Shown here in pieces: positions 1-64,000 of a stretch of 64,000 nt of DNA (positions within the stretch are counted from its first letter, which is position 1; each line of letters starts with the position of its first letter). A program made the translations under genes and the position numbers. Source of the DNA: Hahella sp. (lineage in GTDB: Bacteria > Pseudomonadota > Gammaproteobacteria > Pseudomonadales > Oleiphilaceae); NCBI GenBank assembly GCA_050299855.1, contig JBNKWQ010000011.1:25391-89390 (forward strand). Reading direction: 5' to 3'. The notes under the pieces were generated by a model. The model saw only the letters and a list, made by a program, of their open reading frames with translations. It made no database searches and had not been told where the DNA came from.

Positions 1-63
1 TGCAGTGGTCCGGGCAAAAAGTTAACTATAATTAACGTCTTAACCGTAAAAGAGAGAATCGGG

Positions 64-2025
64 ATGAAAGGCGGCGGTCTCAGTCACCAAGTCGAAGCAT
101 ATCAGCAGTGGAAGAAGTCGCTGATTAGGGAAATAGCGCATTACCAGAGCTGGCTTCGCACTAACCAGTTAAGTTCTGATGATCTGGAGTTAAAACTGCA
201 GCGCAGTATACAGCTCCTCCATGAGGACACACTGACAATTGCCTTTGTTGGTGAATTCTCCCGTGGCAAGACAGAGCTCATCAACGCTCTCTTTTTCGCT
301 GAATTCGGCCAACGGATGCTGCCCTCGCAGGCTGGCCGCACCACCATGTGCCCAACTGAACTCTTTTATGACTATGTTGGCGGCAGCTATCTGAAAGTTC
401 TCCCCATTGAAACCCGTAGGGAAGAACGTTCACTGGCAGAATACAAACGCAGCAATGCGGAATGGACTGTATTCCCATTAGACATGAGTTCTCCCGACGC
501 CATGCGCGGATCTCTGGATCAGGTTGCTCAAACCAAATCAGTCACCATGGAAGAAGCCCGTACATTGGGCTTTGATGCCTCCTCCCTTGAACGGGATAAT
601 TCCCGCAGCGGCATGGTCATTATTCCCGCCTGGCGTCATGCACTGATCAGCCTGGAAAATCCGTTGCTGCAGCAGGGCATGCGCATTCTCGACACCCCCG
701 GGCTAAACGCGCTGGGTTCAGAGCCGGAACTTACCGTCAGCATGATTCCGAATGCCCATGCAGTAATTTTCATGCTGGGAGTGGATACAGGTGTGACTGC
801 CAGTGATATGGAAATCTGGCGCGACCATATTTTCAGTGAAAATGCCGACCATCGTGCCGGTCGATTTGCCGTACTGAACAAAATCGATATCCTCTGGGAG
901 GATATTCAGGGCGAGGAACACACTGCAAAAGCGATCGCCAAGGTAAGAGCCAAAACCGCTGAGCAACTGGGTCTTGAACCTGAGGATGTATTATTGCTTT
1001 CTGCCAAGCAAGCACTGATTGGACGCATCAAAGGTGATGAAGAGCGTGTCAGCAAAAGCCAGCTGGACCGCTTGGAAAACCTGCTTTCCAACCAGATCCT
1101 GTCCCAAAAAGAACGGCTGATTACCCAAACCATGGTCAATGATGTGCTGGGTATGCTGCAAAGCAGCCAGGCGATTCTTCAGGGCAGAATGATCAATTAT
1201 GAAGAACGTCTGGAAGAGTGCGAGCAGAAAGGCGTAAGCACCGATTTTCTGCGTAATCTGACCGAAAAAACCCAGGACGATTACAATTTCTACTACAAGA
1301 AGCTTTTCACCCTTCGTTCCAGCCGCCGCCTGATGAAATCACAGGCGATGATTCTCAGTCGCCTGGTGGAGATGAATCATTTTGAAGGCCATGCCAAACA
1401 GACTCGCGAAGAACTGATTAACAGCTGGACCACTTTGGGTATGGGTCGTGCCATGGGTGGCTTTTTCCAGTCCATTGAAAACGATCTAAGCAACCTGAAT
1501 CATGAGGCCCGGCTGGCCCAGAAAATGGTAGGCTCGATTTATGAACGCTACTCAAATGATCCGAAATCAAGACATCTAAGGCCGGTAGCCTTCAACATCA
1601 GCCGCCAAATTCGCGAGTTGAACAATCTCAAGACCCAGGCAGAACGCTTCCGGCGTAATCCCCGCACCCTGATGACCGAGCAAACCCTAGTGGTAAAACG
1701 CTTCTTCACCACCCTGGTCAATGAAGCCCGCCGCATCTACGGTGAAATCGAGCAGGAAACTGAGCGCTGGCCGCAGGAAGCATTACTTCCCATTCTGCAG
1801 CACACAATTGAACAAAAGCAGGTGCTGGAACACCAGATTAACCGACTAAAGGAACTGGCCGCCAATGCGAAAGATACTCGCTCACAAACCCGTAAACTGC
1901 AGGGCCTGATGGAAGAAATCGGCGAACAGATACATGAAGCTGAAAATATCCAGCGCAAACTGCGCCGTCCTCCACCGCAAATGCTGCGGCAGAAAGTCGT
2001 CAACTTACCGGGAATGCTAGGCTGA
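64..2025 (+). CDS. dynamin-family large GTPase (bacterial dynamin-like protein)
   Basis: 653-aa ORF with P-loop GEFSRGKTELINALF, G3 DTPGLNA and G4 NKID. The C-terminal half is long and helical/coiled-coil-like. Confidence 0.8.
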   Translation: MKGGGLSHQVEAYQQWKKSLIREIAHYQSWLRTNQLSSDDLELKLQRSIQLLHEDTLTIAFVGEFSRGKTELINALFFAEFGQRMLPSQAGRTTMCPTELFYDYVGGSYLKVLPIETRREERSLAEYKRSNAEWTVFPLDMSSPDAMRGSLDQVAQTKSVTMEEARTLGFDASSLERDNSRSGMVIIPAWRHALISLENPLLQQGMRILDTPGLNALGSEPELTVSMIPNAHAVIFMLGVDTGVTASDMEIWRDHIFSENADHRAGRFAVLNKIDILWEDIQGEEHTAKAIAKVRAKTAEQLGLEPEDVLLLSAKQALIGRIKGDEERVSKSQLDRLENLLSNQILSQKERLITQTMVNDVLGMLQSSQAILQGRMINYEERLEECEQKGVSTDFLRNLTEKTQDDYNFYYKKLFTLRSSRRLMKSQAMILSRLVEMNHFEGHAKQTREELINSWTTLGMGRAMGGFFQSIENDLSNLNHEARLAQKMVGSIYERYSNDPKSRHLRPVAFNISRQIRELNNLKTQAERFRRNPRTLMTEQTLVVKRFFTTLVNEARRIYGEIEQETERWPQEALLPILQHTIEQKQVLEHQINRLKELAANAKDTRSQTRKLQGLMEEIGEQIHEAENIQRKLRRPPPQMLRQKVVNLPGMLG

Positions 2026-2145
2026 CCCGACTTGAATCAATATCACAATAAAAAAGCGCCACTCGTCAGAAGTTCATTTAAAGACTTGGTCCGGCTTCCT
2101 TGCCGGCAAACGCATCCCTGCGCCTGAAGATATCCACAGAGAAGG

Positions 2146-2825
2146 CTAGAAAGTGTAATTAAAGCGGGTACGGAACTGATTCAACTCATCATCATCGCCG
2201 ACATTGTCTGCTGAGGAAGTGGATCCGGCAAAGGTGGCGGTTGCATTGTCGATATCGAACAACGGAAGGGTATAGGCGACGTAGACAGTGGTCACTGTAG
2301 GATCTTCATCCACCGCATCATAGTCAGTTTCGGAGTGGACAGCCCCCAGGCCAAAGTTACCGCAAGGCAAACTGGCCACCGTTATCACCGGCACGACCAC
2401 GCACTTTATTGGCTGCATATACTACCGCACCACCTGCATCACCCGCATGAGAAACCACAGTGTCTTTGCCCAGGGGAAACAGGTTGATCGCTTCAAAACG
2501 TCCCGCCTGAAGGTCCCAGGTAGCGTTACCGAATTTGATCCACATATCGTCAGTTGCAGCAGACCCGTCTTTTTTAAGCAGACCTGATCCTTTACCTTCA
2601 ACGAAATAGCCGTTCAGCTCTTTCTTGCCGGTTACATTGACCTTAATTCTGCCACCCTGTTCATATGTGGTATCACTTGCTTTACTGTCAATGACATCAG
2701 TGTCCAACTCGATATTGGCACCAATACCAAACTCAGCATTTGCCTGTGACACACCCAGAGCCAGAGACAGGGCCAAAAGGACAATTGCCCCGAAACCAAT
2801 TCAAGACGCTCTAAAACACAACCAT
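2146..2825 (-). pseudogene. outer-membrane beta-barrel porin-like gene disrupted by frameshifts
   Basis: Two overlapping minus-strand ORFs (2357-2776 and 2146-2418) read as one protein. It has a signal-peptide end ALSLALGVSQANA, an alternating beta-strand pattern and the C-terminus FRTRFNYTF typical of OM barrels. The frames differ by 1 nt near 2357-2365. The only upstream ATG (2823-2825) is again out of frame and meets TAG after 4 codons. Confidence 0.5.
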
Positions 2826-3048
2826 GGTAGGAAGGAAACGCTGCGTTGACTTAGGCAATTATTTAATAAACATTACGAAATAATAAGATTTCCATTTTCG
2901 TTTTATTTACAATATTCAAGCAAAGACCATTCGTACTGACGGGTATTGCTTTCAAATCAAAGCCCGCCCAATACTTCTTGCGCAAATTCAGCGGGATTTA
3001 TAGACTGCGCGGTCCACACTCGCTTTTTGACAGGAATTCCAAACAGTA

Positions 3049-4194
3049 ATGCCAGAGACCATTCCGCCGGATTCGGTCGGTATCGTGACACCTGCGACTG
3101 CAGAGTTTAACGAGCCTTTGTTACTTGAAAGCGGCAAGCAAATCGAACAATACCAGCTGGTGTACGAAACCTACGGCACCCTGAACGCAGACCGCTCAAA
3201 TGCCGTGTTAATTTGTCACGCCCTCAGTGGTCACCACCACGCAGCCGGCTTCCATAGCATGGAAGATCGCAAACCCGGTTGGTGGGACAGCTGCATCGGG
3301 CCCGGCAAGCCTATAGACACAACTAAATTTTTTGTCGTCTCTCTGAACAATCTGGGAGGCTGCAATGGCTCCACCGGTCCTAACAGCCATAATCCCGCCA
3401 CCGGCAAACTTTACGGTCCCGATTTTCCAGTCGTGACTGTCAGAGACTGGGTATCCAGCCAGGCACGTCTGGCTGATTTCCTGCACATTGACACCTGGGC
3501 GGCAGTGATCGGTGGCAGCCTGGGAGGCATGCAGGCTCTACAGTGGTCTACCCAGTTTCCCGAGCGCATCAAACACGCCATCATCATCGCGTCGACGGCT
3601 AAGCTGACCACTCAGAATATTGCCTTCAACGAAGTGGCACGCAAGGCCATCACATCTGATCCGGATTTTCATGCAGGACGCTACTACGAACACGACACCT
3701 ACCCAAGTAAAGGCTTGATGCTGGCCCGCATGGTGGGGCACATTACTTACCTGTCAGATGCATCCATGGGTGAAAAATTCGGGCGCGACCTGCGTAACAA
3801 GGCCTTCAATTTTGGCTTGCTGGATGTTGAGTTCGAAATCGAGAGCTACCTGCATTATCAAGGCGAGCGTTTCTCCAAGAACTTTGACGCCAACACTTAT
3901 CTGCTGATGACCAGGGTACTGGACTACTTTGATCCTGCTCGTGAATACGGCAGCGATCTGGCCAAAGCATTGGATAAAGCCCAGTGCCGCTTCTTTGTCG
4001 CCTCGTTTTCAACCGACTGGCGCTTCTCACCGGAACGCTCTGAAGAATTGGTAAATGCGTTGATTGAAGCCAAGAAAGCTGTCAGTTATACCGAAATTGA
4101 TGCCCCTCATGGCCATGATGCCTTTCTTATTCCCAATCCTCGGTATATGGATGTATTCAACGCCTATATGATCCGTATTGCGGAGGGATTCTGA
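3049..4194 (+). CDS. metX: homoserine O-acyltransferase MetX (alpha/beta hydrolase)
   Basis: 381 aa with nucleophile elbow [12 protein letters not shown] and conserved HALSGHHH and [10 protein letters not shown] segments. It is followed by metW, as in pseudomonads. Confidence 0.9.
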
Positions 4195-4195
4195 T

Positions 4196-4789
4196 ATGCG
4201 CGCCGATCTGGAAATCATTAGCGACTGGATTAAACCCGGCAGCCAGGTACTCGACCTAGGCTGTGGCGATGGCACTCTGCTGGCTCATCTGCAGGAGCAT
4301 AAACAGGCTCAAGGTTACGGCCTGGAAATAGACAGTTCCAACATCACCGAGTGCCTGCGGAAGGGTGTCAATGTCATAGAACAGGACCTGGATGCCACGG
4401 ACTTATCCGTTATTAAAGACAAAAGCTTTGATGTCGTGGTCATGACACAGGCACTACAAGCCGTGCGTCACCCGGATATCATGCTGGAGGAAATGCTGCG
4501 CATGGGTAAAGAGTGCATTATCACTTTCCCCAATTTCGGCTATTGGCGACTACGTTTTTACCTACTGCGCAAAGGGCGCATGCCGGTCTCCAAGACTCTG
4601 CCCTATACTTGGTACAACACACCGAATATCCATCTTTGTACGTTTACGGATTTTGAAGCGCTGTGTTACCAGAAAAACATCCACATCCTGAGCCGCACCG
4701 TGGTGGACAACGAGCACCGCCAACGCTGGTTTAATCAAATGTGGCCGAACTTACTGGGCCAGATCGCGATTTATCACGTAACCCGCTAA
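4196..4789 (+). CDS. metW: methionine biosynthesis protein MetW
   Basis: The ATG lies 1 nt after the metX stop. N-terminus MRADLEIISDWI and SAM-methyltransferase-fold motif VLDLGCGDGTLL. The track ORF start at 4178 overlaps metX and is less likely. Confidence 0.85.
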   Translation: MRADLEIISDWIKPGSQVLDLGCGDGTLLAHLQEHKQAQGYGLEIDSSNITECLRKGVNVIEQDLDATDLSVIKDKSFDVVVMTQALQAVRHPDIMLEEMLRMGKECIITFPNFGYWRLRFYLLRKGRMPVSKTLPYTWYNTPNIHLCTFTDFEALCYQKNIHILSRTVVDNEHRQRWFNQMWPNLLGQIAIYHVTR

Positions 4790-4810
4790 ACCCACCAAAA
4801 TAAATGGTAT

Positions 4811-5266
4811 ATGGTAAAGGTCATGAGCAGATTAAATAAGCTTTTACTGAGCCTGGCGCTCCTGCTGACAGCGGCATTTGTCGGGGCTGAACAGATGCAG
4901 GCATTCGGTGACTATGAAGTACACTATATTGCCCTGCCAACAACAGTGCTTTCTGCAGAAGTCGCCAAGCAATATAAGATCTCCCGCAGCAAAAGCTCCG
5001 GATTTCTGAATATTTCCGTCCTTAAGAAACAACCGGATGGTACTACCCGTGCCGTATCTGCATTTGTTCGCGGCAGCTTTCGCAATATGGTGCAGCAACA
5101 ACGCCAACTGGAGTTCTCTCGCATCAGTGAAGGCGAGGCTGTGTACCAGGTTGCACAGTTCTGGTACAGCCAGGGCGAAAACATGATTTTCGAACTGGAA
5201 ATACAGGCTGACCCGAACCAGGGACCATTCGACCTTCGCTTTACCCAGGCGCTTTACCCAGATTGA
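4811..5266 (+). CDS. DUF4426-like secreted protein
   Basis: 151 aa with a signal peptide (LLLSLALLLTAAFVGA). It occupies the conserved position between metW and rdgB, as in Pseudomonas. The family name is recalled from synteny, not verified. Confidence 0.55.
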   Translation: MVKVMSRLNKLLLSLALLLTAAFVGAEQMQAFGDYEVHYIALPTTVLSAEVAKQYKISRSKSSGFLNISVLKKQPDGTTRAVSAFVRGSFRNMVQQQRQLEFSRISEGEAVYQVAQFWYSQGENMIFELEIQADPNQGPFDLRFTQALYPD

Positions 5267-5310
5267 GATTGACTGCCCCAGATTGAGATTGATCCCCCAG
5301 TTTGAGAATG
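5257..5310 (+). repeat. short tandem repeat, about 2.7 copies of a 20-nt unit (cccagattgagattgaNNNc)
   Basis: Units lie at 5257-5276, 5277-5296 and a degenerate third at 5297-5310. The first unit contains the stop codon of the preceding gene. Confidence 0.7.
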
Positions 5311-5319
5311 TAAGAACCT

Positions 5320-5961
5320 ATGTCCAAAATCGTCCTCGCCAGCAATAACGCCGGTAAGATCAAAGAATTCAATCACCTGCTTGCCCCGTTTCAGTGGCAA
5401 GTTGTTTCCCAGGAATCCATGGAGGTGGAGGCAGTCCCGGAAACCGGTACCACCTTTCTGGAAAATGCACTGATTAAAGCCCGGCATGCCAGCCAGGTCA
5501 CTGGCCTACCGGCGCTCGCAGATGACTCCGGCTTAGTCGTTGATGCTTTATCGGGAGCTCCCGGTATTTATTCAGCTCGCTACGCCGGCGAAGAGTCCAG
5601 TGACGCTGACAACAACCTTAAATTACTCAATCAGTTGGAAAACGTCCCCAACTCACATCGCCAGGCCCACTTCCACTGTACGCTGGTGTGGCTTCGGCAT
5701 GCGGATGACCCCGACCCGATTATCTGCCAGGGCCGCTGGCACGGAACTATTTTGTCGGCACCTGCTGGTTCCGGCGGATTCGGCTATGACCCATTGTTCT
5801 GGGTAGAAGAAACCCAGTGCGCCTCTGCCGAATTGTCCCGCGAACAGAAAAATGCGCTCAGTCATCGGGGGCAGGCAGTTGCCAAACTTTTGCACGAACT
5901 AAAAGACCTTCACGATCAACAACTGCAACAAGATGCTCTGGGAAGTGGAAACCAAGGATGA
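5320..5961 (+). CDS. rdgB: dITP/XTP pyrophosphatase RdgB (HAM1 family)
   Basis: 213 aa with motifs ASNNAGKIKEF, ADDSGL, FGYDPLF and SHRG. Confidence 0.85.
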   Translation: MSKIVLASNNAGKIKEFNHLLAPFQWQVVSQESMEVEAVPETGTTFLENALIKARHASQVTGLPALADDSGLVVDALSGAPGIYSARYAGEESSDADNNLKLLNQLENVPNSHRQAHFHCTLVWLRHADDPDPIICQGRWHGTILSAPAGSGGFGYDPLFWVEETQCASAELSREQKNALSHRGQAVAKLLHELKDLHDQQLQQDALGSGNQG

Positions 5962-7114
5962 GCGAGTGACTCTCACGCTTCCTCCACTGGCTCTTTATGT
6001 ACACGTGCCCTGGTGTGTGCGCAAATGTCCCTATTGTGACTTCAATTCTCATCAAGCCCGTGATGATCTGCCCGAACAGGCATATCTTGACGCCCTTTTG
6101 AGTGACCTCGCCTTTGAAGCTAAACAACTTGCAGACAATCACTCGCTACGACCACTGAGTTCGATATTCTTCGGTGGCGGAACCCCCAGCCTAGTCAATC
6201 CAGCGACTATTGGCCGAGTGATTACTGAAGCAAAACGGATTGTGGGGTTTACCGAAGACATCGAAATCACCCTGGAAGCCAACCCTGGCACAGTAGACTA
6301 CGAGAAATTTGATGGGCTCTATGCAGCAGGTGTAAACCGTCTTTCCATCGGCATCCAGAGTTTCAATCCCCAGCACCTGGAAGAGTTAGGCCGCATTCAC
6401 TCCAAAGATGACGCTTTGAAGGCTGTTGAACGCGCCAGACAGGCAGAATTCAGGAACATTAACCTGGACCTGATGTTTGGCTTGCCTGGTCAAACCTGCG
6501 AGCAGGCTCTAGCCGACCTACGCATCGCTACCGGATTAGCACCGGAACACTTGTCCTGGTATCAATTGACGATTGAGCCCAACACAGAATTCTACCGTCA
6601 TCCGCCGAAACTGCCTGAAGACGATACCCTATGGCAAATGCACCAGGACGGCATCGCCTTCCTTGAGCAGGCCGGCTACGCTCAGTATGAAGTATCCGCC
6701 TTTGCCCGGGCGCAACGCCAGGCAAAGCACAACCTCAATTACTGGCAATTCGGAGACTATGTCGCCATCGGCGCCGGGGCACATGGAAAATCAACCCATC
6801 CCAACAGCGGCGAAATTCTACGCTACTGGAAAACCCGCCTGCCCCAGCATTATCTGGCACGGGTGGATAACTATCGGGCAGGCAGCGAACAGATAACATC
6901 CGGTGATCTCCCCTTTGAATTCCTGATGAACAGCCTGCGTCTGAAACAGGGAGTTGACGCTGCCACCTTTACCACCGGCACGGGGTTACCTCTCTCAGCC
7001 CTGGAACCCACCCTATCCAACCTGCGCCAGCAGGGGCTGATCCACCCAGATCGCCTGCAATGCACCGACCAGGGCTACCTTTACCTTAACGAAGTCCTGC
7101 AGAAATTCATGTAA
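5933..7114 (+). CDS. hemW: radical SAM heme chaperone HemW (HemN-like)
   Basis: Radical-SAM motif CVRKCPYCDF plus a HemN C-terminal-like region. The true start is probably the GTG at 5966 (VTLTLPPLALYVHVPWC), just after the rdgB stop. Confidence 0.85.
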   Translation: MLWEVETKDERVTLTLPPLALYVHVPWCVRKCPYCDFNSHQARDDLPEQAYLDALLSDLAFEAKQLADNHSLRPLSSIFFGGGTPSLVNPATIGRVITEAKRIVGFTEDIEITLEANPGTVDYEKFDGLYAAGVNRLSIGIQSFNPQHLEELGRIHSKDDALKAVERARQAEFRNINLDLMFGLPGQTCEQALADLRIATGLAPEHLSWYQLTIEPNTEFYRHPPKLPEDDTLWQMHQDGIAFLEQAGYAQYEVSAFARAQRQAKHNLNYWQFGDYVAIGAGAHGKSTHPNSGEILRYWKTRLPQHYLARVDNYRAGSEQITSGDLPFEFLMNSLRLKQGVDAATFTTGTGLPLSALEPTLSNLRQQGLIHPDRLQCTDQGYLYLNEVLQKFM

Positions 7115-7289
7115 GGTAAGCTTCATAGCAAGCAAAAAATTCCACCACCGACTATGTGTGCGGCAATACTGCCCATGCAAACCATAATCGGACGGAATAG
7201 ATATACTCCAGTGACCTCTTATTTCCTGCTTGCCAAAGTTCCAGGTTCGGGTTTTAATACCGACGTGTTAAAAATTAACCAATGAGACT

Positions 7290-7829
7290 ATGGACGACCC
7301 CCACCCGACATCATCGCGCAATCTCTGGATTGCAATTGTTACTACCATTCTTCTCGGCGCATGCCTTCTTTGGATAGACCAATATCTCCGGACGCCATTA
7401 AGCCCATTGGGCATAGTGAGCCTGGAACTTGCCAAAAACATCTTCCGTGTCAGCGATATTCTTAACAGCTGGGGAGCGCAGGGTCATTCCTGGGCAATCT
7501 GGAGTCTTGCCCTGGATTTTCCGTTTTTGTTGGCTTACTCATATCTTTTCAGTGTTCTAGCCAATAGAACTAAATCAGATATCCGGCAGTTGTTCATGGT
7601 CGGTTTTATGATTGCCGGCATGTGTGACTTTATCGAAAACTTGGCGTTAGCCGGCTTGCTGGCAGGCTGGGTCTACCCGCAGTTAACAGCCGCAGCCTAT
7701 TATTTTTCCTGCCTGAAATTCCTGCTACTGTTCATGGGCTGGGCATTTTTAGGCTCCCAGGCAAGTCTATGGGCCTGGAGCAAACTGCAGCCTGAACCCG
7801 TGGCATCTCCCTCAAGAGCCACAAAATAG
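7290..7829 (+). CDS. hypothetical polytopic membrane protein
   Basis: 179 aa with several hydrophobic segments. I recognise no family motif. Confidence 0.45.
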   Translation: MDDPHPTSSRNLWIAIVTTILLGACLLWIDQYLRTPLSPLGIVSLELAKNIFRVSDILNSWGAQGHSWAIWSLALDFPFLLAYSYLFSVLANRTKSDIRQLFMVGFMIAGMCDFIENLALAGLLAGWVYPQLTAAAYYFSCLKFLLLFMGWAFLGSQASLWAWSKLQPEPVASPSRATK

Positions 7830-8093
7830 ATCGAGTAGAAGCATAGGCCGCACCTCCGCTTTCGCCGTCGGCATACCCAGGAGACAGAATTGCCATATTA
7901 GGAGGTGGTGAATTAATTCAGGTGGGTGAGCCCAAGGATATCCTTCTGGAACCAGTAGACGACCAGTCGAGGTATTTTTTGTGCACGAAGGAAACAACCC
8001 TCCCCAGGCAGATGTACCTGTAGAGGGCATCTGATTATTGATAAGCATTTAGCTACGGCTGGCACGAACCTTTATTGATACGCATGAGCCTAT

Positions 8094-8972
8094 CTATAGA
8101 TAGTATTCGGGTGCGTGCTTAATCTGCTGATTCTGCTCCAGGTCGTGTTGAATCCACATATCGGCTCCCTTTTCTTTCACAAATTGCTCAATCTTATCAA
8201 TAGACTGCAGAGACTGCTCTTTATTAAAATTGAAAGAGGGCACACGCCGGTATGTACGGTTTTTAGTGAAATGGTAGAGGTCACCTGATAACAGTATGGG
8301 TCCCGTTTGGGGCATATCCAGGAATAGGGTCTGGTGGCCCGGGGTATGTCCAACGGCCTCTTTAATGACCACCCGACCATCGCCGAATACATCATAGTCA
8401 CCCTGTAACACCTGACTGTTAGCGCTACCAAATTGGCTGTACGACTCCGGATTAAAGCCGAATTTCTGTGGCTCTGCGCCAAACGCCGCATCGAATTCTT
8501 CTTGCTGAATCAACAATGTAGCTTTTGAAAACAAGTTGGCATTACCGGTATGATCACCATGAAAATGGGAAATGGCCACAAATTCTATTTCATCCGGATG
8601 CACGCCGATTTCCTGTAACTGAGCTTGCAATGGATGAGATACGCTCATATGAAAAGCGCCATCCCATACATCTACACCCTCCGGTGTCAACGAATCGCTG
8701 AGTCCGGTATCCCATATCATGTCCCCTTTTGGGTGACGAATCAGGTAGCAGCTGTCGGTCAATTGCTTTGACTGGCCCTTATCCACTCCGGGAGAAAAAA
8801 GAGAGACATCGCGGGAAAGAATACTCCCGCAGTTAAAAACGTATAACTTGATTTCTGGCGGTTCTTTTTCCATCAAATCTGCACAAGCAGACACCAGGAC
8901 AGCTGCCGACACTAATGCCAATCTGAATACACCTTTTACACCTATAGCCCATCCGTTCACTATTATCTCCAT
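8094..8972 (-). CDS. MBL-fold metallo-hydrolase lipoprotein (AHL-lactonase-like)
   Basis: HxHxDH motif SHFHGDHTG, a later GHTPGH, and a lipobox-like LVSAC near the N-terminus. Confidence 0.7.
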   Translation of the reverse strand: MEIIVNGWAIGVKGVFRLALVSAAVLVSACADLMEKEPPEIKLYVFNCGSILSRDVSLFSPGVDKGQSKQLTDSCYLIRHPKGDMIWDTGLSDSLTPEGVDVWDGAFHMSVSHPLQAQLQEIGVHPDEIEFVAISHFHGDHTGNANLFSKATLLIQQEEFDAAFGAEPQKFGFNPESYSQFGSANSQVLQGDYDVFGDGRVVIKEAVGHTPGHQTLFLDMPQTGPILLSGDLYHFTKNRTYRRVPSFNFNKEQSLQSIDKIEQFVKEKGADMWIQHDLEQNQQIKHAPEYYL

Positions 8973-9231
8973 TAGCTGTATGTTTATGTCTGCAAAGAAT
9001 ACATGCCCTTCACATTATTGGGCATGTTAGGTTAAGGAATATCATTTCAATTCACCATCTGTATATAAGAAATAACCTTAACCTTTTCATATAAATCAAC
9101 TTGTTATGCCCGCAAGCCAACCTTGGTTTAACCTGCCAGGCCTGTAGTGTCATACAGGCTAGTAAAAGGAGTCTTGAAAATTGAGTGGGGGTATTACGGA
9201 CGGGAATGCTTAGAAATGGGCTGCTACAGGG

Positions 9232-9933
9232 CTATAGCTCACGCTCGTACAATAGATCCCATACTCCATGCCCTAAACGCTCGCCACGCTTCTCAAACTT
9301 GGTAATCGGGCGGTAATCCGGCCGTATTGAATATTGGCCTATACCGGCCAGGTTTCGATAGCCCTCTGCCGCCTCCATAACGTCAATCATATGTTCTGCA
9401 TAGGGTTCCCAATCCGTGGCCATGTGAAACACTCCACCTGGTTTCAGTTTGGTGCGCAAACGCTGAACAAACTCCAGCTGTACCAGCCTGCGTTTGTTAT
9501 GACGCTTCTTATGCCAAGGGTCGGGGAAAAATAGTTGAATTCGGTCCAGAGAAGCATCGCCCAGACACTCATTGATTACCCTGTTAGCGTCCTCCCAATA
9601 AACCCGTAAATTGGTCAGTGAGTGCAGTTCTGCTTCCCTCAGCAGCGCCCCAATTCCTGGCTTGTGAACTTCAACGCCAATGAAATCCATATCCCTGGCA
9701 TTTTGCGCCATCTCCGCCAGGGAAGCCCCCATTCCGAAGCCAATTTCCAGCACCAAGGGCGCGGCTCTGCCAAAAAGAGACTGCGGTTCAATCAGCCCAT
9801 TGTCAGCACTTAACCCCTGAGTCGGCCAAAGCGAATCAAAGGCTTTCTGCTGAGAAGCAGTCATGCGGCCACCACGAATGACAAAACTACGAATACTGCG
9901 CTTTTGTATTTCTTCTTCCATCGCTTTTATCAA
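9232..9933 (-). CDS. trmB: tRNA (guanine46-N7)-methyltransferase
   Basis: SAM-binding motif [10 protein letters not shown] and signature [15 protein letters not shown]. Confidence 0.85.
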
Positions 9934-10105
9934 CTAGGCTACGGTTAAACTCATGAGACCAGATAATTCAGGGGTTGCAATAATAGGTGCCTTAGCACAA
10001 AAAACAAGCAGTTTTTATGTGTCGAATCCTTATTTCAAAAACATCGCCACATACTAATAACTAATGAGTAAAGCTAAACGTATCGTCCGAACCAAGAATT
10101 CGATT

Positions 10106-10122
10106 TGCACCATTCATGTGCA
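10106..10122 (+). promoter_or_regulatory. candidate NtrC-type enhancer site
   Basis: TGCACCattcaTGTGCA against the consensus TGCACC-N5-GGTGCA (1 mismatch). It lies about 160 nt upstream of the sigma54-like element at 10281. Confidence 0.4.
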
Positions 10123-10280
10123 TCAAAATATTAATGCACTCCGGCGCAGCATACAAAATGCACAAGATGCGGTCTTGTCTACAAACAGAATCAACAACAG
10201 CTAATCAAAAATGCCCAAATTCGGAGCAATAGAGGTGATTTCCAGTCAATACAACCTATTTAATGTTATCGGAGATTTTC

Positions 10281-10296
10281 TGGCCTTGTATTTGCT
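10281..10296 (+). promoter_or_regulatory. candidate sigma54 -24/-12 promoter
   Basis: TGGCcttgtatTTGCT with the correct GG-N10-GC spacing, 57 nt upstream of the ATG at 10354. Confidence 0.5.
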
Positions 10297-10353
10297 AACC
10301 CTGAATAAGGATTTCGGGTTTGATAATCTTTCGAAAAAAATAGAACAACCACT

Positions 10354-11199
10354 ATGGCTCTTACAAAAATTCGAAAAGCTTATGAACGGCATCAGGAACG
10401 CCAACGCTGTCTTGACCTGTCACTGCAACTTTTGGAATTGATCACACATATTCAGCAACACCGGGGGGCAACCCTGGCGATTTTGGGTGGTGACGACTTC
10501 TTTGAAATGCGGTTGTCAGCAATCAAGCCATATGTTCTGGAAGATCTGCAGGAAGTACAGCAACTGAGAAAAAATCTGATCAGCGATGCGATCTGGGAAA
10601 GTCTCTGTGCGGAATGGTTTACAGTGAACTATCATTGGCGTCAGGATAGTGCCTTCCACAATTTTGAGCTGCACACACATCTGATTCAGCAATTACTGAA
10701 AATTTTCAAGGAATTTCTGCAGGGCCCCTTATTCACCCATCTGGATGACAATCATCTTCCCATCGCCAAGCTCACAATGAACGAGCTACCGGAGTTGATG
10801 GAAACAGCAGCACAGATTCGGGGTATTGGTACTCACTGCCTTGCCTCAGGAGTTCAGGAAAAAGCCTTCGCAGATCGCCTGGGATTCTTATGCCGGTATT
10901 TTTCACGTTCCACCCAACATTTAAGTGCCATGCACAATCTGGATAATCTGCTGCCAACGACACATTCCTGGTATGAGATGATGGACACCTGGGACAATAT
11001 TGAGAAGAGCATTCAAGGGGGTGTTCTCGACAGGTCACCTGATTCGAGCCTGGTTGCTGACACTTTTTTCAATAACAACAGTCAGTTAGTTTTTCAGACG
11101 AAGCAGTACATCAAAAGCGGGTTCAAGCGCCTGAAGAGCGCTACAGATATTGAGCTTGAAAGCTGGATTAACAATAGTTCATTAAATACAGGAACCTAG
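10354..11199 (+). CDS. stand-alone NIT-like (nitrate/nitrite-sensing type) helical domain protein
   Basis: 281 aa. Two segments resemble the duplicated NIT-domain signature (Q-x-E/H-R-G ... and G-Q-x-R-G): ITHIQQHRGATLAILGG and ETAAQIRGIGTHCLASG. No TM segment or output domain. The assignment is from memory of the family pattern only. Confidence 0.45.
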   Translation: MALTKIRKAYERHQERQRCLDLSLQLLELITHIQQHRGATLAILGGDDFFEMRLSAIKPYVLEDLQEVQQLRKNLISDAIWESLCAEWFTVNYHWRQDSAFHNFELHTHLIQQLLKIFKEFLQGPLFTHLDDNHLPIAKLTMNELPELMETAAQIRGIGTHCLASGVQEKAFADRLGFLCRYFSRSTQHLSAMHNLDNLLPTTHSWYEMMDTWDNIEKSIQGGVLDRSPDSSLVADTFFNNNSQLVFQTKQYIKSGFKRLKSATDIELESWINNSSLNTGT

Positions 11200-11396
11200 G
11201 AATCACTGGCTCTTAGGTCAATTTAACATTGATTAACAGGGTTCCTCATCGGTTCGGCAAGGACTTCCTAGATCAGTCTGGCTATTTTTTGTACAATACT
11301 TTAGTCGAAGTTGACTCGGATCCTCCCGGATCGAAGCTGACTTCGGCGCGTCAAATTCGATCTGAAGCGATCGAAGTTGTCTTCCTAAACCCCATT

Positions 11397-11428
11397 TGGG
11401 AGCTCTGCTTTGAGCTCCCTTTTTTCAA
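11397..11428 (+). terminator. Rho-independent terminator
   Basis: GGGAGCTC-tgcttt-GAGCTCCC followed by TTTTTT. The reverse orientation has no T-run. Confidence 0.7.
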
Positions 11429-11502
11429 TGGGTATCTATAAAAATCACTGCTTACTTTTCCACTCAAATGACGAACGACTTATAGATCCGGGCGTAGCTT
11501 CA

Positions 11503-13035
11503 TCAGACGCTGGGCACGAGTATTTTTCGCCGGTCAAGCACTCGGAAGCTCAGTGATTCCAGCAAGTGAGCCGTCTGTATTGCTTCACAACCTGCCAGAT
11601 CGGCAATCGTCCGCGCTACTCTCAACACCCGATGATAGGCTCGAGCCGACATTCCCAGCTTCTGTAACGCTTGCTCGAGCATTAAACGGTCCGCTTCGTC
11701 TAAACGACAAGTGTGCTCGAGAGCGGTACCAGACAAGTATTGATTTGCTGAACCTTGGCGGGCAATCGCTCGAGCTCTGGCCCGCTCGACACGTTCACCG
11801 ATCAATTCAGAAGTTTCTTCAGCTTTAGCCTGATTCAGCTCTCTCAACCCCATTGCCGGCACCTCTATATGCAAGTCGAAGCGATCCAAAAGAGGGCCGG
11901 AAATTTTCTGGCGATAGCGTTGCACTTGCTGCTCAGAGCATTGGCAAGCAATTTGCGGATGCCCTGAGTAACCACATGGACAGGGATTCATCGCAGCAAC
12001 CAGTTGAAAGCTGGCCGGGAAAGTAGTTTGTTGTGCGGCACGTGAAATCACGATCTCACCAGACTCCATCGGTTCACGCAGCACTTCCAGAACTTTTCTG
12101 TCAAATTCGGGTAATTCATCCATGAATAGAACTCCATAATGAGCCAGGGAGATTTCTCCAGGACGGGGATTTGAACCTCCCCCGACCAGCGCCACAGCCG
12201 AGGCAGTATGGTGCGGCGCTCGGAAACGACGCTGGCGCCAGCGAGCGGCGTCCACCTCCTGACCTGCTACAGATGCTACAGCTGCCGCTTCAAGAGCCTC
12301 AGCTTCCGACAATGGGGGCAATATGCCAGGCAAGCGGGAAGCCAGCATGGTTTTACCTGTACCGGGAGGTCCGAACATCAACAGGTTGTGATTGCCGGCA
12401 GCCGCGATTTCAAGGGCACGCTTGGCCTGAAACTGTCCCTTGATGTCCTGCATATCCTTGTCACGATAGTTTCTTCCCGGATTGCCCGGATCGGAAGCGA
12501 TTGGAGCGAACTCTTCAATCCGTTGCTGCCCGCAGAGATGGGCCACCAAGCCCGCCAATGAATCCACAGGCAGAACCTCTAGCTCACTCACCAGGCCAGC
12601 CTCGGGGGCATTTTTTACCGGAACCACAGCGGTTACCCCTGCTTTATGGCACTGTAGCGCAGCAGGCAGAATTCCAGTGACCGGCCTTACTTCGCCGGAC
12701 AAGGCAAGCTCACCATAAAATTCATATTCACAGAGTTTATCCTGGGGTATTTGTCCCGAGGCAGCCAAAATACCGATGGCAATGGCCAAGTCGTAGCGTC
12801 CACCTTCCTTGGGTAGATCAGCTGGCGCTAAATTAATGGTGATACGACGTGCAGGGAAATCAAAACCTGTATTCATGAGGGCACTACGTACCCGATCTTT
12901 GCTTTCTTTAACTGCGGTTTCCGGCAAACCAACAATTGAAAGCCCAGGCAATCCATTGGATAGATGGGTTTCTACGTTGACGGCTGGGGCTTCAACACCC
13001 GCTTTGGCACGAGTTGCGACTATCGCTAGGGACAT
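11503..13035 (-). CDS. yifB: YifB/ComM family Mg-chelatase-like AAA+ ATPase
   Basis: 510 aa with an N-terminal Lon-protease-like fold segment, Walker A GPPGTGKTM and Walker B LFMDELPEF. Confidence 0.9.
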   Translation of the reverse strand: MSLAIVATRAKAGVEAPAVNVETHLSNGLPGLSIVGLPETAVKESKDRVRSALMNTGFDFPARRITINLAPADLPKEGGRYDLAIAIGILAASGQIPQDKLCEYEFYGELALSGEVRPVTGILPAALQCHKAGVTAVVPVKNAPEAGLVSELEVLPVDSLAGLVAHLCGQQRIEEFAPIASDPGNPGRNYRDKDMQDIKGQFQAKRALEIAAAGNHNLLMFGPPGTGKTMLASRLPGILPPLSEAEALEAAAVASVAGQEVDAARWRQRRFRAPHHTASAVALVGGGSNPRPGEISLAHYGVLFMDELPEFDRKVLEVLREPMESGEIVISRAAQQTTFPASFQLVAAMNPCPCGYSGHPQIACQCSEQQVQRYRQKISGPLLDRFDLHIEVPAMGLRELNQAKAEETSELIGERVERARARAIARQGSANQYLSGTALEHTCRLDEADRLMLEQALQKLGMSARAYHRVLRVARTIADLAGCEAIQTAHLLESLSFRVLDRRKILVPSV

Positions 13036-13206
13036 ATATCTTCCTTGATGTCAGAGGGAGAGGCGGTCCGGCCTCATTTATTTTCAAGAGTTACACTTTA
13101 CCGGTTATTGAAGACCAAAATTATTAGTCAGTAAACTGCTACTTTAAGAATAACAAAACCTTTTCAGCTGAGTTGTACAGCCTGAGGTTACTGGATTAAT
13201 GCTACA

Positions 13207-13482
13207 TTAATCGCTGGATTCAGCAGGAACGCTACTCAATTGTTGCTCCAACTTGGCCACGCGGGCTTCAAGAGCTTCCAGTTTGCTTCGCGTCTTACGC
13301 AGCACCTCCGTTTGTACATCAAACTCTTCCCTGGTAACCAAGTCCAGCTTACTGATCAGGCTCGCTAATGCCGCCTTGGCCTGCTGCTGCATATCATCTT
13401 GCGCTGATTTGGCAACATCCGGAATAAATTGACCGAACTGCTGGTTCAATGAATTCAAAATATCTAAAGGTGACACCGCCAT
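13207..13482 (-). CDS. ubiK: UbiK/YqiC (BMFP) family accessory factor
   Basis: 91-aa coiled-coil protein with LVTREEFDVQTEVLRKTRSKLEALEARVAKLE. It sits divergent from glnK, as in pseudomonads. Confidence 0.7.
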   Translation of the reverse strand: MAVSPLDILNSLNQQFGQFIPDVAKSAQDDMQQQAKAALASLISKLDLVTREEFDVQTEVLRKTRSKLEALEARVAKLEQQLSSVPAESSD

Positions 13483-13580
13483 TTTCGATCCTATTGAGTC
13501 ATAATTTCTCAGGCCCGAAGTCTAACATGGGACGGCGTATCATGGATAACCTTCATCAATTTGTATGGGCTTCTTCTTTA

Positions 13581-13599
13581 CGCACCATATCCGTGCACG
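13581..13599 (+). promoter_or_regulatory. candidate NtrC binding site upstream of glnK
   Basis: cGCACCatatcCGTGCAcg, close to TGCACC-N5-GGTGCA, about 135 nt upstream of the sigma54 element. Confidence 0.45.
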
Positions 13600-13704
13600 A
13601 ATTAATATTTGCTCTTTTTGGGAGCATTTATTTCAAACAATCGGCTATAGCATGCGCTATAATTGTGCCTACCAGCCCTACTATCATTGGATAATAGATT
13701 CTAG

Positions 13705-14175
<471 letters not shown>

Positions 14176-14228
14176 AATAAAATTCATCATCAACAGGTAA
14201 CAGTGAAGCCTAGTGCGGAGGGCTTTTC

Positions 14229-15515
14229 ATGGAAACAAATCCAAATCTAATTTTCGAATTGCAATATGCAATCGACACTTTCTACTTCCTTGTCATGGGC
14301 GCTTTGGTCATGTGGATGGCCGCAGGTTTTGCCATGCTCGAAGCAGGTCTGGTACGTGCCAAAAACACTACTGAGATCCTGACCAAAAACATCGCTCTAT
14401 ATGCAGTGGCCTGTACCATGTACCTGGTATGCGGATACGAGCTCATGTATGGCGGCGGTTATTTCCTGTCCAGCACTGATAATGTTGGCAGCATGACTGA
14501 AGACGCCGTTGCCGGCGTTATCGAAGGCTCTAAAGCTTTTGCAGCTGGCGCTGAAGACTCCGGCCTACAGTACTCTGGTGCTTCAGACTTCTTCTTCCAG
14601 GTAGTGTTTGTAGCAACTGCAATGTCCATCGTATCCGGCGCTGTTGCAGAGCGCATGAAGCTTTGGGCATTCCTGGCCTTTGCCGTAGTAATGACTGGCT
14701 TCATCTACCCAATGGAAGGTAGCTGGACCTGGGGCGGTAACGATGTATTCGGCATGTTCGCTCTGAACTATAGCGATTACGCCGGTTCCGGTATCGTTCA
14801 CATGGCTGGTGCTGCTGCAGCTCTGGCTGGTGTGCTTCTGCTGGGTGCTCGTAAAGGTAAATACGGCGCTAATGGCCAGGTTAATGCAATTCCAGGAGCT
14901 AACCTGCCTCTAGCCACTCTGGGTACGTTCATCCTGTGGCTGGGATGGTTCGGTTTCAACGGCGGCTCCACCCTGCAACTGTCTGGTATCGGTGTTGCCA
15001 ACGAAGTTGCCAGCGTATTCGTTAACACAAACGCTGCTGCTGCTGGTGGTTTGATCGGTGCTCTGATTGTTGCGCGTATTCTGTTCGGTAAAGCTGACCT
15101 GACCATGGCCCTGAACGGAGCCCTCGCTGGCCTGGTAGCTATCACCGCAGAACCTGCTGACCCTACTCCGCTGGTAGCAACCCTGATTGGTGCCGTAGGC
15201 GGTATCATCGTAGTGTTCGCTATCGTAGCTTTGGACAAGTTGAAAATTGACGATCCCGTTGGTGCTATCTCAGTACACGGTGTCGTTGGTTTCTACGGCG
15301 TTATGGTAGTCCCAGTAACTGACGCTGACGCTACTTTCGGTGGCCAACTCGTCGGTGCCCTAACTATCTTTGTCTGGGTATTCGTAGCCAGCCTGATCGT
15401 TTGGGGCATCCTGAAAGCCGTCATGGGTATCCGTGTCAGCGAAGAGGAAGAATACGAAGGTGTCGACCTGGCAGAGTGTGGAATGGAAGCTTATCCAGAA
15501 TTCACTCGCGAGTGA
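14229..15515 (+). CDS. amtB: ammonium transporter
   Basis: 428-aa polytopic protein with Amt signatures DYAGSGIVHMAGA and FGFNGGS. Confidence 0.9.
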   Translation: METNPNLIFELQYAIDTFYFLVMGALVMWMAAGFAMLEAGLVRAKNTTEILTKNIALYAVACTMYLVCGYELMYGGGYFLSSTDNVGSMTEDAVAGVIEGSKAFAAGAEDSGLQYSGASDFFFQVVFVATAMSIVSGAVAERMKLWAFLAFAVVMTGFIYPMEGSWTWGGNDVFGMFALNYSDYAGSGIVHMAGAAAALAGVLLLGARKGKYGANGQVNAIPGANLPLATLGTFILWLGWFGFNGGSTLQLSGIGVANEVASVFVNTNAAAAGGLIGALIVARILFGKADLTMALNGALAGLVAITAEPADPTPLVATLIGAVGGIIVVFAIVALDKLKIDDPVGAISVHGVVGFYGVMVVPVTDADATFGGQLVGALTIFVWVFVASLIVWGILKAVMGIRVSEEEEYEGVDLAECGMEAYPEFTRE

Positions 15516-15533
15516 TCCTTAAGCTCTAACGCA

Positions 15534-15557
15534 AAGCCGCCTCCGGGCGGCTTTTTT
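15534..15557 (+). terminator. Rho-independent terminator after amtB
   Basis: AAGCCGCC-tccg-GGCGGCTT followed by TTTT. Confidence 0.8.
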
Positions 15558-15714
15558 GTGCATGAAGAAAATTCGCTACCAACACAACTTTCCCCCTGTA
15601 AACATTCATTTACCAAACGTAGCAATAATTCCCTATATCCTCCGATTCACATTTGTATAAAATGCGCAACTCTCAGGCAGCCCTGCCTATTCCCCTCCCA
15701 TATTTCGGGCCACT

Positions 15715-15810
15715 ATGTACCAGACAGTGATTGGTTCTCTTGCAGCCATTTGCACTACACTGGCGTTTCTACCCCAGGTCATACTGACACTAAAACTACG
15801 CTACGGGTGA
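15715..15810 (+). pseudogene. remnant of a SemiSWEET/PQ-loop transporter gene
   Basis: A 31-codon ORF, MYQTVIGSLAAICTTLAFLPQVILTLKLRYG*, matches the N-terminal PQ-loop helix pattern (IG..AA..TT.AFLPQV). It ends prematurely. The remaining ~80 nt before the convergent gene cannot encode the missing two helices. Confidence 0.3.
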
Positions 15811-15889
15811 CACCGGAAAGTCACCCGATATTGGTGGTGAATCCCGATCGCCTGTGCAAACAGAAAATGGCCGACATGAATTAGACTAT

Positions 15890-16513
15890 TCAGGGCTTGA
15901 TATGGATTGGCGTACCGATTTTCACCAGATGCCATATTTCCTCCATAGCTGTATTGGTGAGGGCAATACAGCCATCCGTCCAATCACGCTCCAGCAGAGT
16001 ATTCACATCCAGATCTGGATTTCTTCGATTGGGCCATCCGTGAATCATGATCATCCCGCCGGGGTCTTTGCCTCGCTCTTCCGCATAGGCGATATCATCA
16101 GAATTCGGGTAAGAGATGTGTATGGATTTATAGTAGTGACTTTTGGGGTTGCGCCAGTCCAGTACATATTGCCCTTCCGGCGTCCGCTCATCTCCCTCAA
16201 ATTGTTTGTGTCCGAGAGGATCATCACCTAGAGAAATACTATAGATACGAATGGGGACACCTCCGCTAAGCAGGCTTAACGTTCGATCCCGTTTTTTCAC
16301 CAACACCATATCAACCTTCGGCAGCTCGTGGGAGAGATCTGACGGCGTACCCTTGATCATAGATTGCTGATTCATGGCAATTTGAGTAGTGACTGTGGTT
16401 GGTGCTTCTGCCTGCACAAGGTCAGTCGCGCACAGGCAAAGAGCACAAATGATTGCTCCAAATAGCTTGTCATCCATGGCAGAAAGCATGTTAGTCCCCT
16501 TTAACATCTGCAC
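15890..16513 (-). CDS. L,D-transpeptidase (YkuD domain) family protein
   Basis: Signal peptide, then YkuD motifs HISYPN, MIHG and the catalytic WTDGCIALTN. Confidence 0.8.
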   Translation of the reverse strand: MQMLKGTNMLSAMDDKLFGAIICALCLCATDLVQAEAPTTVTTQIAMNQQSMIKGTPSDLSHELPKVDMVLVKKRDRTLSLLSGGVPIRIYSISLGDDPLGHKQFEGDERTPEGQYVLDWRNPKSHYYKSIHISYPNSDDIAYAEERGKDPGGMIMIHGWPNRRNPDLDVNTLLERDWTDGCIALTNTAMEEIWHLVKIGTPIHIKP

Positions 16514-17002
16514 TACGATACATTGAATACTCTATCCCCCTGGCGACATAACTCCCGGTTATACCCAGTCCATATTGATTAGTCGCATTACACCAACTCT
16601 TGCGAAGCCCATATCACCAATGCCTATAATTAGACTATCCAAAGTACCTCTCAGACGTTGACTAGAATACAGGTAGCTCCAGTAGCCAAATCAATTATCG
16701 ACTGATCAACCAAGCTTATGAAGTATAGACAAGGCACCAGCAAACTGACTAGGAAGAGATTAACGAAATCAGCTACAGATCCAAACCACATAGTGTAATA
16801 CCACAACTTCGAGGCCATCTGCAGCTCTATGGAACACTGGGATTAACTAAAACCTGAATGTAGATATAGACCCCCAAGCGGCTATCAGGAATCAACCAGC
16901 TAAAGGATAAGATTAGATTGGTACAAAAAAAGCGGGAATTGACAACTTAGGAGAACAAGCCTGGAAACAAGCTTAGAAACCTTGAAGAGCGGAAGCGGAA
17001 TG

Positions 17003-17038
17003 GAAAACAAATCACCCGGCCTTTCAAGGCCGGGTGAT
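17003..17038 (-). terminator. Rho-independent terminator downstream of fabB
   Basis: ATCACCCGGCC-tttcaa-GGCCGGGTGAT (11-bp stem). On the minus strand it is followed by TTGTTTTCC. Confidence 0.7.
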
Positions 17039-17049
17039 AAGATGGACAG

Positions 17050-18267
17050 TTAGCCGTTATATTTGCGGAAGACCAGACAAGCGTTGGTACCGCCAAAACC
17101 GAAGCTGTTGCTCATCACGGTGTTTAACTCAACATCGTGAACAGTTTCAGTCACGATAGGCGCACCTGCAACACCTTCATCAAGAGATTCCACATGTGCC
17201 GTTGGAGCGATAAAACTGCCTTGTTGCATTAGCAGACAGTATATGGCCTCCTGCACACCGGCCGCACCCAGTGAATGGCCGGTCATGGATTTGGTAGAAC
17301 TGATATTAGGTAGGTTCTCACCAAACACCTGCCTGACGGCATTAAGCTCGACAATGTCACCCGCCGGCGTACTGGTACCGTGGGTGTTCAAATAGTCGAT
17401 CGGCGTATCAACCGTGGCTAATGCCTGATGCATACAGCGAATTGCGCCTTCGCCGGAAGGAGCCACCATATCGGCACCATCGGAAGTCGCGCCATAACCT
17501 ACCAGTTCAGCATAAATTGGTGCACCACGCTTCAAAGCATGTTCCAACTCTTCTACAACGACGACACCGCCACCGCCTGCAATGACAAAGCCATCACGAG
17601 TACTGCAGTAGGGTCGAGAAGCCCGAGTGGGATCATCATTATATTTGGTGGAAAGTGCACCCATGGCGTCAAACAGTACGGTTAAGCTCCAATCCTCTTC
17701 TTCACCACCACCGGCAAACACAAGGTCCTGTTTACCAAGCTGGATCTGTTCCCAGGCATGCCCAATACAATGAGCAGCAGTCGCACAGGCAGAAGTAATG
17801 GAATAATTAACACCGCGAATCTTAAACGAAGTTGCCAAACAGGCATTAACCGAACTGTTCATAGTGCGGGTAACCCGGTAGGGGCCAACTCGCTTAACGC
17901 CTTTTTCCCGCAATGTATCCACGGATTCAACCACGTTACTGGTGGAAGCACCACCTGAGCCCATGACAATACCGGTACGGGTGCTGTGCAAAAGCTCTTC
18001 GTCAATCTTGGCATCTTCGATAGCCTGACGCATGGAAACATACGCATAACCAGCAGCATCCCCCATAAACCTCAGGAGCTTACGGTCTATTTCCTCTTCA
18101 AGATTGATATCTACAGATCCACTGACATGGCTGCGTAAACCGGCTTCCTTGTAGCTTTCGTTGTAACGAATGCCCGAACGACCAGCTTTGAGCGCTGCCG
18201 CAACCTCTTCTTTGGAATTCCCCAGGCAAGAGACGATACCCATTCCGGTGATCACTGCACGTTTCAT
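17050..18267 (-). CDS. fabB: beta-ketoacyl-ACP synthase I
   Basis: 405 aa with active-site Cys context [20 protein letters not shown] and GHSLGAAG. It is downstream of fabA. Confidence 0.9.
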
Positions 18268-18297
18268 TCAGAAACCTCTTTCTATATCAATACAGGG

Positions 18298-18852
18298 CTA
18301 TTTAATCTCAGCGCCCTGCATGGAGGCCGGATCAAATAAACCAACTCTTAAATCTTTGGCACTGTATATAGGCTTACCATCAACCAGCATAGTGGCATCG
18401 GCAATACCCATTATCAGGCGACGGGCAATCACCCTTTTGATGTCCAGAACATATTCAACCAATTTTGCATCCGGTAACACCTGGCCGGTGAACTTCACCT
18501 CGCCGACACCTAATGCACGCCCCAGGCCTTGATGCCCTGACCATGCAAGGAAGAAACCAACTAACTGCCACATGGCATCAAGCCCCAGACACCCCGGCAT
18601 AACAGGATCACCGACAAAGTGGCACTTGAAAAACCAGAGATCAGGATTGATGTCCAGTTCGGCACGAATAACACCGTGATTGTAGCTACCGCCTTCATTA
18701 GCGATATGCTGGATACGATCTACCATCAGCATCTGATCAATAGGCAGCTTGGCCGTATCGAGACCAAATAGCTCACCGTACCCACACTGTTTCAGTTCAG
18801 CTTCTGTATAAGAGCTCTTCACAACTCTGGTGCTGGTCGACTCAGGGGCCAT
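18298..18852 (-). CDS. fabA: 3-hydroxydecanoyl-ACP dehydratase/isomerase
   Basis: Near-colinear with E. coli FabA: [36 protein letters not shown] and [13 protein letters not shown]. The ATG at 18852 has a GAGGTG upstream. The longer ORF start at 18891 lacks an SD. Confidence 0.9.
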
Positions 18853-19084
18853 ATTCACTAGTTTCACCTCGGTTGGAGCTTTAGGCTCCATACTTATTCA
18901 AGCGCCAAACTTTAAGGGGGCGCCATTACCATTTTGTTACCGTACCAATGCCTTCACATCCTATTGAATTCAGGTACGGACGTCTATTGGACAAAGGTAG
19001 GTTCAAAAAATTAAGGTTTATGCCAAGTTTTCCGGAAGCCCGGCACATAACGCAAAACGGGACACTTCGCCCCGTATTCACCCC

Positions 19085-19948
19085 TTAATCCAGGTCCAGG
19101 TCTCGCTTCATGAATTCCGGTATAGCCAATGCACCCTGATGTATACCGCTATTATAGTACTGGGTTACGAAGGGGCGTTCATTAACGTCCTCTTCACGAA
19201 AATAATCCAGCTTCTTCCCCTTACCGGCCATGGTACAACTCCACCACCCTGTTGGGTAAACAGGTTGCGGGAACGGTAAAGTATGAGTCTCATTGAAACC
19301 CGCCTGCTTCATATCGCGGTGCACATTCTTGATAATGCTGGCACTGTGGAGAAGGGGCGATTCTGACTGCTGCACCAGCACGCCACCTTCTGCCATAGCC
19401 AGAAAACAGTTGCGATAAAAGTCTACCGCAAACAGCCCTTCTGCCGGCCCCACAGGATCTGTGGAATCCACGATGATGACATCAATAGATCCAGGCTCTG
19501 CATCGGCAATCCACTTGATACCATCACCAAAGAAAAAGTTTGCGCGCGGGTCATTATTCGCAGTGCAAAGATCTGGAAAATATTCTTCAGACACGCGGGT
19601 AACACGCTCGTCAATTTCCACCTGCCAGGCTTCCTGAACACCAGGGTGTTTCAGCACTTCCTTCAGAGCACCGCAGTCACCACCGCCGACAATTACTACC
19701 TTCTTGGGATCTTTATGCGTGAATAGCGCCGGGTGAGTCATCATCTCATGGTAAAGAAAGTTGTCACGATCAGTGAGCATCACACAGCCATCCAATACCA
19801 TCAGCCGGCCAAAGGTGGCAGTCTCGTATATTTCAATTTTCTGAAATTCACTCTGCTCTTCATGCAGTTTGCTCTGCACCTGCAGCGAAAAGCCGGTACC
19901 TTGATCCTGGAATATCTCGGTAAACCAGCCTGGTATTTGTTCGCTCAT
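19085..19948 (-). CDS. speE: spermidine synthase (polyamine aminopropyltransferase)
   Basis: 287 aa with VVIVGGGDCGALKEV and DVIIVDSTDPVGPAEGLF. Confidence 0.85.
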   Translation of the reverse strand: MSEQIPGWFTEIFQDQGTGFSLQVQSKLHEEQSEFQKIEIYETATFGRLMVLDGCVMLTDRDNFLYHEMMTHPALFTHKDPKKVVIVGGGDCGALKEVLKHPGVQEAWQVEIDERVTRVSEEYFPDLCTANNDPRANFFFGDGIKWIADAEPGSIDVIIVDSTDPVGPAEGLFAVDFYRNCFLAMAEGGVLVQQSESPLLHSASIIKNVHRDMKQAGFNETHTLPFPQPVYPTGWWSCTMAGKGKKLDYFREEDVNERPFVTQYYNSGIHQGALAIPEFMKRDLDLD

Positions 19949-20136
19949 TCATTTCTCCGTGTTCACATGGTGGTATGGTAGGTACAGCGTGGAGGCCTAT
20001 TGTATGCAGTTGCCCTTAGGATCAAAGCATTTTTTATGCAAGGCTGCAAAGTTGGATGACATGTAGCACGGTTGCATTAGAATAGCGCCCTCAATTAACT
20101 CATGACATCTACATCGACCCTGAGGGGGGCCTGGCT

Positions 20137-22050
20137 ATGAGTGAGTGGACTACTGAAGATGCGCTCCGGACGTACAATATCAGACACTGGGGTGACAATT
20201 ATATTACCGTCAACACTGCCGGTGAAGTGACTATGCTACCCGGCGGTGAAGACTCTTCATTACAGGTCAGCTTAGTCGAACTGGCTGACAAAATCCGCTC
20301 TCAAGGCCTAAGCTTTCCCGTACTGGTTCGCTTCCCGGACATCCTGCATCATCGTGTTAATCGTCTTTGCCAGGCGTTCAACAGTGCTGCTGAGCAGCTT
20401 GAATATGAAGGCCGCTACACGGCAGTCTATCCAATCAAGGTCAATCAGCAGCGCCGGGTAGTAGAAGAAATTATCGCTGCTGAGCCGGCACGCAGCCAAC
20501 AGCAGATAGGTCTGGAGGCGGGTAGTAAACCAGAGTTGATGGCTGTGCTGGCCCTTAGCCCCAAAAACGGCACTATCGTTTGCAATGGCTATAAGGATCG
20601 TGAGTTTATTCGTCTGGCACTGATTGGACAATTAATGGGCTATCAGGTTTTCATCGTAGTCGAAAAACTCAACGAGCTACACCTGATCCTGGAAGAAAGT
20701 AAAGCACTAGGCATAAAACCCACCATAGGGGTGCGTGCCAGACTGGCCTCCATTGGCAAAGGGAATTGGCAGAACACCGGCGGCGAAAAATCCAAATTCG
20801 GACTTTCCTCGTCACAAATTCTGGATGTATTACAAGTACTGGAAGCCAGGGGAATGCTCGATTGTCTGCAACTGCTGCATTTCCACCTGGGCTCTCAAAT
20901 TGCCAATATCAGAGATATACAAACCGGTCTACGAGAATGCGCGCGTTTTTATGGGGAGTTGCGACGTCTGGGAGCAGACATCTGCATCGTCGATGTCGGA
21001 GGTGGTCTGGGCATCGACTATGAAGGCACCCGTTCTCGTAGTGCCTGTTCGATCAACTATAGTTTGCATGAATATGCCTTCAACGTACTCCGCACATTGA
21101 AGGAAGAGTGCGATCGTACTGGTGTACCGCATCCTAATGTTATTACCGAATCCGGTCGTGCCCTCACCGCCCATCATGCAGTATTGATCACTGACATCAT
21201 CGATCAGGAAAAGGTCACTGGAGGAGGTTTGGCTGAAGAACCACCCGAGGCAGAAGATCCTGCTGTTTTGCGTGATCTTTGGGATGATCTTTGTGCCATC
21301 CGAAATCGCCAGAACAAACGTTCCCTGATAGAGATTTACCACGACGCTGCACATGCCCTGCACGAAGCACAGGGCATGTTTATTCATGGTGTCCTGACAT
21401 TGGACCAACGAGCCAAAGCAGAAAAGCTCTATCAGGCCATGTGCCTGCAGCTCCGCAGTTTATTGACCCCGGACAGTCGCGCTCATCGTGAAATTCTGGA
21501 CGAACTGAATGAGAAGCTGGCAGATAAGATTTTTGTTAATTTTTCACTGTTCCAGTCCTTGCCGGATATCTGGGGAATCGACCAGATATTCCCGATACTA
21601 CCGCTGGCCGGCCTTAACCAGCCTCTAACTCGGCGCGGCGTGATTCAGGATATTACCTGCGATTCCGACGGTCGGATAGATCAGTATGTTGACAGTTATG
21701 GTGTTGAAACCACTCTGCCGTTGCCAACGCTGGAACTAGGTAAAACCAACTTACTGGGCTTCTTTCTCACCGGCGCATACCAGGAAATCCTGGGGGACCT
21801 GCACAATCTGTTTGGTGACACAGACTCTATCGATGTCTATTTTGATGGCCAAGGACAGGTCGAGCTTAAACACAAAATCAGTGGTGACACCGTGGACAAA
21901 GTCTTGCGTTATGTAAACTTTATTCCCGAACAATTAGTCACTGCTTTTGAGAAGAAAATTGACGCGACAGAATTATCAGATGACCAAAAATCCAGTTTTC
22001 TCAGCGAATTGACAGCCGGCCTCAACGGTTATACCTATCTTGAAGAATAG
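20137..22050 (+). CDS. speA: biosynthetic arginine decarboxylase
   Basis: 637 aa of the PLP-dependent fold-III decarboxylase type, with YPIKVNQ and GGGLGIDYEG. It is divergent from speE. Confidence 0.9.
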   Translation: MSEWTTEDALRTYNIRHWGDNYITVNTAGEVTMLPGGEDSSLQVSLVELADKIRSQGLSFPVLVRFPDILHHRVNRLCQAFNSAAEQLEYEGRYTAVYPIKVNQQRRVVEEIIAAEPARSQQQIGLEAGSKPELMAVLALSPKNGTIVCNGYKDREFIRLALIGQLMGYQVFIVVEKLNELHLILEESKALGIKPTIGVRARLASIGKGNWQNTGGEKSKFGLSSSQILDVLQVLEARGMLDCLQLLHFHLGSQIANIRDIQTGLRECARFYGELRRLGADICIVDVGGGLGIDYEGTRSRSACSINYSLHEYAFNVLRTLKEECDRTGVPHPNVITESGRALTAHHAVLITDIIDQEKVTGGGLAEEPPEAEDPAVLRDLWDDLCAIRNRQNKRSLIEIYHDAAHALHEAQGMFIHGVLTLDQRAKAEKLYQAMCLQLRSLLTPDSRAHREILDELNEKLADKIFVNFSLFQSLPDIWGIDQIFPILPLAGLNQPLTRRGVIQDITCDSDGRIDQYVDSYGVETTLPLPTLELGKTNLLGFFLTGAYQEILGDLHNLFGDTDSIDVYFDGQGQVELKHKISGDTVDKVLRYVNFIPEQLVTAFEKKIDATELSDDQKSSFLSELTAGLNGYTYLEE

Positions 22051-22120
22051 AATGATATTCGCTTCTCTTAAGACTCAACTCGACTTTTAAAAATTAACTC
22101 CACATATAAAAGTGGAGAGA

Positions 22121-22591
22121 CTAAATCATACTGCGCAACATCCAGGCAGTTTTTTCATGAAGACTGAGTCGGTCTGATAACAATGAGGCGGTACTTTCAT
22201 CTCCCACCTCCTGTACTGAAGGCATCGCCTTACGAATTGTCCTGACGATGGCTTCATGGTCTTGCGCCAGAATCGCCAGCATCTGATCAGCGACCGGAAC
22301 TCCGTCCTCATCCTGCAAAGATGAGAGTTCGCGATACTTTGCGTAACTGGCGGGGGCATGTTCACCCAAGGTCCGGATACGTTCTGCCACAGCATCGATA
22401 GCAGCAGCCAAATCGGTATATTGCAATTCAGTCAGAGCATGTACTTCCTGAAACCGCGGACCAGTGACATTCCAGTGGAAATTCTGCGTTTTCAAATAAA
22501 GCGTGTAGGTGTCCGCCAGCAATACGGCCAGATCCTGCGCAATGCTGACACGAGCACCTTCAGCAATACCAATATTGATTGGGGTAGTCAT
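22121..22591 (-). CDS. dps: Dps family DNA-protection/ferritin-like protein
   Basis: 156 aa with LKTQNFHWNVTGPRFQEVH and a ferroxidase-site His/Asp/Glu pattern. Confidence 0.85.
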   Translation of the reverse strand: MTTPINIGIAEGARVSIAQDLAVLLADTYTLYLKTQNFHWNVTGPRFQEVHALTELQYTDLAAAIDAVAERIRTLGEHAPASYAKYRELSSLQDEDGVPVADQMLAILAQDHEAIVRTIRKAMPSVQEVGDESTASLLSDRLSLHEKTAWMLRSMI

Positions 22592-22765
22592 ATTTTCCTC
22601 CTGGCTATACTAAATGACTTATTCCGTTAGAATTTTTAACCCTCATTGGAGCCAAATCTAACCTTATCTCAGGATAATAACCCCAGAGGAGGAAATATAT
22701 TTTAAACATTCAACCGGAGTGATAGTTAAACGCTATCAATAGCTATTACTTCAATAGATTTTCAT

Positions 22766-24124
22766 TCAAATTCGCCCTGGGAGGAAAACGATGATGCGCG
22801 TACCGGAACTCTGATCAAGGCGGTCTTCAATATGAATCTGTCCTCCGTAACAGCCTACCAAGTCAGCTACAACTGACAATCCTATACCTTGCCCTATAGG
22901 CCGACTATCAAGACGAACACCTCTGACCATTACCGCTTCACGACCTTCGTCCGGAATTCCAGGGCCATTATCAGCCACCTCAATTTTCAGTAGCTCATTC
23001 TCCACTCCCAACAGTTTAATACTGACTTCGTTGTGACAATATTTGCAGGCGTTATCGATCAGATTTCCCAATATTTCCATTAGATCGGATTCATCTCCTA
23101 AAAATCCAGCATTCTCTTCAATATTGACTGAGATTGTTAACTGACGATCCTGGTATATCTTATTCAAGGCTCCGGTGATACGTTCTACCACCTTGAGAAC
23201 AGGCACGGGTTTTGCCCATACCTGGTGACTACCACTGGAGGCTCTTTTCAACTGGTAGGTAATGACTTCATCCATGCGCGTCACTTGATCTTCAATTTGA
23301 AGGCTGACGTCTTGGCGCATCCCGGATTGCTCCCTAAGCTGCCCACGAATGACCGCCAAGGGTGTTTTCAGGCTGTGAGCAAGATCCCCCAGACTATTGC
23401 GATAACGCTCCCTTTGTCGGCGCTCCACCCCCAGCACTGTGTTCAGAGCATGGGTAAGCGCTCGTAATTCCTGAGGATAGTCTTCTGATATTGTCTCCCT
23501 CTGGGCTTTTTCGACGGCACCTAATTCGCCAACAACCTGATTCAGTGGCCTGAGTATCCAGCGAATCATCAGTCCGATAATTATCATTAAGACCAATGTC
23601 AGGATTCCCAGCCCAGTGCCCAGGACAGTGGTAAATGTCCTTGACTCCTGTCGGATCAGACGCTGCGCCTGCCAAACTTCAAATGTTATTACTGGGGTAT
23701 CTACCACATCGCCAAAGCGAACCGGCAGTTTGATTTGCAGATAGCCGCCATTAGTAGCAATTGGCTGCACTTGAATTTGACCGGTAACGTCTTCCAAAGC
23801 GGAAGTGTCGACGGAAGTATCAATACCCAAGGCTGAAGCGGATTGCCAAAGGATTTGGCCTTCTTCCCCACGAACCAGGGCAAAAAGACCGGACTGCACC
23901 TGATTGAAACGTTCCTCCTGCAACTGTTCCGGCAACCAGACGTCCTTGCCGGAAGGTTCAGCTACGGCAATCAGGCTATATAGCTGGGCAGAGAGTCGTT
24001 CGATGTTGGCCCGCTCCAGACTTTCCTGGTAGGCCCAGTACAGCACCATACCGGCAGTGACCATAAACAAAGGGATCGTCAGCGCAAATAGTCCAACTCG
24101 TGCACGCAGAGAAAGTGATATCAA
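22766..24124 (-). CDS. phoQ: sensor histidine kinase (PhoQ-like)
   Basis: 452 aa with 2 TM segments flanking a periplasmic domain, HAMP, H-box LAHSLKTPLAVI, and N/G boxes NLIDNACKY and DNGPGI. It is paired with a PhoP-like regulator. Confidence 0.7.
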   Translation of the reverse strand: MISLSLRARVGLFALTIPLFMVTAGMVLYWAYQESLERANIERLSAQLYSLIAVAEPSGKDVWLPEQLQEERFNQVQSGLFALVRGEEGQILWQSASALGIDTSVDTSALEDVTGQIQVQPIATNGGYLQIKLPVRFGDVVDTPVITFEVWQAQRLIRQESRTFTTVLGTGLGILTLVLMIIIGLMIRWILRPLNQVVGELGAVEKAQRETISEDYPQELRALTHALNTVLGVERRQRERYRNSLGDLAHSLKTPLAVIRGQLREQSGMRQDVSLQIEDQVTRMDEVITYQLKRASSGSHQVWAKPVPVLKVVERITGALNKIYQDRQLTISVNIEENAGFLGDESDLMEILGNLIDNACKYCHNEVSIKLLGVENELLKIEVADNGPGIPDEGREAVMVRGVRLDSRPIGQGIGLSVVADLVGCYGGQIHIEDRLDQSSGTRIIVFLPGRI

Positions 24125-24136
24125 AAAAACACCTGA

Positions 24137-24835
24137 CTAGTTTTTTTTCTTGTCATCAGTACCTATCGGTAATTCGAACCGGTAACCCTGTCCACGCAAT
24201 GTCGAAATTGGACGAAGGTCACCATCAGGATCCAGTTTCTTCCGCAATCTGCCGATAAAAACCTCAATCACGTTACTGTCGCGATCATAGTCCTGGGCAT
24301 ATAGGTGTTCTGTAAGCTCTGATTTGGAAACAGCCTTCCCGGCCCGATGCATCAGGTATTCCAGCGTATTGTATTCATAGGCGGTCAGTTCCAGTAGTTC
24401 ACCTTTCAAATGAACTGATTTTGCCGCAGTGTCCAGCATCACGGGGCCGGCTTCGATAACGGGGCTGGCAAACCCTGAGGAGCGACGTAATAAAGCGCCC
24501 ATACGTGCCACCAGTTCCGCCAGGTGGAATGGCTTTACCAGGTAATCATCAGCACCCGCTTCAAGGCCGCTGACTTTATCCTGCCAATGGCCACGGGCAG
24601 TGAGAATCAGAATGGGAAAGCTGCGCCCGCTGGTGCGCCAGTCTCTAACCACTTCCAGACCACTTTTGCGCGGCAGGCCAATATCAACAATGGCTAGGTC
24701 ATAGCTAGTCTCCATTCCCATGAAGAGGGCTTCTTCGCCGTCCTCAGCCACATCAACCGCATAGCCCTTGTGGGTTAGCTCTTCCAGAAGCTGGCCGCGC
24801 AATAACACTTCATCTTCAACCAGTAAAATCCGCAT
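24137..24835 (-). CDS. phoP: OmpR-family response regulator (PhoP-like)
   Basis: The receiver is closely colinear with E. coli PhoP (ILTARGHWQDKVSGLEAGADDYLVKPFHLAELVARMGALLRR). A winged-helix C-terminus follows. Confidence 0.75.
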   Translation of the reverse strand: MRILLVEDEVLLRGQLLEELTHKGYAVDVAEDGEEALFMGMETSYDLAIVDIGLPRKSGLEVVRDWRTSGRSFPILILTARGHWQDKVSGLEAGADDYLVKPFHLAELVARMGALLRRSSGFASPVIEAGPVMLDTAAKSVHLKGELLELTAYEYNTLEYLMHRAGKAVSKSELTEHLYAQDYDRDSNVIEVFIGRLRKKLDPDGDLRPISTLRGQGYRFELPIGTDDKKKN

Positions 24836-24908
24836 ACTTGCTTTATTCCTTCACCTATCGGGTTCGCACAGGAAACTTATCATTGGATAGCGCCAGAAGG
24901 CGGAGGTG

Positions 24909-25190
24909 TCAGCCCATGGCTCCAGTGGCACGGTTGACGGAATATGTTTTCACCACCCCATTAGGCAATAGCACCCGCACCTGATAGAAAGCGCCGCGTT
25001 CCTCCACCCTTAGTACTTTGCCACCGGTCTTTCGTTGTACGATTCTTGCTGCCTCGGAAGAGGATATCCCTTCATTCTGGTCTGCAGCCAAAAATGTGGC
25101 GGCAAACTTGGGCGGCCCTGCCGCGTAGCAGGGCTGAACCGGCAGTATTAGAGCCAGCAGGCATATTATGAGGAAGAAAGGTCTGGTCAT
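24909..25190 (-). CDS. small secreted PepSY-domain protein
   Basis: 93 aa with a signal peptide, and a PepSY-like segment AARIVQRKTGGKVLRVEE...YQVRVLLPNGVVKTYSVN. It lies upstream of the two-component pair. Confidence 0.55.
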   Translation of the reverse strand: MTRPFFLIICLLALILPVQPCYAAGPPKFAATFLAADQNEGISSSEAARIVQRKTGGKVLRVEERGAFYQVRVLLPNGVVKTYSVNRATGAMG

Positions 25191-25215
25191 ACCTGAGAAT
25201 ACTTTTTACTTTGGA

Positions 25216-25770
25216 TCAGATGGGTTCAACGGTCACACGTACCCGGATTTTATCTCCGGGCGCATGGCTCATACGGGTCCGGTACTGCTCTCCATGATAC
25301 TGGTATGTAACCCAATATCCTACTGTCTCATCCCTGTAGGACACTTCATAGGAGGTTTCACACTGACGTTCATTAGTGTAATAAACGTTAGTGCTTCCAC
25401 CAGAATTACGCTGACTGACATCATGGCCTATCGCCGCACCCAGCAATGCACCTACTGCGGCACCAACCTGTTTGTTCTTTTTCTTGTGGCCCACTGCGTG
25501 GCCGACTGCGCCACCAATCACACCACCTAATACGGTCCCGGCATAGCCATTCTCGTTAGGCCTGTAGTTTTCGTGGCGAACCTGCTCAGTCCAGCAGTTT
25601 TCCTGGGGAACTCGATCTTCAAACGTTCTTACGATCGGCTCGACATCAACGACCTTTGCATAATCTGTATGTCCATTGCCTGGGGATCCAGCCCAGGCTG
25701 GACTCGCCACTGTTACTGATAGTGCCAAGGCAATCGCTGAACGGTACATTTTTTTTCTATCCGCTTTCAT
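25216..25770 (-). CDS. glycine-zipper 2TM domain outer-membrane/secreted protein
   Basis: Start taken at MKADRKKMYRSAIALALSVTVASPAWA (signal peptide). Glycine zipper GTVLGGVIGGAVGHAVG...GAAVGALLGAAIG. Confidence 0.55.
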   Translation of the reverse strand: MKADRKKMYRSAIALALSVTVASPAWAGSPGNGHTDYAKVVDVEPIVRTFEDRVPQENCWTEQVRHENYRPNENGYAGTVLGGVIGGAVGHAVGHKKKNKQVGAAVGALLGAAIGHDVSQRNSGGSTNVYYTNERQCETSYEVSYRDETVGYWVTYQYHGEQYRTRMSHAPGDKIRVRVTVEPI

Positions 25771-25877
25771 GAGTGAATCTCCTTCATTGATGATGGGCTC
25801 CACTTTAGCGCCGGTAAACTGAATCAAGGCTGAATTAAGCTTTACCGGTTTTAAACTCTGCCAGAGACAGCAACGGC

Positions 25878-26483
25878 TCACTTTGTCGACAGCTGTTCCC
25901 AGTCAGCAACCTCCGATATCAGAAACGTCAATGCGGTCTGATATCTCTCTGCGTCACTTGCCGACCTACGCATGGCAATTATGCCCTGCAATACGGTCAC
26001 CAGATATTTGGCAGCACTGTCCGGATCAATATCATTACGAAGCTGCCGGGCTACCTGAGTTCGCTGGAGGGCATTAAAGATCAGGGCTTCCAGCTTGGCG
26101 TACCAATTATCTACACGACCCTGGATACGCTCATCGGCCAGTCCACGCTCAATTCCCGCATTCTGCACCATGCAGCCCCAGCGCCCTCTATTGCCGGACA
26201 TGGCACCTTTTAACAGGTGCAAATATTGTAACACTGCAGGCAATTCCGCATTAGGTTCCAGCAGAGGTTCAATAAGCCTGTTAATGACGGTCTTGGAATA
26301 ATGGTCCAGTACCAGATGATAAAGCGCGTCTTTATCGCCGTAGCAGTTATAGAGGGAGAATCGGTTAATCCCCAAAGCGCTGACAAGCTGTTGCATGGAT
26401 GTTCCGTCATAACCACGCTCCCAAAACAGCTTCATCGCAATATGCAGCTTTTCCTGCGGATCAAAATTAATTGGACGTCCCAT
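25878..26483 (-). CDS. TetR/AcrR family transcriptional regulator
   Basis: N-terminal HTH FWERGYDGTSMQQLVSALGINRFSLYNCYGDK, 201 aa. Confidence 0.85.
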   Translation of the reverse strand: MGRPINFDPQEKLHIAMKLFWERGYDGTSMQQLVSALGINRFSLYNCYGDKDALYHLVLDHYSKTVINRLIEPLLEPNAELPAVLQYLHLLKGAMSGNRGRWGCMVQNAGIERGLADERIQGRVDNWYAKLEALIFNALQRTQVARQLRNDIDPDSAAKYLVTVLQGIIAMRRSASDAERYQTALTFLISEVADWEQLSTK

Positions 26484-26632
26484 GCACTACCTCATTGATA
26501 ACCAAAACCCGCCTAAAAATCACACAACTCAGACTCATACAATTTTACAGCGGTTAAATTATAACCTTTTCTTGACTGATCATTTAGAAAAATCATATAT
26601 TCCTGAACGATCAGTCAACAACAAGGCACGAT

Positions 26633-27241
26633 ATGAAAATTTTCGAAACACAGGTTGCCCCCAGTCCGCGCAGGGTCAGAATTTTTCTTGCGGAAAAAGG
26701 CATCGACATGGAATACGCCGAAGTTAACCTGCAGAAAGCTGAGCACCTCACGCCGGAATTCAAACAAAAGAACCCTTTCAGCCTGGTTCCCGTGCTGGAA
26801 CTTGATAATGGGACCCATATTGCTGAAACCGTTGCTATTTGCCGCTACTTTGAAGAGATTCACCCAGAGCCGCAACTCTTTGGTCGTGATGCTGAAGAGA
26901 AAGCAAGGGTTGAAATGTGGAATAGACGCAGTGAATTCTATCTCCTTCTGCCTACGGGAATGTGCTTTCAGCACACCGCTGATTACTTCAAGGGCCTAAA
27001 AACCCAAGTCGCGGAATGGGGGGAACTTTGTCGCACCAGGGCAGCCAAGTATTTCGATTTCCTGAACAACCACTTTGCGGACCATGAATTTATGGCCGGT
27101 GACTACTACAGCATTGCCGACATAACGACTCTGTGCGCCCTGGAATTTTCCAAAGTGAACAATCTTCGGGTTACTCCAGAACAGGAACACCTCAATCGCT
27201 GGTTGGGACAAATGCAAAGCCGAGCCAGCTACCGCGCGTGA
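26633..27241 (+). CDS. glutathione S-transferase
   Basis: 202 aa with a thioredoxin-like N-domain ([29 protein letters not shown]-like ETVAICRYF) and a helical C-domain. Confidence 0.8.
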
Positions 27242-27258
27242 AGCCAAGGATTCCCTGT

Positions 27259-27921
27259 ATGATTGATTTATATACTTCGCCAACACCCAACGGCCACAAA
27301 GTCAGTATCGCTCTGGAAGAGATGGCACTGCCCTATTCGGTTATTCCAGTGGACCTGAGTAAGGGTGCCCAGAAGCAACCCGAGTATCTCAAGCTTAATC
27401 CCAATGGACGCATCCCCACTATCGTGGACCGGGACAATGATGACTTCGTGGTGTTCGAGTCGGGTGCCATACTGGTCTACCTTGGAGAAAAATCTGGAAA
27501 ATTCTATCCCTCAGATCTAAAAAAACGCTCTCAGGTATTGCAGTGGGTGATGTTCCAAATGGGAGGCATAGGTCCCATGATGGGACAGGCCAACGTTTTC
27601 TTCCGCTACTTCCCCGAAAAAATTCAACCTGCGATCGACCGCTACCATAAAGAAGTGAAGCGCTTGTTTTCGGTCCTGGATACGCGTTTAGCAGAACACG
27701 AATATTTGGTGGATGACTATAGTATTGCCGATATGGCGAATTGGGCTTGGGTCCGTACTCATAACTGGTCTGGTGTCAGTATTGATGATCTGCCGCACCT
27801 GCAAAGATGGGTTAAGGCTATTGCTACCCGGGAAGCAGTATGCAAGGGGATTGATGTGCCAGCCCGCCCCATTACACCAGAAGAAATAGTTAGAAGTGCG
27901 CAGACGATTGTCGTGCGCTGA
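27259..27921 (+). CDS. glutathione S-transferase, YfcG-like (Nu class)
   Basis: From the ATG at 27259, [21 protein letters not shown]...[11 protein letters not shown]...[10 protein letters not shown] is colinear with E. coli YfcG. The track start at 27133 overlaps the previous gene. Confidence 0.75.
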
Positions 27922-28064
27922 TTAACGGTGAGCGTATTTTTTAACAGTCAACAGTTGTCTTTTCTGACAGCCAGCAGCTGTATTTGCGGGTTGTCGACAG
28001 TTACCCTAACTGCCTGCTTTCTTCATTGATCGCAGGAAAAACACCATCGTTCGCCTTATCAAGA

Positions 28065-29081
28065 CTAGGGCATGAAGGTCTGCAACATACCGTCTGAACT
28101 CACTGCTACCACCTTTTGCCCTCCGCCAGAGGCCAGGGCCAGTATGGCTCCACTGCTTCCAGGCCCCCAGGCAGAACGCGTTGCGGCTTTCCAATGGTAC
28201 AACTCAGAGCCCGTAGCAGTGTCCACCACATAGATGTCACCTCTGAATGTCCCTAACAGTAACTGTTTGCCGTCAGTGGAAAAGCGGGCAGCAGTAAAAT
28301 TTTCATAACGAAAGTCCAGTTTTGTCAGTGCATCACCGCTGGTAGTGTCCCAGATTACTGAGTCCTCACGTTGGGCGGTAGTAAAAGCCATACGGCCATC
28401 GTCTGACAGTGCCACCGTTTTTACCTGGTTGCTGTGTTCAAAGGTATGTACCAGTGCACCATCCTCCAATCGCCATAAGCGGGCCGACTGATCATCAGAT
28501 CCGGTCAGTGCATAGCGGCCATTGGCACTCAGGGCTACGCCATAGATCTCAGCGGCATGCTGAAATTCATACTGGGCCACACCCTGGTTAATATCAAAGT
28601 ACGCAGCTTGATTATTCTGCATTCCCAGCAAAGCGTAATGTCCGCCAGGCTCCAGCGTCGCTGAAAGGACTTTCGCCGGTGCACGCCAGAAGTTCAGAGA
28701 CTTACCTGAAACCACATCCCAGACCAGTAGATCTGTATCCGTGACGGTGACGGCGACACGACCATTCGGCGAAAGTTCAGCCGCACGATAAGACGTAAAC
28801 TCTCCAGCGCGACGATTCCAGTTATAGCGACGCTCTCCAGTGGCAACGTCCCACAAACTGCCGCCATGCTGAATGGACCCTATCACCACCTGGCTGGCAT
28901 CCTGGGAAAGCCCCGCGCTTAACACTCCCTGGACGGCAACTTCCACCTTATGGTCAGGCCCCGGCGCCTCACAGGCCACAAGCACAACAGACGCAAACAG
29001 GAGAACCAAAGCCTGCGTTACTTTTCTGGGAATGTCATATACGGCAGACGTCTTTGGCGGGATCACACTCGATGGTTCCAT
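28065..29081 (-). CDS. WD40/beta-propeller repeat lipoprotein
   Basis: Lipobox LVAC, then repeated units of the type LS.(N/D)GR.A.T......LW....G. Confidence 0.65.
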   Translation of the reverse strand: MEPSSVIPPKTSAVYDIPRKVTQALVLLFASVVLVACEAPGPDHKVEVAVQGVLSAGLSQDASQVVIGSIQHGGSLWDVATGERRYNWNRRAGEFTSYRAAELSPNGRVAVTVTDTDLLVWDVVSGKSLNFWRAPAKVLSATLEPGGHYALLGMQNNQAAYFDINQGVAQYEFQHAAEIYGVALSANGRYALTGSDDQSARLWRLEDGALVHTFEHSNQVKTVALSDDGRMAFTTAQREDSVIWDTTSGDALTKLDFRYENFTAARFSTDGKQLLLGTFRGDIYVVDTATGSELYHWKAATRSAWGPGSSGAILALASGGGQKVVAVSSDGMLQTFMP

Positions 29082-29216
29082 TAGGGTTTATTGATGAGAT
29101 TACACAAGTGTAGACAAGTGACCTGACATGGCCAAATTTCAAGATTAAAAATAAGGAGTTATCGAAAACCAAAGTTCTTCCCCATGCAGCATCGGAATCC
29201 GGTGATTCTGGGACGG

Positions 29217-29244
29217 CGAAAAAAAACCGGAGGTCTACTCCGGT
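29217..29244 (-). terminator. Rho-independent terminator downstream of rsd
   Basis: On the minus strand: ACCGGAG-tagac-CTCCGGT followed by TTTTTTTTT. Confidence 0.65.
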
Positions 29245-29325
29245 CTTCCTTACTGCCAGACTTGTTTTTCAAGACACGATCAACTGAGAAAATCCAATCC
29301 ATGGACTCAGTCTGACAGCAAAATC

Positions 29326-29799
29326 TCAAGCGACATTATCAGCATGGACTGTATGCAACCTGGCGATCAGCATGTCTTCAAGTTCAAAACGTTCTTCGAG
29401 CTTTTCACCCAATTTTGAAAGCTCAGGAAGCATGGCATTAATTTCTTCCAGCTCTTCCGGAGTCTTATCAAACTTATCGTTAAAATCCAATGCTGACAGG
29501 GTAGTTTTCTGAATGTTAGGGAACAGGTCGTTAACTAACTCCATGCCACCATCATTAAATTCCTGAGCTTCTTCGATAAGTTGCTCGTAGACTTCAAAAT
29601 GCCCGGCGGATACATAATCCAGTAACACTTGACAGAATTGTCGGAAGGTTGTGACTGCAGTTTCACAGTCATCAAAATCTCCACGACCGATCAGGTCACA
29701 ATAACGCACGATCAAATCCTGTCGCTCACGCAGCCAGCGATCAATAATGTCGCTGACTCCACCCCACCGCTCTTTAGCACTTTGGCAGTTTTCTAGCAT
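29326..29799 (-). CDS. rsd: Rsd/AlgQ family anti-sigma-70 factor
   Basis: 157 aa colinear with E. coli Rsd (DRWLRERQDLIVRYCDL, FCQVLLDYVSAGHFEVYEQL). Confidence 0.8.
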   Translation of the reverse strand: MLENCQSAKERWGGVSDIIDRWLRERQDLIVRYCDLIGRGDFDDCETAVTTFRQFCQVLLDYVSAGHFEVYEQLIEEAQEFNDGGMELVNDLFPNIQKTTLSALDFNDKFDKTPEELEEINAMLPELSKLGEKLEERFELEDMLIARLHTVHADNVA

Positions 29800-30209
29800 G
29801 ACTTCACCTTCTCTAGACCTAGCTCTGCAGACGTTATTCTTCTAATGTGTGGTTAATCCGACAGTTGATGTCGTCGATCGGAACTGCTTTCACCCGAATC
29901 ACATTGCTCTATATATTGGTCTAATCCGACACAGAGTCCAACGCTCGGGTTTGCCGATCCTGGAAAGGTAATTACCTTTTCAGGTTCCCTTTGGCTGCCG
30001 AGAAATCAGTGTTTTCCACTATACGCGAACAGCGGATATCGAAACAAGGCCATATCCCGGCTTGGGCAAATTTCTGGCCGAGCTTTTGCACATTTTTATG
30101 TTTGGGATTCATTTTAAAAATACGCAATTGCCGTGAATATTTTCAATTTCAGCAACAACGTTAGACCATCCTGGTTCAGAAGCAGCCACCAAATTCCTGG
30201 CGCCTTGCC

Positions 30210-30707
30210 TTAGCGAGACTTTCTAAGTGCAGTAAAACTCCAGAGAATGACGAAGCCGACGAAGGCAACCGCCGTCCACCCAGGAATACTTAATCCCAAA
30301 AAGACCCATTGGACTTCCGCACATTCTCCAGTTCCTTTGAGCATCATGGTCAATACTTCTGACAATGGAAACGCCTGTAACATGTACTCAAGTCCGGGAC
30401 CACAAACAGGCACTTCATCTGCGGGCAGGCTCTGTAGCCAAAGCTGCCGGGAAGCCAGGGCCAAACCTGCCAGTCCTATCAGGCTGCCGAGAACAGCATA
30501 AACTTTTCCGCCGCCACCTCGCGGGCCATGAATAAACGCCACCAGGAAAACCAGGCCAAGTGCCATAAAGGCAATCCGCTGAGCCATGCATAATGGACAA
30601 GGTTCCAGTCCTTCAACATACTGCAGATAAAATGCAACGCCCATCAATCCCGCGATTAGGGCAAAAGCGGCTCCATAGATCACACGATTTGTCAGCCAGT
30701 TAGGCAT
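30210..30707 (-). CDS. dsbB: disulfide bond formation protein B
   Basis: From the ATG at 30707: MPNWLTNR..., with the CPLC redox pair (EPCPLCMAQR), a second Cys pair and 4 TM segments. The longer track ORF adds an implausible 51 aa. Confidence 0.85.
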   Translation of the reverse strand: MPNWLTNRVIYGAAFALIAGLMGVAFYLQYVEGLEPCPLCMAQRIAFMALGLVFLVAFIHGPRGGGGKVYAVLGSLIGLAGLALASRQLWLQSLPADEVPVCGPGLEYMLQAFPLSEVLTMMLKGTGECAEVQWVFLGLSIPGWTAVAFVGFVILWSFTALRKSR

Positions 30708-30911
30708 AGCAACTCCAACTTTTGATTGAAACACGCGATCAGGAATCAGAAAGACCAGGAAAAGTCTGTCCGCGCGCGGAAAATTACTCGTAAAGGGCTC
30801 TAAGCCTAAGGCAGGATAGGTTATCATAAGCCCCCAGACAATCCATTTGACGTATCGCAAGTGCTTGTCTAGGCTCGAATTAATGAAAATTAATCTGCAT
30901 AAGGCATATCC

Positions 30912-31334
30912 TTGATGGGTTGGCTCAACAAATATTCCTCACTAGTGGCATTACTTGCCGTTCTTGTCTGTCAATCAGCTGCGTGGGCAGAAGAAGGAAG
31001 CTCGAATGGGATGGTTCAATATATTGAGATGAAACCTGCCTTCGTACTCACTTACGGGCCACCATCACCCAAGCTCGCTTACGCCAAGGTGGACATCTCA
31101 CTACGGGTTGATACACGGAAAGCTGCAGAAGCCGTTGAACACCATATGCCGGCACTCAGAAATAGCATCGTACTGCTATTCAGCCAACAAACAGACGAAG
31201 TCATGGGTAACCAGCAGGGTCGGGAACAACTTAGGACAAATGCTCTTAATGCGTTACAGAAATTGATGGAGGAAGAAGAAGGACAACCATTGGTAGAGGA
31301 CTTGCTGTTTACCAACTTTGTGGTGCAGAAATAA
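30912..31334 (+). CDS. FliL-like (flagellar basal-body-associated family) secreted protein
   Basis: 140 aa with a signal peptide. The C-terminal pattern YIEMKPAFVL...AKVDISLRV...PALRNSIVLLFS...LFTNFVVQ resembles the FliL family. Confidence 0.45.
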   Translation: MMGWLNKYSSLVALLAVLVCQSAAWAEEGSSNGMVQYIEMKPAFVLTYGPPSPKLAYAKVDISLRVDTRKAAEAVEHHMPALRNSIVLLFSQQTDEVMGNQQGREQLRTNALNALQKLMEEEEGQPLVEDLLFTNFVVQK

Positions 31335-31406
31335 ATGTGGTGCAGAAATAAATTGGTTCACGGAACCTAACATCGGACGATCATCATCCAATGTTATAAA
31401 TTAAGC

Positions 31407-31640
31407 TCAGGCAGTTTTAGGAACGGGTTGCAATATACCGCCGCCTACTTCCTTGCCATCTTCCCAACCTGCTTCCCATGCCGCTATTACGACATCACCA
31501 CGATAAGGACACTTGCCCGCGTCCATACCCAGCACTCCCGCCATATAGCCTTGTTGATAGGCTTTATTCAAGGTCAATAAATTCCAGTTTAAAGATAAAT
31601 CGCTAGCCATCTTGGCATTCCCCGATTGTTGTCTTGCCAT
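31407..31640 (-). CDS. rmf: ribosome modulation factor-like protein
   Basis: AYQQGYMAGVLGMDAGKCPY....AAWEAGWEDG matches the RMF signature (GY.AG..G....CPY.....W..GW..G). Start taken at the ATG at 31640. Confidence 0.55.
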   Translation of the reverse strand: MARQQSGNAKMASDLSLNWNLLTLNKAYQQGYMAGVLGMDAGKCPYRGDVVIAAWEAGWEDGKEVGGGILQPVPKTA

Positions 31641-31895
31641 CAAACTTACGTAACGCTTTTTATTCTTGTAATTGCTATAGGAGCTCGGCGCCAGCAACGC
31701 TTACACTCCTTTAAGGCGTACAAATACTGATCCGATCAGAAATTCATCAATATGCGCATTACCACCTATTCCAGTGCCTCAGTTCACATTTCTGTAAAAT
31801 CCGGTTTCAAACTGTAAACTCTGGTATCAGCCAGCAACAAATTATCACGCCGAGCCTGGGACGCTCAAACAATAACCACAGAACTGTGCGCTGGT

Positions 31896-33491
31896 TTACG
31901 TATAGCTTAGGTACTGGCGCAAATAGTCATCAAATGACAGAGTATCTGATGCTCTCAGTGCGGCTTCGTCGACCCAGGACTGTTCCGAGTCGCGAGTCGC
32001 CACTGTCATTTGATCCGCCGTCATGGGACCTTCAAGCAGTTGACGCTGATGCCGTTGGGAAATATCCAGGGTCCAATCCGCATACCCTTTGCCGGAGCGT
32101 TGCATACCCGCCAGCATCTTGGCTGACGGAGTGAGACGGCTGTCAGTCAGTGCCGCATGAGCATGCTGAAGCGCCGTCTGGTAGCTTTTGTCAGATTGGC
32201 CGGCATCCATGGCTGCTGCCAATGAAGCCATTCTCTCCAGAAGTTCATATCCCCACTGTTGGAGTGCGCGTTGCTCCTGCCTGGGCTGGCTTGAGTGATC
32301 CACCACCATGGTCAACTGGCAATCAGGGCTGCGGCCATTCTCAACTGTCGCACTAAAGTTCTCATCGATCAGGCGACACTCCTCATCACTGATGGTCGGG
32401 CTGTCATCCAACAGACAAGTCAGCAGAAAGACGTCCAGGAAATGGACTTTCTCAGCCTCCACACCTACCGGTGAAAACGGGTTCAGATCCAGGCAGCGTA
32501 CTTCTACATATTCAACGCCCCGGCGTTGCAAAGCCTGGATCGGTTTTTCACCGCTGTCGGCCACACGCTTGGGCCGAATGGAGTTGTAATACTCATTTTC
32601 GATCTGCAACAGGTTCGTATTCAGCTGACGATATTCCCCGTCTACTTTAAGGCCGATTTTTTCGTACGCGGCGTAGGGATCGTGAGTCGCATCATAGAGT
32701 GTCTTGACGTAAGTGCTGAGATGATTGAAACAGATTTTCAGCGATGCCTGGGCATTATTCTGGTAACCCAAACCGCTCATTCTCAACGAGGTGGCATTTT
32801 CCATGCCCAACGTGTCCCCCCCCAAGCTGTCCAGGCGATGGTCACGTCCATTCAAAAAGCTTTTGTCTAAGGCAGGTGACGAGCCGAACAAATACATGAG
32901 TATCCACGACCAGCGGCGGAAGTTGCGAATCAGACTAAAATAGGTGTCCGATTTAAAATCCTGCAACGACTGATTTTCAGAATCTGTCGATTGCTGTAGA
33001 GCCATCCAGAAATCATCACCCATGGAAAAATTGAAATGAACCCCAGCGATGCTTTGCATGATGCGACCATAACGGTGGGAGAGCCCCCGCCGGTACACAT
33101 GCTTGATGGTTCCGAGGTTGGAACTGCCATATTCGGCAATGCGGATACTGTTATCCCCATCCAGGCGACAAGGCATGCTGCCTGCCCAGAACACCTCACC
33201 GACAGGAAGTTGCGTATGCACAAATTTATGTGTGTCGCGCAAGTCTGACAGCAATGCGCCGATTTGGCGCTCCACTGGCGTAATAAGCTCAAGCAGTGCT
33301 TCAGAATAATCTGTGGTAATGGTGGGATGGGTTAATGCAGAACCCAATCCTCTGGGATGGTCCGTCTGCGCAATAAACCCTTGTGGATCTGCCCGCAAAC
33401 CTTCTTTCTCGATTCCCCGTTGGATATCCTGCAGGGCATTAGGCTGGCGCAGTAAAAGTGCATCCAGACGTTCAGTGAGGCGTGATGTCAT
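31896..33491 (-). CDS. gshA: glutamate-cysteine ligase
   Basis: About 531 aa from the ATG at 33491 (MTSRLTERLDALL), colinear with enterobacterial GshA (GIEKEGLR, SEALLELITP, HFNFS). Confidence 0.9.
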   Translation of the reverse strand: MTSRLTERLDALLLRQPNALQDIQRGIEKEGLRADPQGFIAQTDHPRGLGSALTHPTITTDYSEALLELITPVERQIGALLSDLRDTHKFVHTQLPVGEVFWAGSMPCRLDGDNSIRIAEYGSSNLGTIKHVYRRGLSHRYGRIMQSIAGVHFNFSMGDDFWMALQQSTDSENQSLQDFKSDTYFSLIRNFRRWSWILMYLFGSSPALDKSFLNGRDHRLDSLGGDTLGMENATSLRMSGLGYQNNAQASLKICFNHLSTYVKTLYDATHDPYAAYEKIGLKVDGEYRQLNTNLLQIENEYYNSIRPKRVADSGEKPIQALQRRGVEYVEVRCLDLNPFSPVGVEAEKVHFLDVFLLTCLLDDSPTISDEECRLIDENFSATVENGRSPDCQLTMVVDHSSQPRQEQRALQQWGYELLERMASLAAAMDAGQSDKSYQTALQHAHAALTDSRLTPSAKMLAGMQRSGKGYADWTLDISQRHQRQLLEGPMTADQMTVATRDSEQSWVDEAALRASDTLSFDDYLRQYLSYT

Positions 33492-33625
33492 AGTTGACCT
33501 CTGAATTAAGCATGCCTGCGGAAGTCCACCCTCTGCTGGCGTAGCCGGAAATTGTTCCGGCCAGAAGGCTGAACGCACATCTGACCGTGACAAAGCCTAA
33601 AAGTTTCACCTGTGGGGCAGAATTT

Positions 33626-36004
33626 TCAGGAAGATTTACTCCCTTTTTTCTGGGCCTGCATCAATAATGCACCAAAGGAACCCATAGCGTCAGCACCTGT
33701 TTTAGCCGTCCCCTTACCTTGACCTTTGCCCTGTCCCCGGGCTTGGCCATGCCCTTTGCCGGAGCGCGGACTCTGAGCCTGCCCCCGGCCTCTGCCGCTA
33801 TCGTTCTGAGCTGCGTTATCGGAATTTGGCAGTTCGTCGTCAAGACGCATAGTCAAACCAACACGTTTGCGTGGAATATCCACTTCCATGACTTTGACCT
33901 TCACGATGTCGCCGGTCTTAACCACTTCTCTTGGGTCTTTAACAAATTTGTTGGAAAGGGCAGAAATATGCACCAGACCATCCTGATGCACACCGATATC
34001 CACAAAAGCACCGAAGTTGGCAACATTGGTCACTGCACCTTCCAATACCATTCCCGCCTTGAGATCTTTGATGTCCTCAACCCCCTCCTGGTATTGCGCA
34101 AAAGTGAATTCAGGTCGCGGATCCCGGCCCGGCTTATCCAGTTCGGCAATAATATCCTTCACCGTTGGCACACCGAAATGCTCATCGGTATATTCCTCAG
34201 CCTTGAGGCTTCTCAGAAATCCAGAATCACCGATAATAGATGCAACTTCCCGTCGCTGTCGGGCGGCAATCTTTGCCACGACACCATAGGCTTCCGGATG
34301 CACTGCGGAACCATCCAGTGGATTATCCCCCTGCATGATACGCAGGAAACCTGCAGCCTGTTCGAAGGTTTTCTCTCCCAGACGAGGTACTTTCCCCAGA
34401 TCCTTACGGCGGCGGAAAGCACCGTTGCTGTCCCGGTAGCTGACAATATTGTTGGCCAAGGTCGCATTGAGACCCGCCACTCGCGACAGAAGCGCTGAAG
34501 AGGCAGTATTTACGTCCACGCCCACGGCATTTACACAATCTTCCACCACGGCATCCAGTGAACGCGCCAGCCGGGTTTGACCTACATCGTGCTGGTACTG
34601 GCCCACACCAATGGACTTGGGCTCAATCTTCACCAGCTCAGCCAACGGGTCCTGCAAACGTCTGGCAATGGATACCGCACCACGAATGGTGACATCCAGG
34701 TCAGGAAACTCCCGTGCGGCAAATTCAGAAGCGGAATAAACCGAGGCGCCGGCTTCATTTACCATGATTTTGGTCAACTTCAGCGCCGGCATGGCTTTGA
34801 TCAGATCGGCTACCAGTTTATCGGTCTCCCGGGAGGCAGTACCGTTACCGATACTGACCAGCTGTACGTCATGTTTCTTGCAAAGTGCCGCTAGAGTGGC
34901 AAGAGATTGCTGCCATTGATTCTGTGGAGCGTGGGGATAGATAGTGGCGTAATCCAGTAATTTACCGGTGCTGTCCACAATTGCCACCTTAACGCCGGTA
35001 CGCATACCGGGATCGAGACCCATAGTCGTACGCGGCCCTGCAGGAGCTGCCAACAACAGGTCTTTAAGATTACGGGCAAATACCTGAATAGCCTCTTCTT
35101 CGGCGGCGTCACGCAATTGACCGAAAAGATCCGTTTCCAGCTGCGTAAGTAGTTTGACCCGCCAGGTCCAACGTACCACCTCTTTCAACCAGGCATCACC
35201 TGGCCGGCCCTGGTCTGTAATCTTGAAATGAAAGGCGATCATGCCCTCACAGGGATGGGCGATCAGTCTGGATTCAGGCTCATCTTCTACAACCAAAGAC
35301 ACGTTGAGGATACCGGCAGTTCGACCACGAAACACCGCCAAAGCCCGGTGGGAAGGCACATCTTTAATCGCTTCCTGATAGTCGAAATAATCCTTGAACT
35401 TGGCCCCTTCCTGTTCTTTACCTTCTACCACCATCACCTTGATCAGGCCTTGCGACCACAGATGGTTGCGCAGGCGCCCGATGAGCTCGGCATCTTCAGC
35501 AAAGCGCTCCATCAGAATATGGCGAGCCCCTTCCAGAACAGCTTTGCTATCCGCAAATCCGGCCTCGGCGTTGAGATAACCCTGTGCAGATGCTTCGGGA
35601 TCCTGGGCTGGATTCTCAAACAGGCTGTCTGCCAGTGGCTCAATGCCTGCCTCCCGAGCAATTTGAGCCTTGGTCCGGCGTTTGGGTTTGTATGGCAGAT
35701 AGAGGTCTTCCAGACGATTTTTGGTATCAGCTTCCTGAATCAGACCTTGCAGTTCCGGGGTCAGTTTACCCTGTTCTTCGATGCTGCTGAGAATGGCCGT
35801 CCGGCGTTCTTCCAGTTCCCGCAGGTAACGCAACCGGTCTTCCAGATGGCGCATCTGGGTATCATCAAGGCCACCGGTAGCTTCCTTTCGATAACGGGAG
35901 ATAAAGGGAACGGTAGCACCTTCGTCCAGCAGCGCCACGGCGGCCTCCACCTGGGCGGGCCTGGCACTCAATTCGTTGGCGATGATGTTAAAAATTTTAT
36001 TCAT
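33626..36004 (-). CDS. tex: Tex transcription accessory protein (S1 domain)
   Basis: N-terminus [12 protein letters not shown]...[15 protein letters not shown], a YqgF/HHH region, and a C-terminal S1 domain [26 protein letters not shown]. Confidence 0.9.
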
Positions 36005-36220
36005 GGAATTCCTATCTAACGCTCTTGCCACAACACTGGCCAGACGATCTCAACGCCGCCATTTTCCAGCGATAAAGCAGGCCATTATATAGATGCCGCC
36101 GCAAAGCAGAAGCCTTGAAAACGACAATCCTCGGATATCCCTTAGAGTCAGCCTGTTTCAACAGGCGCTGTAGTGATTTCAAGCACTGGATGAACCGGCT
36201 TAACACTGGAAGAATCTGAA

Positions 36221-38044
36221 TTAACCGGCGAAGGGGCTGGCCTGAGACGGATGGGAACTGTTTTGGATCAGAAAATCACTGAATTCACTGAAGGGCATGG
36301 GGCGGGCGATTAAGTAGCCTTGAACATAGTCACAATGATGGCGCCGAAGAAATTCCAGCTGTTCAGGTTTTTCGACACCTTCTGCCACCACCTGCATAGA
36401 AAGATTGTGCGCCAGGGAGATCATTCCTGCCACCAGGGTCTGGTCCTGACTGTTCTCCCCCAGTCGATCCACAAAGGACTTATCTATTTTTACGGTTGAA
36501 ATGGGCAGAGAGCGTAAATTGCTGAAGGACGAATAACCGGTACCGAAATCATCCAGGGCGAAGGTAACCCCAAGATGGGTTAGCTCCTTCAGGCACTTCA
36601 CGGTGTACTCACGGTCATACATCACCGAGGATTCAGTCAACTCAAATTCGAACCCGGTGGTGTCAATTTCCGCTGCATAAATGATACGGAAAACGGTTTC
36701 CGCCAATTTGCGATCATGAAACTGACGGAATGACAGATTAACCGAGCACTGCAATCCTTTGAACCCCCTGGTCTGTAGCTGAGCCAGGTCTTCACAGGTC
36801 TGTTGTAATACCCAGTATCCCATAGGGACTATCAAACTACTGTTTTCCGCCATCGGGATAAAACTGTGGGGGGACAACATCCCCCGACTCGGGTGAGGCC
36901 AGCGTACCAGCGCTTCCATGCCTGTCACACGGCCGGTAGCGACTTCAATTTTGGGCTGATAATAAACTTCCAGTTGATTACTCCGAATGGCAACCCGTAA
37001 GTCAGCTTCCAGTTCCAGCCGCGACTTAAGGTCTTTATTACGAGCTTCATCAAAGAACCGGTATCCGCTGCCGGGTTCCTTCTTGGCATCAAACATAGCC
37101 TGGTTGGCATGCTGTAGCAGGATATCCACACTTCGCCCTTCTTCCGGATAGCTGGCCAGGCCAATGGATACATGCAATTCAATATCACGCTGGTTGACCT
37201 GAAACGGCTTGGCGAAGACTTCCAACAGCTTGTCAGCCACTGCAGACATGCTGAAATCTTCAGAAACACCTTCCAGAATCACCGCGAACTCATCTCCGCC
37301 CACGCGCGCCAGACCATCACTTTGTCGCAGCATCTGGCGAATGCGTGCCGCCACCAACTTGATGAGGAAGTCGCCATTCTTATAGCCGAGCGTCTGGTTA
37401 ACGGTACGAAAATCATCAATATTCAAAAATAACAGGCCGACCTGCTTCTTGCTGCGCTGTGCGCGTAGCAGTGCCTGATGCAAGCGATCATAGAAAAGAT
37501 TGCGGTCCAGTATTCCCGTCAGTGAGTCCATCTGCTCGCGCAGACGAAAATCAGAGTGGGCTTTGGCCCGATAACAGGCACGACGAAGGGTGCGAATCAG
37601 AATGCCGGACCGCAGTTCGCCCTTGGCAAGATAGTCGGCTGCCCCCCTCAACATCAGTGTGCGGATATGGGCCTCATCCCGGGAAGCGCCTAATGCCACC
37701 ACCGGTGCCTGGGAATATTGGGACAAAATGCGTAGAAACCCGGCCTGGTCCGACTCGTATAGCTGCTCCTCCCATAGCACCAGGTCATACTGCCGGCGCC
37801 TGATCACATCCATCATCATGGGGAGACTGTTGCACCAATACACCTTAAAGCCGGAGCTTGCGCCCAGCATATGCCGGATCCACAACAAATCAGTGTGCTG
37901 CCGAATCAGGATTAAAATGGACATTGAAGCCGACATCTCCTGGGGATGACGCCTGGCTGTCCGCGTAATGGGTGATTGTTGTGGCATTTGGATTCCGCTT
38001 GGCTTCACGCCCTCTGCTTTACACCTGTTTAAGACACGGAGCAT
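36221..38044 (-). CDS. GGDEF-EAL (c-di-GMP turnover) protein with degenerate receiver-like N-domain
   Basis: GGDEF motif (RVGGDEFAV) and EAL motif (MEALVRW, DDFGTGYSS). The N-terminal ~125 aa are REC-like. The start is uncertain: internal Met codons at residues 20, 37 and 41 of the ORF. Confidence 0.85.
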   Translation of the reverse strand: MLRVLNRCKAEGVKPSGIQMPQQSPITRTARRHPQEMSASMSILILIRQHTDLLWIRHMLGASSGFKVYWCNSLPMMMDVIRRRQYDLVLWEEQLYESDQAGFLRILSQYSQAPVVALGASRDEAHIRTLMLRGAADYLAKGELRSGILIRTLRRACYRAKAHSDFRLREQMDSLTGILDRNLFYDRLHQALLRAQRSKKQVGLLFLNIDDFRTVNQTLGYKNGDFLIKLVAARIRQMLRQSDGLARVGGDEFAVILEGVSEDFSMSAVADKLLEVFAKPFQVNQRDIELHVSIGLASYPEEGRSVDILLQHANQAMFDAKKEPGSGYRFFDEARNKDLKSRLELEADLRVAIRSNQLEVYYQPKIEVATGRVTGMEALVRWPHPSRGMLSPHSFIPMAENSSLIVPMGYWVLQQTCEDLAQLQTRGFKGLQCSVNLSFRQFHDRKLAETVFRIIYAAEIDTTGFEFELTESSVMYDREYTVKCLKELTHLGVTFALDDFGTGYSSFSNLRSLPISTVKIDKSFVDRLGENSQDQTLVAGMISLAHNLSMQVVAEGVEKPEQLEFLRRHHCDYVQGYLIARPMPFSEFSDFLIQNSSHPSQASPFAG

Positions 38045-38386
38045 CGACTTGTATAGTGGCCATCCACAAGGTTGTCGCTACAGGAACAAACATAGCGTAG
38101 GCAATCCTCTTAATGGAAGTATAGCCGGTGAGCAGATTTCAGCATTACCCTTGCTACCCATGTTACTTTCCAGGTCATTCATCTGGTCCTGCTATCGCTA
38201 TAATCCACTATCCTAGGAAAATGTCCGCCACCCAATCAATATCCTCTCTTCCTTATAAAAAATCATTATGAAACTACCAGCAAGTGTTCTGCTAAAATGC
38301 GCCCTTCGTTCGCTCCTGCTCCTGAGTTACCTTCAAGTGAGTAGTGCTCCCTAAGCCCATTATCCGATATTCCGGCAGGTTCCAAC

Positions 38387-40414
38387 TTGGCCAAACTCAA
38401 TCCCAGGCAACGTGAAGCCGTCCACTACATTGACGGCCCTCTCTTAGTGCTGGCCGGTGCCGGTAGCGGCAAAACCAGTGTTATTACCCGTAAGATAGCC
38501 TATCTCATTGAAGAGTGCGGAATCAAAGCCAAGCACATCGCAGCCGTCACCTTTACTAATAAGGCGGCGCGGGAAATGAAAGAAAGGGTAACTCAGCAGG
38601 TTTCGGGTCCGGCGGCGCGAGGCCTGACAGTCTCCACCTTTCATAACCTGGGGATGAATATCATCCGTATTGAGCACAAAGCCCTGGGCTATAAGCCCGG
38701 CTTTTCGATCTTTGACGAACAGGACGCCAAGACCATCATCCGTGACCTGATCTTTAAGGAATATGCCGATGCCATCGAAGACGTTAACCAATTGCAGGCC
38801 CAGTTTTCCGCCTGGAAAAACGACATGCTTACGCCAGAAGCGGCCATCAGGCAGGCGATCACTCAGGACGAACTCACCTCCGCACGGGTTTACCAGCACT
38901 ACAACCAGTACCTCAAAGCCTACAATGCCGTGGACTTTGATGACCTGATTCTGCTGCCGGTACTCTTATTCCGCGACCAGCCACAGATTCTGCAGAAATG
39001 GCGTGAACGTATCCGCTATCTGCTGGTAGACGAATATCAAGACACTAACCTCAGCCAGTATGAGCTGGTGCGGCAACTGGTGATCGAACGCCAGGGGCTG
39101 ACAGTAGTGGGTGATGACGACCAGTCCATATATGCCTGGCGGGGTGCCCGGCCGGAAAACCTGGCCCGTCTGCAACAGGATTTCCCCAGCCTCAAGCTGG
39201 TCAAGCTGGAGCAAAACTATCGTTCCACAGCACGTATTCTCAAAGCGGCCAATACACTGATCGCCAACAATCCCCACGTGTTTGAAAAAGCACTCTGGAG
39301 TGATTTCGGCATGGGTGATGAAATCCGCCTGGTTCAGGTTCGCAATGAGGATGCAGAGGCCGAGCGCATTGCCTCGGAAATTCTGGGATTGCGGCTACAG
39401 AAACGGGTGAACTTCAAAGATTGCGCCGTACTTTACCGGGGCAACCATCAGTCCCGCCTGCTGGAAATCAAATTGCAGGCCAATCAGATTCCCTACCAGA
39501 TCAGCGGCGGCACCTCCTTTTTCTCACGCAATGAGGTTAAAGACGCACTTTCGTACCTGCGCTTGATCGCTAACCCCGATGACGACAGCGCCTTCCTGCG
39601 AGTAGTTAACGTTCCACGTAGGGAAATCGGGCCAGCGACTCTGGAAGCGCTTTCCAACTATGCTCATCAAAGCGGGGTCAGCCTGTTTGCCGCCATCAGT
39701 GAAGCCGGGCTGGAAGAAGTCATGCGTGACCGCGCGCTGCAGCATCTGCGGGAATTCTCTGAGACGATATTGCATACCACGACCCGCTGCGAGGAAGAGG
39801 ACCCGGTCCCAGCTCTGAAACAACTCTTTACTCAGGTGGACTATGAGGACTGGCTGCATCAGAACAGCACATCCCCTCAGCAAGCTGAACGACGCATGGC
39901 CAACGTCTGGCTACTGCTGGATCAGGTTGCCCGCATGCTGGAGTACGATCCGCTGGAAGACGAACCGCTGACATTGAAAGATGTTATCGCCAAACTGCTA
40001 TTGCGTGACCTGATGGAAAAACAGGCCGAAGAAGAGGAAGAGGACAAAGTTCATCTGTTGACTTTGCATGCCTCCAAAGGCCTGGAATTTCCCCATGTGT
40101 TTATCATGGGGCTGGAAGAAGACATATTGCCGCACCGCAACAGTATCGAAACCAACCAGATCGAAGAGGAAAGACGGCTGATGTATGTCGGCATCACCCG
40201 TGCCAAACAAACCCTCTGTATGACCTACTGTGCGGAACGCAGGCAGTTCGGGGAAAAAATCGAGACAACATCCAGCCGTTTTCTGGACGAACTGCCACCC
40301 GAAGATGTGATTTGGGAGGGCGTCGGACATCAGAGCCCTGAACGCAACATGGCCAAGGGCCGGGCCACTCTGGATGCCCTCTTCCGCGATCTGGCCGACG
40401 ACGAAACCGGTTAA
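38387..40414 (+). CDS. rep: ATP-dependent DNA helicase Rep
   Basis: UvrD/Rep SF1 motifs AGAGSGKTSV, DEYQDTN, NYRS and LTLHASKGLEF. 675 aa with a TTG start. It is followed by cytochrome c5, as in pseudomonads. Confidence 0.9.
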   Translation: MAKLNPRQREAVHYIDGPLLVLAGAGSGKTSVITRKIAYLIEECGIKAKHIAAVTFTNKAAREMKERVTQQVSGPAARGLTVSTFHNLGMNIIRIEHKALGYKPGFSIFDEQDAKTIIRDLIFKEYADAIEDVNQLQAQFSAWKNDMLTPEAAIRQAITQDELTSARVYQHYNQYLKAYNAVDFDDLILLPVLLFRDQPQILQKWRERIRYLLVDEYQDTNLSQYELVRQLVIERQGLTVVGDDDQSIYAWRGARPENLARLQQDFPSLKLVKLEQNYRSTARILKAANTLIANNPHVFEKALWSDFGMGDEIRLVQVRNEDAEAERIASEILGLRLQKRVNFKDCAVLYRGNHQSRLLEIKLQANQIPYQISGGTSFFSRNEVKDALSYLRLIANPDDDSAFLRVVNVPRREIGPATLEALSNYAHQSGVSLFAAISEAGLEEVMRDRALQHLREFSETILHTTTRCEEEDPVPALKQLFTQVDYEDWLHQNSTSPQQAERRMANVWLLLDQVARMLEYDPLEDEPLTLKDVIAKLLLRDLMEKQAEEEEEDKVHLLTLHASKGLEFPHVFIMGLEEDILPHRNSIETNQIEEERRLMYVGITRAKQTLCMTYCAERRQFGEKIETTSSRFLDELPPEDVIWEGVGHQSPERNMAKGRATLDALFRDLADDETG

Positions 40415-40446
40415 TCCCTTCGTCTGACGATCATTTACCAGACACA

Positions 40447-40474
40447 AAAAAAGCCGCTATTGCGGCTTTTATTT
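40447..40474. terminator. bidirectional Rho-independent terminator between rep and the cytochrome c5 gene
   Basis: AAAAAAGCCGC-tatt-GCGGCTTTTATTT has an A-run and a T-run flanking a GC-rich stem. Confidence 0.75.
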
Positions 40475-40501
40475 GGGACGCTCGCTTCAAGAAGCGGCCA
40501 C

Positions 40502-40930
40502 TTACTGGCTGCGTCCAACCATTACTTCAACAGTGGCGGCAATTTCTTCATCGGTACAGTCGGCACAGGTACCACGAGGTGGCATGCCGCGAATACCGTT
40601 GATCGCATGACTGATCAGTGTATCTACACCTTGTGCAATACGTGGCGCCCAGGCTGCGGCATCGCCGACCTTAGGTGCACCCGCTGCGCCGGTATCATGA
40701 CAGGCGAAACATTTGCTGCCGTATATATCTTCACCGGAACGGGGACCACTGGCAACGGCAGCTGTTGCAACAGCCTGCGCACCTTCACACTCCTGACCTT
40801 CGACACACACCTGGCCGACCGGCTTGATGCGTTCAACAATTTTTTCCTCAGCAGGACTCAAAGACCAGACAGATCCCGCCATACCCAGCGCCGCAACGCA
40901 AAACAACACTCTCAGAGTCGTATTCACCAC
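40502..40930 (-). CDS. cytochrome c5 family protein
   Basis: Signal peptide, heme-binding CFACH, and a distal Met in GMPPRG. There is an additional Cys pair, as in c5. Confidence 0.8.
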   Translation of the reverse strand: MVNTTLRVLFCVAALGMAGSVWSLSPAEEKIVERIKPVGQVCVEGQECEGAQAVATAAVASGPRSGEDIYGSKCFACHDTGAAGAPKVGDAAAWAPRIAQGVDTLISHAINGIRGMPPRGTCADCTDEEIAATVEVMVGRSQ

Positions 40931-41042
40931 ACTTCCTCATCACCAGCTGTAAATTTTATAGTCGCGCATTATAGCGGCATTACAGAGGAAATATAAAGCA
41001 AGCCTCGTCCCCATTTGACTGGCATCATTTCCCAGCTCAGCA

Positions 41043-41486
41043 TTACTGACTGCTGCTTTCAGGAACAGTCGGCGGTACAGTTTCTATGGAACTGGCCGGT
41101 GCCTGGGAGGGTACGCCGGCAGGGACCACCGGAGGCATTAGTGGATTACAGTTCTTAATGGATACTTTTCCCTGCAGCAAGGCTCCTTTGGAATACTCGT
41201 TAAAATGGCAGGTATTGGTCGCAGGATCGTAATTCTCAACCCATAAATTATCGTCTTTCCAGGTGGCAGTTATATGGTACTGGCCTTTTGGAACGACAAT
41301 GGACATGACCCCGCCATAACGTTTGACGAATATCTGTTCAAAGTGAAAGTAATAGGCGCCCCAACCGATCAGCAAAATAATCAGGGACCCCCATAAACCA
41401 AATTTCCATTTATCCATTTTGCCGAACATAAAAAGTATGGCCATGGCAGCCAATACCACCACAATCCAATATATGTAGGTCACCAT
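41043..41486 (-). CDS. hypothetical membrane-anchored protein
   Basis: 147 aa with two N-terminal TM helices and then a soluble domain. No family recognised. Confidence 0.45.
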   Translation of the reverse strand: MVTYIYWIVVVLAAMAILFMFGKMDKWKFGLWGSLIILLIGWGAYYFHFEQIFVKRYGGVMSIVVPKGQYHITATWKDDNLWVENYDPATNTCHFNEYSKGALLQGKVSIKNCNPLMPPVVPAGVPSQAPASSIETVPPTVPESSSQ

Positions 41487-41724
41487 CGTGATTAAGCTCC
41501 TAATAGCATCTTAAAAAATTTCGCTTCCAATATTTTGCCAGACACGCGCCATCGACTTGAAATTTCTAATACGTCGGGCATGTCGGGCGAATAGTACACA
41601 TCTTTGGCCGTACGCATAAACCATCGGCAGAACAGGGTACCCGCAACAAAACCTGCGGCAGAATCAACAAAGCCTAATGTGTCAAAGCCCTGCTTTCAAA
41701 TAGCCATTTATCCGGCCAGCGCAT

Positions 41725-42147
41725 ATGATGACGGACACCATCCAGCCAGACCTGTATGATAGCGCTATCTCGAAACCCATAGTTGATACAGGCAAGACAG
41801 GATCTGACGCAATGCAACTGACTCCCTATCGGAATATCATACTGGCCGTTGAATTTGTCGCATTGATAGTGCTCATTGGCTCGATGGTGATTTTTAGTCA
41901 ATTTACCGAGGGCGGAGAGCCCCCCATCCCAGCTCTCTGGCTAATCCCGATTATTGCCAGCCTGCTGGTAATTAGCGGTTTCTGCGGCAACCTCTATATC
42001 CGCTGGATCGAAAATCCTGACACGCAGAAAGCCAACAGAGTTCAGCGCCTGTTCATCTACCTGCTGATAGCCTCTTTATATATCTTCTGGATTATCGCTG
42101 TGAGGCAGGCATGGATATCTCATCAACTCGTGGCCGCAGCGTCCTGA
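41725..42147 (+). CDS. hypothetical membrane protein
   Basis: 140 aa with three hydrophobic helices. No family recognised. Confidence 0.4.
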   Translation: MMTDTIQPDLYDSAISKPIVDTGKTGSDAMQLTPYRNIILAVEFVALIVLIGSMVIFSQFTEGGEPPIPALWLIPIIASLLVISGFCGNLYIRWIENPDTQKANRVQRLFIYLLIASLYIFWIIAVRQAWISHQLVAAAS

Positions 42148-42413
42148 TAGCCGCTTTTGTCTTTCTCTCACCAGTTTGCTGGGGAATGCGCTGCGGAACG
42201 GATCTGATTCGGCTCAAAGATCTGGATTACGAGGTCTACCATAAATGTGGCGCTCCCAATTATGTCAGCAAATTGGGCTATACACTGACCCATCGCAAAT
42301 TGCGGGAGTACAAGATTGAGCGCTGGATTTACGAACAATCCGGCAATGTGATTTATGTGCTGGAATTTACCGGCGGAGAGCTCACCAATATCGACTGGCG
42401 GCGCTCTCCGTAG
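42111..42413 (+). CDS. small secreted protein, DUF2845-like
   Basis: Signal peptide, then the pattern C-G-x-D-L...V...CG.P..........W.Y, which I recall from DUF2845. Unverified. Confidence 0.4.
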   Translation: MDISSTRGRSVLIAAFVFLSPVCWGMRCGTDLIRLKDLDYEVYHKCGAPNYVSKLGYTLTHRKLREYKIERWIYEQSGNVIYVLEFTGGELTNIDWRRSP

Positions 42414-42435
42414 TGTTGGTCTTTAGGCCAACGCT

Positions 42436-43782
42436 TTATATAGCATCAATCCTGGCCAGCAGTTCAGCGGTTTTGGCTTCCATCAACGCCTGGTCACCCC
42501 GTGACTCAACATTCAGCCGCACCAAAGGCTCCGTATTGGACATCCGCAGGTTAAAACGCCAGTCAGCATAGGCCACGCTTAAACCGTCAATGAAATTAAC
42601 TTCTTCTGCCTGGGGGGCATATTCCGCTTCAATCGTCTTGAGCACTTTGGCAGGATCTTCCAGCTTTCGGTTGATTTCACCACTGGCAGGATAACGGGCC
42701 ATACACTCGTCGATAAGACTGGACAACGTCTGCCCGGTTGCACACATCAGATTGGCCACCATCAACCAGGGAATCATGCCGGAATCACAGTAGGCAAAAT
42801 CGCGGAAATAATGATGTGCACTCATTTCACCGCCGTAAATGGCATCCTGCTCCCGCATGATCTGCTTGATAAAGGCATGACCGGTCTTACTTACCACAGC
42901 AATACCGCCGCCTTCGGCAACTTTCTCCACCGTATTCCAGGTCAGGCGCGGGTCATGAATAATACGCCCTCCCGGCTCTCGCTTGAGAAACAGCTCCGCT
43001 AACAACCCGACAATATAGTAACCCTCGATAAAACGGCCGGTCTCATCAAACAGGAAGCAACGGTCATAATCGCCGTCCCAGGCCACCCCCAAGTCCGCGC
43101 CTTGGGCTAGAATCATCTCGCGGGTGCTGTCACGATTTTCCACCAGTAATGGATTAGGCACCCCGTGAGGGAAAGTACCGTCTGGCTCGTGATGCAGTTT
43201 GGAAAACTCAAACGGCAGCCGCCCTTCCAGCTGATCAACAATCAATCCTGCCCCACCGTTACCGGCATTGACGACAATCTTCAGTGGTTTAAGCTCGGAG
43301 GAATCCACATAGCCCAGCAAATGCTCGATGTAGGCCGGTTGTGCATCCAGTGCATGCAGCGTGCCCGGTACTTCAGCATCACTGAACTCACCCGGCACCA
43401 AAGCCTTAATATCGTTCAAGCCGGTGTCAGAACTCACCGGCCGAGATCCTTTAGAGACCAGCTTCAGACCGTTGTAGTCCTGTGGATTATGGCTGGCCGT
43501 CACCATAATGCCGCCATCCATTTCAAAATGGAAAGTCGCGAAATAAACCAGTTCAGTCCCGCACAGACCGATATCGTAGACATCCGCACCGGCTGCCATT
43601 AGCCCCCGGCGCAAAGCCTCCGCCAGCTCCGGGCTGGAGAGACGAATATCGTAGCCGACCACGACTTTACGTGCGCCAGTCACTTCCACATAAGCGCGAC
43701 CGATGCGCTCTACAATATCGGGATTCAATTGTGCAGGCACTTTGCCGCGAATGTCATAGGCTTTAAAACCACTTAAGTCCAT
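42436..43782 (-). CDS. manB: phosphomannomutase (alpha-D-phosphohexomutase family)
   Basis: Colinear with E. coli ManB/CpsG: FKAYDIRG, active-site TASHNP, FDGDYDRCFLFDE, GGEMSAHHYFRDFAYCDSGMIPW. Confidence 0.85.
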   Translation of the reverse strand: MDLSGFKAYDIRGKVPAQLNPDIVERIGRAYVEVTGARKVVVGYDIRLSSPELAEALRRGLMAAGADVYDIGLCGTELVYFATFHFEMDGGIMVTASHNPQDYNGLKLVSKGSRPVSSDTGLNDIKALVPGEFSDAEVPGTLHALDAQPAYIEHLLGYVDSSELKPLKIVVNAGNGGAGLIVDQLEGRLPFEFSKLHHEPDGTFPHGVPNPLLVENRDSTREMILAQGADLGVAWDGDYDRCFLFDETGRFIEGYYIVGLLAELFLKREPGGRIIHDPRLTWNTVEKVAEGGGIAVVSKTGHAFIKQIMREQDAIYGGEMSAHHYFRDFAYCDSGMIPWLMVANLMCATGQTLSSLIDECMARYPASGEINRKLEDPAKVLKTIEAEYAPQAEEVNFIDGLSVAYADWRFNLRMSNTEPLVRLNVESRGDQALMEAKTAELLARIDAI

Positions 43783-43887
43783 GGGGGATGGCTCCTTATA
43801 AACTAGCAGATACCTCCGGCGGAAAGCCGGAGGGAAGGATAGGAAACTGGCCCGCCAATGCGCAAAGGCCTGGGCGGGGAAACATCA

Positions 43888-45342
43888 TCAAACGGATGTA
43901 TTGGGTGCTTTGGCGAGGCTGTCTGCCGAGGTAGTGTTGCCTGACGAGCGCCCGTAATGATCCTGCAACCGCACAATATCGTCCTCGCCAAGATAACTAC
44001 CCGATTGCACCTCAATAATTTCGAGCGGGATTTTACCCGGGTTAGCCAGTCGATGCACTTCGCCGATGGGAATGTAAGTGGACTGGTTTTCCGAGAGAAT
44101 AAATTCCAGCTCACCACAGGTCACCATGGCCGTTCCCTGGACCACAATCCAATGTTCTGCACGATGATGATGCTTTTGCAGCGAGAGACTGGCACCGGGA
44201 TTAACTTTGATACGCTTCACCTGAAAACGTGTCCCCATATCCACGGAGTCGTAACTGCCCCAAGGGCGAAAGACTTCCCGATGATTCAGTGTTTCCGGCC
44301 GCTCAACCGCATCCAGGCGCGCCACAATCTTCTTCACGTCCTGCACACGGTCCCGGTGGGCCACCATGACCGCATCCTGGGTATCAATCACCACAATATC
44401 TTTCACCCCGACCAACGCCACCAACTTGTTGTGGCTGCGGGCAAAACAGCCCTCGGATTCATGCACCATGACATCCCCCAACAGGGCATTGTTCTGACTA
44501 TCTTTATCATGCACGTCCCACATGGCAGACCAGGCACCAACGTCACTCCAACCCGCTTTAAGCGGCACGGTAACCGCGTCCTGGGTACGTTCCATCACGG
44601 CATAGTCAATCGAGTTGTCCGGGCAATGCGCGAGAATTTCTGCGGGTATACGCTTGAAGTCGAGATCTTCCTGGCAACTTTCAAAAGCCAGCTTACAGGT
44701 ATCATAGATATCAGTGTCAAACGTCTTTAATTCGTCCAGATAGCGTTGTGCACTCATCACAAACATGCCGCTGTTCCAGAGATATTCGCCACTGTCCAGA
44801 TACTGTTGCGCAGTGGCGGCATCCGGTTTTTCCTGAAAGGCGGCCACTGCAAATGCAGCATCACCAAAGCTGTCACCTTTATGGATATAACCATAACCAG
44901 TTTCAGGCTTATCCGGCTCAATGCCGAATAACACCAGCTTACCCTGCTCCGCAGCCTTTTCAGCCTTAGACAAGGCACTATGAAATGCGGCTATATCGGT
45001 GATGTGATGATCGGCAGGCAACACCAGCATAATCTGGTCGCGTCCGGACTGAAGAATCTGCAATGCAGCCATCGCAGCTGCCGGAGCAGTATTGCGACCG
45101 AATGGTTCCAGCAGTATGGAATCTGCTTTCTTGCTGATTTGCTGCAATTGCTCAGCCACAATGAATCGATGCTCTTCGTTGCAAACCACTACCGGCGCTT
45201 CCAATTCGGCGGGCAATCTCATCAGGGTCTGCTGAAACATGGTATCGCTACCCACCAAAGGCAAAAACTGCTTGGGATACAATTTGCGGGAAAGTGGCCA
45301 TAAGCGGGATCCGCTACCGCCGGAAAGAATGACTGGAATCAT
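43888..45342 (-). CDS. manC: mannose-1-phosphate guanylyltransferase / mannose-6-phosphate isomerase (type II PMI-GMP)
   Basis: N-terminal GGSGSRLWPLSR nucleotidyltransferase motif and a C-terminal cupin segment HHHRAEHWIVVQG. Confidence 0.9.
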   Translation of the reverse strand: MIPVILSGGSGSRLWPLSRKLYPKQFLPLVGSDTMFQQTLMRLPAELEAPVVVCNEEHRFIVAEQLQQISKKADSILLEPFGRNTAPAAAMAALQILQSGRDQIMLVLPADHHITDIAAFHSALSKAEKAAEQGKLVLFGIEPDKPETGYGYIHKGDSFGDAAFAVAAFQEKPDAATAQQYLDSGEYLWNSGMFVMSAQRYLDELKTFDTDIYDTCKLAFESCQEDLDFKRIPAEILAHCPDNSIDYAVMERTQDAVTVPLKAGWSDVGAWSAMWDVHDKDSQNNALLGDVMVHESEGCFARSHNKLVALVGVKDIVVIDTQDAVMVAHRDRVQDVKKIVARLDAVERPETLNHREVFRPWGSYDSVDMGTRFQVKRIKVNPGASLSLQKHHHRAEHWIVVQGTAMVTCGELEFILSENQSTYIPIGEVHRLANPGKIPLEIIEVQSGSYLGEDDIVRLQDHYGRSSGNTTSADSLAKAPNTSV

Positions 45343-45769
45343 TGTGGGTCTCCATATCCGTTAAAATTCGATGGCTGGGCTGATGTCAGCATGCGCTGAA
45401 GCTCCAGAAGCTGTGCAGCATTATCCGCGTCTTATGTGACGATTGCTGCAATTTCTTTCACTCAACCAGGCTGCGCCTGCTGGGTAAACAGCAACTGCTA
45501 TGCCAGCATCCATCTCCAAGATACAACTCAGGAGCATGAATACCATATCCTCACCGCCGGAACCATAAGGGCAACTTTACCCTTTTGTCATTTTAGTTAT
45601 AGAGGCTCGTCGAGCTTGCGATATGCACAGCTTTTGCCCGGTAATCACGGGCAAATCGCCATTAAGGGGCACATTAAGATAAGCCATTCCAATTCAAATT
45701 TTGTTGCAGAAAAGGCCGAAAAAAGGTATAAACTGCCGCCCTGAAGCATGAAGGCTAACGAGCCAAAAT

Positions 45770-45820
45770 CCAGAGCTTCAATTAAGAACACTTTTTTATA
45801 CGCGCCCGTAGCTCAGCTGG
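45770..45820 (+). repeat. duplicate of the tRNA-Arg upstream region plus the first 19 nt of the tRNA (5' tRNA fragment)
   Basis: 45770-45820 matches 45940-45991 (ccagagcttcaattaaga.cac.tttt.tatacGCGCCCGTAGCTCAGCTGG) with a few mismatches and one indel. Homology stops inside the D-loop. Confidence 0.8.
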
Positions 45821-45972
45821 GCGCAGGCGGAAATAATGAAACACTGTTTCATCCGCCGAAGCGGCACTTGCCTCTGGCAAGTGACTGGACCCCGAAGGGG
45901 GAGCGCTGCGGAATGCAACGCATTCCCAAGGGCAGTTTTCCAGAGCTTCAATTAAGAGCACCTTTTCTATAC

Positions 45973-46049
<77 letters not shown>

Positions 46050-46151
46050 TTTCACTTCGTTTCATTCTGCTTGTTCGGATTTCCGGCCTTATGAGCTTAG
46101 CTCTCCAGGCGTTCCAGCTAAAATTACTACGCAATTTTTTTACGCTTCCAC

Positions 46152-46168
46152 CCTCTCGGGCGCGCCAT
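46152..46168 (+). repeat. second copy of the tRNA-Arg 3'-end 17-mer (att-like direct repeat)
   Basis: CCTCTCGGGCGCGCCAT occurs at 46034-46050 (T-stem/acceptor/CCA of the tRNA) and again at 46152-46168. Confidence 0.8.
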
Positions 46169-46216
46169 CTTCCGTAAAAAGGCCCTGCTAATTGCAGGGC
46201 TTTTTACGGAAGATGG
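46165..46216 (+). terminator. long near-perfect hairpin with terminator-like core
   Basis: CCATCTTCCGTAAAAAGGCCCTGC-taatt-GCAGGGCTTTTTACGGAAGATGG has a ~23-bp stem with one bulge. The inner part, GGCCCTGC..GCAGGGC+TTTTT, resembles an intrinsic terminator. Confidence 0.55.
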
Positions 46217-46274
46217 TACGCATGAGGGACTTGGTTCAAATCTCCGTTCGACAAACAGCGCCAGCTGTTTGGAC

Positions 46275-46292
46275 GCTGGCAATATTGCCAGC
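46275..46292. repeat. perfect 18-bp palindrome
   Basis: GCTGGCAATATTGCCAGC. A third arm, GCCAGC, lies at 46260-46265, and a GGGGC-aaa-GCCCC hairpin follows at 46293-46305. Confidence 0.8.
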
Positions 46293-46409
46293 GGGGCAAA
46301 GCCCCGAAGATCGCCCTAAGGCGAACTGAGTCAATGCTCTCCCCGCAAACAACACCCAAGCCAAATTGCCGACCTTACAAACACAACTCCCAAATCACAC
46401 AACGCCCCC

Positions 46410-46540
46410 ACCTAGATCAAATGACATAAGATCTATCGCCTAATTACACAGGCGTTGCACTCAGGTGTAATGGTGGTCTTTCAAATACCACTTACTTCAC
46501 TCAGGACAGAGAAGTCACTCCCATCACAAGGACGATAGGT
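46410..46540 (+). promoter_or_regulatory. conserved 131-nt leader, copy 1 (upstream of toxin-like gene 1)
   Basis: It differs from 47792-47922 at only 3 positions. It contains inverted repeats TAGATC..GATCTA, ATTACAC-N15-GTGTAAT, GTGGT..ACCAC and ACTTC..GAAGT, plus an AAGGA SD 8 nt before the ATG. Confidence 0.6.
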
Positions 46541-47122
46541 ATGCCGCCTTTTATTACCCCTCATCAAACAAAAGTTGACCGGCTAATTGCAGAATTTGCC
46601 CAGAAGGACAAGCCGACCACAGCAGACTTCCTGGCACTGGAAAAGGTGGGGGTTCTATATGATCGTCTTGACCGTTATCGGATGGCTGCCATGAATATGA
46701 CGGAAGAGCAGCTTGAAAACGAAAAACATTCCCCGAAAAAGCTAGCTAGCAATATGAAGCGGACTGGCGATCCTCGACCCGCCAAACAGTGTGACGCGCA
46801 TGCAATTGTATCGGGCAGCCATCCCAGCTCTCTTTTGGCACGAGGTGTCTTAGCATGGCTCGGAATGCGAATTGACGACCCTCACAATGGTTGTTGGCTG
46901 CCTAGGGATTGGCACGACCGTAAGCACATGCCTAACCACCTCCGAAATGCTGTCCCCCACAGGCGTATTCACACAAAGACTTACTACGCATGGCTTTCCG
47001 GGTACATCAGGCCTGGAAGAATCAAAAACCCAGAACAACTTATTAATGCGCTACGTTTGGTGCGAACAATGCTTCAAGGTGGTAACGTTCCCGCTAATGT
47101 GATGCCCTCTACAGGACGGTGA
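46541..47122 (+). CDS. AHH/HNH-EndoVII-like putative nuclease toxin (paralogue 1)
   Basis: 193 aa with motifs CDAHAIVSGSHP, RIDDPHNGCWLP and RNAVPHRRIH...YYAWL. These fit the AHH-family layout (AHH...NG.wLP...H..H...Y), except that AHH reads AHA. No signal peptide or known trafficking domain. Confidence 0.55.
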   Translation: MPPFITPHQTKVDRLIAEFAQKDKPTTADFLALEKVGVLYDRLDRYRMAAMNMTEEQLENEKHSPKKLASNMKRTGDPRPAKQCDAHAIVSGSHPSSLLARGVLAWLGMRIDDPHNGCWLPRDWHDRKHMPNHLRNAVPHRRIHTKTYYAWLSGYIRPGRIKNPEQLINALRLVRTMLQGGNVPANVMPSTGR

Positions 47123-47125
47123 ACA

Positions 47126-47737
47126 ATGCTCTACACGATGATATTGGACTACAACAAATACTTGGTTTTGGCATGGGACAAAAAGCAGATTACTTCATTA
47201 GTGGGTGACATGCGCTCTTCAATGGAAAAGCGGATTGACATGTGGAATGCCCCTGTGTCTTTCAAGGGGGTCTTTAATGAACCTTTAAAAGTTACCTTCC
47301 CCAAAAACTCGAAAGAAGACCTCGCTTGTAAAATCCCTGATATCGCTGCTTTTCAAGGACGGTTATTTCTCAACCCCAAAGCCTATGAAGTCCTTAAACC
47401 ACTTATTGAAAATGATGGTGAGTTTCTTCCTGCAATATATGAACAGGGTGCAGGACACATTTTCATTCCATTACGAGTTGCGGAGGATGTCGACGGGTTA
47501 GATACCGATCTTAGTAAAAAGGATGAATGGGGACAGATAGAAAACCTGGCCTTCCATGAAAACAAGGTGAAAGACTGGAATGTGTTCCGCACTGCGTATA
47601 ACGATTATGACACCTTGCAGTGTCAGCAGGCAGTAAAGGACGCCATAGAAAGCGCTGATCTCAAGGGGCTCTATTTCACGCCGAATCTGGGGAATATTTT
47701 TCCCGAAGAGCCGGGAGCCGTGTCGAAGCTTAACTAG
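47126..47737 (+). CDS. putative cognate immunity protein (paralogue 1)
   Basis: 203 aa. The ATG is 3 nt after the toxin stop. It is a paralogue of 48506-49120 and 49793-50407, with a variable N-terminal third and a conserved core IPDIAAFQGRLFL...YEVLKPL.ENDGEFLP...DVDGLDT. Confidence 0.5.
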   Translation: MLYTMILDYNKYLVLAWDKKQITSLVGDMRSSMEKRIDMWNAPVSFKGVFNEPLKVTFPKNSKEDLACKIPDIAAFQGRLFLNPKAYEVLKPLIENDGEFLPAIYEQGAGHIFIPLRVAEDVDGLDTDLSKKDEWGQIENLAFHENKVKDWNVFRTAYNDYDTLQCQQAVKDAIESADLKGLYFTPNLGNIFPEEPGAVSKLN

Positions 47738-47791
47738 AAAAAACGGGACAGATTTTATTTTATAGTTCTAGCCCACCTTCATTAAATTACG

Positions 47792-47922
47792 ACCTAGATC
47801 AAATGACATAAGATCTATCGCCTAATTACACGGGCGTTGCACTCAGGTGTAATGGTGGTCTTTCAAATACCACTTACTTCGCTCAGGACAGTGAAGTCAC
47901 TCCCATCACAAGGACGATAGGT
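47792..47922 (+). promoter_or_regulatory. conserved 131-nt leader, copy 2 (upstream of toxin-like gene 2)
   Basis: See copy 1. The mismatches correspond to copy-1 positions 46450, 46499 and 46510. Confidence 0.6.
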
Positions 47923-48504
47923 ATGCCGCTTTTTATTACCCCTAACCACTCCAAGGTTGACCGCCTAGTTGCCGAGTTTGCTCAGAAGGATAAGCCAACC
48001 TCAGCAGACTTCTATGGCCTGAAGAACCTTGGGGTTATGTATGACCGGCTTGACCGATACCGTATGGAATCCCGGCATATGAGCGCTCAAAGTTTGGAAA
48101 GTGAAACCCATAACTCACGACGCCTTGCAAGTAACCTGAGGCGAACAGGAGATCCTCGCCCCTCAAAGAGATGTGATTGTCATGCAATCGTTTCTGGCAA
48201 TCATCCCGATGCCCTCATGGTACGGGGAGTGCTAGCATGGCTAAAGTTACGAATTGATGATCCTCACAATGGCTGCTGGCTTCCAAAAGATTGGGAGGAC
48301 CGTAAACACATGCCTGCCTACCTCCGAAATGCTGTGCCACATAGACGGTTACACCATCAAAAATATTATGAATGGCTTAGTAGTGCCATCTCCCCCACAA
48401 CTATTACTACGTCACAGCAACTGATTAATGCGTTGCGTATGGTACGGACGATGTTGCAAAGTGGAAATGTTCCGAAAAGCGTAATGCCCACCACAGGTCG
48501 CTAA
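47923..48504 (+). CDS. AHH/HNH-EndoVII-like putative nuclease toxin (paralogue 2)
   Basis: 193 aa, colinear with 46541-47122 without gaps but substantially diverged. Motifs CDCHAIVSGNHP, RIDDPHNGCWLP and RNAVPHRRLH...YYEWL. Confidence 0.55.
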   Translation: MPLFITPNHSKVDRLVAEFAQKDKPTSADFYGLKNLGVMYDRLDRYRMESRHMSAQSLESETHNSRRLASNLRRTGDPRPSKRCDCHAIVSGNHPDALMVRGVLAWLKLRIDDPHNGCWLPKDWEDRKHMPAYLRNAVPHRRLHHQKYYEWLSSAISPTTITTSQQLINALRMVRTMLQSGNVPKSVMPTTGR

Positions 48505-48505
48505 A

Positions 48506-49120
48506 ATGCTATATACGTTGATATTAGATTCAAACAAATACCTTTCCCCTTTACTGGATAGAGCCCAAATACACCGGATACTCGGTGAAACTACAGAAGA
48601 AAATGTGAAGTACCGTATTGATTTCAAGGCACTTCCCGTTTCGTATAAGGGTGTTTTTAATGAGCCTTTGAACGTTTCATTCCCCAAAGCCCTGAAAAGT
48701 CAAAAAAACTGCGAAATCCCCGATATTGCTGCTTTCCAAGGCCGTTTGTTTCTCGGTCTGAAAGCCTACGAAGTTCTGAAGCCGCTGCTAGACAACGATG
48801 GCGAGTTTCTTCCCGCAAATTATGAGCTAGGTAAAGGGTATATCTATATTCCCTTAAAGGTTGCAGAGGATGTCGATGGTCTGGACACCGAGCTTAGCAG
48901 AAAGGATGAGTGGGGACAGGTTGCTAACCTGGCCTTCCATGAAGACAGGGTTAAAGCTTGGAATGTATTCAGGACCGAGTTTAATGGCTACCACACATTG
49001 CAATGTCAGCAGGCTGTAAAAGACGCCATTGAAAAAGCTGGTTTCACAGGGCTGTACATTACACCAAACTTGGGGAACATCTTCCCTGAGGAGCCTGGGG
49101 CAGTATCAAAGATCAATTAG
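48506..49120 (+). CDS. putative cognate immunity protein (paralogue 2)
   Basis: 204 aa. The ATG is 1 nt after the toxin-2 stop. Paralogue of 47126-47737. Confidence 0.5.
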   Translation: MLYTLILDSNKYLSPLLDRAQIHRILGETTEENVKYRIDFKALPVSYKGVFNEPLNVSFPKALKSQKNCEIPDIAAFQGRLFLGLKAYEVLKPLLDNDGEFLPANYELGKGYIYIPLKVAEDVDGLDTELSRKDEWGQVANLAFHEDRVKAWNVFRTEFNGYHTLQCQQAVKDAIEKAGFTGLYITPNLGNIFPEEPGAVSKIN

Positions 49121-49129
49121 GAATAGTCG

Positions 49130-49747
49130 TTGATAATGTTTCCGGCATTCGACTCGTTACAGTTAACTACCCGTCTACTCAAGCTTAACCAAAAACAACA
49201 ACTTGCTTTTGGTGCTTCCTGCTGTGAACGCATGCTTCCAAGCTATCTGGCGTTCCAGGAAGATAGTGGCTGGGGAAATTTTGAGCCTCTGCGAAGGGGA
49301 TTGGACTTTGTATGGACCGCACTAGAAGACGACGGATTCAGCCAGAAAGAGGTTGAACGGCTTCTCGATCAGTGTGACGAAGCTTATCCGGATTCAGCAG
49401 ATTTCGAGTCACCCTATGTTCCCTATGCCCAGGACGCTTACTATGTCGTTGGCTTCCTGTTGGATGTCTTTCTCGGCTATGAAATAGATGCATTTGTTGA
49501 AATCGCCACCTATACGATTCAAACCGTAGAGGCTTACATACAGGAAACCGAGCAGTTGGAACCTACGGACCCTGGCATTGAGACTAAAATAGTCAACCAC
49601 CCCATTATGCAAAGAGAGCTGGCACAGCAAGAGTCAGACTTGAAGGAAATAGAGCGGAACTCCGAGGTCGGCTTGGACTTTATTCAGGCATTTAGACATT
49701 CATGGGGAAACAATGGGAAGAGTAATATCGATCTGCCTATTACCTGA
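49130..49747 (+). CDS. DUF416 (YjaG-like) family protein
   Basis: Colinear with my recollection of E. coli YjaG: L...L..W....F.ASCCERMLPSY..F......G..........DFVW. The start is TTG 49130 (AGGA 7 nt upstream) or ATG 49136. Confidence 0.55.
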   Translation: MIMFPAFDSLQLTTRLLKLNQKQQLAFGASCCERMLPSYLAFQEDSGWGNFEPLRRGLDFVWTALEDDGFSQKEVERLLDQCDEAYPDSADFESPYVPYAQDAYYVVGFLLDVFLGYEIDAFVEIATYTIQTVEAYIQETEQLEPTDPGIETKIVNHPIMQRELAQQESDLKEIERNSEVGLDFIQAFRHSWGNNGKSNIDLPIT

Positions 49748-49792
49748 AAAACAATGCGTATTTTGCAGCAACTGGAAAACTCCCCATTCATC

Positions 49793-50407
49793 ATGCTCCA
49801 CACATTATTGCTGAACTCCAAAAAGTATTTAGGACCAGTCATTGACGACAAACAAGTTGCATCCATCGTCGGGGAGGCAAGTAATGACAATATCACTCAA
49901 CGCATAGATATGTACCATGGCCCTGCCACGCGCAGAGGGGTATTTAAGGAGCCTCTTCGTGTGTCCTATCCGGTATTCAACAAAGCAGACAAGAAGAAAT
50001 CCATCCCGGATATCGGCGCGTTTCAGGGGCGCTTGTTTCTCAGCACGGCAGCATATGAAATTCTGAAGCCCCTGATTGAAAACGACGGTGAGTTTCTATC
50101 GGCCGTCTACGAACAGGGAGACGGCTACATCTTTACACCTTTGCGTGTTGTGGAAGAGGTGGATGGACTCGATACAGAAATTAGCAGGAAGAATGACTGG
50201 GGGGATGTCATTCACTTGGCATTTCATGAAGAGCGAGTGGCCGACTGGAAGGTATTTAGAACCGAGTACAATGCTTATACATCCTTGTACTGTCAGCAGG
50301 AAGTCAAAGACGCCATTGAGCAGGCTCAGCTAACCGGTTTGTACTTTTCGCCAGATCTGGCCAACATTTACCCTGAAGAACAAAGTGCTGTTATTAATCC
50401 CAACTAA
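49793..50407 (+). CDS. orphan immunity-like paralogue 3 (no adjacent toxin gene)
   Basis: From the ATG at 49793, MLHTLLLNSKKYL... is colinear with the two immunity-like proteins (IPDIGAFQGRLFL, LKPLIENDGEFL, EVDGLDTE). Confidence 0.5.
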   Translation: MLHTLLLNSKKYLGPVIDDKQVASIVGEASNDNITQRIDMYHGPATRRGVFKEPLRVSYPVFNKADKKKSIPDIGAFQGRLFLSTAAYEILKPLIENDGEFLSAVYEQGDGYIFTPLRVVEEVDGLDTEISRKNDWGDVIHLAFHEERVADWKVFRTEYNAYTSLYCQQEVKDAIEQAQLTGLYFSPDLANIYPEEQSAVINPN

Positions 50408-50614
50408 AGGAACGTCTCTGTGTCTGTACTCCCCCCTCCCGCACCGTTAATGTGAATCTCTTTTTTAGTCAACGGGCAGGCTCTATGCACCATCCTTACT
50501 ATCTGGCAGACACTACATACCACCGCTCTCCAGCCGATCCATAATATGACCCTTCATGCCGCAAGATCTCTGAGGTAGCGATCTGCGGTAACTTCAATAC
50601 AGAACATCAGGTGG

Positions 50615-51100
50615 CTAATCCAACGGCACAATCAACACCGGCACATCGGTTTGTTCCAGCACTTTCCGGGCAGTAGAGCCCAGCAACAGCTTTTTCAAAG
50701 TTCTGCGGTTCTGTGATCCCATGACAATCAGGTCGACATTCTTGGCATGGGCGGTATCCAGAATCAGCCTGGACGCATATTCTTCCTCGATAACAATATC
50801 GGCGAGTAGCTCACGGTGTTTTTCTTCTGCCACCATTTCCTCGATAAAGAAGTTATGGATTTTTTCGTGGAGCGATTTGATAAAGTTGGCCTTGCCTTCC
50901 TCCTTAATCTTTTTCAACATTTCCGGCGAAATCGTAGACTCTATCAATGCCTAGCTATATGCGCTCAGAGGATCGAGGGCATGCACCATAATCAACTCCG
51001 CCTGGTGCTGAAGCGCTAAACCGGCTGCCATCCGTGTCACCGCACGGGTTTCCTGTTCCAGGGTGGTAGCGAACAGTATCCTATTGATTTTCGTTATCAT
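50615..51100 (-). pseudogene. universal stress protein (UspA family) interrupted by an in-frame TAG
   Basis: ATG at 51100 with a GAGAGG SD. MITKINRILFATTLEQETRAVTRMAAGLALQHQAELIMVHALDPLSAYS-TAG(50951-50953)-ALIESTIS... continues in the same frame to the Usp C-terminal motif DLIVMGSQNRRTLKKLLLGSTARKVL. Confidence 0.6.
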
Positions 51101-51415
51101 GTGATCGCCTCTCAGGGGGGGAATTAAGCGAGTCTTCAGGCTAAGCCAATTCGCAAAGGCATTTAATCCTCCTTTAGCAGGAGGCTAGATAACTTTGCTT
51201 ATTGTCGATAGGACAGGTTGCCAAACAAGGCAGGCATAGGAATCCAAGCTTGCCGAATACCGGCGAAGGCGTTTACCCTGTAGCCAATCCTCGGGCTTGG
51301 ATAAGCACCCGCGGTTTATTCACATTTGCGTCCGAAGACAGTAGTCATACCGGCTCTGGAGCAAATGACAGGGTCGGGAATTTATCTTGCGATACTTAAT
51401 AACAACAAAACTCCT

Positions 51416-52063
51416 ATGAACCTCCAAATACTGATAGCAGATGATCACCCCTTGTTTCGCCGGGCGCTGGAAGACGCAATTCAGCAGTTAGACGGCAACA
51501 TCGATATTTATCACAGTGACAACTTCAATGACGCCCTTTCCCTACTGAGGGAAAATCCGGATATCGATCTGCTCCTGCTCGATTTAAAAATGCCGGGCAA
51601 CGATGGCTTGCTGGGGCTGATTCAGATTCGCCGCGAGTTCCCCGCTCTTGGGGTGGTCGTGGTCAGTGCCACCGAGGATCACCGCACTATTGCCAACGCT
51701 ATTCGGGAAGGAGCAATGGGCTATATTCCCAAGTCGACGCGATTTGAAAATATTCAGCGGGCAATAGGCGACGTCCTGAACGGCAAACGCTGGTTGCCAA
51801 AAGATGTGGCGGAAGAACTTAAAAGGTCACACCATCATGAACAGGACAACCACGCCATAGAAAAACTGGCAGAGCTGTCCCCTCAGCAATTGAAGGTGCT
51901 GACAATGATCAGCAAGGGCTATTTGAACAAACAGATTGCCGATGAACTCAACATCAAAGAGACCACGATTAAAACCCACGTGTCAGAAATTCTACGCAAA
52001 CTGAACATTAAAAATCGTACCCAGGCGGCTGTATTCAGCCAGTTTTTAGACGTGCCCGATTGA
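51416..52063 (+). CDS. NarL/FixJ (LuxR-type HTH) response regulator, CrbR/ErdR-like
   Basis: From the ATG at 51416: receiver ILIADDHPLF, DLLLLDLKMPG. C-terminal HTH LSPQQLKVLTMISKGYLNKQIADELNIKETTIKTHVSEILRKL. Confidence 0.85.
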   Translation: MNLQILIADDHPLFRRALEDAIQQLDGNIDIYHSDNFNDALSLLRENPDIDLLLLDLKMPGNDGLLGLIQIRREFPALGVVVVSATEDHRTIANAIREGAMGYIPKSTRFENIQRAIGDVLNGKRWLPKDVAEELKRSHHHEQDNHAIEKLAELSPQQLKVLTMISKGYLNKQIADELNIKETTIKTHVSEILRKLNIKNRTQAAVFSQFLDVPD

Positions 52064-55000
52064 CAGTGCTCATAATGACGGAGCGCAGGGCCAGGGGTTT
52101 CACCGGCTTTTTCAACAGAACATAACCGGCCTGCTGCACCGCCAAAGCGACTTCTTCCGTATAGTCCGCCGTAATCACAATACCGGGGGCCGGTGCCTCC
52201 TTGGTAAGTTGAGCCAATACCTCCAGCCCCGTCGTGTTGTTATCCAGATGATAGTCGACAACGTACAAATCCGGCCTCCGAGCGCCAATCCGGGCTAGTG
52301 CGCCCTGTATATCCAGAGCGGTAATCACCTCGTAGCCCCAGCCCTCCAACAGGGAAGCCATACCTTCCACTATTTGTACTTCGTTATCGATACACAGAAT
52401 CAATTGTCCTTGTGGATCATCCTGGGTTTGACCGGCGGATTCCGCCGGCAGGCTTTTCGTCTGATTCTTGCACAGAGGCAGTTCGATAGAGAAACTGGAC
52501 CCCTGTCCCGGCGTGGATTCCACTTGAATCCTGTGATTCAACAACTTACCCATGCGGCTGACAATCGCCAAACCCAGGCCGAGACCTTTATCCTGTTGGG
52601 TCAATTGATTGGGCAGCCGTTGAAACTCATCGAAAATACAGGTGATTTTATCAGGCTCGATACCTATCCCTGTATCCCGGACCCTAATATCAACCTGGTC
52701 GCCATGGGGTTGCACGATCAGACTGACACTTCCCTCAAGGGTATACCTGAATGCATTGCTCAACAGGTTTTGCAGGATGCGGCGTAGCATTGCGCTGTCG
52801 GAGCGTACATTGATATCCGGACAGGCCATGTCGAACTGCAACCGTTTTTCCTCGGCCACCACAGAAAATTCGGCCTGCAAGGACTCCAGGAGTGGCCTGA
52901 GAGGCATGCTGCGAATTTTTGGGTGGACGACATCAGAATCCAGTTTGGAAATTTCCAGTAGTTCCGCCAACAACGTCTCGGCACTTTCCAGGGACTGCTC
53001 CAGCTGGGAGGCAGTATCGATAAGATCCTGTTTTACCTCCTGACGTTCCATTTTGTGAATCAGTGAAGAGGTGAACAACGCCGCCGAGTTCAGCGGCTGT
53101 ACCAGATCGTGACCCGCCGCGGCCAGGAAGCGGGTTTTATTGGTGTTGGCTCTTTTCAGCTCCACATTGAGCTGGGTGAGTTCATGGGTTCGTCCACTCA
53201 CCTTTTCTTCCAACATCTCATTGGTTTGTTCCAACTGCTCTTCATATTGTCGCTGCTGGGTGATATCAGTAAAGGTGGTTATATACCCCCCATCCGGCAT
53301 GGGGTTCCCTTTAATCTCCAGTACCTGCCCATTGGGACGGCGTCTTTCAGTACGGTAGGGGTGTCCGCTGGCAAAGCGGGCCAGCCGCTTATTAACACTT
53401 TCTTCCATGTTTCCATCTCCGAACTCCCCCTGCTCCGCCCAATAGCGAATAAGCTGGGCTACAGGCTGACCGACTTGCAGCAGGCCATCCGGATAATTGA
53501 AGAAATGCTGATACTGTTTATTCCACGCCACGATATTCAAATCGCGGTCGATAATACTAATGCCTTGATCGATGCTCTGCAGTGCAGAATTGAGAATTTC
53601 GCGGCTGAACTGCAGCATGTGCGAAGCTTCATCCACTATGGTGGTCAAATTGCCCGCGTTCGGCGTTTGATGGGAGTGAAGTATGGAAGTCAGCATCAGC
53701 CGTGCTGCGGGAGTCCCGATCACCGAGCCCAATAGCCGCTCTGTGCGTTGCAGCACATGACTGTTGGCGGGTTGATCCGACAGCAGGCGGCCTGTTTGAG
53801 GGTTCGTAAAATCCTTAAATAGCGCCTTGGTTTTATCCTCCCTGACAAAATGCACCAATAGACTGCGAATATCGCCGATAGTTACCGTCGTTTCTGTCCG
53901 GGCAGGATGTGCCGCCAGACTCTCGTTCTCCACAAAGCGGGCGGCTTGCACTTGATCGACAAGTTTTTCGCGATAGCCGATGGACCCTAGAATCAGTCCG
54001 CCGGCATTGACCAGAAGTGACCAGATGGTACCGTGCACGATGGGGTCAATGCCCTTCAGACCAAATAACGCCTGCGGTTTGAGCATGGCAATGCCAAAGG
54101 GTCCCTGGAGGGTATCGCCGGATATGATGCCCGCCTGTGCCATCACCGGGATAACCAGGGTGTAAAACCATGTGAAGAATCCCAAACTGAGCCCGATCAA
54201 CGCGCCCCGGCGATTCAGCTTATTCCACCACAACCCCAGCAGTATTGCAGGAGCAAACTGCGCCACTGCCACCATGGACAGCATGCCGATAGCCACCAGT
54301 TCAGTGAATTCCGCCAAGAGCCGGAAATAGGCGTAGGCGGTCATTAAAATGACCACGATACTGATGCGCCGGAGCGTCAGAATACTGCGGCCCAGCTTTT
54401 CTGAATCAGGCTTCATCAGCCTAAGCTTGATCGCCAGAGGCATCAGCAGTTCATTGGATGCCATCGAACTTAAGGCAACCGTGGCGATAATTACCATGGA
54501 TGTCCCAGCGGAAAGTCCGCCCAAATAGCCAAACAGCGCCAACCAGTCGTAGCCTTCCTTCATCGGCAGCAGTAACGAAAAGTATGCTTTGTGCGGGTAA
54601 TCCACTCCAAAACTGAGCTGCCCCGCAAGCGCTACCGGCTGCACAAACAGGTTGATCAACAGCAAATAAAGCGGAAACAGCCACCGTGCCGTGGGAAGGT
54701 CTCTCTCGCTTTGGTTTTCCACCACCGCCACATGAAATTGCCTGGGCAAACAAAATATTGAAAACAATCCCAAAAGCATATGTACAAGATACACATAGGT
54801 ACTATCGAATTGGGTCAGTACGCGATTGATATCTGGTAACTTGAGCGAAGATTGCAGGATATCGGAAAAACCGGAATGCACGATTTCGACCGCAAAAATC
54901 CCCAATGCTAAAAAGGCGACCAGCTTAATGATGGACTCGAAGGCAATAACCTGTATCAAGCCCTTATGGTGTTCGCTGGTGTCGATGTGGCGGGTGCCGA

Positions 55001-55514
55001 ACATGATTGAAAAAACCGCCATGATCAGTGCCACGTACAAGCCCTGGTCCTGCCACCAGATAGTCGTTGTAGATGGGGTCGAGCTAAGCAGCGAAAATGA
55101 CACAGATACCGCTTTGAGCTGCAGGGCAATATAGGGGATAACGCCAACCATGGAGATCACCGTAATTAACACGGCGATAACGCGGGCATGGCCGTACCTG
55201 GCAGCCACGAAATCCGCCACTGTGGTCGTATTTTCCATCTTGCCTGTGCGAATCAAGCGCTCCAGAAAACGCCAGCCGAACAGAAACAGCAGGATAACAC
55301 CAATGTGCAGGGGGGAAATCCACCAGCCGGTGTGAGAGAACTGTTCCACCGTGCCATAAAATGTCCAGCTGGTGCAGTAGGTTCCCAGACTCAAGGCATA
55401 GATAGCGGGTTGCAGGCGCGGACTGATTCTGCCCTGATCTCCACGTCGGGCAATCCAAAACAGGAAGCCGATATAAATGAGGGAAAAAAATATAATCCAC
55501 TCAGGTGTTAGCAT
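52035..55514 (-). CDS. hybrid sensor kinase with N-terminal sodium:solute-symporter-like domain (CrbS/MxtR/CbrA type)
   Basis: 1159 aa with a ~500-aa polytopic SSS-like N-terminus, a PAS region, H-box AAGHDLVQPLNS, DTGIGI/GLGLGLAIV ATPase boxes and a C-terminal receiver (LYVVDYHLD). Confidence 0.85.
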   Translation of the reverse strand: MLTPEWIIFFSLIYIGFLFWIARRGDQGRISPRLQPAIYALSLGTYCTSWTFYGTVEQFSHTGWWISPLHIGVILLFLFGWRFLERLIRTGKMENTTTVADFVAARYGHARVIAVLITVISMVGVIPYIALQLKAVSVSFSLLSSTPSTTTIWWQDQGLYVALIMAVFSIMFGTRHIDTSEHHKGLIQVIAFESIIKLVAFLALGIFAVEIVHSGFSDILQSSLKLPDINRVLTQFDSTYVYLVHMLLGLFSIFCLPRQFHVAVVENQSERDLPTARWLFPLYLLLINLFVQPVALAGQLSFGVDYPHKAYFSLLLPMKEGYDWLALFGYLGGLSAGTSMVIIATVALSSMASNELLMPLAIKLRLMKPDSEKLGRSILTLRRISIVVILMTAYAYFRLLAEFTELVAIGMLSMVAVAQFAPAILLGLWWNKLNRRGALIGLSLGFFTWFYTLVIPVMAQAGIISGDTLQGPFGIAMLKPQALFGLKGIDPIVHGTIWSLLVNAGGLILGSIGYREKLVDQVQAARFVENESLAAHPARTETTVTIGDIRSLLVHFVREDKTKALFKDFTNPQTGRLLSDQPANSHVLQRTERLLGSVIGTPAARLMLTSILHSHQTPNAGNLTTIVDEASHMLQFSREILNSALQSIDQGISIIDRDLNIVAWNKQYQHFFNYPDGLLQVGQPVAQLIRYWAEQGEFGDGNMEESVNKRLARFASGHPYRTERRRPNGQVLEIKGNPMPDGGYITTFTDITQQRQYEEQLEQTNEMLEEKVSGRTHELTQLNVELKRANTNKTRFLAAAGHDLVQPLNSAALFTSSLIHKMERQEVKQDLIDTASQLEQSLESAETLLAELLEISKLDSDVVHPKIRSMPLRPLLESLQAEFSVVAEEKRLQFDMACPDINVRSDSAMLRRILQNLLSNAFRYTLEGSVSLIVQPHGDQVDIRVRDTGIGIEPDKITCIFDEFQRLPNQLTQQDKGLGLGLAIVSRMGKLLNHRIQVESTPGQGSSFSIELPLCKNQTKSLPAESAGQTQDDPQGQLILCIDNEVQIVEGMASLLEGWGYEVITALDIQGALARIGARRPDLYVVDYHLDNNTTGLEVLAQLTKEAPAPGIVITADYTEEVALAVQQAGYVLLKKPVKPLALRSVIMSTVNRARLKTG

Positions 55515-55534
55515 GGTCTGGCTTATCCAATGGT

Positions 55535-57154
55535 TTATTTAATCCAGAGTTGCTGGTAATCCTTACGCAATTCCACCTTGCGCAGCTTGCCGGTGCCAGT
55601 ATGCGGGAGATCATCGACAACGATAATCTCATCCGGCAGCCACCATTTCGCCACCTTACTGGCCAACAATTCCCGTAACCTGGCTTCACTATACTTTTGC
55701 GGGTCTCTTAAGGTCACCAGCATCAATGGCCGTTCGTCCCATTTGGGGTGCGGCACGCCGATCACGCAGGCTTCATTGACAGTATCATCATGCAGGGCGG
55801 CGTTTTCCAAATCCACGGAGCTGATCCATTCGCCACCAGACTTGATGACATCTTTACTGCGGTCCACGATCTTTAGGTAACCTTGGGAATCGATGACTGC
55901 GACATCGCCGGTATCGAACCAGCCATTGTGAAATTTGTCCGTCCCCTCCCCTTTATAATAGCCTGCTAACACCCACGGCCCCTTCACTTTAAGAGTCCCG
56001 CTGGCTTGTCCATCGTGTGGCAGGGGGACTCCCTGATCGTCAAAGATTTCAATTTGAACGCCGAACATGGGTTTGCCTGCACTGGCTTGAATGCGGGTCC
56101 TCTCGTCCTCTGACAGTTTGGCCATGGCAGGTGAGGGAATTGCGGCAGTGGCCAATGGGCTGGTTTCCGTCATTCCCCAAATTCCCATCCAGTAAACCCC
56201 GTAGTGCTTGCGATAGATTTCAACCAGAGCCTTCGGGGATGCCGCGCCGCCAACCCCCAGTAATGTCAATGCATCGATTTTCTTACCGGACTCCATCAGA
56301 TAGTTATGCAGATTTAGCCATACAGTAGGCACGCCATAGGCCTTGGTAATACCTTCATTTTCGATTAGTTCCTGCAAAGCCTCTCCATCCAGGCGCGGGC
56401 CCGGCAGCACCAACTTGGCACCATAGAGCAATCCTGAATAAGGAATCCCCCACGCCCAAACGTGGTACATGGGCACCGCAGGCATAACCACTGCGGACTC
56501 GTTTAAATCAAGATATTGGGCACTACCGCTCATCATGGCATGCAGGACAGTGGAGCGATGGCTGTATAGCACACCTTTCGGATTGCCGGTGGTACCGGAG
56601 GTATAACACAACCCGCTGGCTTGATGCTCATCCGGCTCCGGCCAGGCGTAGGTGTCATCCTCCCCGTTTAACAGGGTTTCATAACAGTGCAGATTCTCAA
56701 GTGACGAGTCCGGCATTTCAGAGGCATCGCAATTAACGATAAAGGCCTGTACGCCGCCTAATTGACCACGAATTTGCTCAAGCAAAGGGACGAACTGGGG
56801 GTCGACGAAAACCAGACAGTCTTCGGCATGATTAACAATCCAGGCAATTTGCTCAGCAAACAAACGGGCGTTCAAGGTGTGTATCACACCTCCTGTCCCC
56901 GGAACCGCATAATAAAGTTCCAGATGCCGGTAATTATTCCAGGCCAGAGTCGCCACACTGTCACCGGGCTTTACGCCCAGTTTGATGAGCGCATTCGCCA
57001 ACTTCTGAATTCTTTGGTAGGCCTCCCGATAACTATAGCGATGAACCCGGTCTTCATTAACGCGGCTGACAATCTGCTGGTCCGGATAACGGGACACTGC
57101 CGACAGCAAGATATCTTTAATCAACAGAGGCGTTTTCATCATATTGCCATTCAT
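55535..57154 (-). CDS. AMP-forming acyl-CoA synthetase (fatty-acid-CoA ligase family)
   Basis: AMP-binding motif YTSGTTGNPKGV, later GWFDTGD and a terminal GKLRK. The ATG at 57154 is preceded by GGGAG. The track start TTG at 57178 is also possible. Confidence 0.85.
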   Translation of the reverse strand: MNGNMMKTPLLIKDILLSAVSRYPDQQIVSRVNEDRVHRYSYREAYQRIQKLANALIKLGVKPGDSVATLAWNNYRHLELYYAVPGTGGVIHTLNARLFAEQIAWIVNHAEDCLVFVDPQFVPLLEQIRGQLGGVQAFIVNCDASEMPDSSLENLHCYETLLNGEDDTYAWPEPDEHQASGLCYTSGTTGNPKGVLYSHRSTVLHAMMSGSAQYLDLNESAVVMPAVPMYHVWAWGIPYSGLLYGAKLVLPGPRLDGEALQELIENEGITKAYGVPTVWLNLHNYLMESGKKIDALTLLGVGGAASPKALVEIYRKHYGVYWMGIWGMTETSPLATAAIPSPAMAKLSEDERTRIQASAGKPMFGVQIEIFDDQGVPLPHDGQASGTLKVKGPWVLAGYYKGEGTDKFHNGWFDTGDVAVIDSQGYLKIVDRSKDVIKSGGEWISSVDLENAALHDDTVNEACVIGVPHPKWDERPLMLVTLRDPQKYSEARLRELLASKVAKWWLPDEIIVVDDLPHTGTGKLRKVELRKDYQQLWIK

Positions 57155-57229
57155 CACCACTGGCTCCCGTTTCAGCAAGGCCTTAGCTTCACACTGACTA
57201 ATTCAGAATATCCAACATTAATCCCAAGC

Positions 57230-57324
57230 TTAGTACTTAATTCCAAACCAAGTACTTAATTCCAAACCAAGTACCTAATTCCAAACCAAGTACTTAATTC
57301 CAAACCAAGCACTTAATTCCAAAC
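57230..57324. repeat. tandem repeat, 5 copies of a 19-bp unit (CAAGTACTTAATTCCAAAC)
   Basis: Head-to-tail units at 57230-57248, 57249-57267, 57268-57286, 57287-57305 and 57306-57324, with single-base variants. They lie in the divergent intergenic region between the acyl-CoA synthetase and TRAP genes. Confidence 0.9.
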
Positions 57325-57576
57325 ATAAGTATGGGCCGCAATCAAAGACCAAGATCATGGAACAAAATGTAGGCGGTTTTGTTAGACATCCCCATCCTCC
57401 TTTCGAAGGAGGGTGTATCAATATTGTTCTCTCTAGAATGAAAGCATCTTGGTGATGACCTATCAGCTTGGTATTAAAAATCAAAACGGAACGAATATCT
57501 GTTTTGACACTGGATGGATAGCACTGAGAGCCCCTTCAATTTATACGCAACAAAAATAAGACCCTAGGAGGAACAC

Positions 57577-58656
57577 ATGCAAACGTCACTTCGATCCAGA
57601 TTTATGGTCTCAATAGCAGCGGTCGCTATCAGCGCCGGTGTCGGCCTTACGCACGCTGCGGACGATGTAAAACCCGTCTTATTGAAGACCCCTGTCGCTT
57701 TCGGTACGCACCTTCCCGCCCTGGGCACACCGATCAAATGGGTTTCCGAAGAGCTCCCCGATATTTCCAACGGCAACCTCAAAATGAAAGTGTATGAGCC
57801 CGGTAAGCTTGTCGCCCCCTTTGAAATACTGGACGCGGTATCCTCCGGGAAAGTTAATTCGGGCTATACCACCGCTGGTTACTGGGCGGGCAAAATCCCG
57901 GCCGCATCACTGTTCTCAGCAGTTCCTTTCGGGCCGGAAGCACCGGAATACATGGCCTGGCTTTACTACGGACACGGTAATGAGCTTTACCAGGAGATGT
58001 ACGATACAGCGGGCTACAACGTTAAAGTCCTGCCCTGTGCCATTATTTCTCCGGAAACCTCCGGTTGGTTCAAAAAAGAGATCGACTCTGTCGATGACCT
58101 TAAAGGCCTGAATATGCGGTTCTTCGGCCTGGGTGGAGAAGTGATGCAAAAACTGGGGGTTTCCACCTCCCTGTTGCCCGGTGGAGAAATCTTCGGTGCC
58201 CTGGAAAAAGGTGCCATCGACGCCACCGAATTCTCTCAGCCCGCCATCGATGAACGCCTGGGGTTCTACAAAATCGCCAAGTTCAACTATTTTCCCGGTT
58301 GGCATCAACAGGCGACCATCTTTGAGTTGTTGATCAATAAGGATACCTGGAACGGTATGCATAAAAGCCAGCAGGTACAAATGGAAGCCACTTGTATGGC
58401 CTCTATCACCAACTCAATCGCCGAATCCGAGGCGATGCAATTCGATGCCATGATCAAAAACGAGAAAGAACGTGGCGTGACCACCAAAACCTGGGATCCG
58501 AAGATGCTGAGTACTTTCGAGAGTGCCTGGGATGAAGTGGCGAAGGAGCAGTCCGCCAGGGATCCTATGTTCAAAAAAGTATACGACGATCTCGCTACTT
58601 TCCGGGAAAACTACAAGGTTTGGTCTACAAAAGCCTTCCTGCCACGCGGCAGCTGA
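57577..58656 (+). CDS. TRAP transporter substrate-binding protein (DctP family)
   Basis: 359 aa with an AGGAGG SD and a signal peptide. It is followed by small and large TRAP permease genes. Confidence 0.8.
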   Translation: MQTSLRSRFMVSIAAVAISAGVGLTHAADDVKPVLLKTPVAFGTHLPALGTPIKWVSEELPDISNGNLKMKVYEPGKLVAPFEILDAVSSGKVNSGYTTAGYWAGKIPAASLFSAVPFGPEAPEYMAWLYYGHGNELYQEMYDTAGYNVKVLPCAIISPETSGWFKKEIDSVDDLKGLNMRFFGLGGEVMQKLGVSTSLLPGGEIFGALEKGAIDATEFSQPAIDERLGFYKIAKFNYFPGWHQQATIFELLINKDTWNGMHKSQQVQMEATCMASITNSIAESEAMQFDAMIKNEKERGVTTKTWDPKMLSTFESAWDEVAKEQSARDPMFKKVYDDLATFRENYKVWSTKAFLPRGS

Positions 58657-58661
58657 GCTTA

Positions 58662-58725
58662 GTTAGTACCCGTCCATAAACACCCGATTATAGACGGGTA
58701 CTAACGTGGCACAGGGAAGTGCCAC
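58662..58725 (+). other. two intercistronic stem-loops between the TRAP SBP and permease genes
   Basis: GTTAGTACCCGTC-N18-GACGGGTACTAAC (13-bp perfect stem) is followed immediately by GTGGCAC-N6-GTGCCAC. There is no T-run. Confidence 0.6.
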
Positions 58726-58785
58726 CAAAATTAATGGTGTAAACCATTGACCTTGCGGCTTCCATAAGCGGCCGGGAGTCCGTTT

Positions 58786-59394
58786 ATGGATGAAGACTAT
58801 TTAGTCCCGCTTATCCGGAAAAAACTGAAGAAAATCGTTTGGAGCAATCGAATGAATATTGGCACGCACGAGGATCAGATACCCGTTCCCATTGCCGATC
58901 AAATTGATCGTTTTATTATATGGATCGGTCAAGCCGTGGCTTGGGTCTACTTATTACTGGTGCTGATCATTATTACCCAAGTCATCCTCAGAAAAGGATT
59001 TTCCGGAGGCTTGATTGTACTGGAGGAGTCGGAATGGCACCTCTATGCCATTGGCTTCATGATCGGCCTTTCCTATTGCCAGGCTCGCAACACCCATGTG
59101 CGGGTCGATCTGTTTGCCAGTCGGTTTTCTTCCAAGACCCAACGCATCATCGAAATTCTTGGGCTGAGTCTGTTGGTTCTCCCCTTTGTCTATGTGGTGG
59201 TGTATCACAGCATAGATTTTGTCTACGACTCCTGGCGCACCGGCGAAAGCTCCGACGCCCCAGCGGGTCTACCCCATCGCTTTCTCATTAAATCAGTGAT
59301 TCCAATCGCCTTTAGCCTCTTAGGATTGTCGGTACTTTCCCGCATATTCCGAGACACCTGGTTGCTGGTCAGGGAGTTTCGACATGGAAACTAA
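58786..59394 (+). CDS. TRAP transporter small permease (DctQ-like)
   Basis: 4 TM helices. It overlaps the large permease gene by 11 nt. An alternative start is the ATG at 58852. Confidence 0.75.
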   Translation: MDEDYLVPLIRKKLKKIVWSNRMNIGTHEDQIPVPIADQIDRFIIWIGQAVAWVYLLLVLIIITQVILRKGFSGGLIVLEESEWHLYAIGFMIGLSYCQARNTHVRVDLFASRFSSKTQRIIEILGLSLLVLPFVYVVVYHSIDFVYDSWRTGESSDAPAGLPHRFLIKSVIPIAFSLLGLSVLSRIFRDTWLLVREFRHGN

Positions 59395-60769
59395 TGAGAT
59401 ACTCGTCGTCGCCATGTTTGCAACCTTTATCCTGCTGTTGTTTACCGGCTTGCCGGTCGCCTATGTCCTGGCAGGTGTAGGATTGATATTCACCGGCATC
59501 GGCTATTACGCCGATATGTACTGGGATACGCTGACCGGCCTGGACTTCCTCACTATCGGCCTGGTGGTCAATCGAATATATAAGATCATGGATAACTGGA
59601 TATTGGTGGCACTACCAATGTTCGTCTTCATGGGCAATATGCTGGATAAATCCGGCGTTGCAGAAGACCTGATGAAGTCGTTTCAGGAGCTGTTCGGTCG
59701 TGTCAGGGGTGGTTTGGCAATAACGGTAACCTTGATTGGCATTATCCTAGCCGCTTCTACCGGCATCATAGGCGCTTCAGTAGTGTTGTTGGCGGTCATG
59801 TCATTTCCTGCCATGCGGAAGCAGAAATACCGCGACTCTGTCGCTCTGGGTACCATCGCTTCGGCGGGTACTTTAGGGATTTTGATTCCACCAAGTATTA
59901 TGCTGGTAATCATGGCGGACCAAGTGGCCCTACCCGTTGGCGACCTGTTTATGGGCGCCGTTTTCCCAGGGCTTGTCCTCGGCTTACTTTATATCTGCTA
60001 CCTGTTAATTTGGGGATTGATCAGGAAAGAGGATTTCCCGTTACCGGAGGACACTAAGCCCGTCACCCTGAATACCTGGATCCGAGTGCTTAAGAGCACA
60101 CTCCCAACAGTGGCGCTGATCATCTCCGTACTGGGTTCAATATTCGCCGGCTGGGCGACACCGACGGAAGCCTCAGGAGTCGGTGCACTGGGTGCAGCGC
60201 TACTGGCTTGGTATAACAGAAAGCTCAAGTTCTCCATACTGAAAGAATGCCTGCACAATACCATGAACGTCACCGCCTATATCTTTGCCATCTTTGTAGG
60301 CGCATCCCTCTTTGCCCTGGTGCTGAGAGAACTGGGCGGTGACGAAATAATCGCGAGTTTTCTGACCGGCCTACCCTTTGGCAGTTACGGGATTATCCTG
60401 TTCATTCTCGGCATAATCTTCTTATTGGGCTTTGTGCTCGACTGGATTGAAATCACCCTGATTATTCTGCCTTTGATCGTGCCCGTCATCTCCGGACTTG
60501 ACCTGGATATCCCTGGGTTTGGCGTTCTGGACCATCCGAAGCTGGTGTGGTTTGTCATGCTGGTCGCCGTAACGTTGCAGACCTCGTTTCTTACTCCACC
60601 GGTCGGATTCGCTCTGTTTTACTTAAAAGGGGTATGCCCACCGGATATCCGAATTTCCACAATCTACCGCGGAGTGGTGCCTTTCATCATCCTTCAGCTT
60701 ATAGGATTAGCATTCATTCTGATGTTCCCTGCTCTGGTCAATTGGTTGCCGGCGCAGATTTATTCCTAG
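59384..60769 (+). CDS. TRAP transporter large permease (DctM-like)
   Basis: 461-aa polytopic protein in the typical DctM position and of typical length. Confidence 0.85.
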   Translation: METNEILVVAMFATFILLLFTGLPVAYVLAGVGLIFTGIGYYADMYWDTLTGLDFLTIGLVVNRIYKIMDNWILVALPMFVFMGNMLDKSGVAEDLMKSFQELFGRVRGGLAITVTLIGIILAASTGIIGASVVLLAVMSFPAMRKQKYRDSVALGTIASAGTLGILIPPSIMLVIMADQVALPVGDLFMGAVFPGLVLGLLYICYLLIWGLIRKEDFPLPEDTKPVTLNTWIRVLKSTLPTVALIISVLGSIFAGWATPTEASGVGALGAALLAWYNRKLKFSILKECLHNTMNVTAYIFAIFVGASLFALVLRELGGDEIIASFLTGLPFGSYGIILFILGIIFLLGFVLDWIEITLIILPLIVPVISGLDLDIPGFGVLDHPKLVWFVMLVAVTLQTSFLTPPVGFALFYLKGVCPPDIRISTIYRGVVPFIILQLIGLAFILMFPALVNWLPAQIYS

Positions 60770-60885
60770 GGTCTGTTGATGTTTCGCCATCGCCACTGTT
60801 GTGCCTGAAGCGCCAGGCTAGTGGTGTGGCATCCCGACACCGAGAAGCGTGGTTTGGTTATTTCAAATGAGGGAAAGCTGGCCCC

Positions 60886-61035
60886 TTGGGTCCGAGTAAG
60901 TATGAATATCTATTCGGCTATGATGCCAACTTGGCAGTAGCCACAGCGGCACTGAAAGCAGGCTTCAAAAAGGTCGGACTGCTGAGCGCGATGGGGGCTG
61001 ACGCCGACTCCAGGGTTTTCTATAGCCGTGTCAAA
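60886..61035 (+). pseudogene. internal fragment of a YraR-like NAD(P)-binding (atypical SDR) gene
   Basis: GYDANLAVATAALKAGFKKVGLLSAMGADADSRVFYSRVKG parallels E. coli YraR [42 protein letters not shown]. There is no N-terminal Rossmann motif, and the reading frame runs into the fdsD antisense. Confidence 0.4.
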
Positions 61036-61057
61036 GGTACTAGTCGAACTATGTCAG

Positions 61058-61282
61058 TTAACCTTTTTCTAACTGCCGAACAGCTCTCTCAGCCACAGAG
61101 TTAAGCCCGTCGCCACCCTCATGGACATAAGCAATAATGTTGATCTTCATGGATTTGGCCCAGAATTTTTGCACATGACCGGCCACCACTTCCGCAGCCT
61201 TGTCAGCGTCACCGGCGCAGGGATTATTTTCAGCGATCTGGTTAAGCATTTTGACCAACTGACCCATTGCATCATAGGACAT
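61058..61282 (-). CDS. fdsD: formate dehydrogenase delta subunit (FdsD)
   Basis: 74 aa from the ATG at 61282. LVKMLNQIAENN...VAGHVQKFWAKSM fits the FdsD pattern (M.NQIA......H...FW...M). Confidence 0.7.
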   Translation of the reverse strand: MSYDAMGQLVKMLNQIAENNPCAGDADKAAEVVAGHVQKFWAKSMKINIIAYVHEGGDGLNSVAERAVRQLEKG

Positions 61283-61344
61283 AAAACACCTCAAATTTTG
61301 TTATTACCAATGGCTCAATTCAGTCACTGTGGTTGCCGAACTCA

Positions 61345-62211
61345 TCAGGATTTGTAGCCGGTGTAGACCACCTGCCGACCTGGGCGTGCAAAACCGATCA
61401 GGTTAAGCCCCGCCCTTTCGGCGGAGGATACAGCCAGGCCGGTGGCGCCGGACACAGCTACCAGTGTCGAAATATTTGCAGCAGCTGTCTTATAGACCAG
61501 CTCATAACTTGCCCGGCTGGAAACCAGTACAAAGCCCTCGGAAGTATCTACCTCCCGGCGGTACAAACAGCCAACCAGCTTATCCAGCGCATTGTGGCGG
61601 CCGACATCTTCTCGGGTATATAGCACTTCACCTTCAGCGGAACACCAGCAGGCAGCATGGCAGGCCCCTGTCATGGTCTGAATTGCCTGCTGGGACGTCA
61701 GTGTCATCAAGGCGTTCTGAATGGCATCAGGGTCCGGCAATGTGGCTTTAACCAGCGAGTGTACAGGCAGGATTGCCTGCTCCAATGATTCCTTGCCACA
61801 GAGACCGCAACCGCTGGGCCCGGCCATATGACGGCGCTGACGCTTGAGGTAATCCATCCGTGAGCCATGAATATGCAGATGCAGCTCAAATCCGGCCTCC
61901 GGATCACCCTGCAACTCAACTGAAAACAGTTGCTCAACGTTTTCCAGCACACCTTCCGTCAGGCTGAAACCCACGGCAAAGTCTTCCAGGTCTACCGGCG
62001 AAGCCATCATCACAGCATGGCTAACGCCGTTGTAAACCAACGCGACCGGATACTCTTCGACCACGAAATCAGACAACGCCAAATAGTTCCAGCCGGAAGC
62101 ACTGCGCTCTCTAATCTGCACCGGTGCGGCCAGACATCCGGCCTGACTGGGAGACCTGGCGGTTTTTGAGACCGGTGTAATGGGCGCCCGTTTAGTCTGT
62201 AACTTGGACAT
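61345..62211 (-). CDS. fdhD: formate dehydrogenase accessory sulfurtransferase FdhD
   Basis: 288 aa with the conserved GPSGCGLCGKESL cysteine loop and REDVGRHNALDK. Confidence 0.85.
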   Translation of the reverse strand: MSKLQTKRAPITPVSKTARSPSQAGCLAAPVQIRERSASGWNYLALSDFVVEEYPVALVYNGVSHAVMMASPVDLEDFAVGFSLTEGVLENVEQLFSVELQGDPEAGFELHLHIHGSRMDYLKRQRRHMAGPSGCGLCGKESLEQAILPVHSLVKATLPDPDAIQNALMTLTSQQAIQTMTGACHAACWCSAEGEVLYTREDVGRHNALDKLVGCLYRREVDTSEGFVLVSSRASYELVYKTAAANISTLVAVSGATGLAVSSAERAGLNLIGFARPGRQVVYTGYKS

Positions 62212-64000
62212 TGGCCGCCTGCGTTAAGAATGCTTGCTGCTGATCATCAAACGCCCGATGGCGTTGCTGCCAGCTTGATGGTTGCGTTACCTTCTCAAGC
62301 TGAACCGCAGTGACTTTATATTCAGGGCAATTGGTCGCCCAGTCCGAATTATCCGTGGTGATCACATTCGCACCGCTACCGGGATGGTGGAATGTCGTAT
62401 AAACAACACCGGGCTGCATGCGGGAACTGACCACCGCCCGCAGTACTGTATCACCGGCACGGCTGGTAACGCCCACCCAGTCACCCTGTTTAATACCCCT
62501 TTCTTCCGCATCGTGAGGATGCAGCTCCAGCACATCTTCATCGTGCCAACGCTGGTTCTCGGTACGGCGGGTCTGGGCACCCACATTGTATTGACTGAGT
62601 ATCCTGCCGGTTGTTAGCAGCAGAGGAAAACGGCGGTTGGTGCGCTCTTCAGTAGCCACATATTCGGTGACCACAAACTGCCCTTTTCCAATGGGAAAAT
62701 CTTCCACATGCATGATCGGCGTCCCGGCAGGATGCTCATCATTGCATGGCCATTGGATACTGCCCAACTGATCCAGTTTGGCATAGCTCACACCAGCAAA
62801 GGTCGGCGCCAGTACAGAGATTTCTTCCATAATCTCGGAAGGGTGTTGATAGTTCATCGGATAGCCCAAGGCATTGGCCAGATCCTGAGTCACTTCCCAG
62901 TCTTCCTTGCCGGCTAACGGCGCCATAACTTTACGCACCCGGTTGATCCGACGCTCAGCGTTGGTGAAAGTGCCGTTCTTTTCCAGAAAGGAAGATCCCG
63001 GCAAAAGTACATGGGCATACTTCGCCGTTTCGTTCAGAAACAGGTCCTGTACGATCAGGCATTCCAAGGATGACAATGCTTTCTGCACATGTTGGGTATT
63101 AGGGTCTGACTGCGCAATATCCTCTCCCTGCACATAGAGGCCCTTAAATGACCCATCAATCGCCGCATCAAACATATTCGGAATTCTTAAGCCCGGCTCG
63201 GCATCAATACTCACCCCCCAGACCTGCTCAAAATTCCGGCGCAACTCCGGAGTGCTGACATGCTGGTAACCCGGTAGCTCGTGAGGGAATGAGCCCATAT
63301 CGCAGGAACCCTGCACGTTATTCTGACCACGCAACGGATTCACACCAACACCCTCACGACCGATATTGCCCGTCACCATGGCCAGGTTCGCAATACCCAT
63401 CACCATGGTGGAGCCCTGGCTATGTTCGGTCACGCCCAACCCGTAATAAATTGCTGCGTTGCCGGCCATGGCATATAGCCTGGCGGCTCGCCGAACCATA
63501 TCAGCAGCCACGCCGGTGACTGCAGCCAATACTTCCGGTGAATGCCGCTCCTGAGCGATAAAGTCACGCCACTGCTGGTATTCATCCGCGTCACAGCGTG
63601 CCTGGATAAAACTGAGATCTTCCAGCTCCTCAGTGACAATGACATGTGCCAGCGAATTAATCAGCGCCACATTGGTGCCGGGTCTCAAAGGCAAATGAAT
63701 GGCATCGCGCAGATGTGGTGATTTCAGCAAATCGATGGAACGAGGATCCGCCACAATCAATTTGGCTCCTTCACGCAGTCGTTTACGCATCAGCGAGCCG
63801 AACACAGGGTGGGCATCGGTAGGGTTGGCTCCAATGACCATGATCACATCAGAATGCATGACCGAATCAAACGTCTGCGTACCTGCGGACTCTCCCATCG
63901 TCATTTTCAAACCATAACCGGTAGGCGAGTGACAGACACGGGCACAGGTATCGGTGTTGTTATTGCCGAACGCCGCCCTCACCAGCTTCTGCACCAGATA
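62192..64000 (-). CDS. fdsA: formate dehydrogenase alpha (molybdopterin) subunit, C-terminal part; N-terminus lies beyond the window
   Basis: The ORF is open to the window edge. It shows Mo-bisPGD oxidoreductase motifs, and the active-site context TCARVCHSPT indicates the Cys (not Sec) type. Confidence 0.85.
   Translation of the reverse strand, partial: YLVQKLVRAAFGNNNTDTCARVCHSPTGYGLKMTMGESAGTQTFDSVMHSDVIMVIGANPTDAHPVFGSLMRKRLREGAKLIVADPRSIDLLKSPHLRDAIHLPLRPGTNVALINSLAHVIVTEELEDLSFIQARCDADEYQQWRDFIAQERHSPEVLAAVTGVAADMVRRAARLYAMAGNAAIYYGLGVTEHSQGSTMVMGIANLAMVTGNIGREGVGVNPLRGQNNVQGSCDMGSFPHELPGYQHVSTPELRRNFEQVWGVSIDAEPGLRIPNMFDAAIDGSFKGLYVQGEDIAQSDPNTQHVQKALSSLECLIVQDLFLNETAKYAHVLLPGSSFLEKNGTFTNAERRINRVRKVMAPLAGKEDWEVTQDLANALGYPMNYQHPSEIMEEISVLAPTFAGVSYAKLDQLGSIQWPCNDEHPAGTPIMHVEDFPIGKGQFVVTEYVATEERTNRRFPLLLTTGRILSQYNVGAQTRRTENQRWHDEDVLELHPHDAEERGIKQGDWVGVTSRAGDTVLRAVVSSRMQPGVVYTTFHHPGSGANVITTDNSDWATNCPEYKVTAVQLEKVTQPSSWQQRHRAFDDQQQAFLTQAANVQVTD

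Follow-up and report, generated by a model that had tools for sequence, protein, structure and literature searches.

Near-identical leaders in a tandem array of AHH-nuclease toxin and Imm11 immunity genes of Hahella sp. probably reflect recent recombination over two constrained cis-elements

Two tandem modules in the 64-kb stretch of Hahella sp. DNA analysed in this work (hereafter the window), each composed of an AHH-nuclease toxin gene (T) and an Imm11 immunity gene (I), are preceded by 131-nt leaders that are almost identical, whereas the genes behind them have diverged sharply. Our analysis suggested that this near-identity is probably the product of recent recombination or gene conversion acting over two constrained cis-elements, and that the leader together with the 5′ end of T probably serves as a constant arm for cassette exchange. 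The components of the array and its border are as follows:

45973..46049, + strand: tRNA-Arg(CCG), upstream of leader copy 1; it borders the array, with integration (att-like) scars.
46410..46540, + strand: leader copy 1, 5′ of T1; 131 nt with three mismatches to copy 2; homologous leaders precede the closest relatives of T.
46410..46561, + strand: full homogenised tract of copy 1 (leader plus the first 21 nt of T1); 152 nt with four differences, against 31% divergence beyond it.
46541..47122, + strand: T1, a stand-alone AHH (HNH/EndoVII) nuclease toxin of 193 aa (PF14412, E 6.7e-11, above the curated cut-off).
47126..47737, + strand: I1, Imm11 immunity protein (PF07791, E 5.5e-5, above the curated cut-off).
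47738..47791, + strand: junction of 54 nt from the I1 stop to leader copy 2, unlike the sequence upstream of copy 1; no terminator was called in it.
47792..47922, + strand: leader copy 2, 5′ of T2; three mismatches to copy 1.
47792..47943, + strand: partner homogenised tract of copy 2, which pairs with 46410..46561.
47923..48504, + strand: T2, AHH nuclease toxin (PF14412, E 2.1e-8, above the curated cut-off), 68% identical to T1.
48506..49120, + strand: I2, Imm11 immunity protein (PF07791), 70% identical to I1 in protein.
49130..49747, + strand: DUF416 gene (PF04222, E 6.6e-32); the cassette slot is bounded on its right by a conserved arm made up of this gene and the 3′ end of I.
49754..50407, + strand: I3, an orphan Imm11 gene (PF07791) whose true start is likely 49793; the orthologue in the related locus L089 is called at 204 aa.

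I1, I2 and I3 all exceeded the PF07791 cut-off of 22.1 bits, and an Imm11 gene lies directly 3′ of each toxin gene, at a distance of 3 nt (T1–I1) or 1 nt (T2–I2). A PF14412 toxin, an adjacent PF07791 gene, and a constant upstream part followed by a variable cassette part are features of AHH/Imm11 polymorphic toxin–immunity modules, and T1–I1 and T2–I2 are regarded here as putative AHH-nuclease toxin/Imm11 immunity pairs. The N-terminal trafficking domain or secretion linkage of such modules (T6SS, T5SS, T7SS or a lipoprotein signal) was not found within ~6 kb. Residues 1–69 of T1 and T2 contained no Pfam or NCBIfam domain, no signal sequence was present, and no secretion genes, T6SS included, were detected within ~6 kb of the array. 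Searches of T, I, DUF416 and I3 with PADLOC and against NCBIfam and PDB sequences returned no matches.

Comparison of the two leaders, which are offset by 1382 nt, revealed that 3 of the 131 positions differ, at 46450 (A in copy 1, G in copy 2), 46499 (A/G) and 46510 (A/T), exactly as an earlier note made from the sequence alone had recorded. That note also had conservation collapsing right at the ATG, which needs correction: the near-identity runs past the start codon to 46561 with a single extra mismatch at 46548, giving four differences in 152 nt. The probability of so few differences is ~1e-19 at the rate of the coding sequence and ~1e-10 at the non-synonymous rate alone. The 5′ edge of the repeat is sharp, as just 5–8 of 30 bases match directly upstream of it. 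In the coding sequences, T1 and T2 share 68% of their residues and 68.6% of their nucleotides, with a saturated pS of 0.69 and with 55% of fourfold sites different, which bears out the earlier estimate that about a third of the residues differ; their first 30 codons are less diverged (pS 0.44) than the remainder (pS 0.62–0.82). Past the near-identical tract, toxin and immunity genes alike show ~68% identity, and their synonymous sites have reached saturation. With 68.6% identity in the toxin genes against 97.7% in the leader, the note was also right to set aside a recent segmental duplication that kept the coding sequences identical.

The window holds no third copy of the leader. It is identical to contig JBNLDN010000071.1 of assembly GCA_050304355.1, and the array is the same in all recovered assemblies of the source species, with no polymorphism seen among these. 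A look-up of the neighbouring ManC protein, by which strains with other arrays were sought, returned the same arrangement only. Two Logan contigs (L002 and L003) end inside the leader repeat, 23 nt 5′ of the T2 ATG.

To compare leaders beyond this species, all close relatives in the databases were used. The T1/T2 subclade, characterized by the N-terminus MP[LP]FITP, forms three 90%-identity clusters in the protein collection, and every member was retrieved. A homologous leader was present in all subclade loci, which carry a T1-type toxin (L004 and L090), a T2-type toxin (L089) or a third toxin type that is 76% identical to T1 (L005, L006 and L007). The comparison comprised seven leaders of three types, namely type A of the window, that of L004, and type B of the lineage including L090, L005 and L089. 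Protein-guided scans yielded loci from genomes (67), metagenomes (9) and viruses (2); T identity is at most 65% in each, and an alignable leader was found in none of them. The synonymous divergence of orthologous T genes (pS 0.37–0.39, dS ~0.5, synonymous identity ~62%) was taken as the neutral yardstick, and the leader was resolved into three parts:

46410..46451, + strand (copy 2, 47792..47833): 5′ block of 42 nt with the 23-bp palindrome TAGATC-N11-GATCTA at 46413..46435; candidate operator or promoter-proximal site.
46452..46498, + strand (copy 2, 47834..47880): middle spacer of 47 nt, of fixed length and free sequence.
46499..46540, + strand (copy 2, 47881..47922): 3′ block of 42 nt with CACAAGGA (Shine-Dalgarno) just 5′ of the ATG.

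The 5′ block is 90–100% identical between lineages and 98–100% within a lineage (it is absent from leader copy 2 of L089), and it begins at the same base in all lineages. The 3′ block is 76–90% identical between lineages and 93–95% within a lineage, and its CACA(A/T)GGA motif also precedes distant T homologues in L008 and L011. Measured against the synonymous yardstick, the conservation of the 5′ block has P values of 3e-6 to 4e-9 and that of the 3′ block of 1e-3 to 1e-4. The middle spacer is only 47–66% identical between leader types, without indels, and thus evolves at the neutral rate or faster between lineages; within lineage B it is 94–100% identical, and between the two copies of the window 100%. 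These values suggest that both outer blocks are under purifying selection between lineages and that the middle is unconstrained, although statements on selection, like those on covariation, rest on few lineages because the databases hold only three independent leader types. Part of the outer-block conservation could also stem from inter-lineage recombination instead of selection. Since the middle is neutral and the outer blocks are constrained, purifying selection accounts for the outer blocks only, and the complete identity of the unconstrained spacer between the two copies therefore reflects recent recombination or conversion, that is, recent common ancestry.

In the window, the palindrome TAGATC-N11-GATCTA occurs at the two leaders only, and it is probably a protein-binding site or a promoter-proximal element. 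A sigma-70 promoter scan of the three leader types called no promoter. The best candidate found by eye, TT(A/G)CAC-N16-T(G/T)T(A/T)AT at 46444..46471, is weak, its −10 hexamer having no A in second position, and is the only recurrent one. LexA, sigma-54, sigma-32 and ECF-type motifs were sought by eye, none convincing. A terminator scan of the three leader types gave a single weak terminator-like hairpin, located in the unconstrained middle and no more than chance would produce. The upstream tRNA transcript has a clear terminator-like hairpin near 46182..46200, with its T-run on the + strand and the scan call on the − strand, and the sequence from there to 46410 is not conserved in other lineages. 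The 5′ block is thus the best candidate for a promoter-proximal or operator element, a role that we infer from its conservation. Leader copy 2 of L089 lacks this block yet precedes an intact T2-like gene, so the block is not indispensable for keeping the gene.

Comparison of leader and coding divergence across module pairs set the two copies of the window apart from orthologous modules. Between the window's tandem paralogues, the leaders are 97.7% identical and the coding sequences 68.6%. Between the T1 module and its orthologue in L004, the corresponding values are 83.2% and 88.3%, and between the T1 module and L005 they are 74.6% and 70.5%. In orthologous modules, then, leader divergence equals or exceeds that of the gene, and in the tandem paralogues of the window the relation is reversed. 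The lineage of the genome predicts the leader type but not the toxin type: type A precedes both T1 and T2 in the window, type B precedes a T1-type toxin (L090), a T2-type toxin (L089) and the third type (L005), and T1-type genes stand behind all three leader types. The tract accordingly groups by genome and its flanking sequence by gene type; it is sharply bounded, far exceeds its flanks in similarity and also surpasses what the orthologue comparisons predict, as is characteristic of concerted evolution or gene conversion.

Mosaic breakpoints were found in the related loci as well. In a sliding comparison, L005 and L090 share the same upstream flank and are 92–100% identical from ~−335 to ~+110 relative to the ATG; beyond ~+110 the identity is 60–70% through T and I, and the downstream sequences are unrelated. 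L089 and L090 are 95–98% identical from mid-leader to ~+60, ~65% identical through T and I, and again 92–98% identical from ~110 nt before the end of I into DUF416, the immunity gene of L090 having a chimeric 3′ end. The DUF416 gene follows an I2-like gene in L089 and an I1-like gene in L090. This mosaic indicates that the T1–I1-type cassette of L090 occupies the slot held by T2–I2 in L089 and in the window. L089 itself contains two leader copies. The full one, at the flank shared with L005 and L090, is fused to the first ~85 nt of a T gene alone and is followed by ParE-type genes; then come a duplicated 3′ fragment of I3 with its downstream sequence and the leader without a 5′ block in front of the T2-like gene. 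The 3′ breakpoints vary among these cases, lying +21, ~+60 and ~+110 nt into the coding sequence, a variation better explained by homologous recombination or gene conversion than by a site-specific mechanism. In 14 other genomes with at least two T copies among the fetched loci (including Marinibactrum, Microbulbifer, Endozoicomonas and Hahella), dispersed T paralogues showed no excess similarity in the 150 nt 5′ of the ATG; the effect is therefore local and recombinational, and not due to a family-wide regulatory RNA or element.

The near-identity could alternatively be explained if the whole 131 nt were a structured 5′ UTR or cis-regulatory RNA held identical by purifying selection. The four inverted repeats described in the earlier note (TAGATC-N11-GATCTA, ATTACAC-N15-GTGTAAT, GTGGT-N9-ACCAC and ACTTC-N12-GAAGT) are indeed all present, and all three substitutions do fall outside the paired arms. 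Short inverted repeats are, moreover, mildly enriched in the leader (five having stems of 5 bp or longer, where 1.5 would be expected; P ~0.013), and the spacer has a constant length of 47 nt. However, an Rfam scan of 45300..50600 with E up to 10 gave no match in either leader, and the single-sequence fold was no more stable than those of shuffled sequences (z of −1.08 and −0.92 for the + and − strands, respectively). No covariation emerged from five homologous leaders either by RNAalifold or by pair counting: RNAalifold detected not one compensatory pair and imposed a covariation penalty of +2.52, at the low power afforded by three leader types, and the four helices scored no better than shuffles on covariation measures. 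Of the cells of these helices 82.6% pair, a value to be expected of helices that had been derived from one of the aligned sequences. Helices 3 and 4 are only 72% paired and are broken in lineage B, and the middle of the leader, which holds both of them together with one half of helix 2, shows neutral divergence between lineages. The two longest inverted repeats lie in or beside the conserved 5′ block, which accords with a protein-binding palindrome no less than with a hairpin. A structured RNA spanning the leader is thus highly improbable. The note's first proposal, of a cis-regulatory element either kept by purifying selection or made uniform by gene conversion, is largely right; what holds of it is the constraint on the two outer blocks and the homogenisation, and what fails is the constraint on the middle and the RNA structure.

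The second proposal of that note derived the leader, as a relic, from the constant region of some larger gene for a polymorphic toxin, T1 and T2 being orphan CT cassettes in the style of cdiA-CT and rhs-CT. The T frame is, as stated there, open for 37 codons upstream, to the TAA at 46427..46429, and lacks a start codon in this part; gene callers extend the ORF upstream in lineage B (219 and 253 aa), and C-terminal AHH domains are indeed known from large polymorphic toxins (PMC3482391). Contrary to such an origin, the T gene has its own AAGGA Shine-Dalgarno sequence, likewise noticed before, and its own ATG, the in-frame TAA sits inside the conserved 5′ block, and in L005 a 1-nt deletion just before the ATG breaks the frame. 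A protein search with T1 plus the 37 upstream codons returned 76 homologues, all of them stand-alone AHH proteins of 141–214 aa (about 193 aa being typical), in which coverage stops at the T start (84% of the query) and the leader-encoded part is aligned in none. The T ORFs reconstructed from 67 GTDB representative-genome loci are likewise all stand-alone, at ~193–204 aa, except for two broken copies. A leader HMM run over 92 fetched loci matched at T-linked positions only, and a 26-mer of the leader had zero matches in the metagenome and viral collections (L006, a JGI contig with the 26-mer, evidently lies outside that collection). Neither the databases searched nor the 64-kb window contained a 3′ coding match of a full-length toxin or any parent toxin gene. 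An origin as a relic is therefore largely refuted, and we consider it extremely improbable; the handle idea survives as a description of behaviour, in that the leader and the 5′ end of T act as a constant homology arm for cassette exchange and stacking.

Readings based on mobile elements were weighed on the same evidence. The palindromic 5′ block might be a site-specific recombination site, att-like or integron-like, that captures T–I cassettes; the palindrome lies at the extreme 5′ edge of the repeat, all lineages share one start position of the conserved block, and the array adjoins a tRNA gene with att-like scars. The variable 3′ breakpoints are, however, typical of homologous recombination, the duplication boundary falls outside the palindrome rather than within it, no integrase gene is located within 5 kb, only two leader copies are present, and copy 2 of L089 was joined in mid-leader without the 5′ block, all of which makes this reading very unlikely. 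Nor is the leader an overall imperfect palindrome as attC is; an integron attC site was considered separately and rejected, as the leader has local short inverted repeats only, in two copies, with no integrase within 5 kb. Least plausible of all is a MITE-like small mobile element bearing a promoter and inserted independently before both toxin genes. A sharp 5′ boundary and near-identical copies would fit such an insertion, but the identity extends into the coding sequence, leader homologues in the loci searched are always attached to T and found nowhere else, and neither terminal inverted repeats beyond ACCTA/TAGGT nor a target-site duplication could be recognised. Finally, the 42-nt 5′ block might be a dedicated cis site, either the operator of a regulator or a recombination site, and might form with the 47-nt spacer and the RBS block a portable leader for stand-alone AHH/Imm11 cassettes, which we regard as unlikely. 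If it were true, interchangeable toxin–immunity modules would be stacked in a homology-guided, integron-like manner and co-regulated without a large delivery gene.

Recent recombination or gene conversion over constrained elements, the explanation that we favour, would operate as follows. Each leader–T–I module would be a self-contained, autonomous AHH-nuclease toxin/Imm11 immunity operon, in which the 3′ block supplies the ribosome-binding region and the spacer keeps its length but not its sequence. The leader and the conserved first 20–110 nt of the T gene would constitute the left arm, and the 3′ end of I and DUF416 the right arm, between which diverged T–I cassettes would be replaced or stacked. 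The two leader copies would have been made identical recently, given their divergence of 2–3% against a dS of ~0.5 between lineages. This may have happened through gene conversion between the tandem leaders, or through a homologous or homology-facilitated event that stacked a second, long-diverged T–I cassette behind a copy of the resident leader; as stacking, the latter would have placed T1–I1 ahead of leader–T2–I2–DUF416–I3. The data fit either route.

The array works like known cases of toxin–immunity exchange, and differs from them in its mostly non-coding arm, in its small, complete, stand-alone toxins, and in that no delivery system lies nearby (~6 kb). In the T6SS loci of Vibrio cholerae, strains exchange diverged effector–immunity pairs through homologous recombination at conserved flanks, arrays of orphan immunity genes accumulate downstream, and the loci are mosaic, with gene trees that disagree with strain trees (Kirchberger et al., 2017; PMC5361080). 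Exchange or stacking at conserved flanks and a downstream orphan immunity gene are shared by the array of the window. On the other side, the left flank in V. cholerae is coding (vgrG, tap-1 or paar), whereas here it consists mostly of non-coding leader plus 7–35 codons. In V. cholerae, a replaced module usually leaves nothing but its immunity gene; here, both toxin genes have stayed intact, and no T6SS gene lies within ~6 kb. Orphan cdiA-CT/cdiI and rhs-CT/rhsI cassettes rely on short upstream homology that lets recombination swap toxins (Koskiniemi et al., 2014, as cited in PMC5361080; Zhang et al., 2012, PMC3482391). They resemble the present modules in having a short homology tract upstream of a divergent toxin–immunity cassette; however, they possess no translation start of their own and their tract is a coding piece of the main gene, whereas T1 and T2 are complete 193-aa genes with a Shine-Dalgarno sequence and ATG and with no parent gene found.

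AHH/Imm11 pairs of Myxococcus xanthus are established kin-discrimination modules (PMC12077181; Zhang et al., 2012, PMC3482391). They belong to a T6SS type and to a SitA5 type that relies on outer-membrane exchange, and they come with numerous paralogues and additional imm11 genes. Judged by the passages of PMC12077181 considered here, they are like the present pairs in the combination of PF14412 and PF07791, in the immunity gene located directly downstream, in the multiple paralogous loci and in the extra imm11 gene, and unlike them in that the M. xanthus toxins have delivery determinants (T6SS association or a lipoprotein signal), whereas T1 and T2 have neither a signal sequence nor a recognised trafficking domain. 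The same passages make no mention of a shared non-coding leader.

Unlike colicins, T1 and T2 have leaders in which no LexA box or sigma-70 consensus was found. Colicin promoters have recognisable SOS (LexA) boxes, and colicin proteins have large translocation and receptor domains. In colicin and S-pyocin operons, conservation of the promoter/operator and the N-terminal part contrasts with sharp divergence of the C-terminal nuclease and its immunity gene, and recombination takes place at the boundary; the evolution of nuclease colicin operons was reportedly described as mosaic by Riley in 1998 (cited in PMC5361080).

These results have a practical side, in that near-identical upstream repeats in such arrays reflect recombination and not RNA structure, and in that they break short-read assemblies, as in L002 and L003. 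Recombinational shuffling is in itself ordinary for toxin–immunity genes, and the array presents a clean, small example of how their diversity is generated. Its constant arm is mostly non-coding, in contrast with the classic cases, where the homology comes from a large delivery domain or an upstream structural gene. Moreover, the two short, delimited conserved blocks of the leader provide a candidate control region of a stand-alone AHH toxin.

The toxin array, which comprises the tandem modules of AHH nuclease toxin genes (T1, T2) and Imm11 immunity genes (I1, I2), a DUF416 gene and the orphan Imm11 gene I3, probably occupies a decayed island at tRNA-Arg(CCG), because it lies just downstream of this tRNA gene, which is surrounded by integration scars (45769-46167). 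The features of this region are as follows.

45973-46049 (+): tRNA-Arg(CCG), bordering the toxin array
45769-45820 and 45939-45991: duplication of the tRNA-Arg(CCG) promoter region together with ~19 nt from the start of the tRNA, 93-97% identical
46034-46049, again at 46152-46167: direct repeat of the last 16 nt of tRNA-Arg(CCG)
46011-46144 (-): below-threshold Rfam match to HPnc0260, 47.4 bits vs gathering score 59
46242-46342 (+): below-threshold Rfam match to AaHKsRNA22, 31.1 bits vs gathering score 39.8

The two copies of the promoter duplication are separated by ~118 nt of unrelated, hairpin-rich sequence. The two RNA matches, located between the tRNA and the near-identical leader that precedes T1 and T2, are probably fortuitous or tRNA-related.

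The repeated leader fragments assemblies. Two Logan contigs (L002 and L003), assembled independently from short reads of the same organism, both have their position 1 at 23 nt 5′ of the T2 start codon, and this break point falls within the leader. Elsewhere in the window, a 19-nt unit (AGTACTTAATTCCAAACCA) is repeated in tandem at 57218-57324 (~5 copies, 95% match) and bears no relation to the leader.

The DUF416 (YjaG-like) gene is followed by I3 both in the window (49130-50407) and in the related lineage L089 (5503-6815), which share the order I2, DUF416, I3 with a DNA identity of 80-97%. The I3 reading frame is probably too long at its start, with 49793 as the likely start; from this position it gives MLHTLLLNSKKYL, in agreement with I1 and I2. 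The DUF416 protein is possibly another immunity-type protein.

L089, a metagenomic genome, also carries a decayed array (2927-4290), in which a 46-aa T remnant is joined to a full leader. Small genes come next, a ParE toxin among them, then a duplicated I3 3′ fragment with its downstream sequence (3936-4193 matches 6710-6969), and finally an intact T2-like gene preceded by a 5′-truncated leader. In another relative, L090 (1500-2130), the immunity gene is I1-like but ends in a 3′ part of I2 type, and is therefore chimeric. The DUF416 gene located 3′ of it shows a 1-nt deletion followed by divergence, and may be a pseudogene or may reflect an assembly error.

The T-I modules are found in mobile or defence-island contexts (L011 9032-11205, L093 and L094), and rarely on phages. 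Among 2.9 million viral contigs, a T relative is present on just 2. The Sessilibacter module (L011) adjoins phage-P4-cII-like and Peptidase_M78 genes. A further module (L008 7084-9187), whose T is 65% identical to T1, has a VapBC pair as its neighbour. The MAG that carries it was produced in the same study, and the module is present in one of the same sequencing runs. Upstream of its T, the sole part of the leader retained is the CATCACA.GGAC ribosome-binding motif. If L008 belongs to the same species, leader homogenisation would be confined to the tandem array.

Follow-up and report, generated by a model that had tools for sequence, protein, structure and literature searches.

Organization of the locus

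The window analysed here, 64 kb of Hahella sp. DNA, contains on its + strand five open reading frames that form two predicted toxin-immunity pairs (T1-I1 and T2-I2) and a third immunity gene (I3), all of them where a preliminary description of this DNA had placed them; the tandem array proposed there is thus borne out (Table 1). I1 begins 3 nt past the T1 stop codon and I2 1 nt past that of T2. For I3 an alternative in-frame ATG is possible upstream at 49754, but the family alignment favours the start at 49793.

Table 1. Features of the island and of the adjoining tRNA-Arg region.
Feature	Position	Strand	Evidence
Partial copy of tRNA-Arg promoter region and first ~22 nt of the tRNA	45769..45822	+	Direct repeats D7/D8
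tRNA-Arg(CCG)	45973..46049	+	ARAGORN; Rfam tRNA 69.3 bits
Putative att-like integration scar, exact 17-nt repeat of tRNA-Arg 3' end	46152..46168	+	100% identical repeat D10
Leader 1, 5' of T1, running into AAGGA ribosome-binding site	46410..46540	+	Repeat comparison
T1, stand-alone AHH-family (HNH/EndoVII) predicted nuclease toxin, 193 aa	46541..47122	+	Pfam AHH E=6.7e-11
I1, Imm11-family immunity protein, 203 aa, partner of T1	47126..47737	+	Pfam Imm11; 6a4c match
Leader 2, 5' of T2	47792..47922	+	Repeat comparison
T2, T1 paralogue, 193 aa	47923..48504	+	Pfam AHH E=2.1e-8
I2, Imm11-family immunity protein, 204 aa, partner of T2	48506..49120	+	Pfam Imm11; alignment
DUF416 (YjaG-like) gene, 203 aa, between I2 and I3	49136..49747	+	Pfam E=6.6e-32
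I3, orphan Imm11-family immunity gene, 204 aa, without toxin partner	49793..50407	+	Pfam Imm11 E=6.1e-6

The array belongs to an island that lies just 3' of tRNA-Arg(CCG). The partial copy upstream of the tRNA is 93-97% identical to 45939-45991, the 17-nt repeat copies the tRNA 3' end (46034-46050), and a hairpin (inverted repeat; terminator-like site) follows at 46155-46226. The GC content of the island is 0.445-0.461, as against about 0.50-0.53 in its flanks, and the tRNA-Arg repeats flanking this low-GC island are, to judge from the sequence, integration scars. Insertion at tRNA 3' ends is also seen at 6 of 60 loci in relatives, in addition to the window locus. A T-I cassette was very probably gained horizontally at the tRNA-Arg 3' end and then duplicated, after which the two pairs diverged, most strongly over the N-terminal third of the I proteins and patches of the T proteins, a pattern expected of non-cross-reacting pairs.

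The leaders preceding T1 and T2 are 97.7% identical across 131 nt, with an abrupt left edge, and a homologous leader occurs in the nearest relative (L088); leader 1 has no significant RNA fold (z=-1.4) and is probably a promoter/operator. The DUF416 gene, whose start is that annotated in the matching assembly, encodes a protein that matches PDB 2q9r (E=1.4e-18); among 86 loci it is found solely in the array of this genome, where it is possibly co-transcribed. The tRNA-Arg gene with its repeats, the low GC content, the DUF416 gene and the 131-nt leader were all absent from the preliminary description. Its claim that the 64-kb window holds no secretion, adaptor or integrase gene stands for the scanned ORFs of at least 150 aa and those annotated in the matching assembly, every one of which is housekeeping.

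The T and I protein families

Both T proteins exceed the Pfam AHH (PF14412) cutoff of 22.3 bits (T1, 42.6 bits; T2, 34.6 bits), confirming by profile the family assignment first made from motifs; the HNH/EndoVII fold implied by that assignment found no counterpart by structure, as a search with the AF2 model of T1 (pLDDT 86.8) gave no significant HNH fold match. T1 and T2 are 68% identical without gaps (E=1e-108), and T2 is identical to NCBI protein P0003. The first motif reads C-D-A-H87-A88 in T1 and C-D-C-H-A in T2, and family alignments show H87, N116-G-C-W-L-P, H140, H144 and Y148/Y149 to be invariant, so that the motifs originally picked out in the two proteins characterize the family as a whole. 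The N-terminal 78 residues of T are confined, among 1.84 billion representatives, to stand-alone AHH proteins of at most 242 aa, and therefore do not constitute a modular loading domain; this region is conserved and clade-specific, without any fusion to toxins of other types. No larger protein was seen to end in T, whose longest form is 257 aa in 89 genome copies and at most 254 aa among several hundred database proteins.

I1-I3 score 23-26 bits against Pfam Imm11 (PF07791), just over the cutoff of 22.1, with the longest match in I3. Identity is 70% between I1 and I2 and 59% between I1 and I3, and the alignment shows visibly greater variation over the first ~70 residues, as had been claimed for the N-terminal third. 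The AF2 model of I1 (pLDDT 93.9) has a single structural match in Foldseek, 6a4c (E=5.5e-7, TM 0.60), which the I profile also reaches by sequence. This structure is MXAN_0049, the proven immunity protein of the Myxococcus AHH nuclease MXAN_0050 (PMC12077131, PMC12077181), and this unique match reinforces the pairing with Imm11 that the preliminary description had put forward, which is correct. I is a large, well-folded protein in which Pfam detects no HTH or other DNA-binding domain, and I3 is a spare immunity gene. The island very probably carries two complete, autonomous T-I cassettes, each comprising an AHH-clade nuclease and an Imm11-fold protein that would block it, together with the spare I3.

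Distribution and genomic contexts

Stand-alone T-I pairs with the toxin gene first number in the hundreds in marine gammaproteobacteria, with many copies per genome (at least 8 in Aliikangiella sp. IMCC44359). In 86 neighbourhoods of up to ±10 kb the only recurrent families are T and I themselves, any other being present in at most 5. T is coupled to I in nearly all of 80 loci, usually by a 4-nt or 1-nt overlap, and orphan or tandem immunity genes occur in about 10 of the 80, in addition to I3. Proteins shorter than 170 aa are more frequent for T (12 of 85) than for I (4 of 97), and such preferential decay of T is expected if T is toxic.

With neighbours annotated from crude ORF calls and a bulk Pfam tally that lists the 25 commonest families, no PAAR, VgrG, Hcp, Rhs or adaptor was found among 274 flanking proteins or recurrent small clusters. 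The lack of a visible delivery system, remarked on earlier for the window, therefore extends to about 90 related loci. Several relatives lie on mobile elements or beside TA/Abi genes: Vibrio plasmid relatives share a conserved block of Rep3, T, I, PemK/MazE and recombinase genes; one relative adjoins VapBC; another, carried by an element with a relaxase, has a resolvase on one side and AbiH/AbiEii on the other; an Aliikangiella relative adjoins a resolvase; and two prophage structural modules carry relatives as opposite-strand insertions. In a P2-like Vibrio phage the pair occupies the interval between the replication and portal genes, known from P2-like coliphages as the old/tin hotspot for defence genes.

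Proposed mechanism and alternatives

T is predicted to be a small nuclease that is cytoplasmic and belongs, among the HNH/EndoVII (His-Me finger) enzymes, to the AHH clade. The gene for I follows that for T and is translationally coupled to it; like MXAN_0049 with MXAN_0050, I would form a one-to-one complex with T that keeps the toxin blocked. While both genes are expressed T would be held inactive; upon loss of the cassette or its carrier, or when a phage shuts off host expression, I would no longer be replenished, and the freed T would degrade DNA and kill the cell, thereby stabilizing the element or aborting the infection. That the family is such a selfish mobile module acting in its carrier cell (TA-, addiction- or Abi-like) is proposed tentatively, at somewhat under even odds, with action inside the cell (addiction or defence) slightly favoured over export by an unlinked T6SS. 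It is favoured because only T and I recur and no delivery or adaptor gene is found among the flanking proteins, because of the plasmid-maintenance, VapBC/Abi, resolvase and phage or prophage contexts, the many copies and the tRNA insertion, and because the T N-terminus is not a modular loading domain. Against it, the AHH-Imm11 pairs studied by experiment are without exception exported toxins that act between bacteria and reach their targets through T6SS or outer-membrane exchange (PMC12077131, PMC12077181). None is known to work in TA or defence, PADLOC gave no match, the toxin gene comes first, and a large I protein devoid of a DNA-binding domain departs from the usual type II antitoxin. Orphan and tandem immunity genes, a hallmark of defence against neighbour-delivered toxins, argue in the same direction.

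A competing explanation is plausible if rather less than probable, in which T is an exported antibacterial effector whose first ~40-80 residues dock on PAAR, VgrG or Hcp of a T6SS (or other contact-dependent system) encoded elsewhere; T would degrade the DNA of neighbours, I would shield kin, and I3 would protect against the toxin of other strains. The small stand-alone AHH toxins of M. xanthus, each followed by an Imm11 gene, need their N-terminal 40-70 aa for delivery (PMC12077131, PMC12077181), and export agrees with the toxin-first order, with the orphan and tandem immunity genes and with an N-terminal third of I that is diversifying. A plasmid-borne orphan pair of V. parahaemolyticus without T6SS neighbours was shown to be T6SS1-dependent, T6SS proteins have been reported from Microbulbifer genomes, and one M. 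(Microbulbifer) thermotolerans copy has Rhs genes about 8 kb away. However, a PAAR, VgrG, Hcp or adaptor gene was found beside none of about 90 loci, whereas 5 of 6 M. xanthus loci have an adjacent PAAR gene (PMC12077131); the conserved, never-fused T N-terminus is unlike known loading domains, and the surroundings are mostly plasmid maintenance genes, TA/Abi genes and accessory sites in prophages.

The active site bears on whether T is a nuclease at all. The AHA/CHA anomaly first noticed in T1 and T2 is real and clade-wide: the second His of the AHH motif has given way to Ala (A88) in 133 of 153 relatives and in ~95% of members, T1 and T2 included, while the metal-binding/structural residues H87, N116, H140, H144 and Y148 are invariant in all 153. 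As the second His of the dyad has been given a water-directing role (Zhang et al. 2011), the predicted nuclease chemistry of T is atypical and another residue must activate water, candidates fixed in the clade being H94, D112, D113, Y149 or the invariant N-terminal E61/H63. This loss and the missing HNH match of the T1 model would also suit a T protein that is now a non-nuclease (DNA-binding or regulatory) and a pair that is no toxin system, but that is very unlikely: the remaining active-site residues are all invariant, and the immunity gene is kept and translationally coupled at nearly every locus while T is the partner that decays, which implies that T does harm in the absence of I. Enzymes with another base are also known among the His-Me finger nucleases. 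In PacI, as in other His-Me finger groups, the canonical general-base His is missing and the metal-binding residues are kept, as in T, and an omega-loop Tyr is a demonstrated stand-in (Jablonska 2017, PMC5714182), whereas T1 and T2 have candidate substitutes only.

Least likely, and rejected, is the store of orphan cassettes suggested in the preliminary description, taken as a source for recombination into a large Rhs/CdiA/MafB-type toxin gene elsewhere: tandem units do resemble the orphan arrays downstream of rhs/cdiA (Zhang et al. 2012), but every gene of the family is complete and has a start codon, ribosome-binding site and leader of its own, with a conserved, clade-specific N-terminus; no large toxin gene precedes T here or at related loci, and T was never found at the end of a longer protein.

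Comparison with known systems

The small cargo effector class that had been thought possibly new has a precedent in M. xanthus, where AHH toxins that are likewise small and stand-alone, carry a short N-terminal extension and pair with Imm11 have been characterized experimentally as T6SS cargo (PMC12077131, PMC12077181), strain DK1622 having MXAN_0050/MXAN_0049 and three paralogous pairs (Gong 2018; Wang 2025, PMC12077131). T-I resembles MXAN_0050/0049 in its two Pfam families, their order, the stand-alone toxin with N-terminal extension, the immunity gene immediately after, the several paralogous loci per genome and the extra immunity genes, and the predicted I1 structure superposes on that of MXAN_0049. 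The M. xanthus loci, however, have an adjacent PAAR gene and T6SS dependence, their toxins have highly variable N-termini and read AHH, whereas about 90 T-I loci are without PAAR, the T N-termini are conserved and the motif is AHA. The profile search had no Myxococcus proteins among the matches listed, so T is related to MXAN_0050 at the Pfam-family level only.

SitA5/SitI5 of M. xanthus likewise combines an AHH toxin with Imm11 immunity, is expanded into many loci, and is delivered as a lipoprotein by outer-membrane exchange (PMC12077181). SitA toxins are lipoproteins, whereas no signal peptide or lipobox is recognizable by eye in the T1 and T2 sequences. To our knowledge, TraAB-type exchange is described only in myxobacteria.

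The colicin E7/E9 DNases are His-Me finger enzymes (HH...N...H-x3-H) neutralized by a tight-binding immunity protein encoded immediately downstream, an arrangement shared by T-I. Unlike T, colicins have large receptor-binding and translocation domains and retain as general base the second His that is Ala in T1 and T2, and Im7/Im9 are four-helix proteins of about 85 aa unrelated to Imm11.

MazEF, VapBC, AbiE and P2 old/tin share with T-I an autonomous two-gene make-up and carriage, in many copies, by plasmids, prophages and islands, and T-I members adjoin MazEF, VapBC, AbiH and AbiE genes and occupy the P2 old/tin position. Unlike type II TA/Abi modules, the T-I toxin precedes its antidote, the antidote has no DNA-binding domain, and no known TA or defence family is related to the pair in sequence (PADLOC negative). 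Both protein families are already known, and this branch is set apart by its missing catalytic His and by phage and plasmid carriage without secretion genes nearby.

Toxin and immunity families of the array

The two 193-aa predicted toxins, T1 and T2, are gapless paralogues with 68% identity (E=1e-108), and the open reading frames of both, of their downstream partners I1 and I2 and of the orphan I3 were confirmed on the plus strand with the short gaps between toxin and immunity genes that the preliminary description had reported. Both toxins match Pfam AHH (PF14412, HNH/EndoVII superfamily), at 42.6 bits for T1 and 34.6 bits for T2 against a gathering cutoff of 22.3, so that the family proposed earlier from motif order was borne out by profile search; a precomputed PF14412 match is present in all relatives of the toxin family (T). 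In the AF2 model of T1 (pLDDT 86.8) strands at 84–88 and 117–121 are followed by helices bearing conserved His residues, including H140 and H144. Since a Foldseek search of this model against the PDB and BFVD gave no significant match, and a T profile against PDB sequences returned only noise, with no sequence relative of solved structure, the putative HNH assignment rests on the Pfam profile and the residue pattern. Homology and structure prediction place T among the predicted His-Me finger proteins of the AHH clade.

The defining residues of Tox-AHH are '[AG]HH, N, H, H, Y', and Imm11 is among its immunity partners (Zhang et al. 2012); in the AHH dyad the first His binds metal and the second directs the hydrolytic water (Zhang et al. 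2011). Neither toxin has the canonical [AG]HH, the tripeptide at this site being A-H-A in T1 and C-H-A in T2. This anomaly, already remarked on from the sequence, recurs among the relatives: A88 of T1 aligns to the second His of distant dyad-bearing proteins ('DAHHIVSG', 'EPHHIIPG'), and position 88 is Ala in 133 and His in 20 of 153 full-length database relatives, and Ala in 76 and His in 4 of the 80 genome copies with a recognizable motif. E61, H87 (the first His of the dyad), N116, H140, H144 and Y148 are invariant in the Ala and His groups alike (153 sequences) and H63 is near-invariant; C84, H94, R110, D112, D113, C118 and Y149 are additionally fixed in the Ala clade. No single column in the alignment of the 153 relatives switches together with the change of H88 to Ala. 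C84 and C118, one on each core strand, are a nearly fixed Cys pair in the Ala clade and are variable in the HH forms; they may be a structural or metal-binding pair accompanying the active-site change.

The matches of I1, I2 and I3 to Pfam Imm11 (PF07791) are marginal and cover mostly the C-terminal part, with scores of 23.0, 24.6 and 26.1 bits, respectively, against a cutoff of 22.1. A profile of 63 sequences of the immunity family (I) has a single match among PDB sequences, MXAN_0049 (6a4c; E=6.7e-4), and the AlphaFold model of I1 (pLDDT 93.9, pTM 0.89) retrieves the same structure from the PDB in Foldseek (E=5.5e-7, probability 1.00, TM 0.60/0.57 over 201 columns) as its sole significant match, the next having E>1. 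The Imm11 pairing suggested in the preliminary description is upheld by profile and by model. MXAN_0049 has been found experimentally to bind and neutralize the AHH nuclease MXAN_0050 in Myxococcus xanthus (PMC12077181, PMC12077131). Imm11 genes are located directly downstream of AHH, HNH or SHH toxin genes and also occur in polyimmunity arrays (Zhang 2012), and I is located directly downstream of the AHH-family T in the window and in the relatives' loci. Homology and structure prediction identify I as a putative immunity protein of the MXAN_0049 fold, encoded by a coupled downstream gene. Identity is 70% between I1 and I2 and 59% between I1 and I3, and variability in the I alignment is clearly greatest in the first ~70 residues, in agreement with the variable N-terminal third described previously. 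Very probably I binds T and blocks its nuclease, the two pairs having diverged into separate specificities and I3 being a spare immunity gene.

Organization of the array in the window

The GC content of 47–50 kb is 0.445–0.461, compared to about 0.50–0.53 on both flanks, which identifies the T/I block as a small acquired island. The partial duplicate of the tRNA-Arg gene upstream of the block and the 17-nt repeat of its 3' end look like scars of site-specific, repeated integration and excision by an integrase that is now gone.

Coordinates of the array and associated features (window positions unless a locus of a relative, L, is named)
Feature	Position	Strand	Remarks
T1	46541-47122	+	193 aa
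I1	47126-47737	+	starts 3 nt past T1 stop
T2	47923-48504	+	193 aa
I2	48506-49120	+	starts 1 nt past T2 stop
DUF416 (YjaG-like) gene	49136-49747	same as I2/I3	203 aa; Pfam E=6.6e-32
I3	49793-50407	+	without partner toxin
Leader 1	46410-46540		before T1 start codon
Leader 2	47792-47922		before T2 start codon
tRNA-Arg(CCG)	45973-46049		~0.5 kb upstream of T/I block
Duplicate (~52 nt) of tRNA-Arg promoter and first 22 nt	45769-45822		5' of tRNA
Exact 17-nt copy of tRNA-Arg 3' end	46152-46168		102 nt past tRNA end; strong hairpin next (region to 46226)
Universal stress protein gene	50615-51100	-	flanks island
Small acidic genes	L027:9471-9695, L027:11200-11481, L037:842-1171, L046:8936-9280, L023:12814-13110, L018:4573-5004		in loci of relatives

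The leaders, which precede T1 and T2, are 97.7% identical over 131 nt with a sharp left edge, compared to 52–86% at the DNA level for the genes downstream, and contain the palindromes TAGATC-n11-GATCTA and TTACAC-n15-GTGTAA; a simple scan gave no consensus sigma-70 promoter upstream of T1 or T2. Because no counterpart was found in other genera and a recognizably homologous leader, at about coding-level identity, is present upstream of the nearest relative (76% protein identity), the leader is probably a lineage-specific promoter/operator region, which would have been homogenized between the copies by gene conversion. The presence of a leader at both copies indicates that each T–I pair has its own expression signals. 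A structured RNA was also considered for the leader and ruled out, there being no significant fold (z=-1.4).

The DUF416 gene is located within the low-GC island, at gaps of 15 nt from I2 and 45 nt from I3, and is a neighbor of T–I in this genome's array only among 86 loci examined. DUF416 is absent from the immunity families of Zhang 2012, and a literature search gave no relevant report of it in that role; the gene might be a passenger or an unrecognized immunity-type gene. The universal stress protein gene that flanks the island is an open reading frame of 161 codons with one in-frame TAG, at codon 50, and is probably a pseudogene, annotated as two genes in the NCBI assembly that matches the window, GCA_050304355.1 (JBNLDN010000071.1).

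Distribution and gene neighborhoods

In a protein database clustered at 90% identity, 187 relatives of T1 were found at E<=1e-3, nearly all of them 193–201 aa in length and aligned over their full length. The hosts are Cellvibrionales (Microbulbifer, Cellvibrio, Marinibactrum, Agarilytica, Sessilibacter, Simiduia) as well as Endozoicomonas, Hahella, Kangiellaceae and Oceanospirillales, often with several copies per genome. The HH dyad is kept in another stand-alone clade, with proteins of about 240 aa, whose hosts are the Vibrio harveyi group, Marinomonas, Alkalimonas and Corallincola. Myxococcus toxins were not among the matches listed for a profile search with a diverse alignment. A few T–I loci were also seen on contigs of non-gammaproteobacterial MAGs, labelled Anaerolineales, Dongiaceae, Inquilinaceae and Paenochrobactrum (L047, L037, L045 and L017), as a result of either horizontal transfer or binning error.

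Gene neighborhoods extending up to 10 kb to either side were compared for 80 genome loci, on crude ORF calls, by clustering of the 1373 encoded proteins. Only two families recur, namely T, with 89 copies in 80 loci, and I, with 102 in 79 loci; any other is present in at most 5 loci. T precedes I on the same strand, most commonly with an overlap of 4 nt or 1 nt, and arrays, orphan I genes and shortened T genes are common. The recurrent small neighbor clusters comprise housekeeping proteins or one small acidic protein without annotation. The latter (74–143 aa, with the C-terminal motif G-[YF]-E-T-x-W-E) is encoded near T–I in 5 loci on the same strand, 170–680 nt from the block in three of the five, and could be another immunity-like or accessory gene; its identification as a PAAR protein (cluster 4) was rejected, its sequence being helical and acidic and without a Pfam match.

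Mobile elements figure among the contexts of the pair. Agarilytica plasmids carry full-length T relatives, and so do about 28 plasmids of Vibrio. In the Vibrio plasmid backbone the pair is a fixed component of a block made up of Rep3, T, I, PemK/MazE and a tyrosine recombinase, to which one variant adds a resolvase. In the P2-like Vibrio phage ValB1MD-2 the pair is located between the replication-initiator and portal genes, the interval that in P2-like coliphages is the old/tin anti-phage hotspot (PMC9122126). Two prophage-like IMG/VR contigs (L096:5965-7118, L097:5941-7133) have T–I inserted on the opposite strand within the structural module, in one case between the tape-measure gene and a gene for an 1182-aa protein and in the other next to a DDE transposase, at a point between the genes for capsid and tape measure. 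Both contigs resemble Endozoicomonas loci, and a site in the structural module is unusual for accessory cargo. Among closer T1 relatives, one pair is directly downstream of a VapBC pair and another has a resolvase on one side and AbiH/AbiEii on the other, the element also encoding ArdA and a relaxase. In Aliikangiella sp. IMCC44359 (L004) a resolvase is followed by T–I; that insertion is amid Dynamin_N, DUF4426, Ham1, HemN and Methyltransf_4, and the same housekeeping genes are found at 64–10000 of the window, a synteny block common to both genomes, yet the T–I insertion sites differ. Tn3 transposase, TniQ, phage GPA, TraU, type I restriction R subunits, Cas1 and an ABC-3C component each occur once or twice among flanking genes. 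In 6 of 60 loci, and in the window as well, a tRNA gene of like orientation is found no more than 2 kb upstream, against a rough chance expectation of 1–2%. The association with mobile, TA and defense genes is a qualitative one, the tRNA adjacency alone having a background rate, and that a rough one; on this qualitative basis the pair is found as an autonomous two-gene module on mobile elements, beside TA and defense genes.

The N-terminal region of T

A profile of T residues 1–78 was compared to 1.84 billion representative proteins and gave 71 matches. All single-stretch matches are stand-alone AHH proteins of at most 242 aa in which the region is N-terminal; nine long proteins also matched are of the Ig-like repeat type, with repeated chance matches to a ~20-residue motif. 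Because the single-stretch matches are stand-alone AHH proteins only, the region is family-specific and not common to other toxin types, in contrast to the N-terminal 96 residues of a plasmid-borne Vibrio parahaemolyticus T6SS1 effector, which are fused to several toxin domains. A modular loading domain was rejected on the same search, which gave no match in other toxin types. The preliminary description had set apart an N-terminal segment of ~85 aa without known delivery features; that segment is indeed family-specific rather than modular, but much of it is probably part of the enzyme body, since conservation of the residues from ~43 on, E61 and H63 included, extends to the distant Vibrio clade, and these residues are covered by a phage-family profile match. 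Only the first ~40 residues are left as a possible adaptor or regulatory segment.

Deployment of the T–I pairs

How the pairs are deployed can be addressed only with low confidence altogether. That T–I is an intracellular addiction or abortive-infection module has, in our estimate, a probability just short of even. Such a selfish module would be consistent with the lack of a linked secretion gene in about 90 loci, with a T N-terminus that is not modular, and with the consistent positions in plasmid-maintenance regions, beside TA/Abi genes and in prophage hotspots. The more detailed proposal is put forward tentatively, as somewhat less probable: an AHH-Imm11 pair would have become an intracellular addiction or anti-phage Abi module carried by plasmids, prophages and tRNA-linked mini-islands, with a rebuilt active site in which the water-activating His is possibly replaced by the N-terminal E61/H63 or by the fixed H94/D112/D113/Y149. 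None of the six proteins (T, I, DUF416) was matched by PADLOC, and a Pfam scan gave no TA domain in T, I or DUF416.

Export of T as cargo of a T6SS or other machine encoded elsewhere in the genome is rated slightly behind the intracellular reading, with a probability appreciably below even. Export has been found for all AHH-Imm11 pairs studied so far, the toxin gene precedes the immunity gene, I resembles an immunity protein rather than an antitoxin and orphan immunity genes are frequent; in the literature, moreover, T6SS proteins are reported in some Microbulbifer genomes, and an orphan pair carried by a plasmid can serve as T6SS cargo (V. parahaemolyticus T6SS1). However, linkage to PAAR, VgrG, Hcp or an adaptor was found neither in the 64-kb window, as had been noted at the outset, nor in the Vibrio loci, nor as a recurrent neighbor family in the 86 loci, and these, together with Rhs, are also missing among the families listed by a bulk Pfam scan of the two genes on either side of each block (274 proteins). 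The N-terminus, by the residues 1–78 profile, is neither shared with other effectors nor variable and carrier-matched.

That T is a dead or repurposed protein is improbable. Lengths below 170 aa are found in 12 of 85 T but 4 of 97 I, so that T is the partner that decays; as I, moreover, is kept and coupled almost everywhere, we infer that T is still toxic, with a different general base, for which PacI offers a precedent in the form of a Tyr (PMC5714182). A reservoir of orphan cassettes, one of the possibilities raised in the preliminary description, is highly improbable and was rejected along with a classical polymorphic toxin, T being always stand-alone at about 190–250 aa (maximum 257 aa) and never within a larger protein.

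Comparison with known systems

The combination of AHH toxin and Imm11 immunity was predicted in 2011–2012 and has been shown experimentally in Myxococcus from 2018, and a 2025 preprint describes megaplasmid AHH toxins followed by tandem Imm11-like genes; NCBI names the T relatives 'AHH domain-containing protein'. A literature search gave neither a paper in which an AHH-Imm11 pair is regarded as a TA or defense module nor experiments on the members from Vibrio plasmids and phage. We did not find described a coherent stand-alone clade with the AHA variant, a clade-specific N-terminus and a strictly autonomous, mobile-element-linked lifestyle. Should T–I prove to be ordinary T6SS cargo, it would be a routine new member with an unusual motif; if it is intracellular, the anti-phage and addiction repertoire would gain a new nuclease family, and T–I would be the first AHH/Imm11 system shown to act in TA or defense. 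That the whole clade has lost the predicted general-base His and kept all metal ligands is, separately, an experiment of nature in His-Me finger catalysis. AHH-Imm11 pairs belong to the textbook repertoire of interbacterial weapons, and a large, coherent branch that never has a delivery machine linked to it and also rides plasmid maintenance regions and prophage hotspots would blur the distinction between exported effectors and intracellular TA/defense modules.
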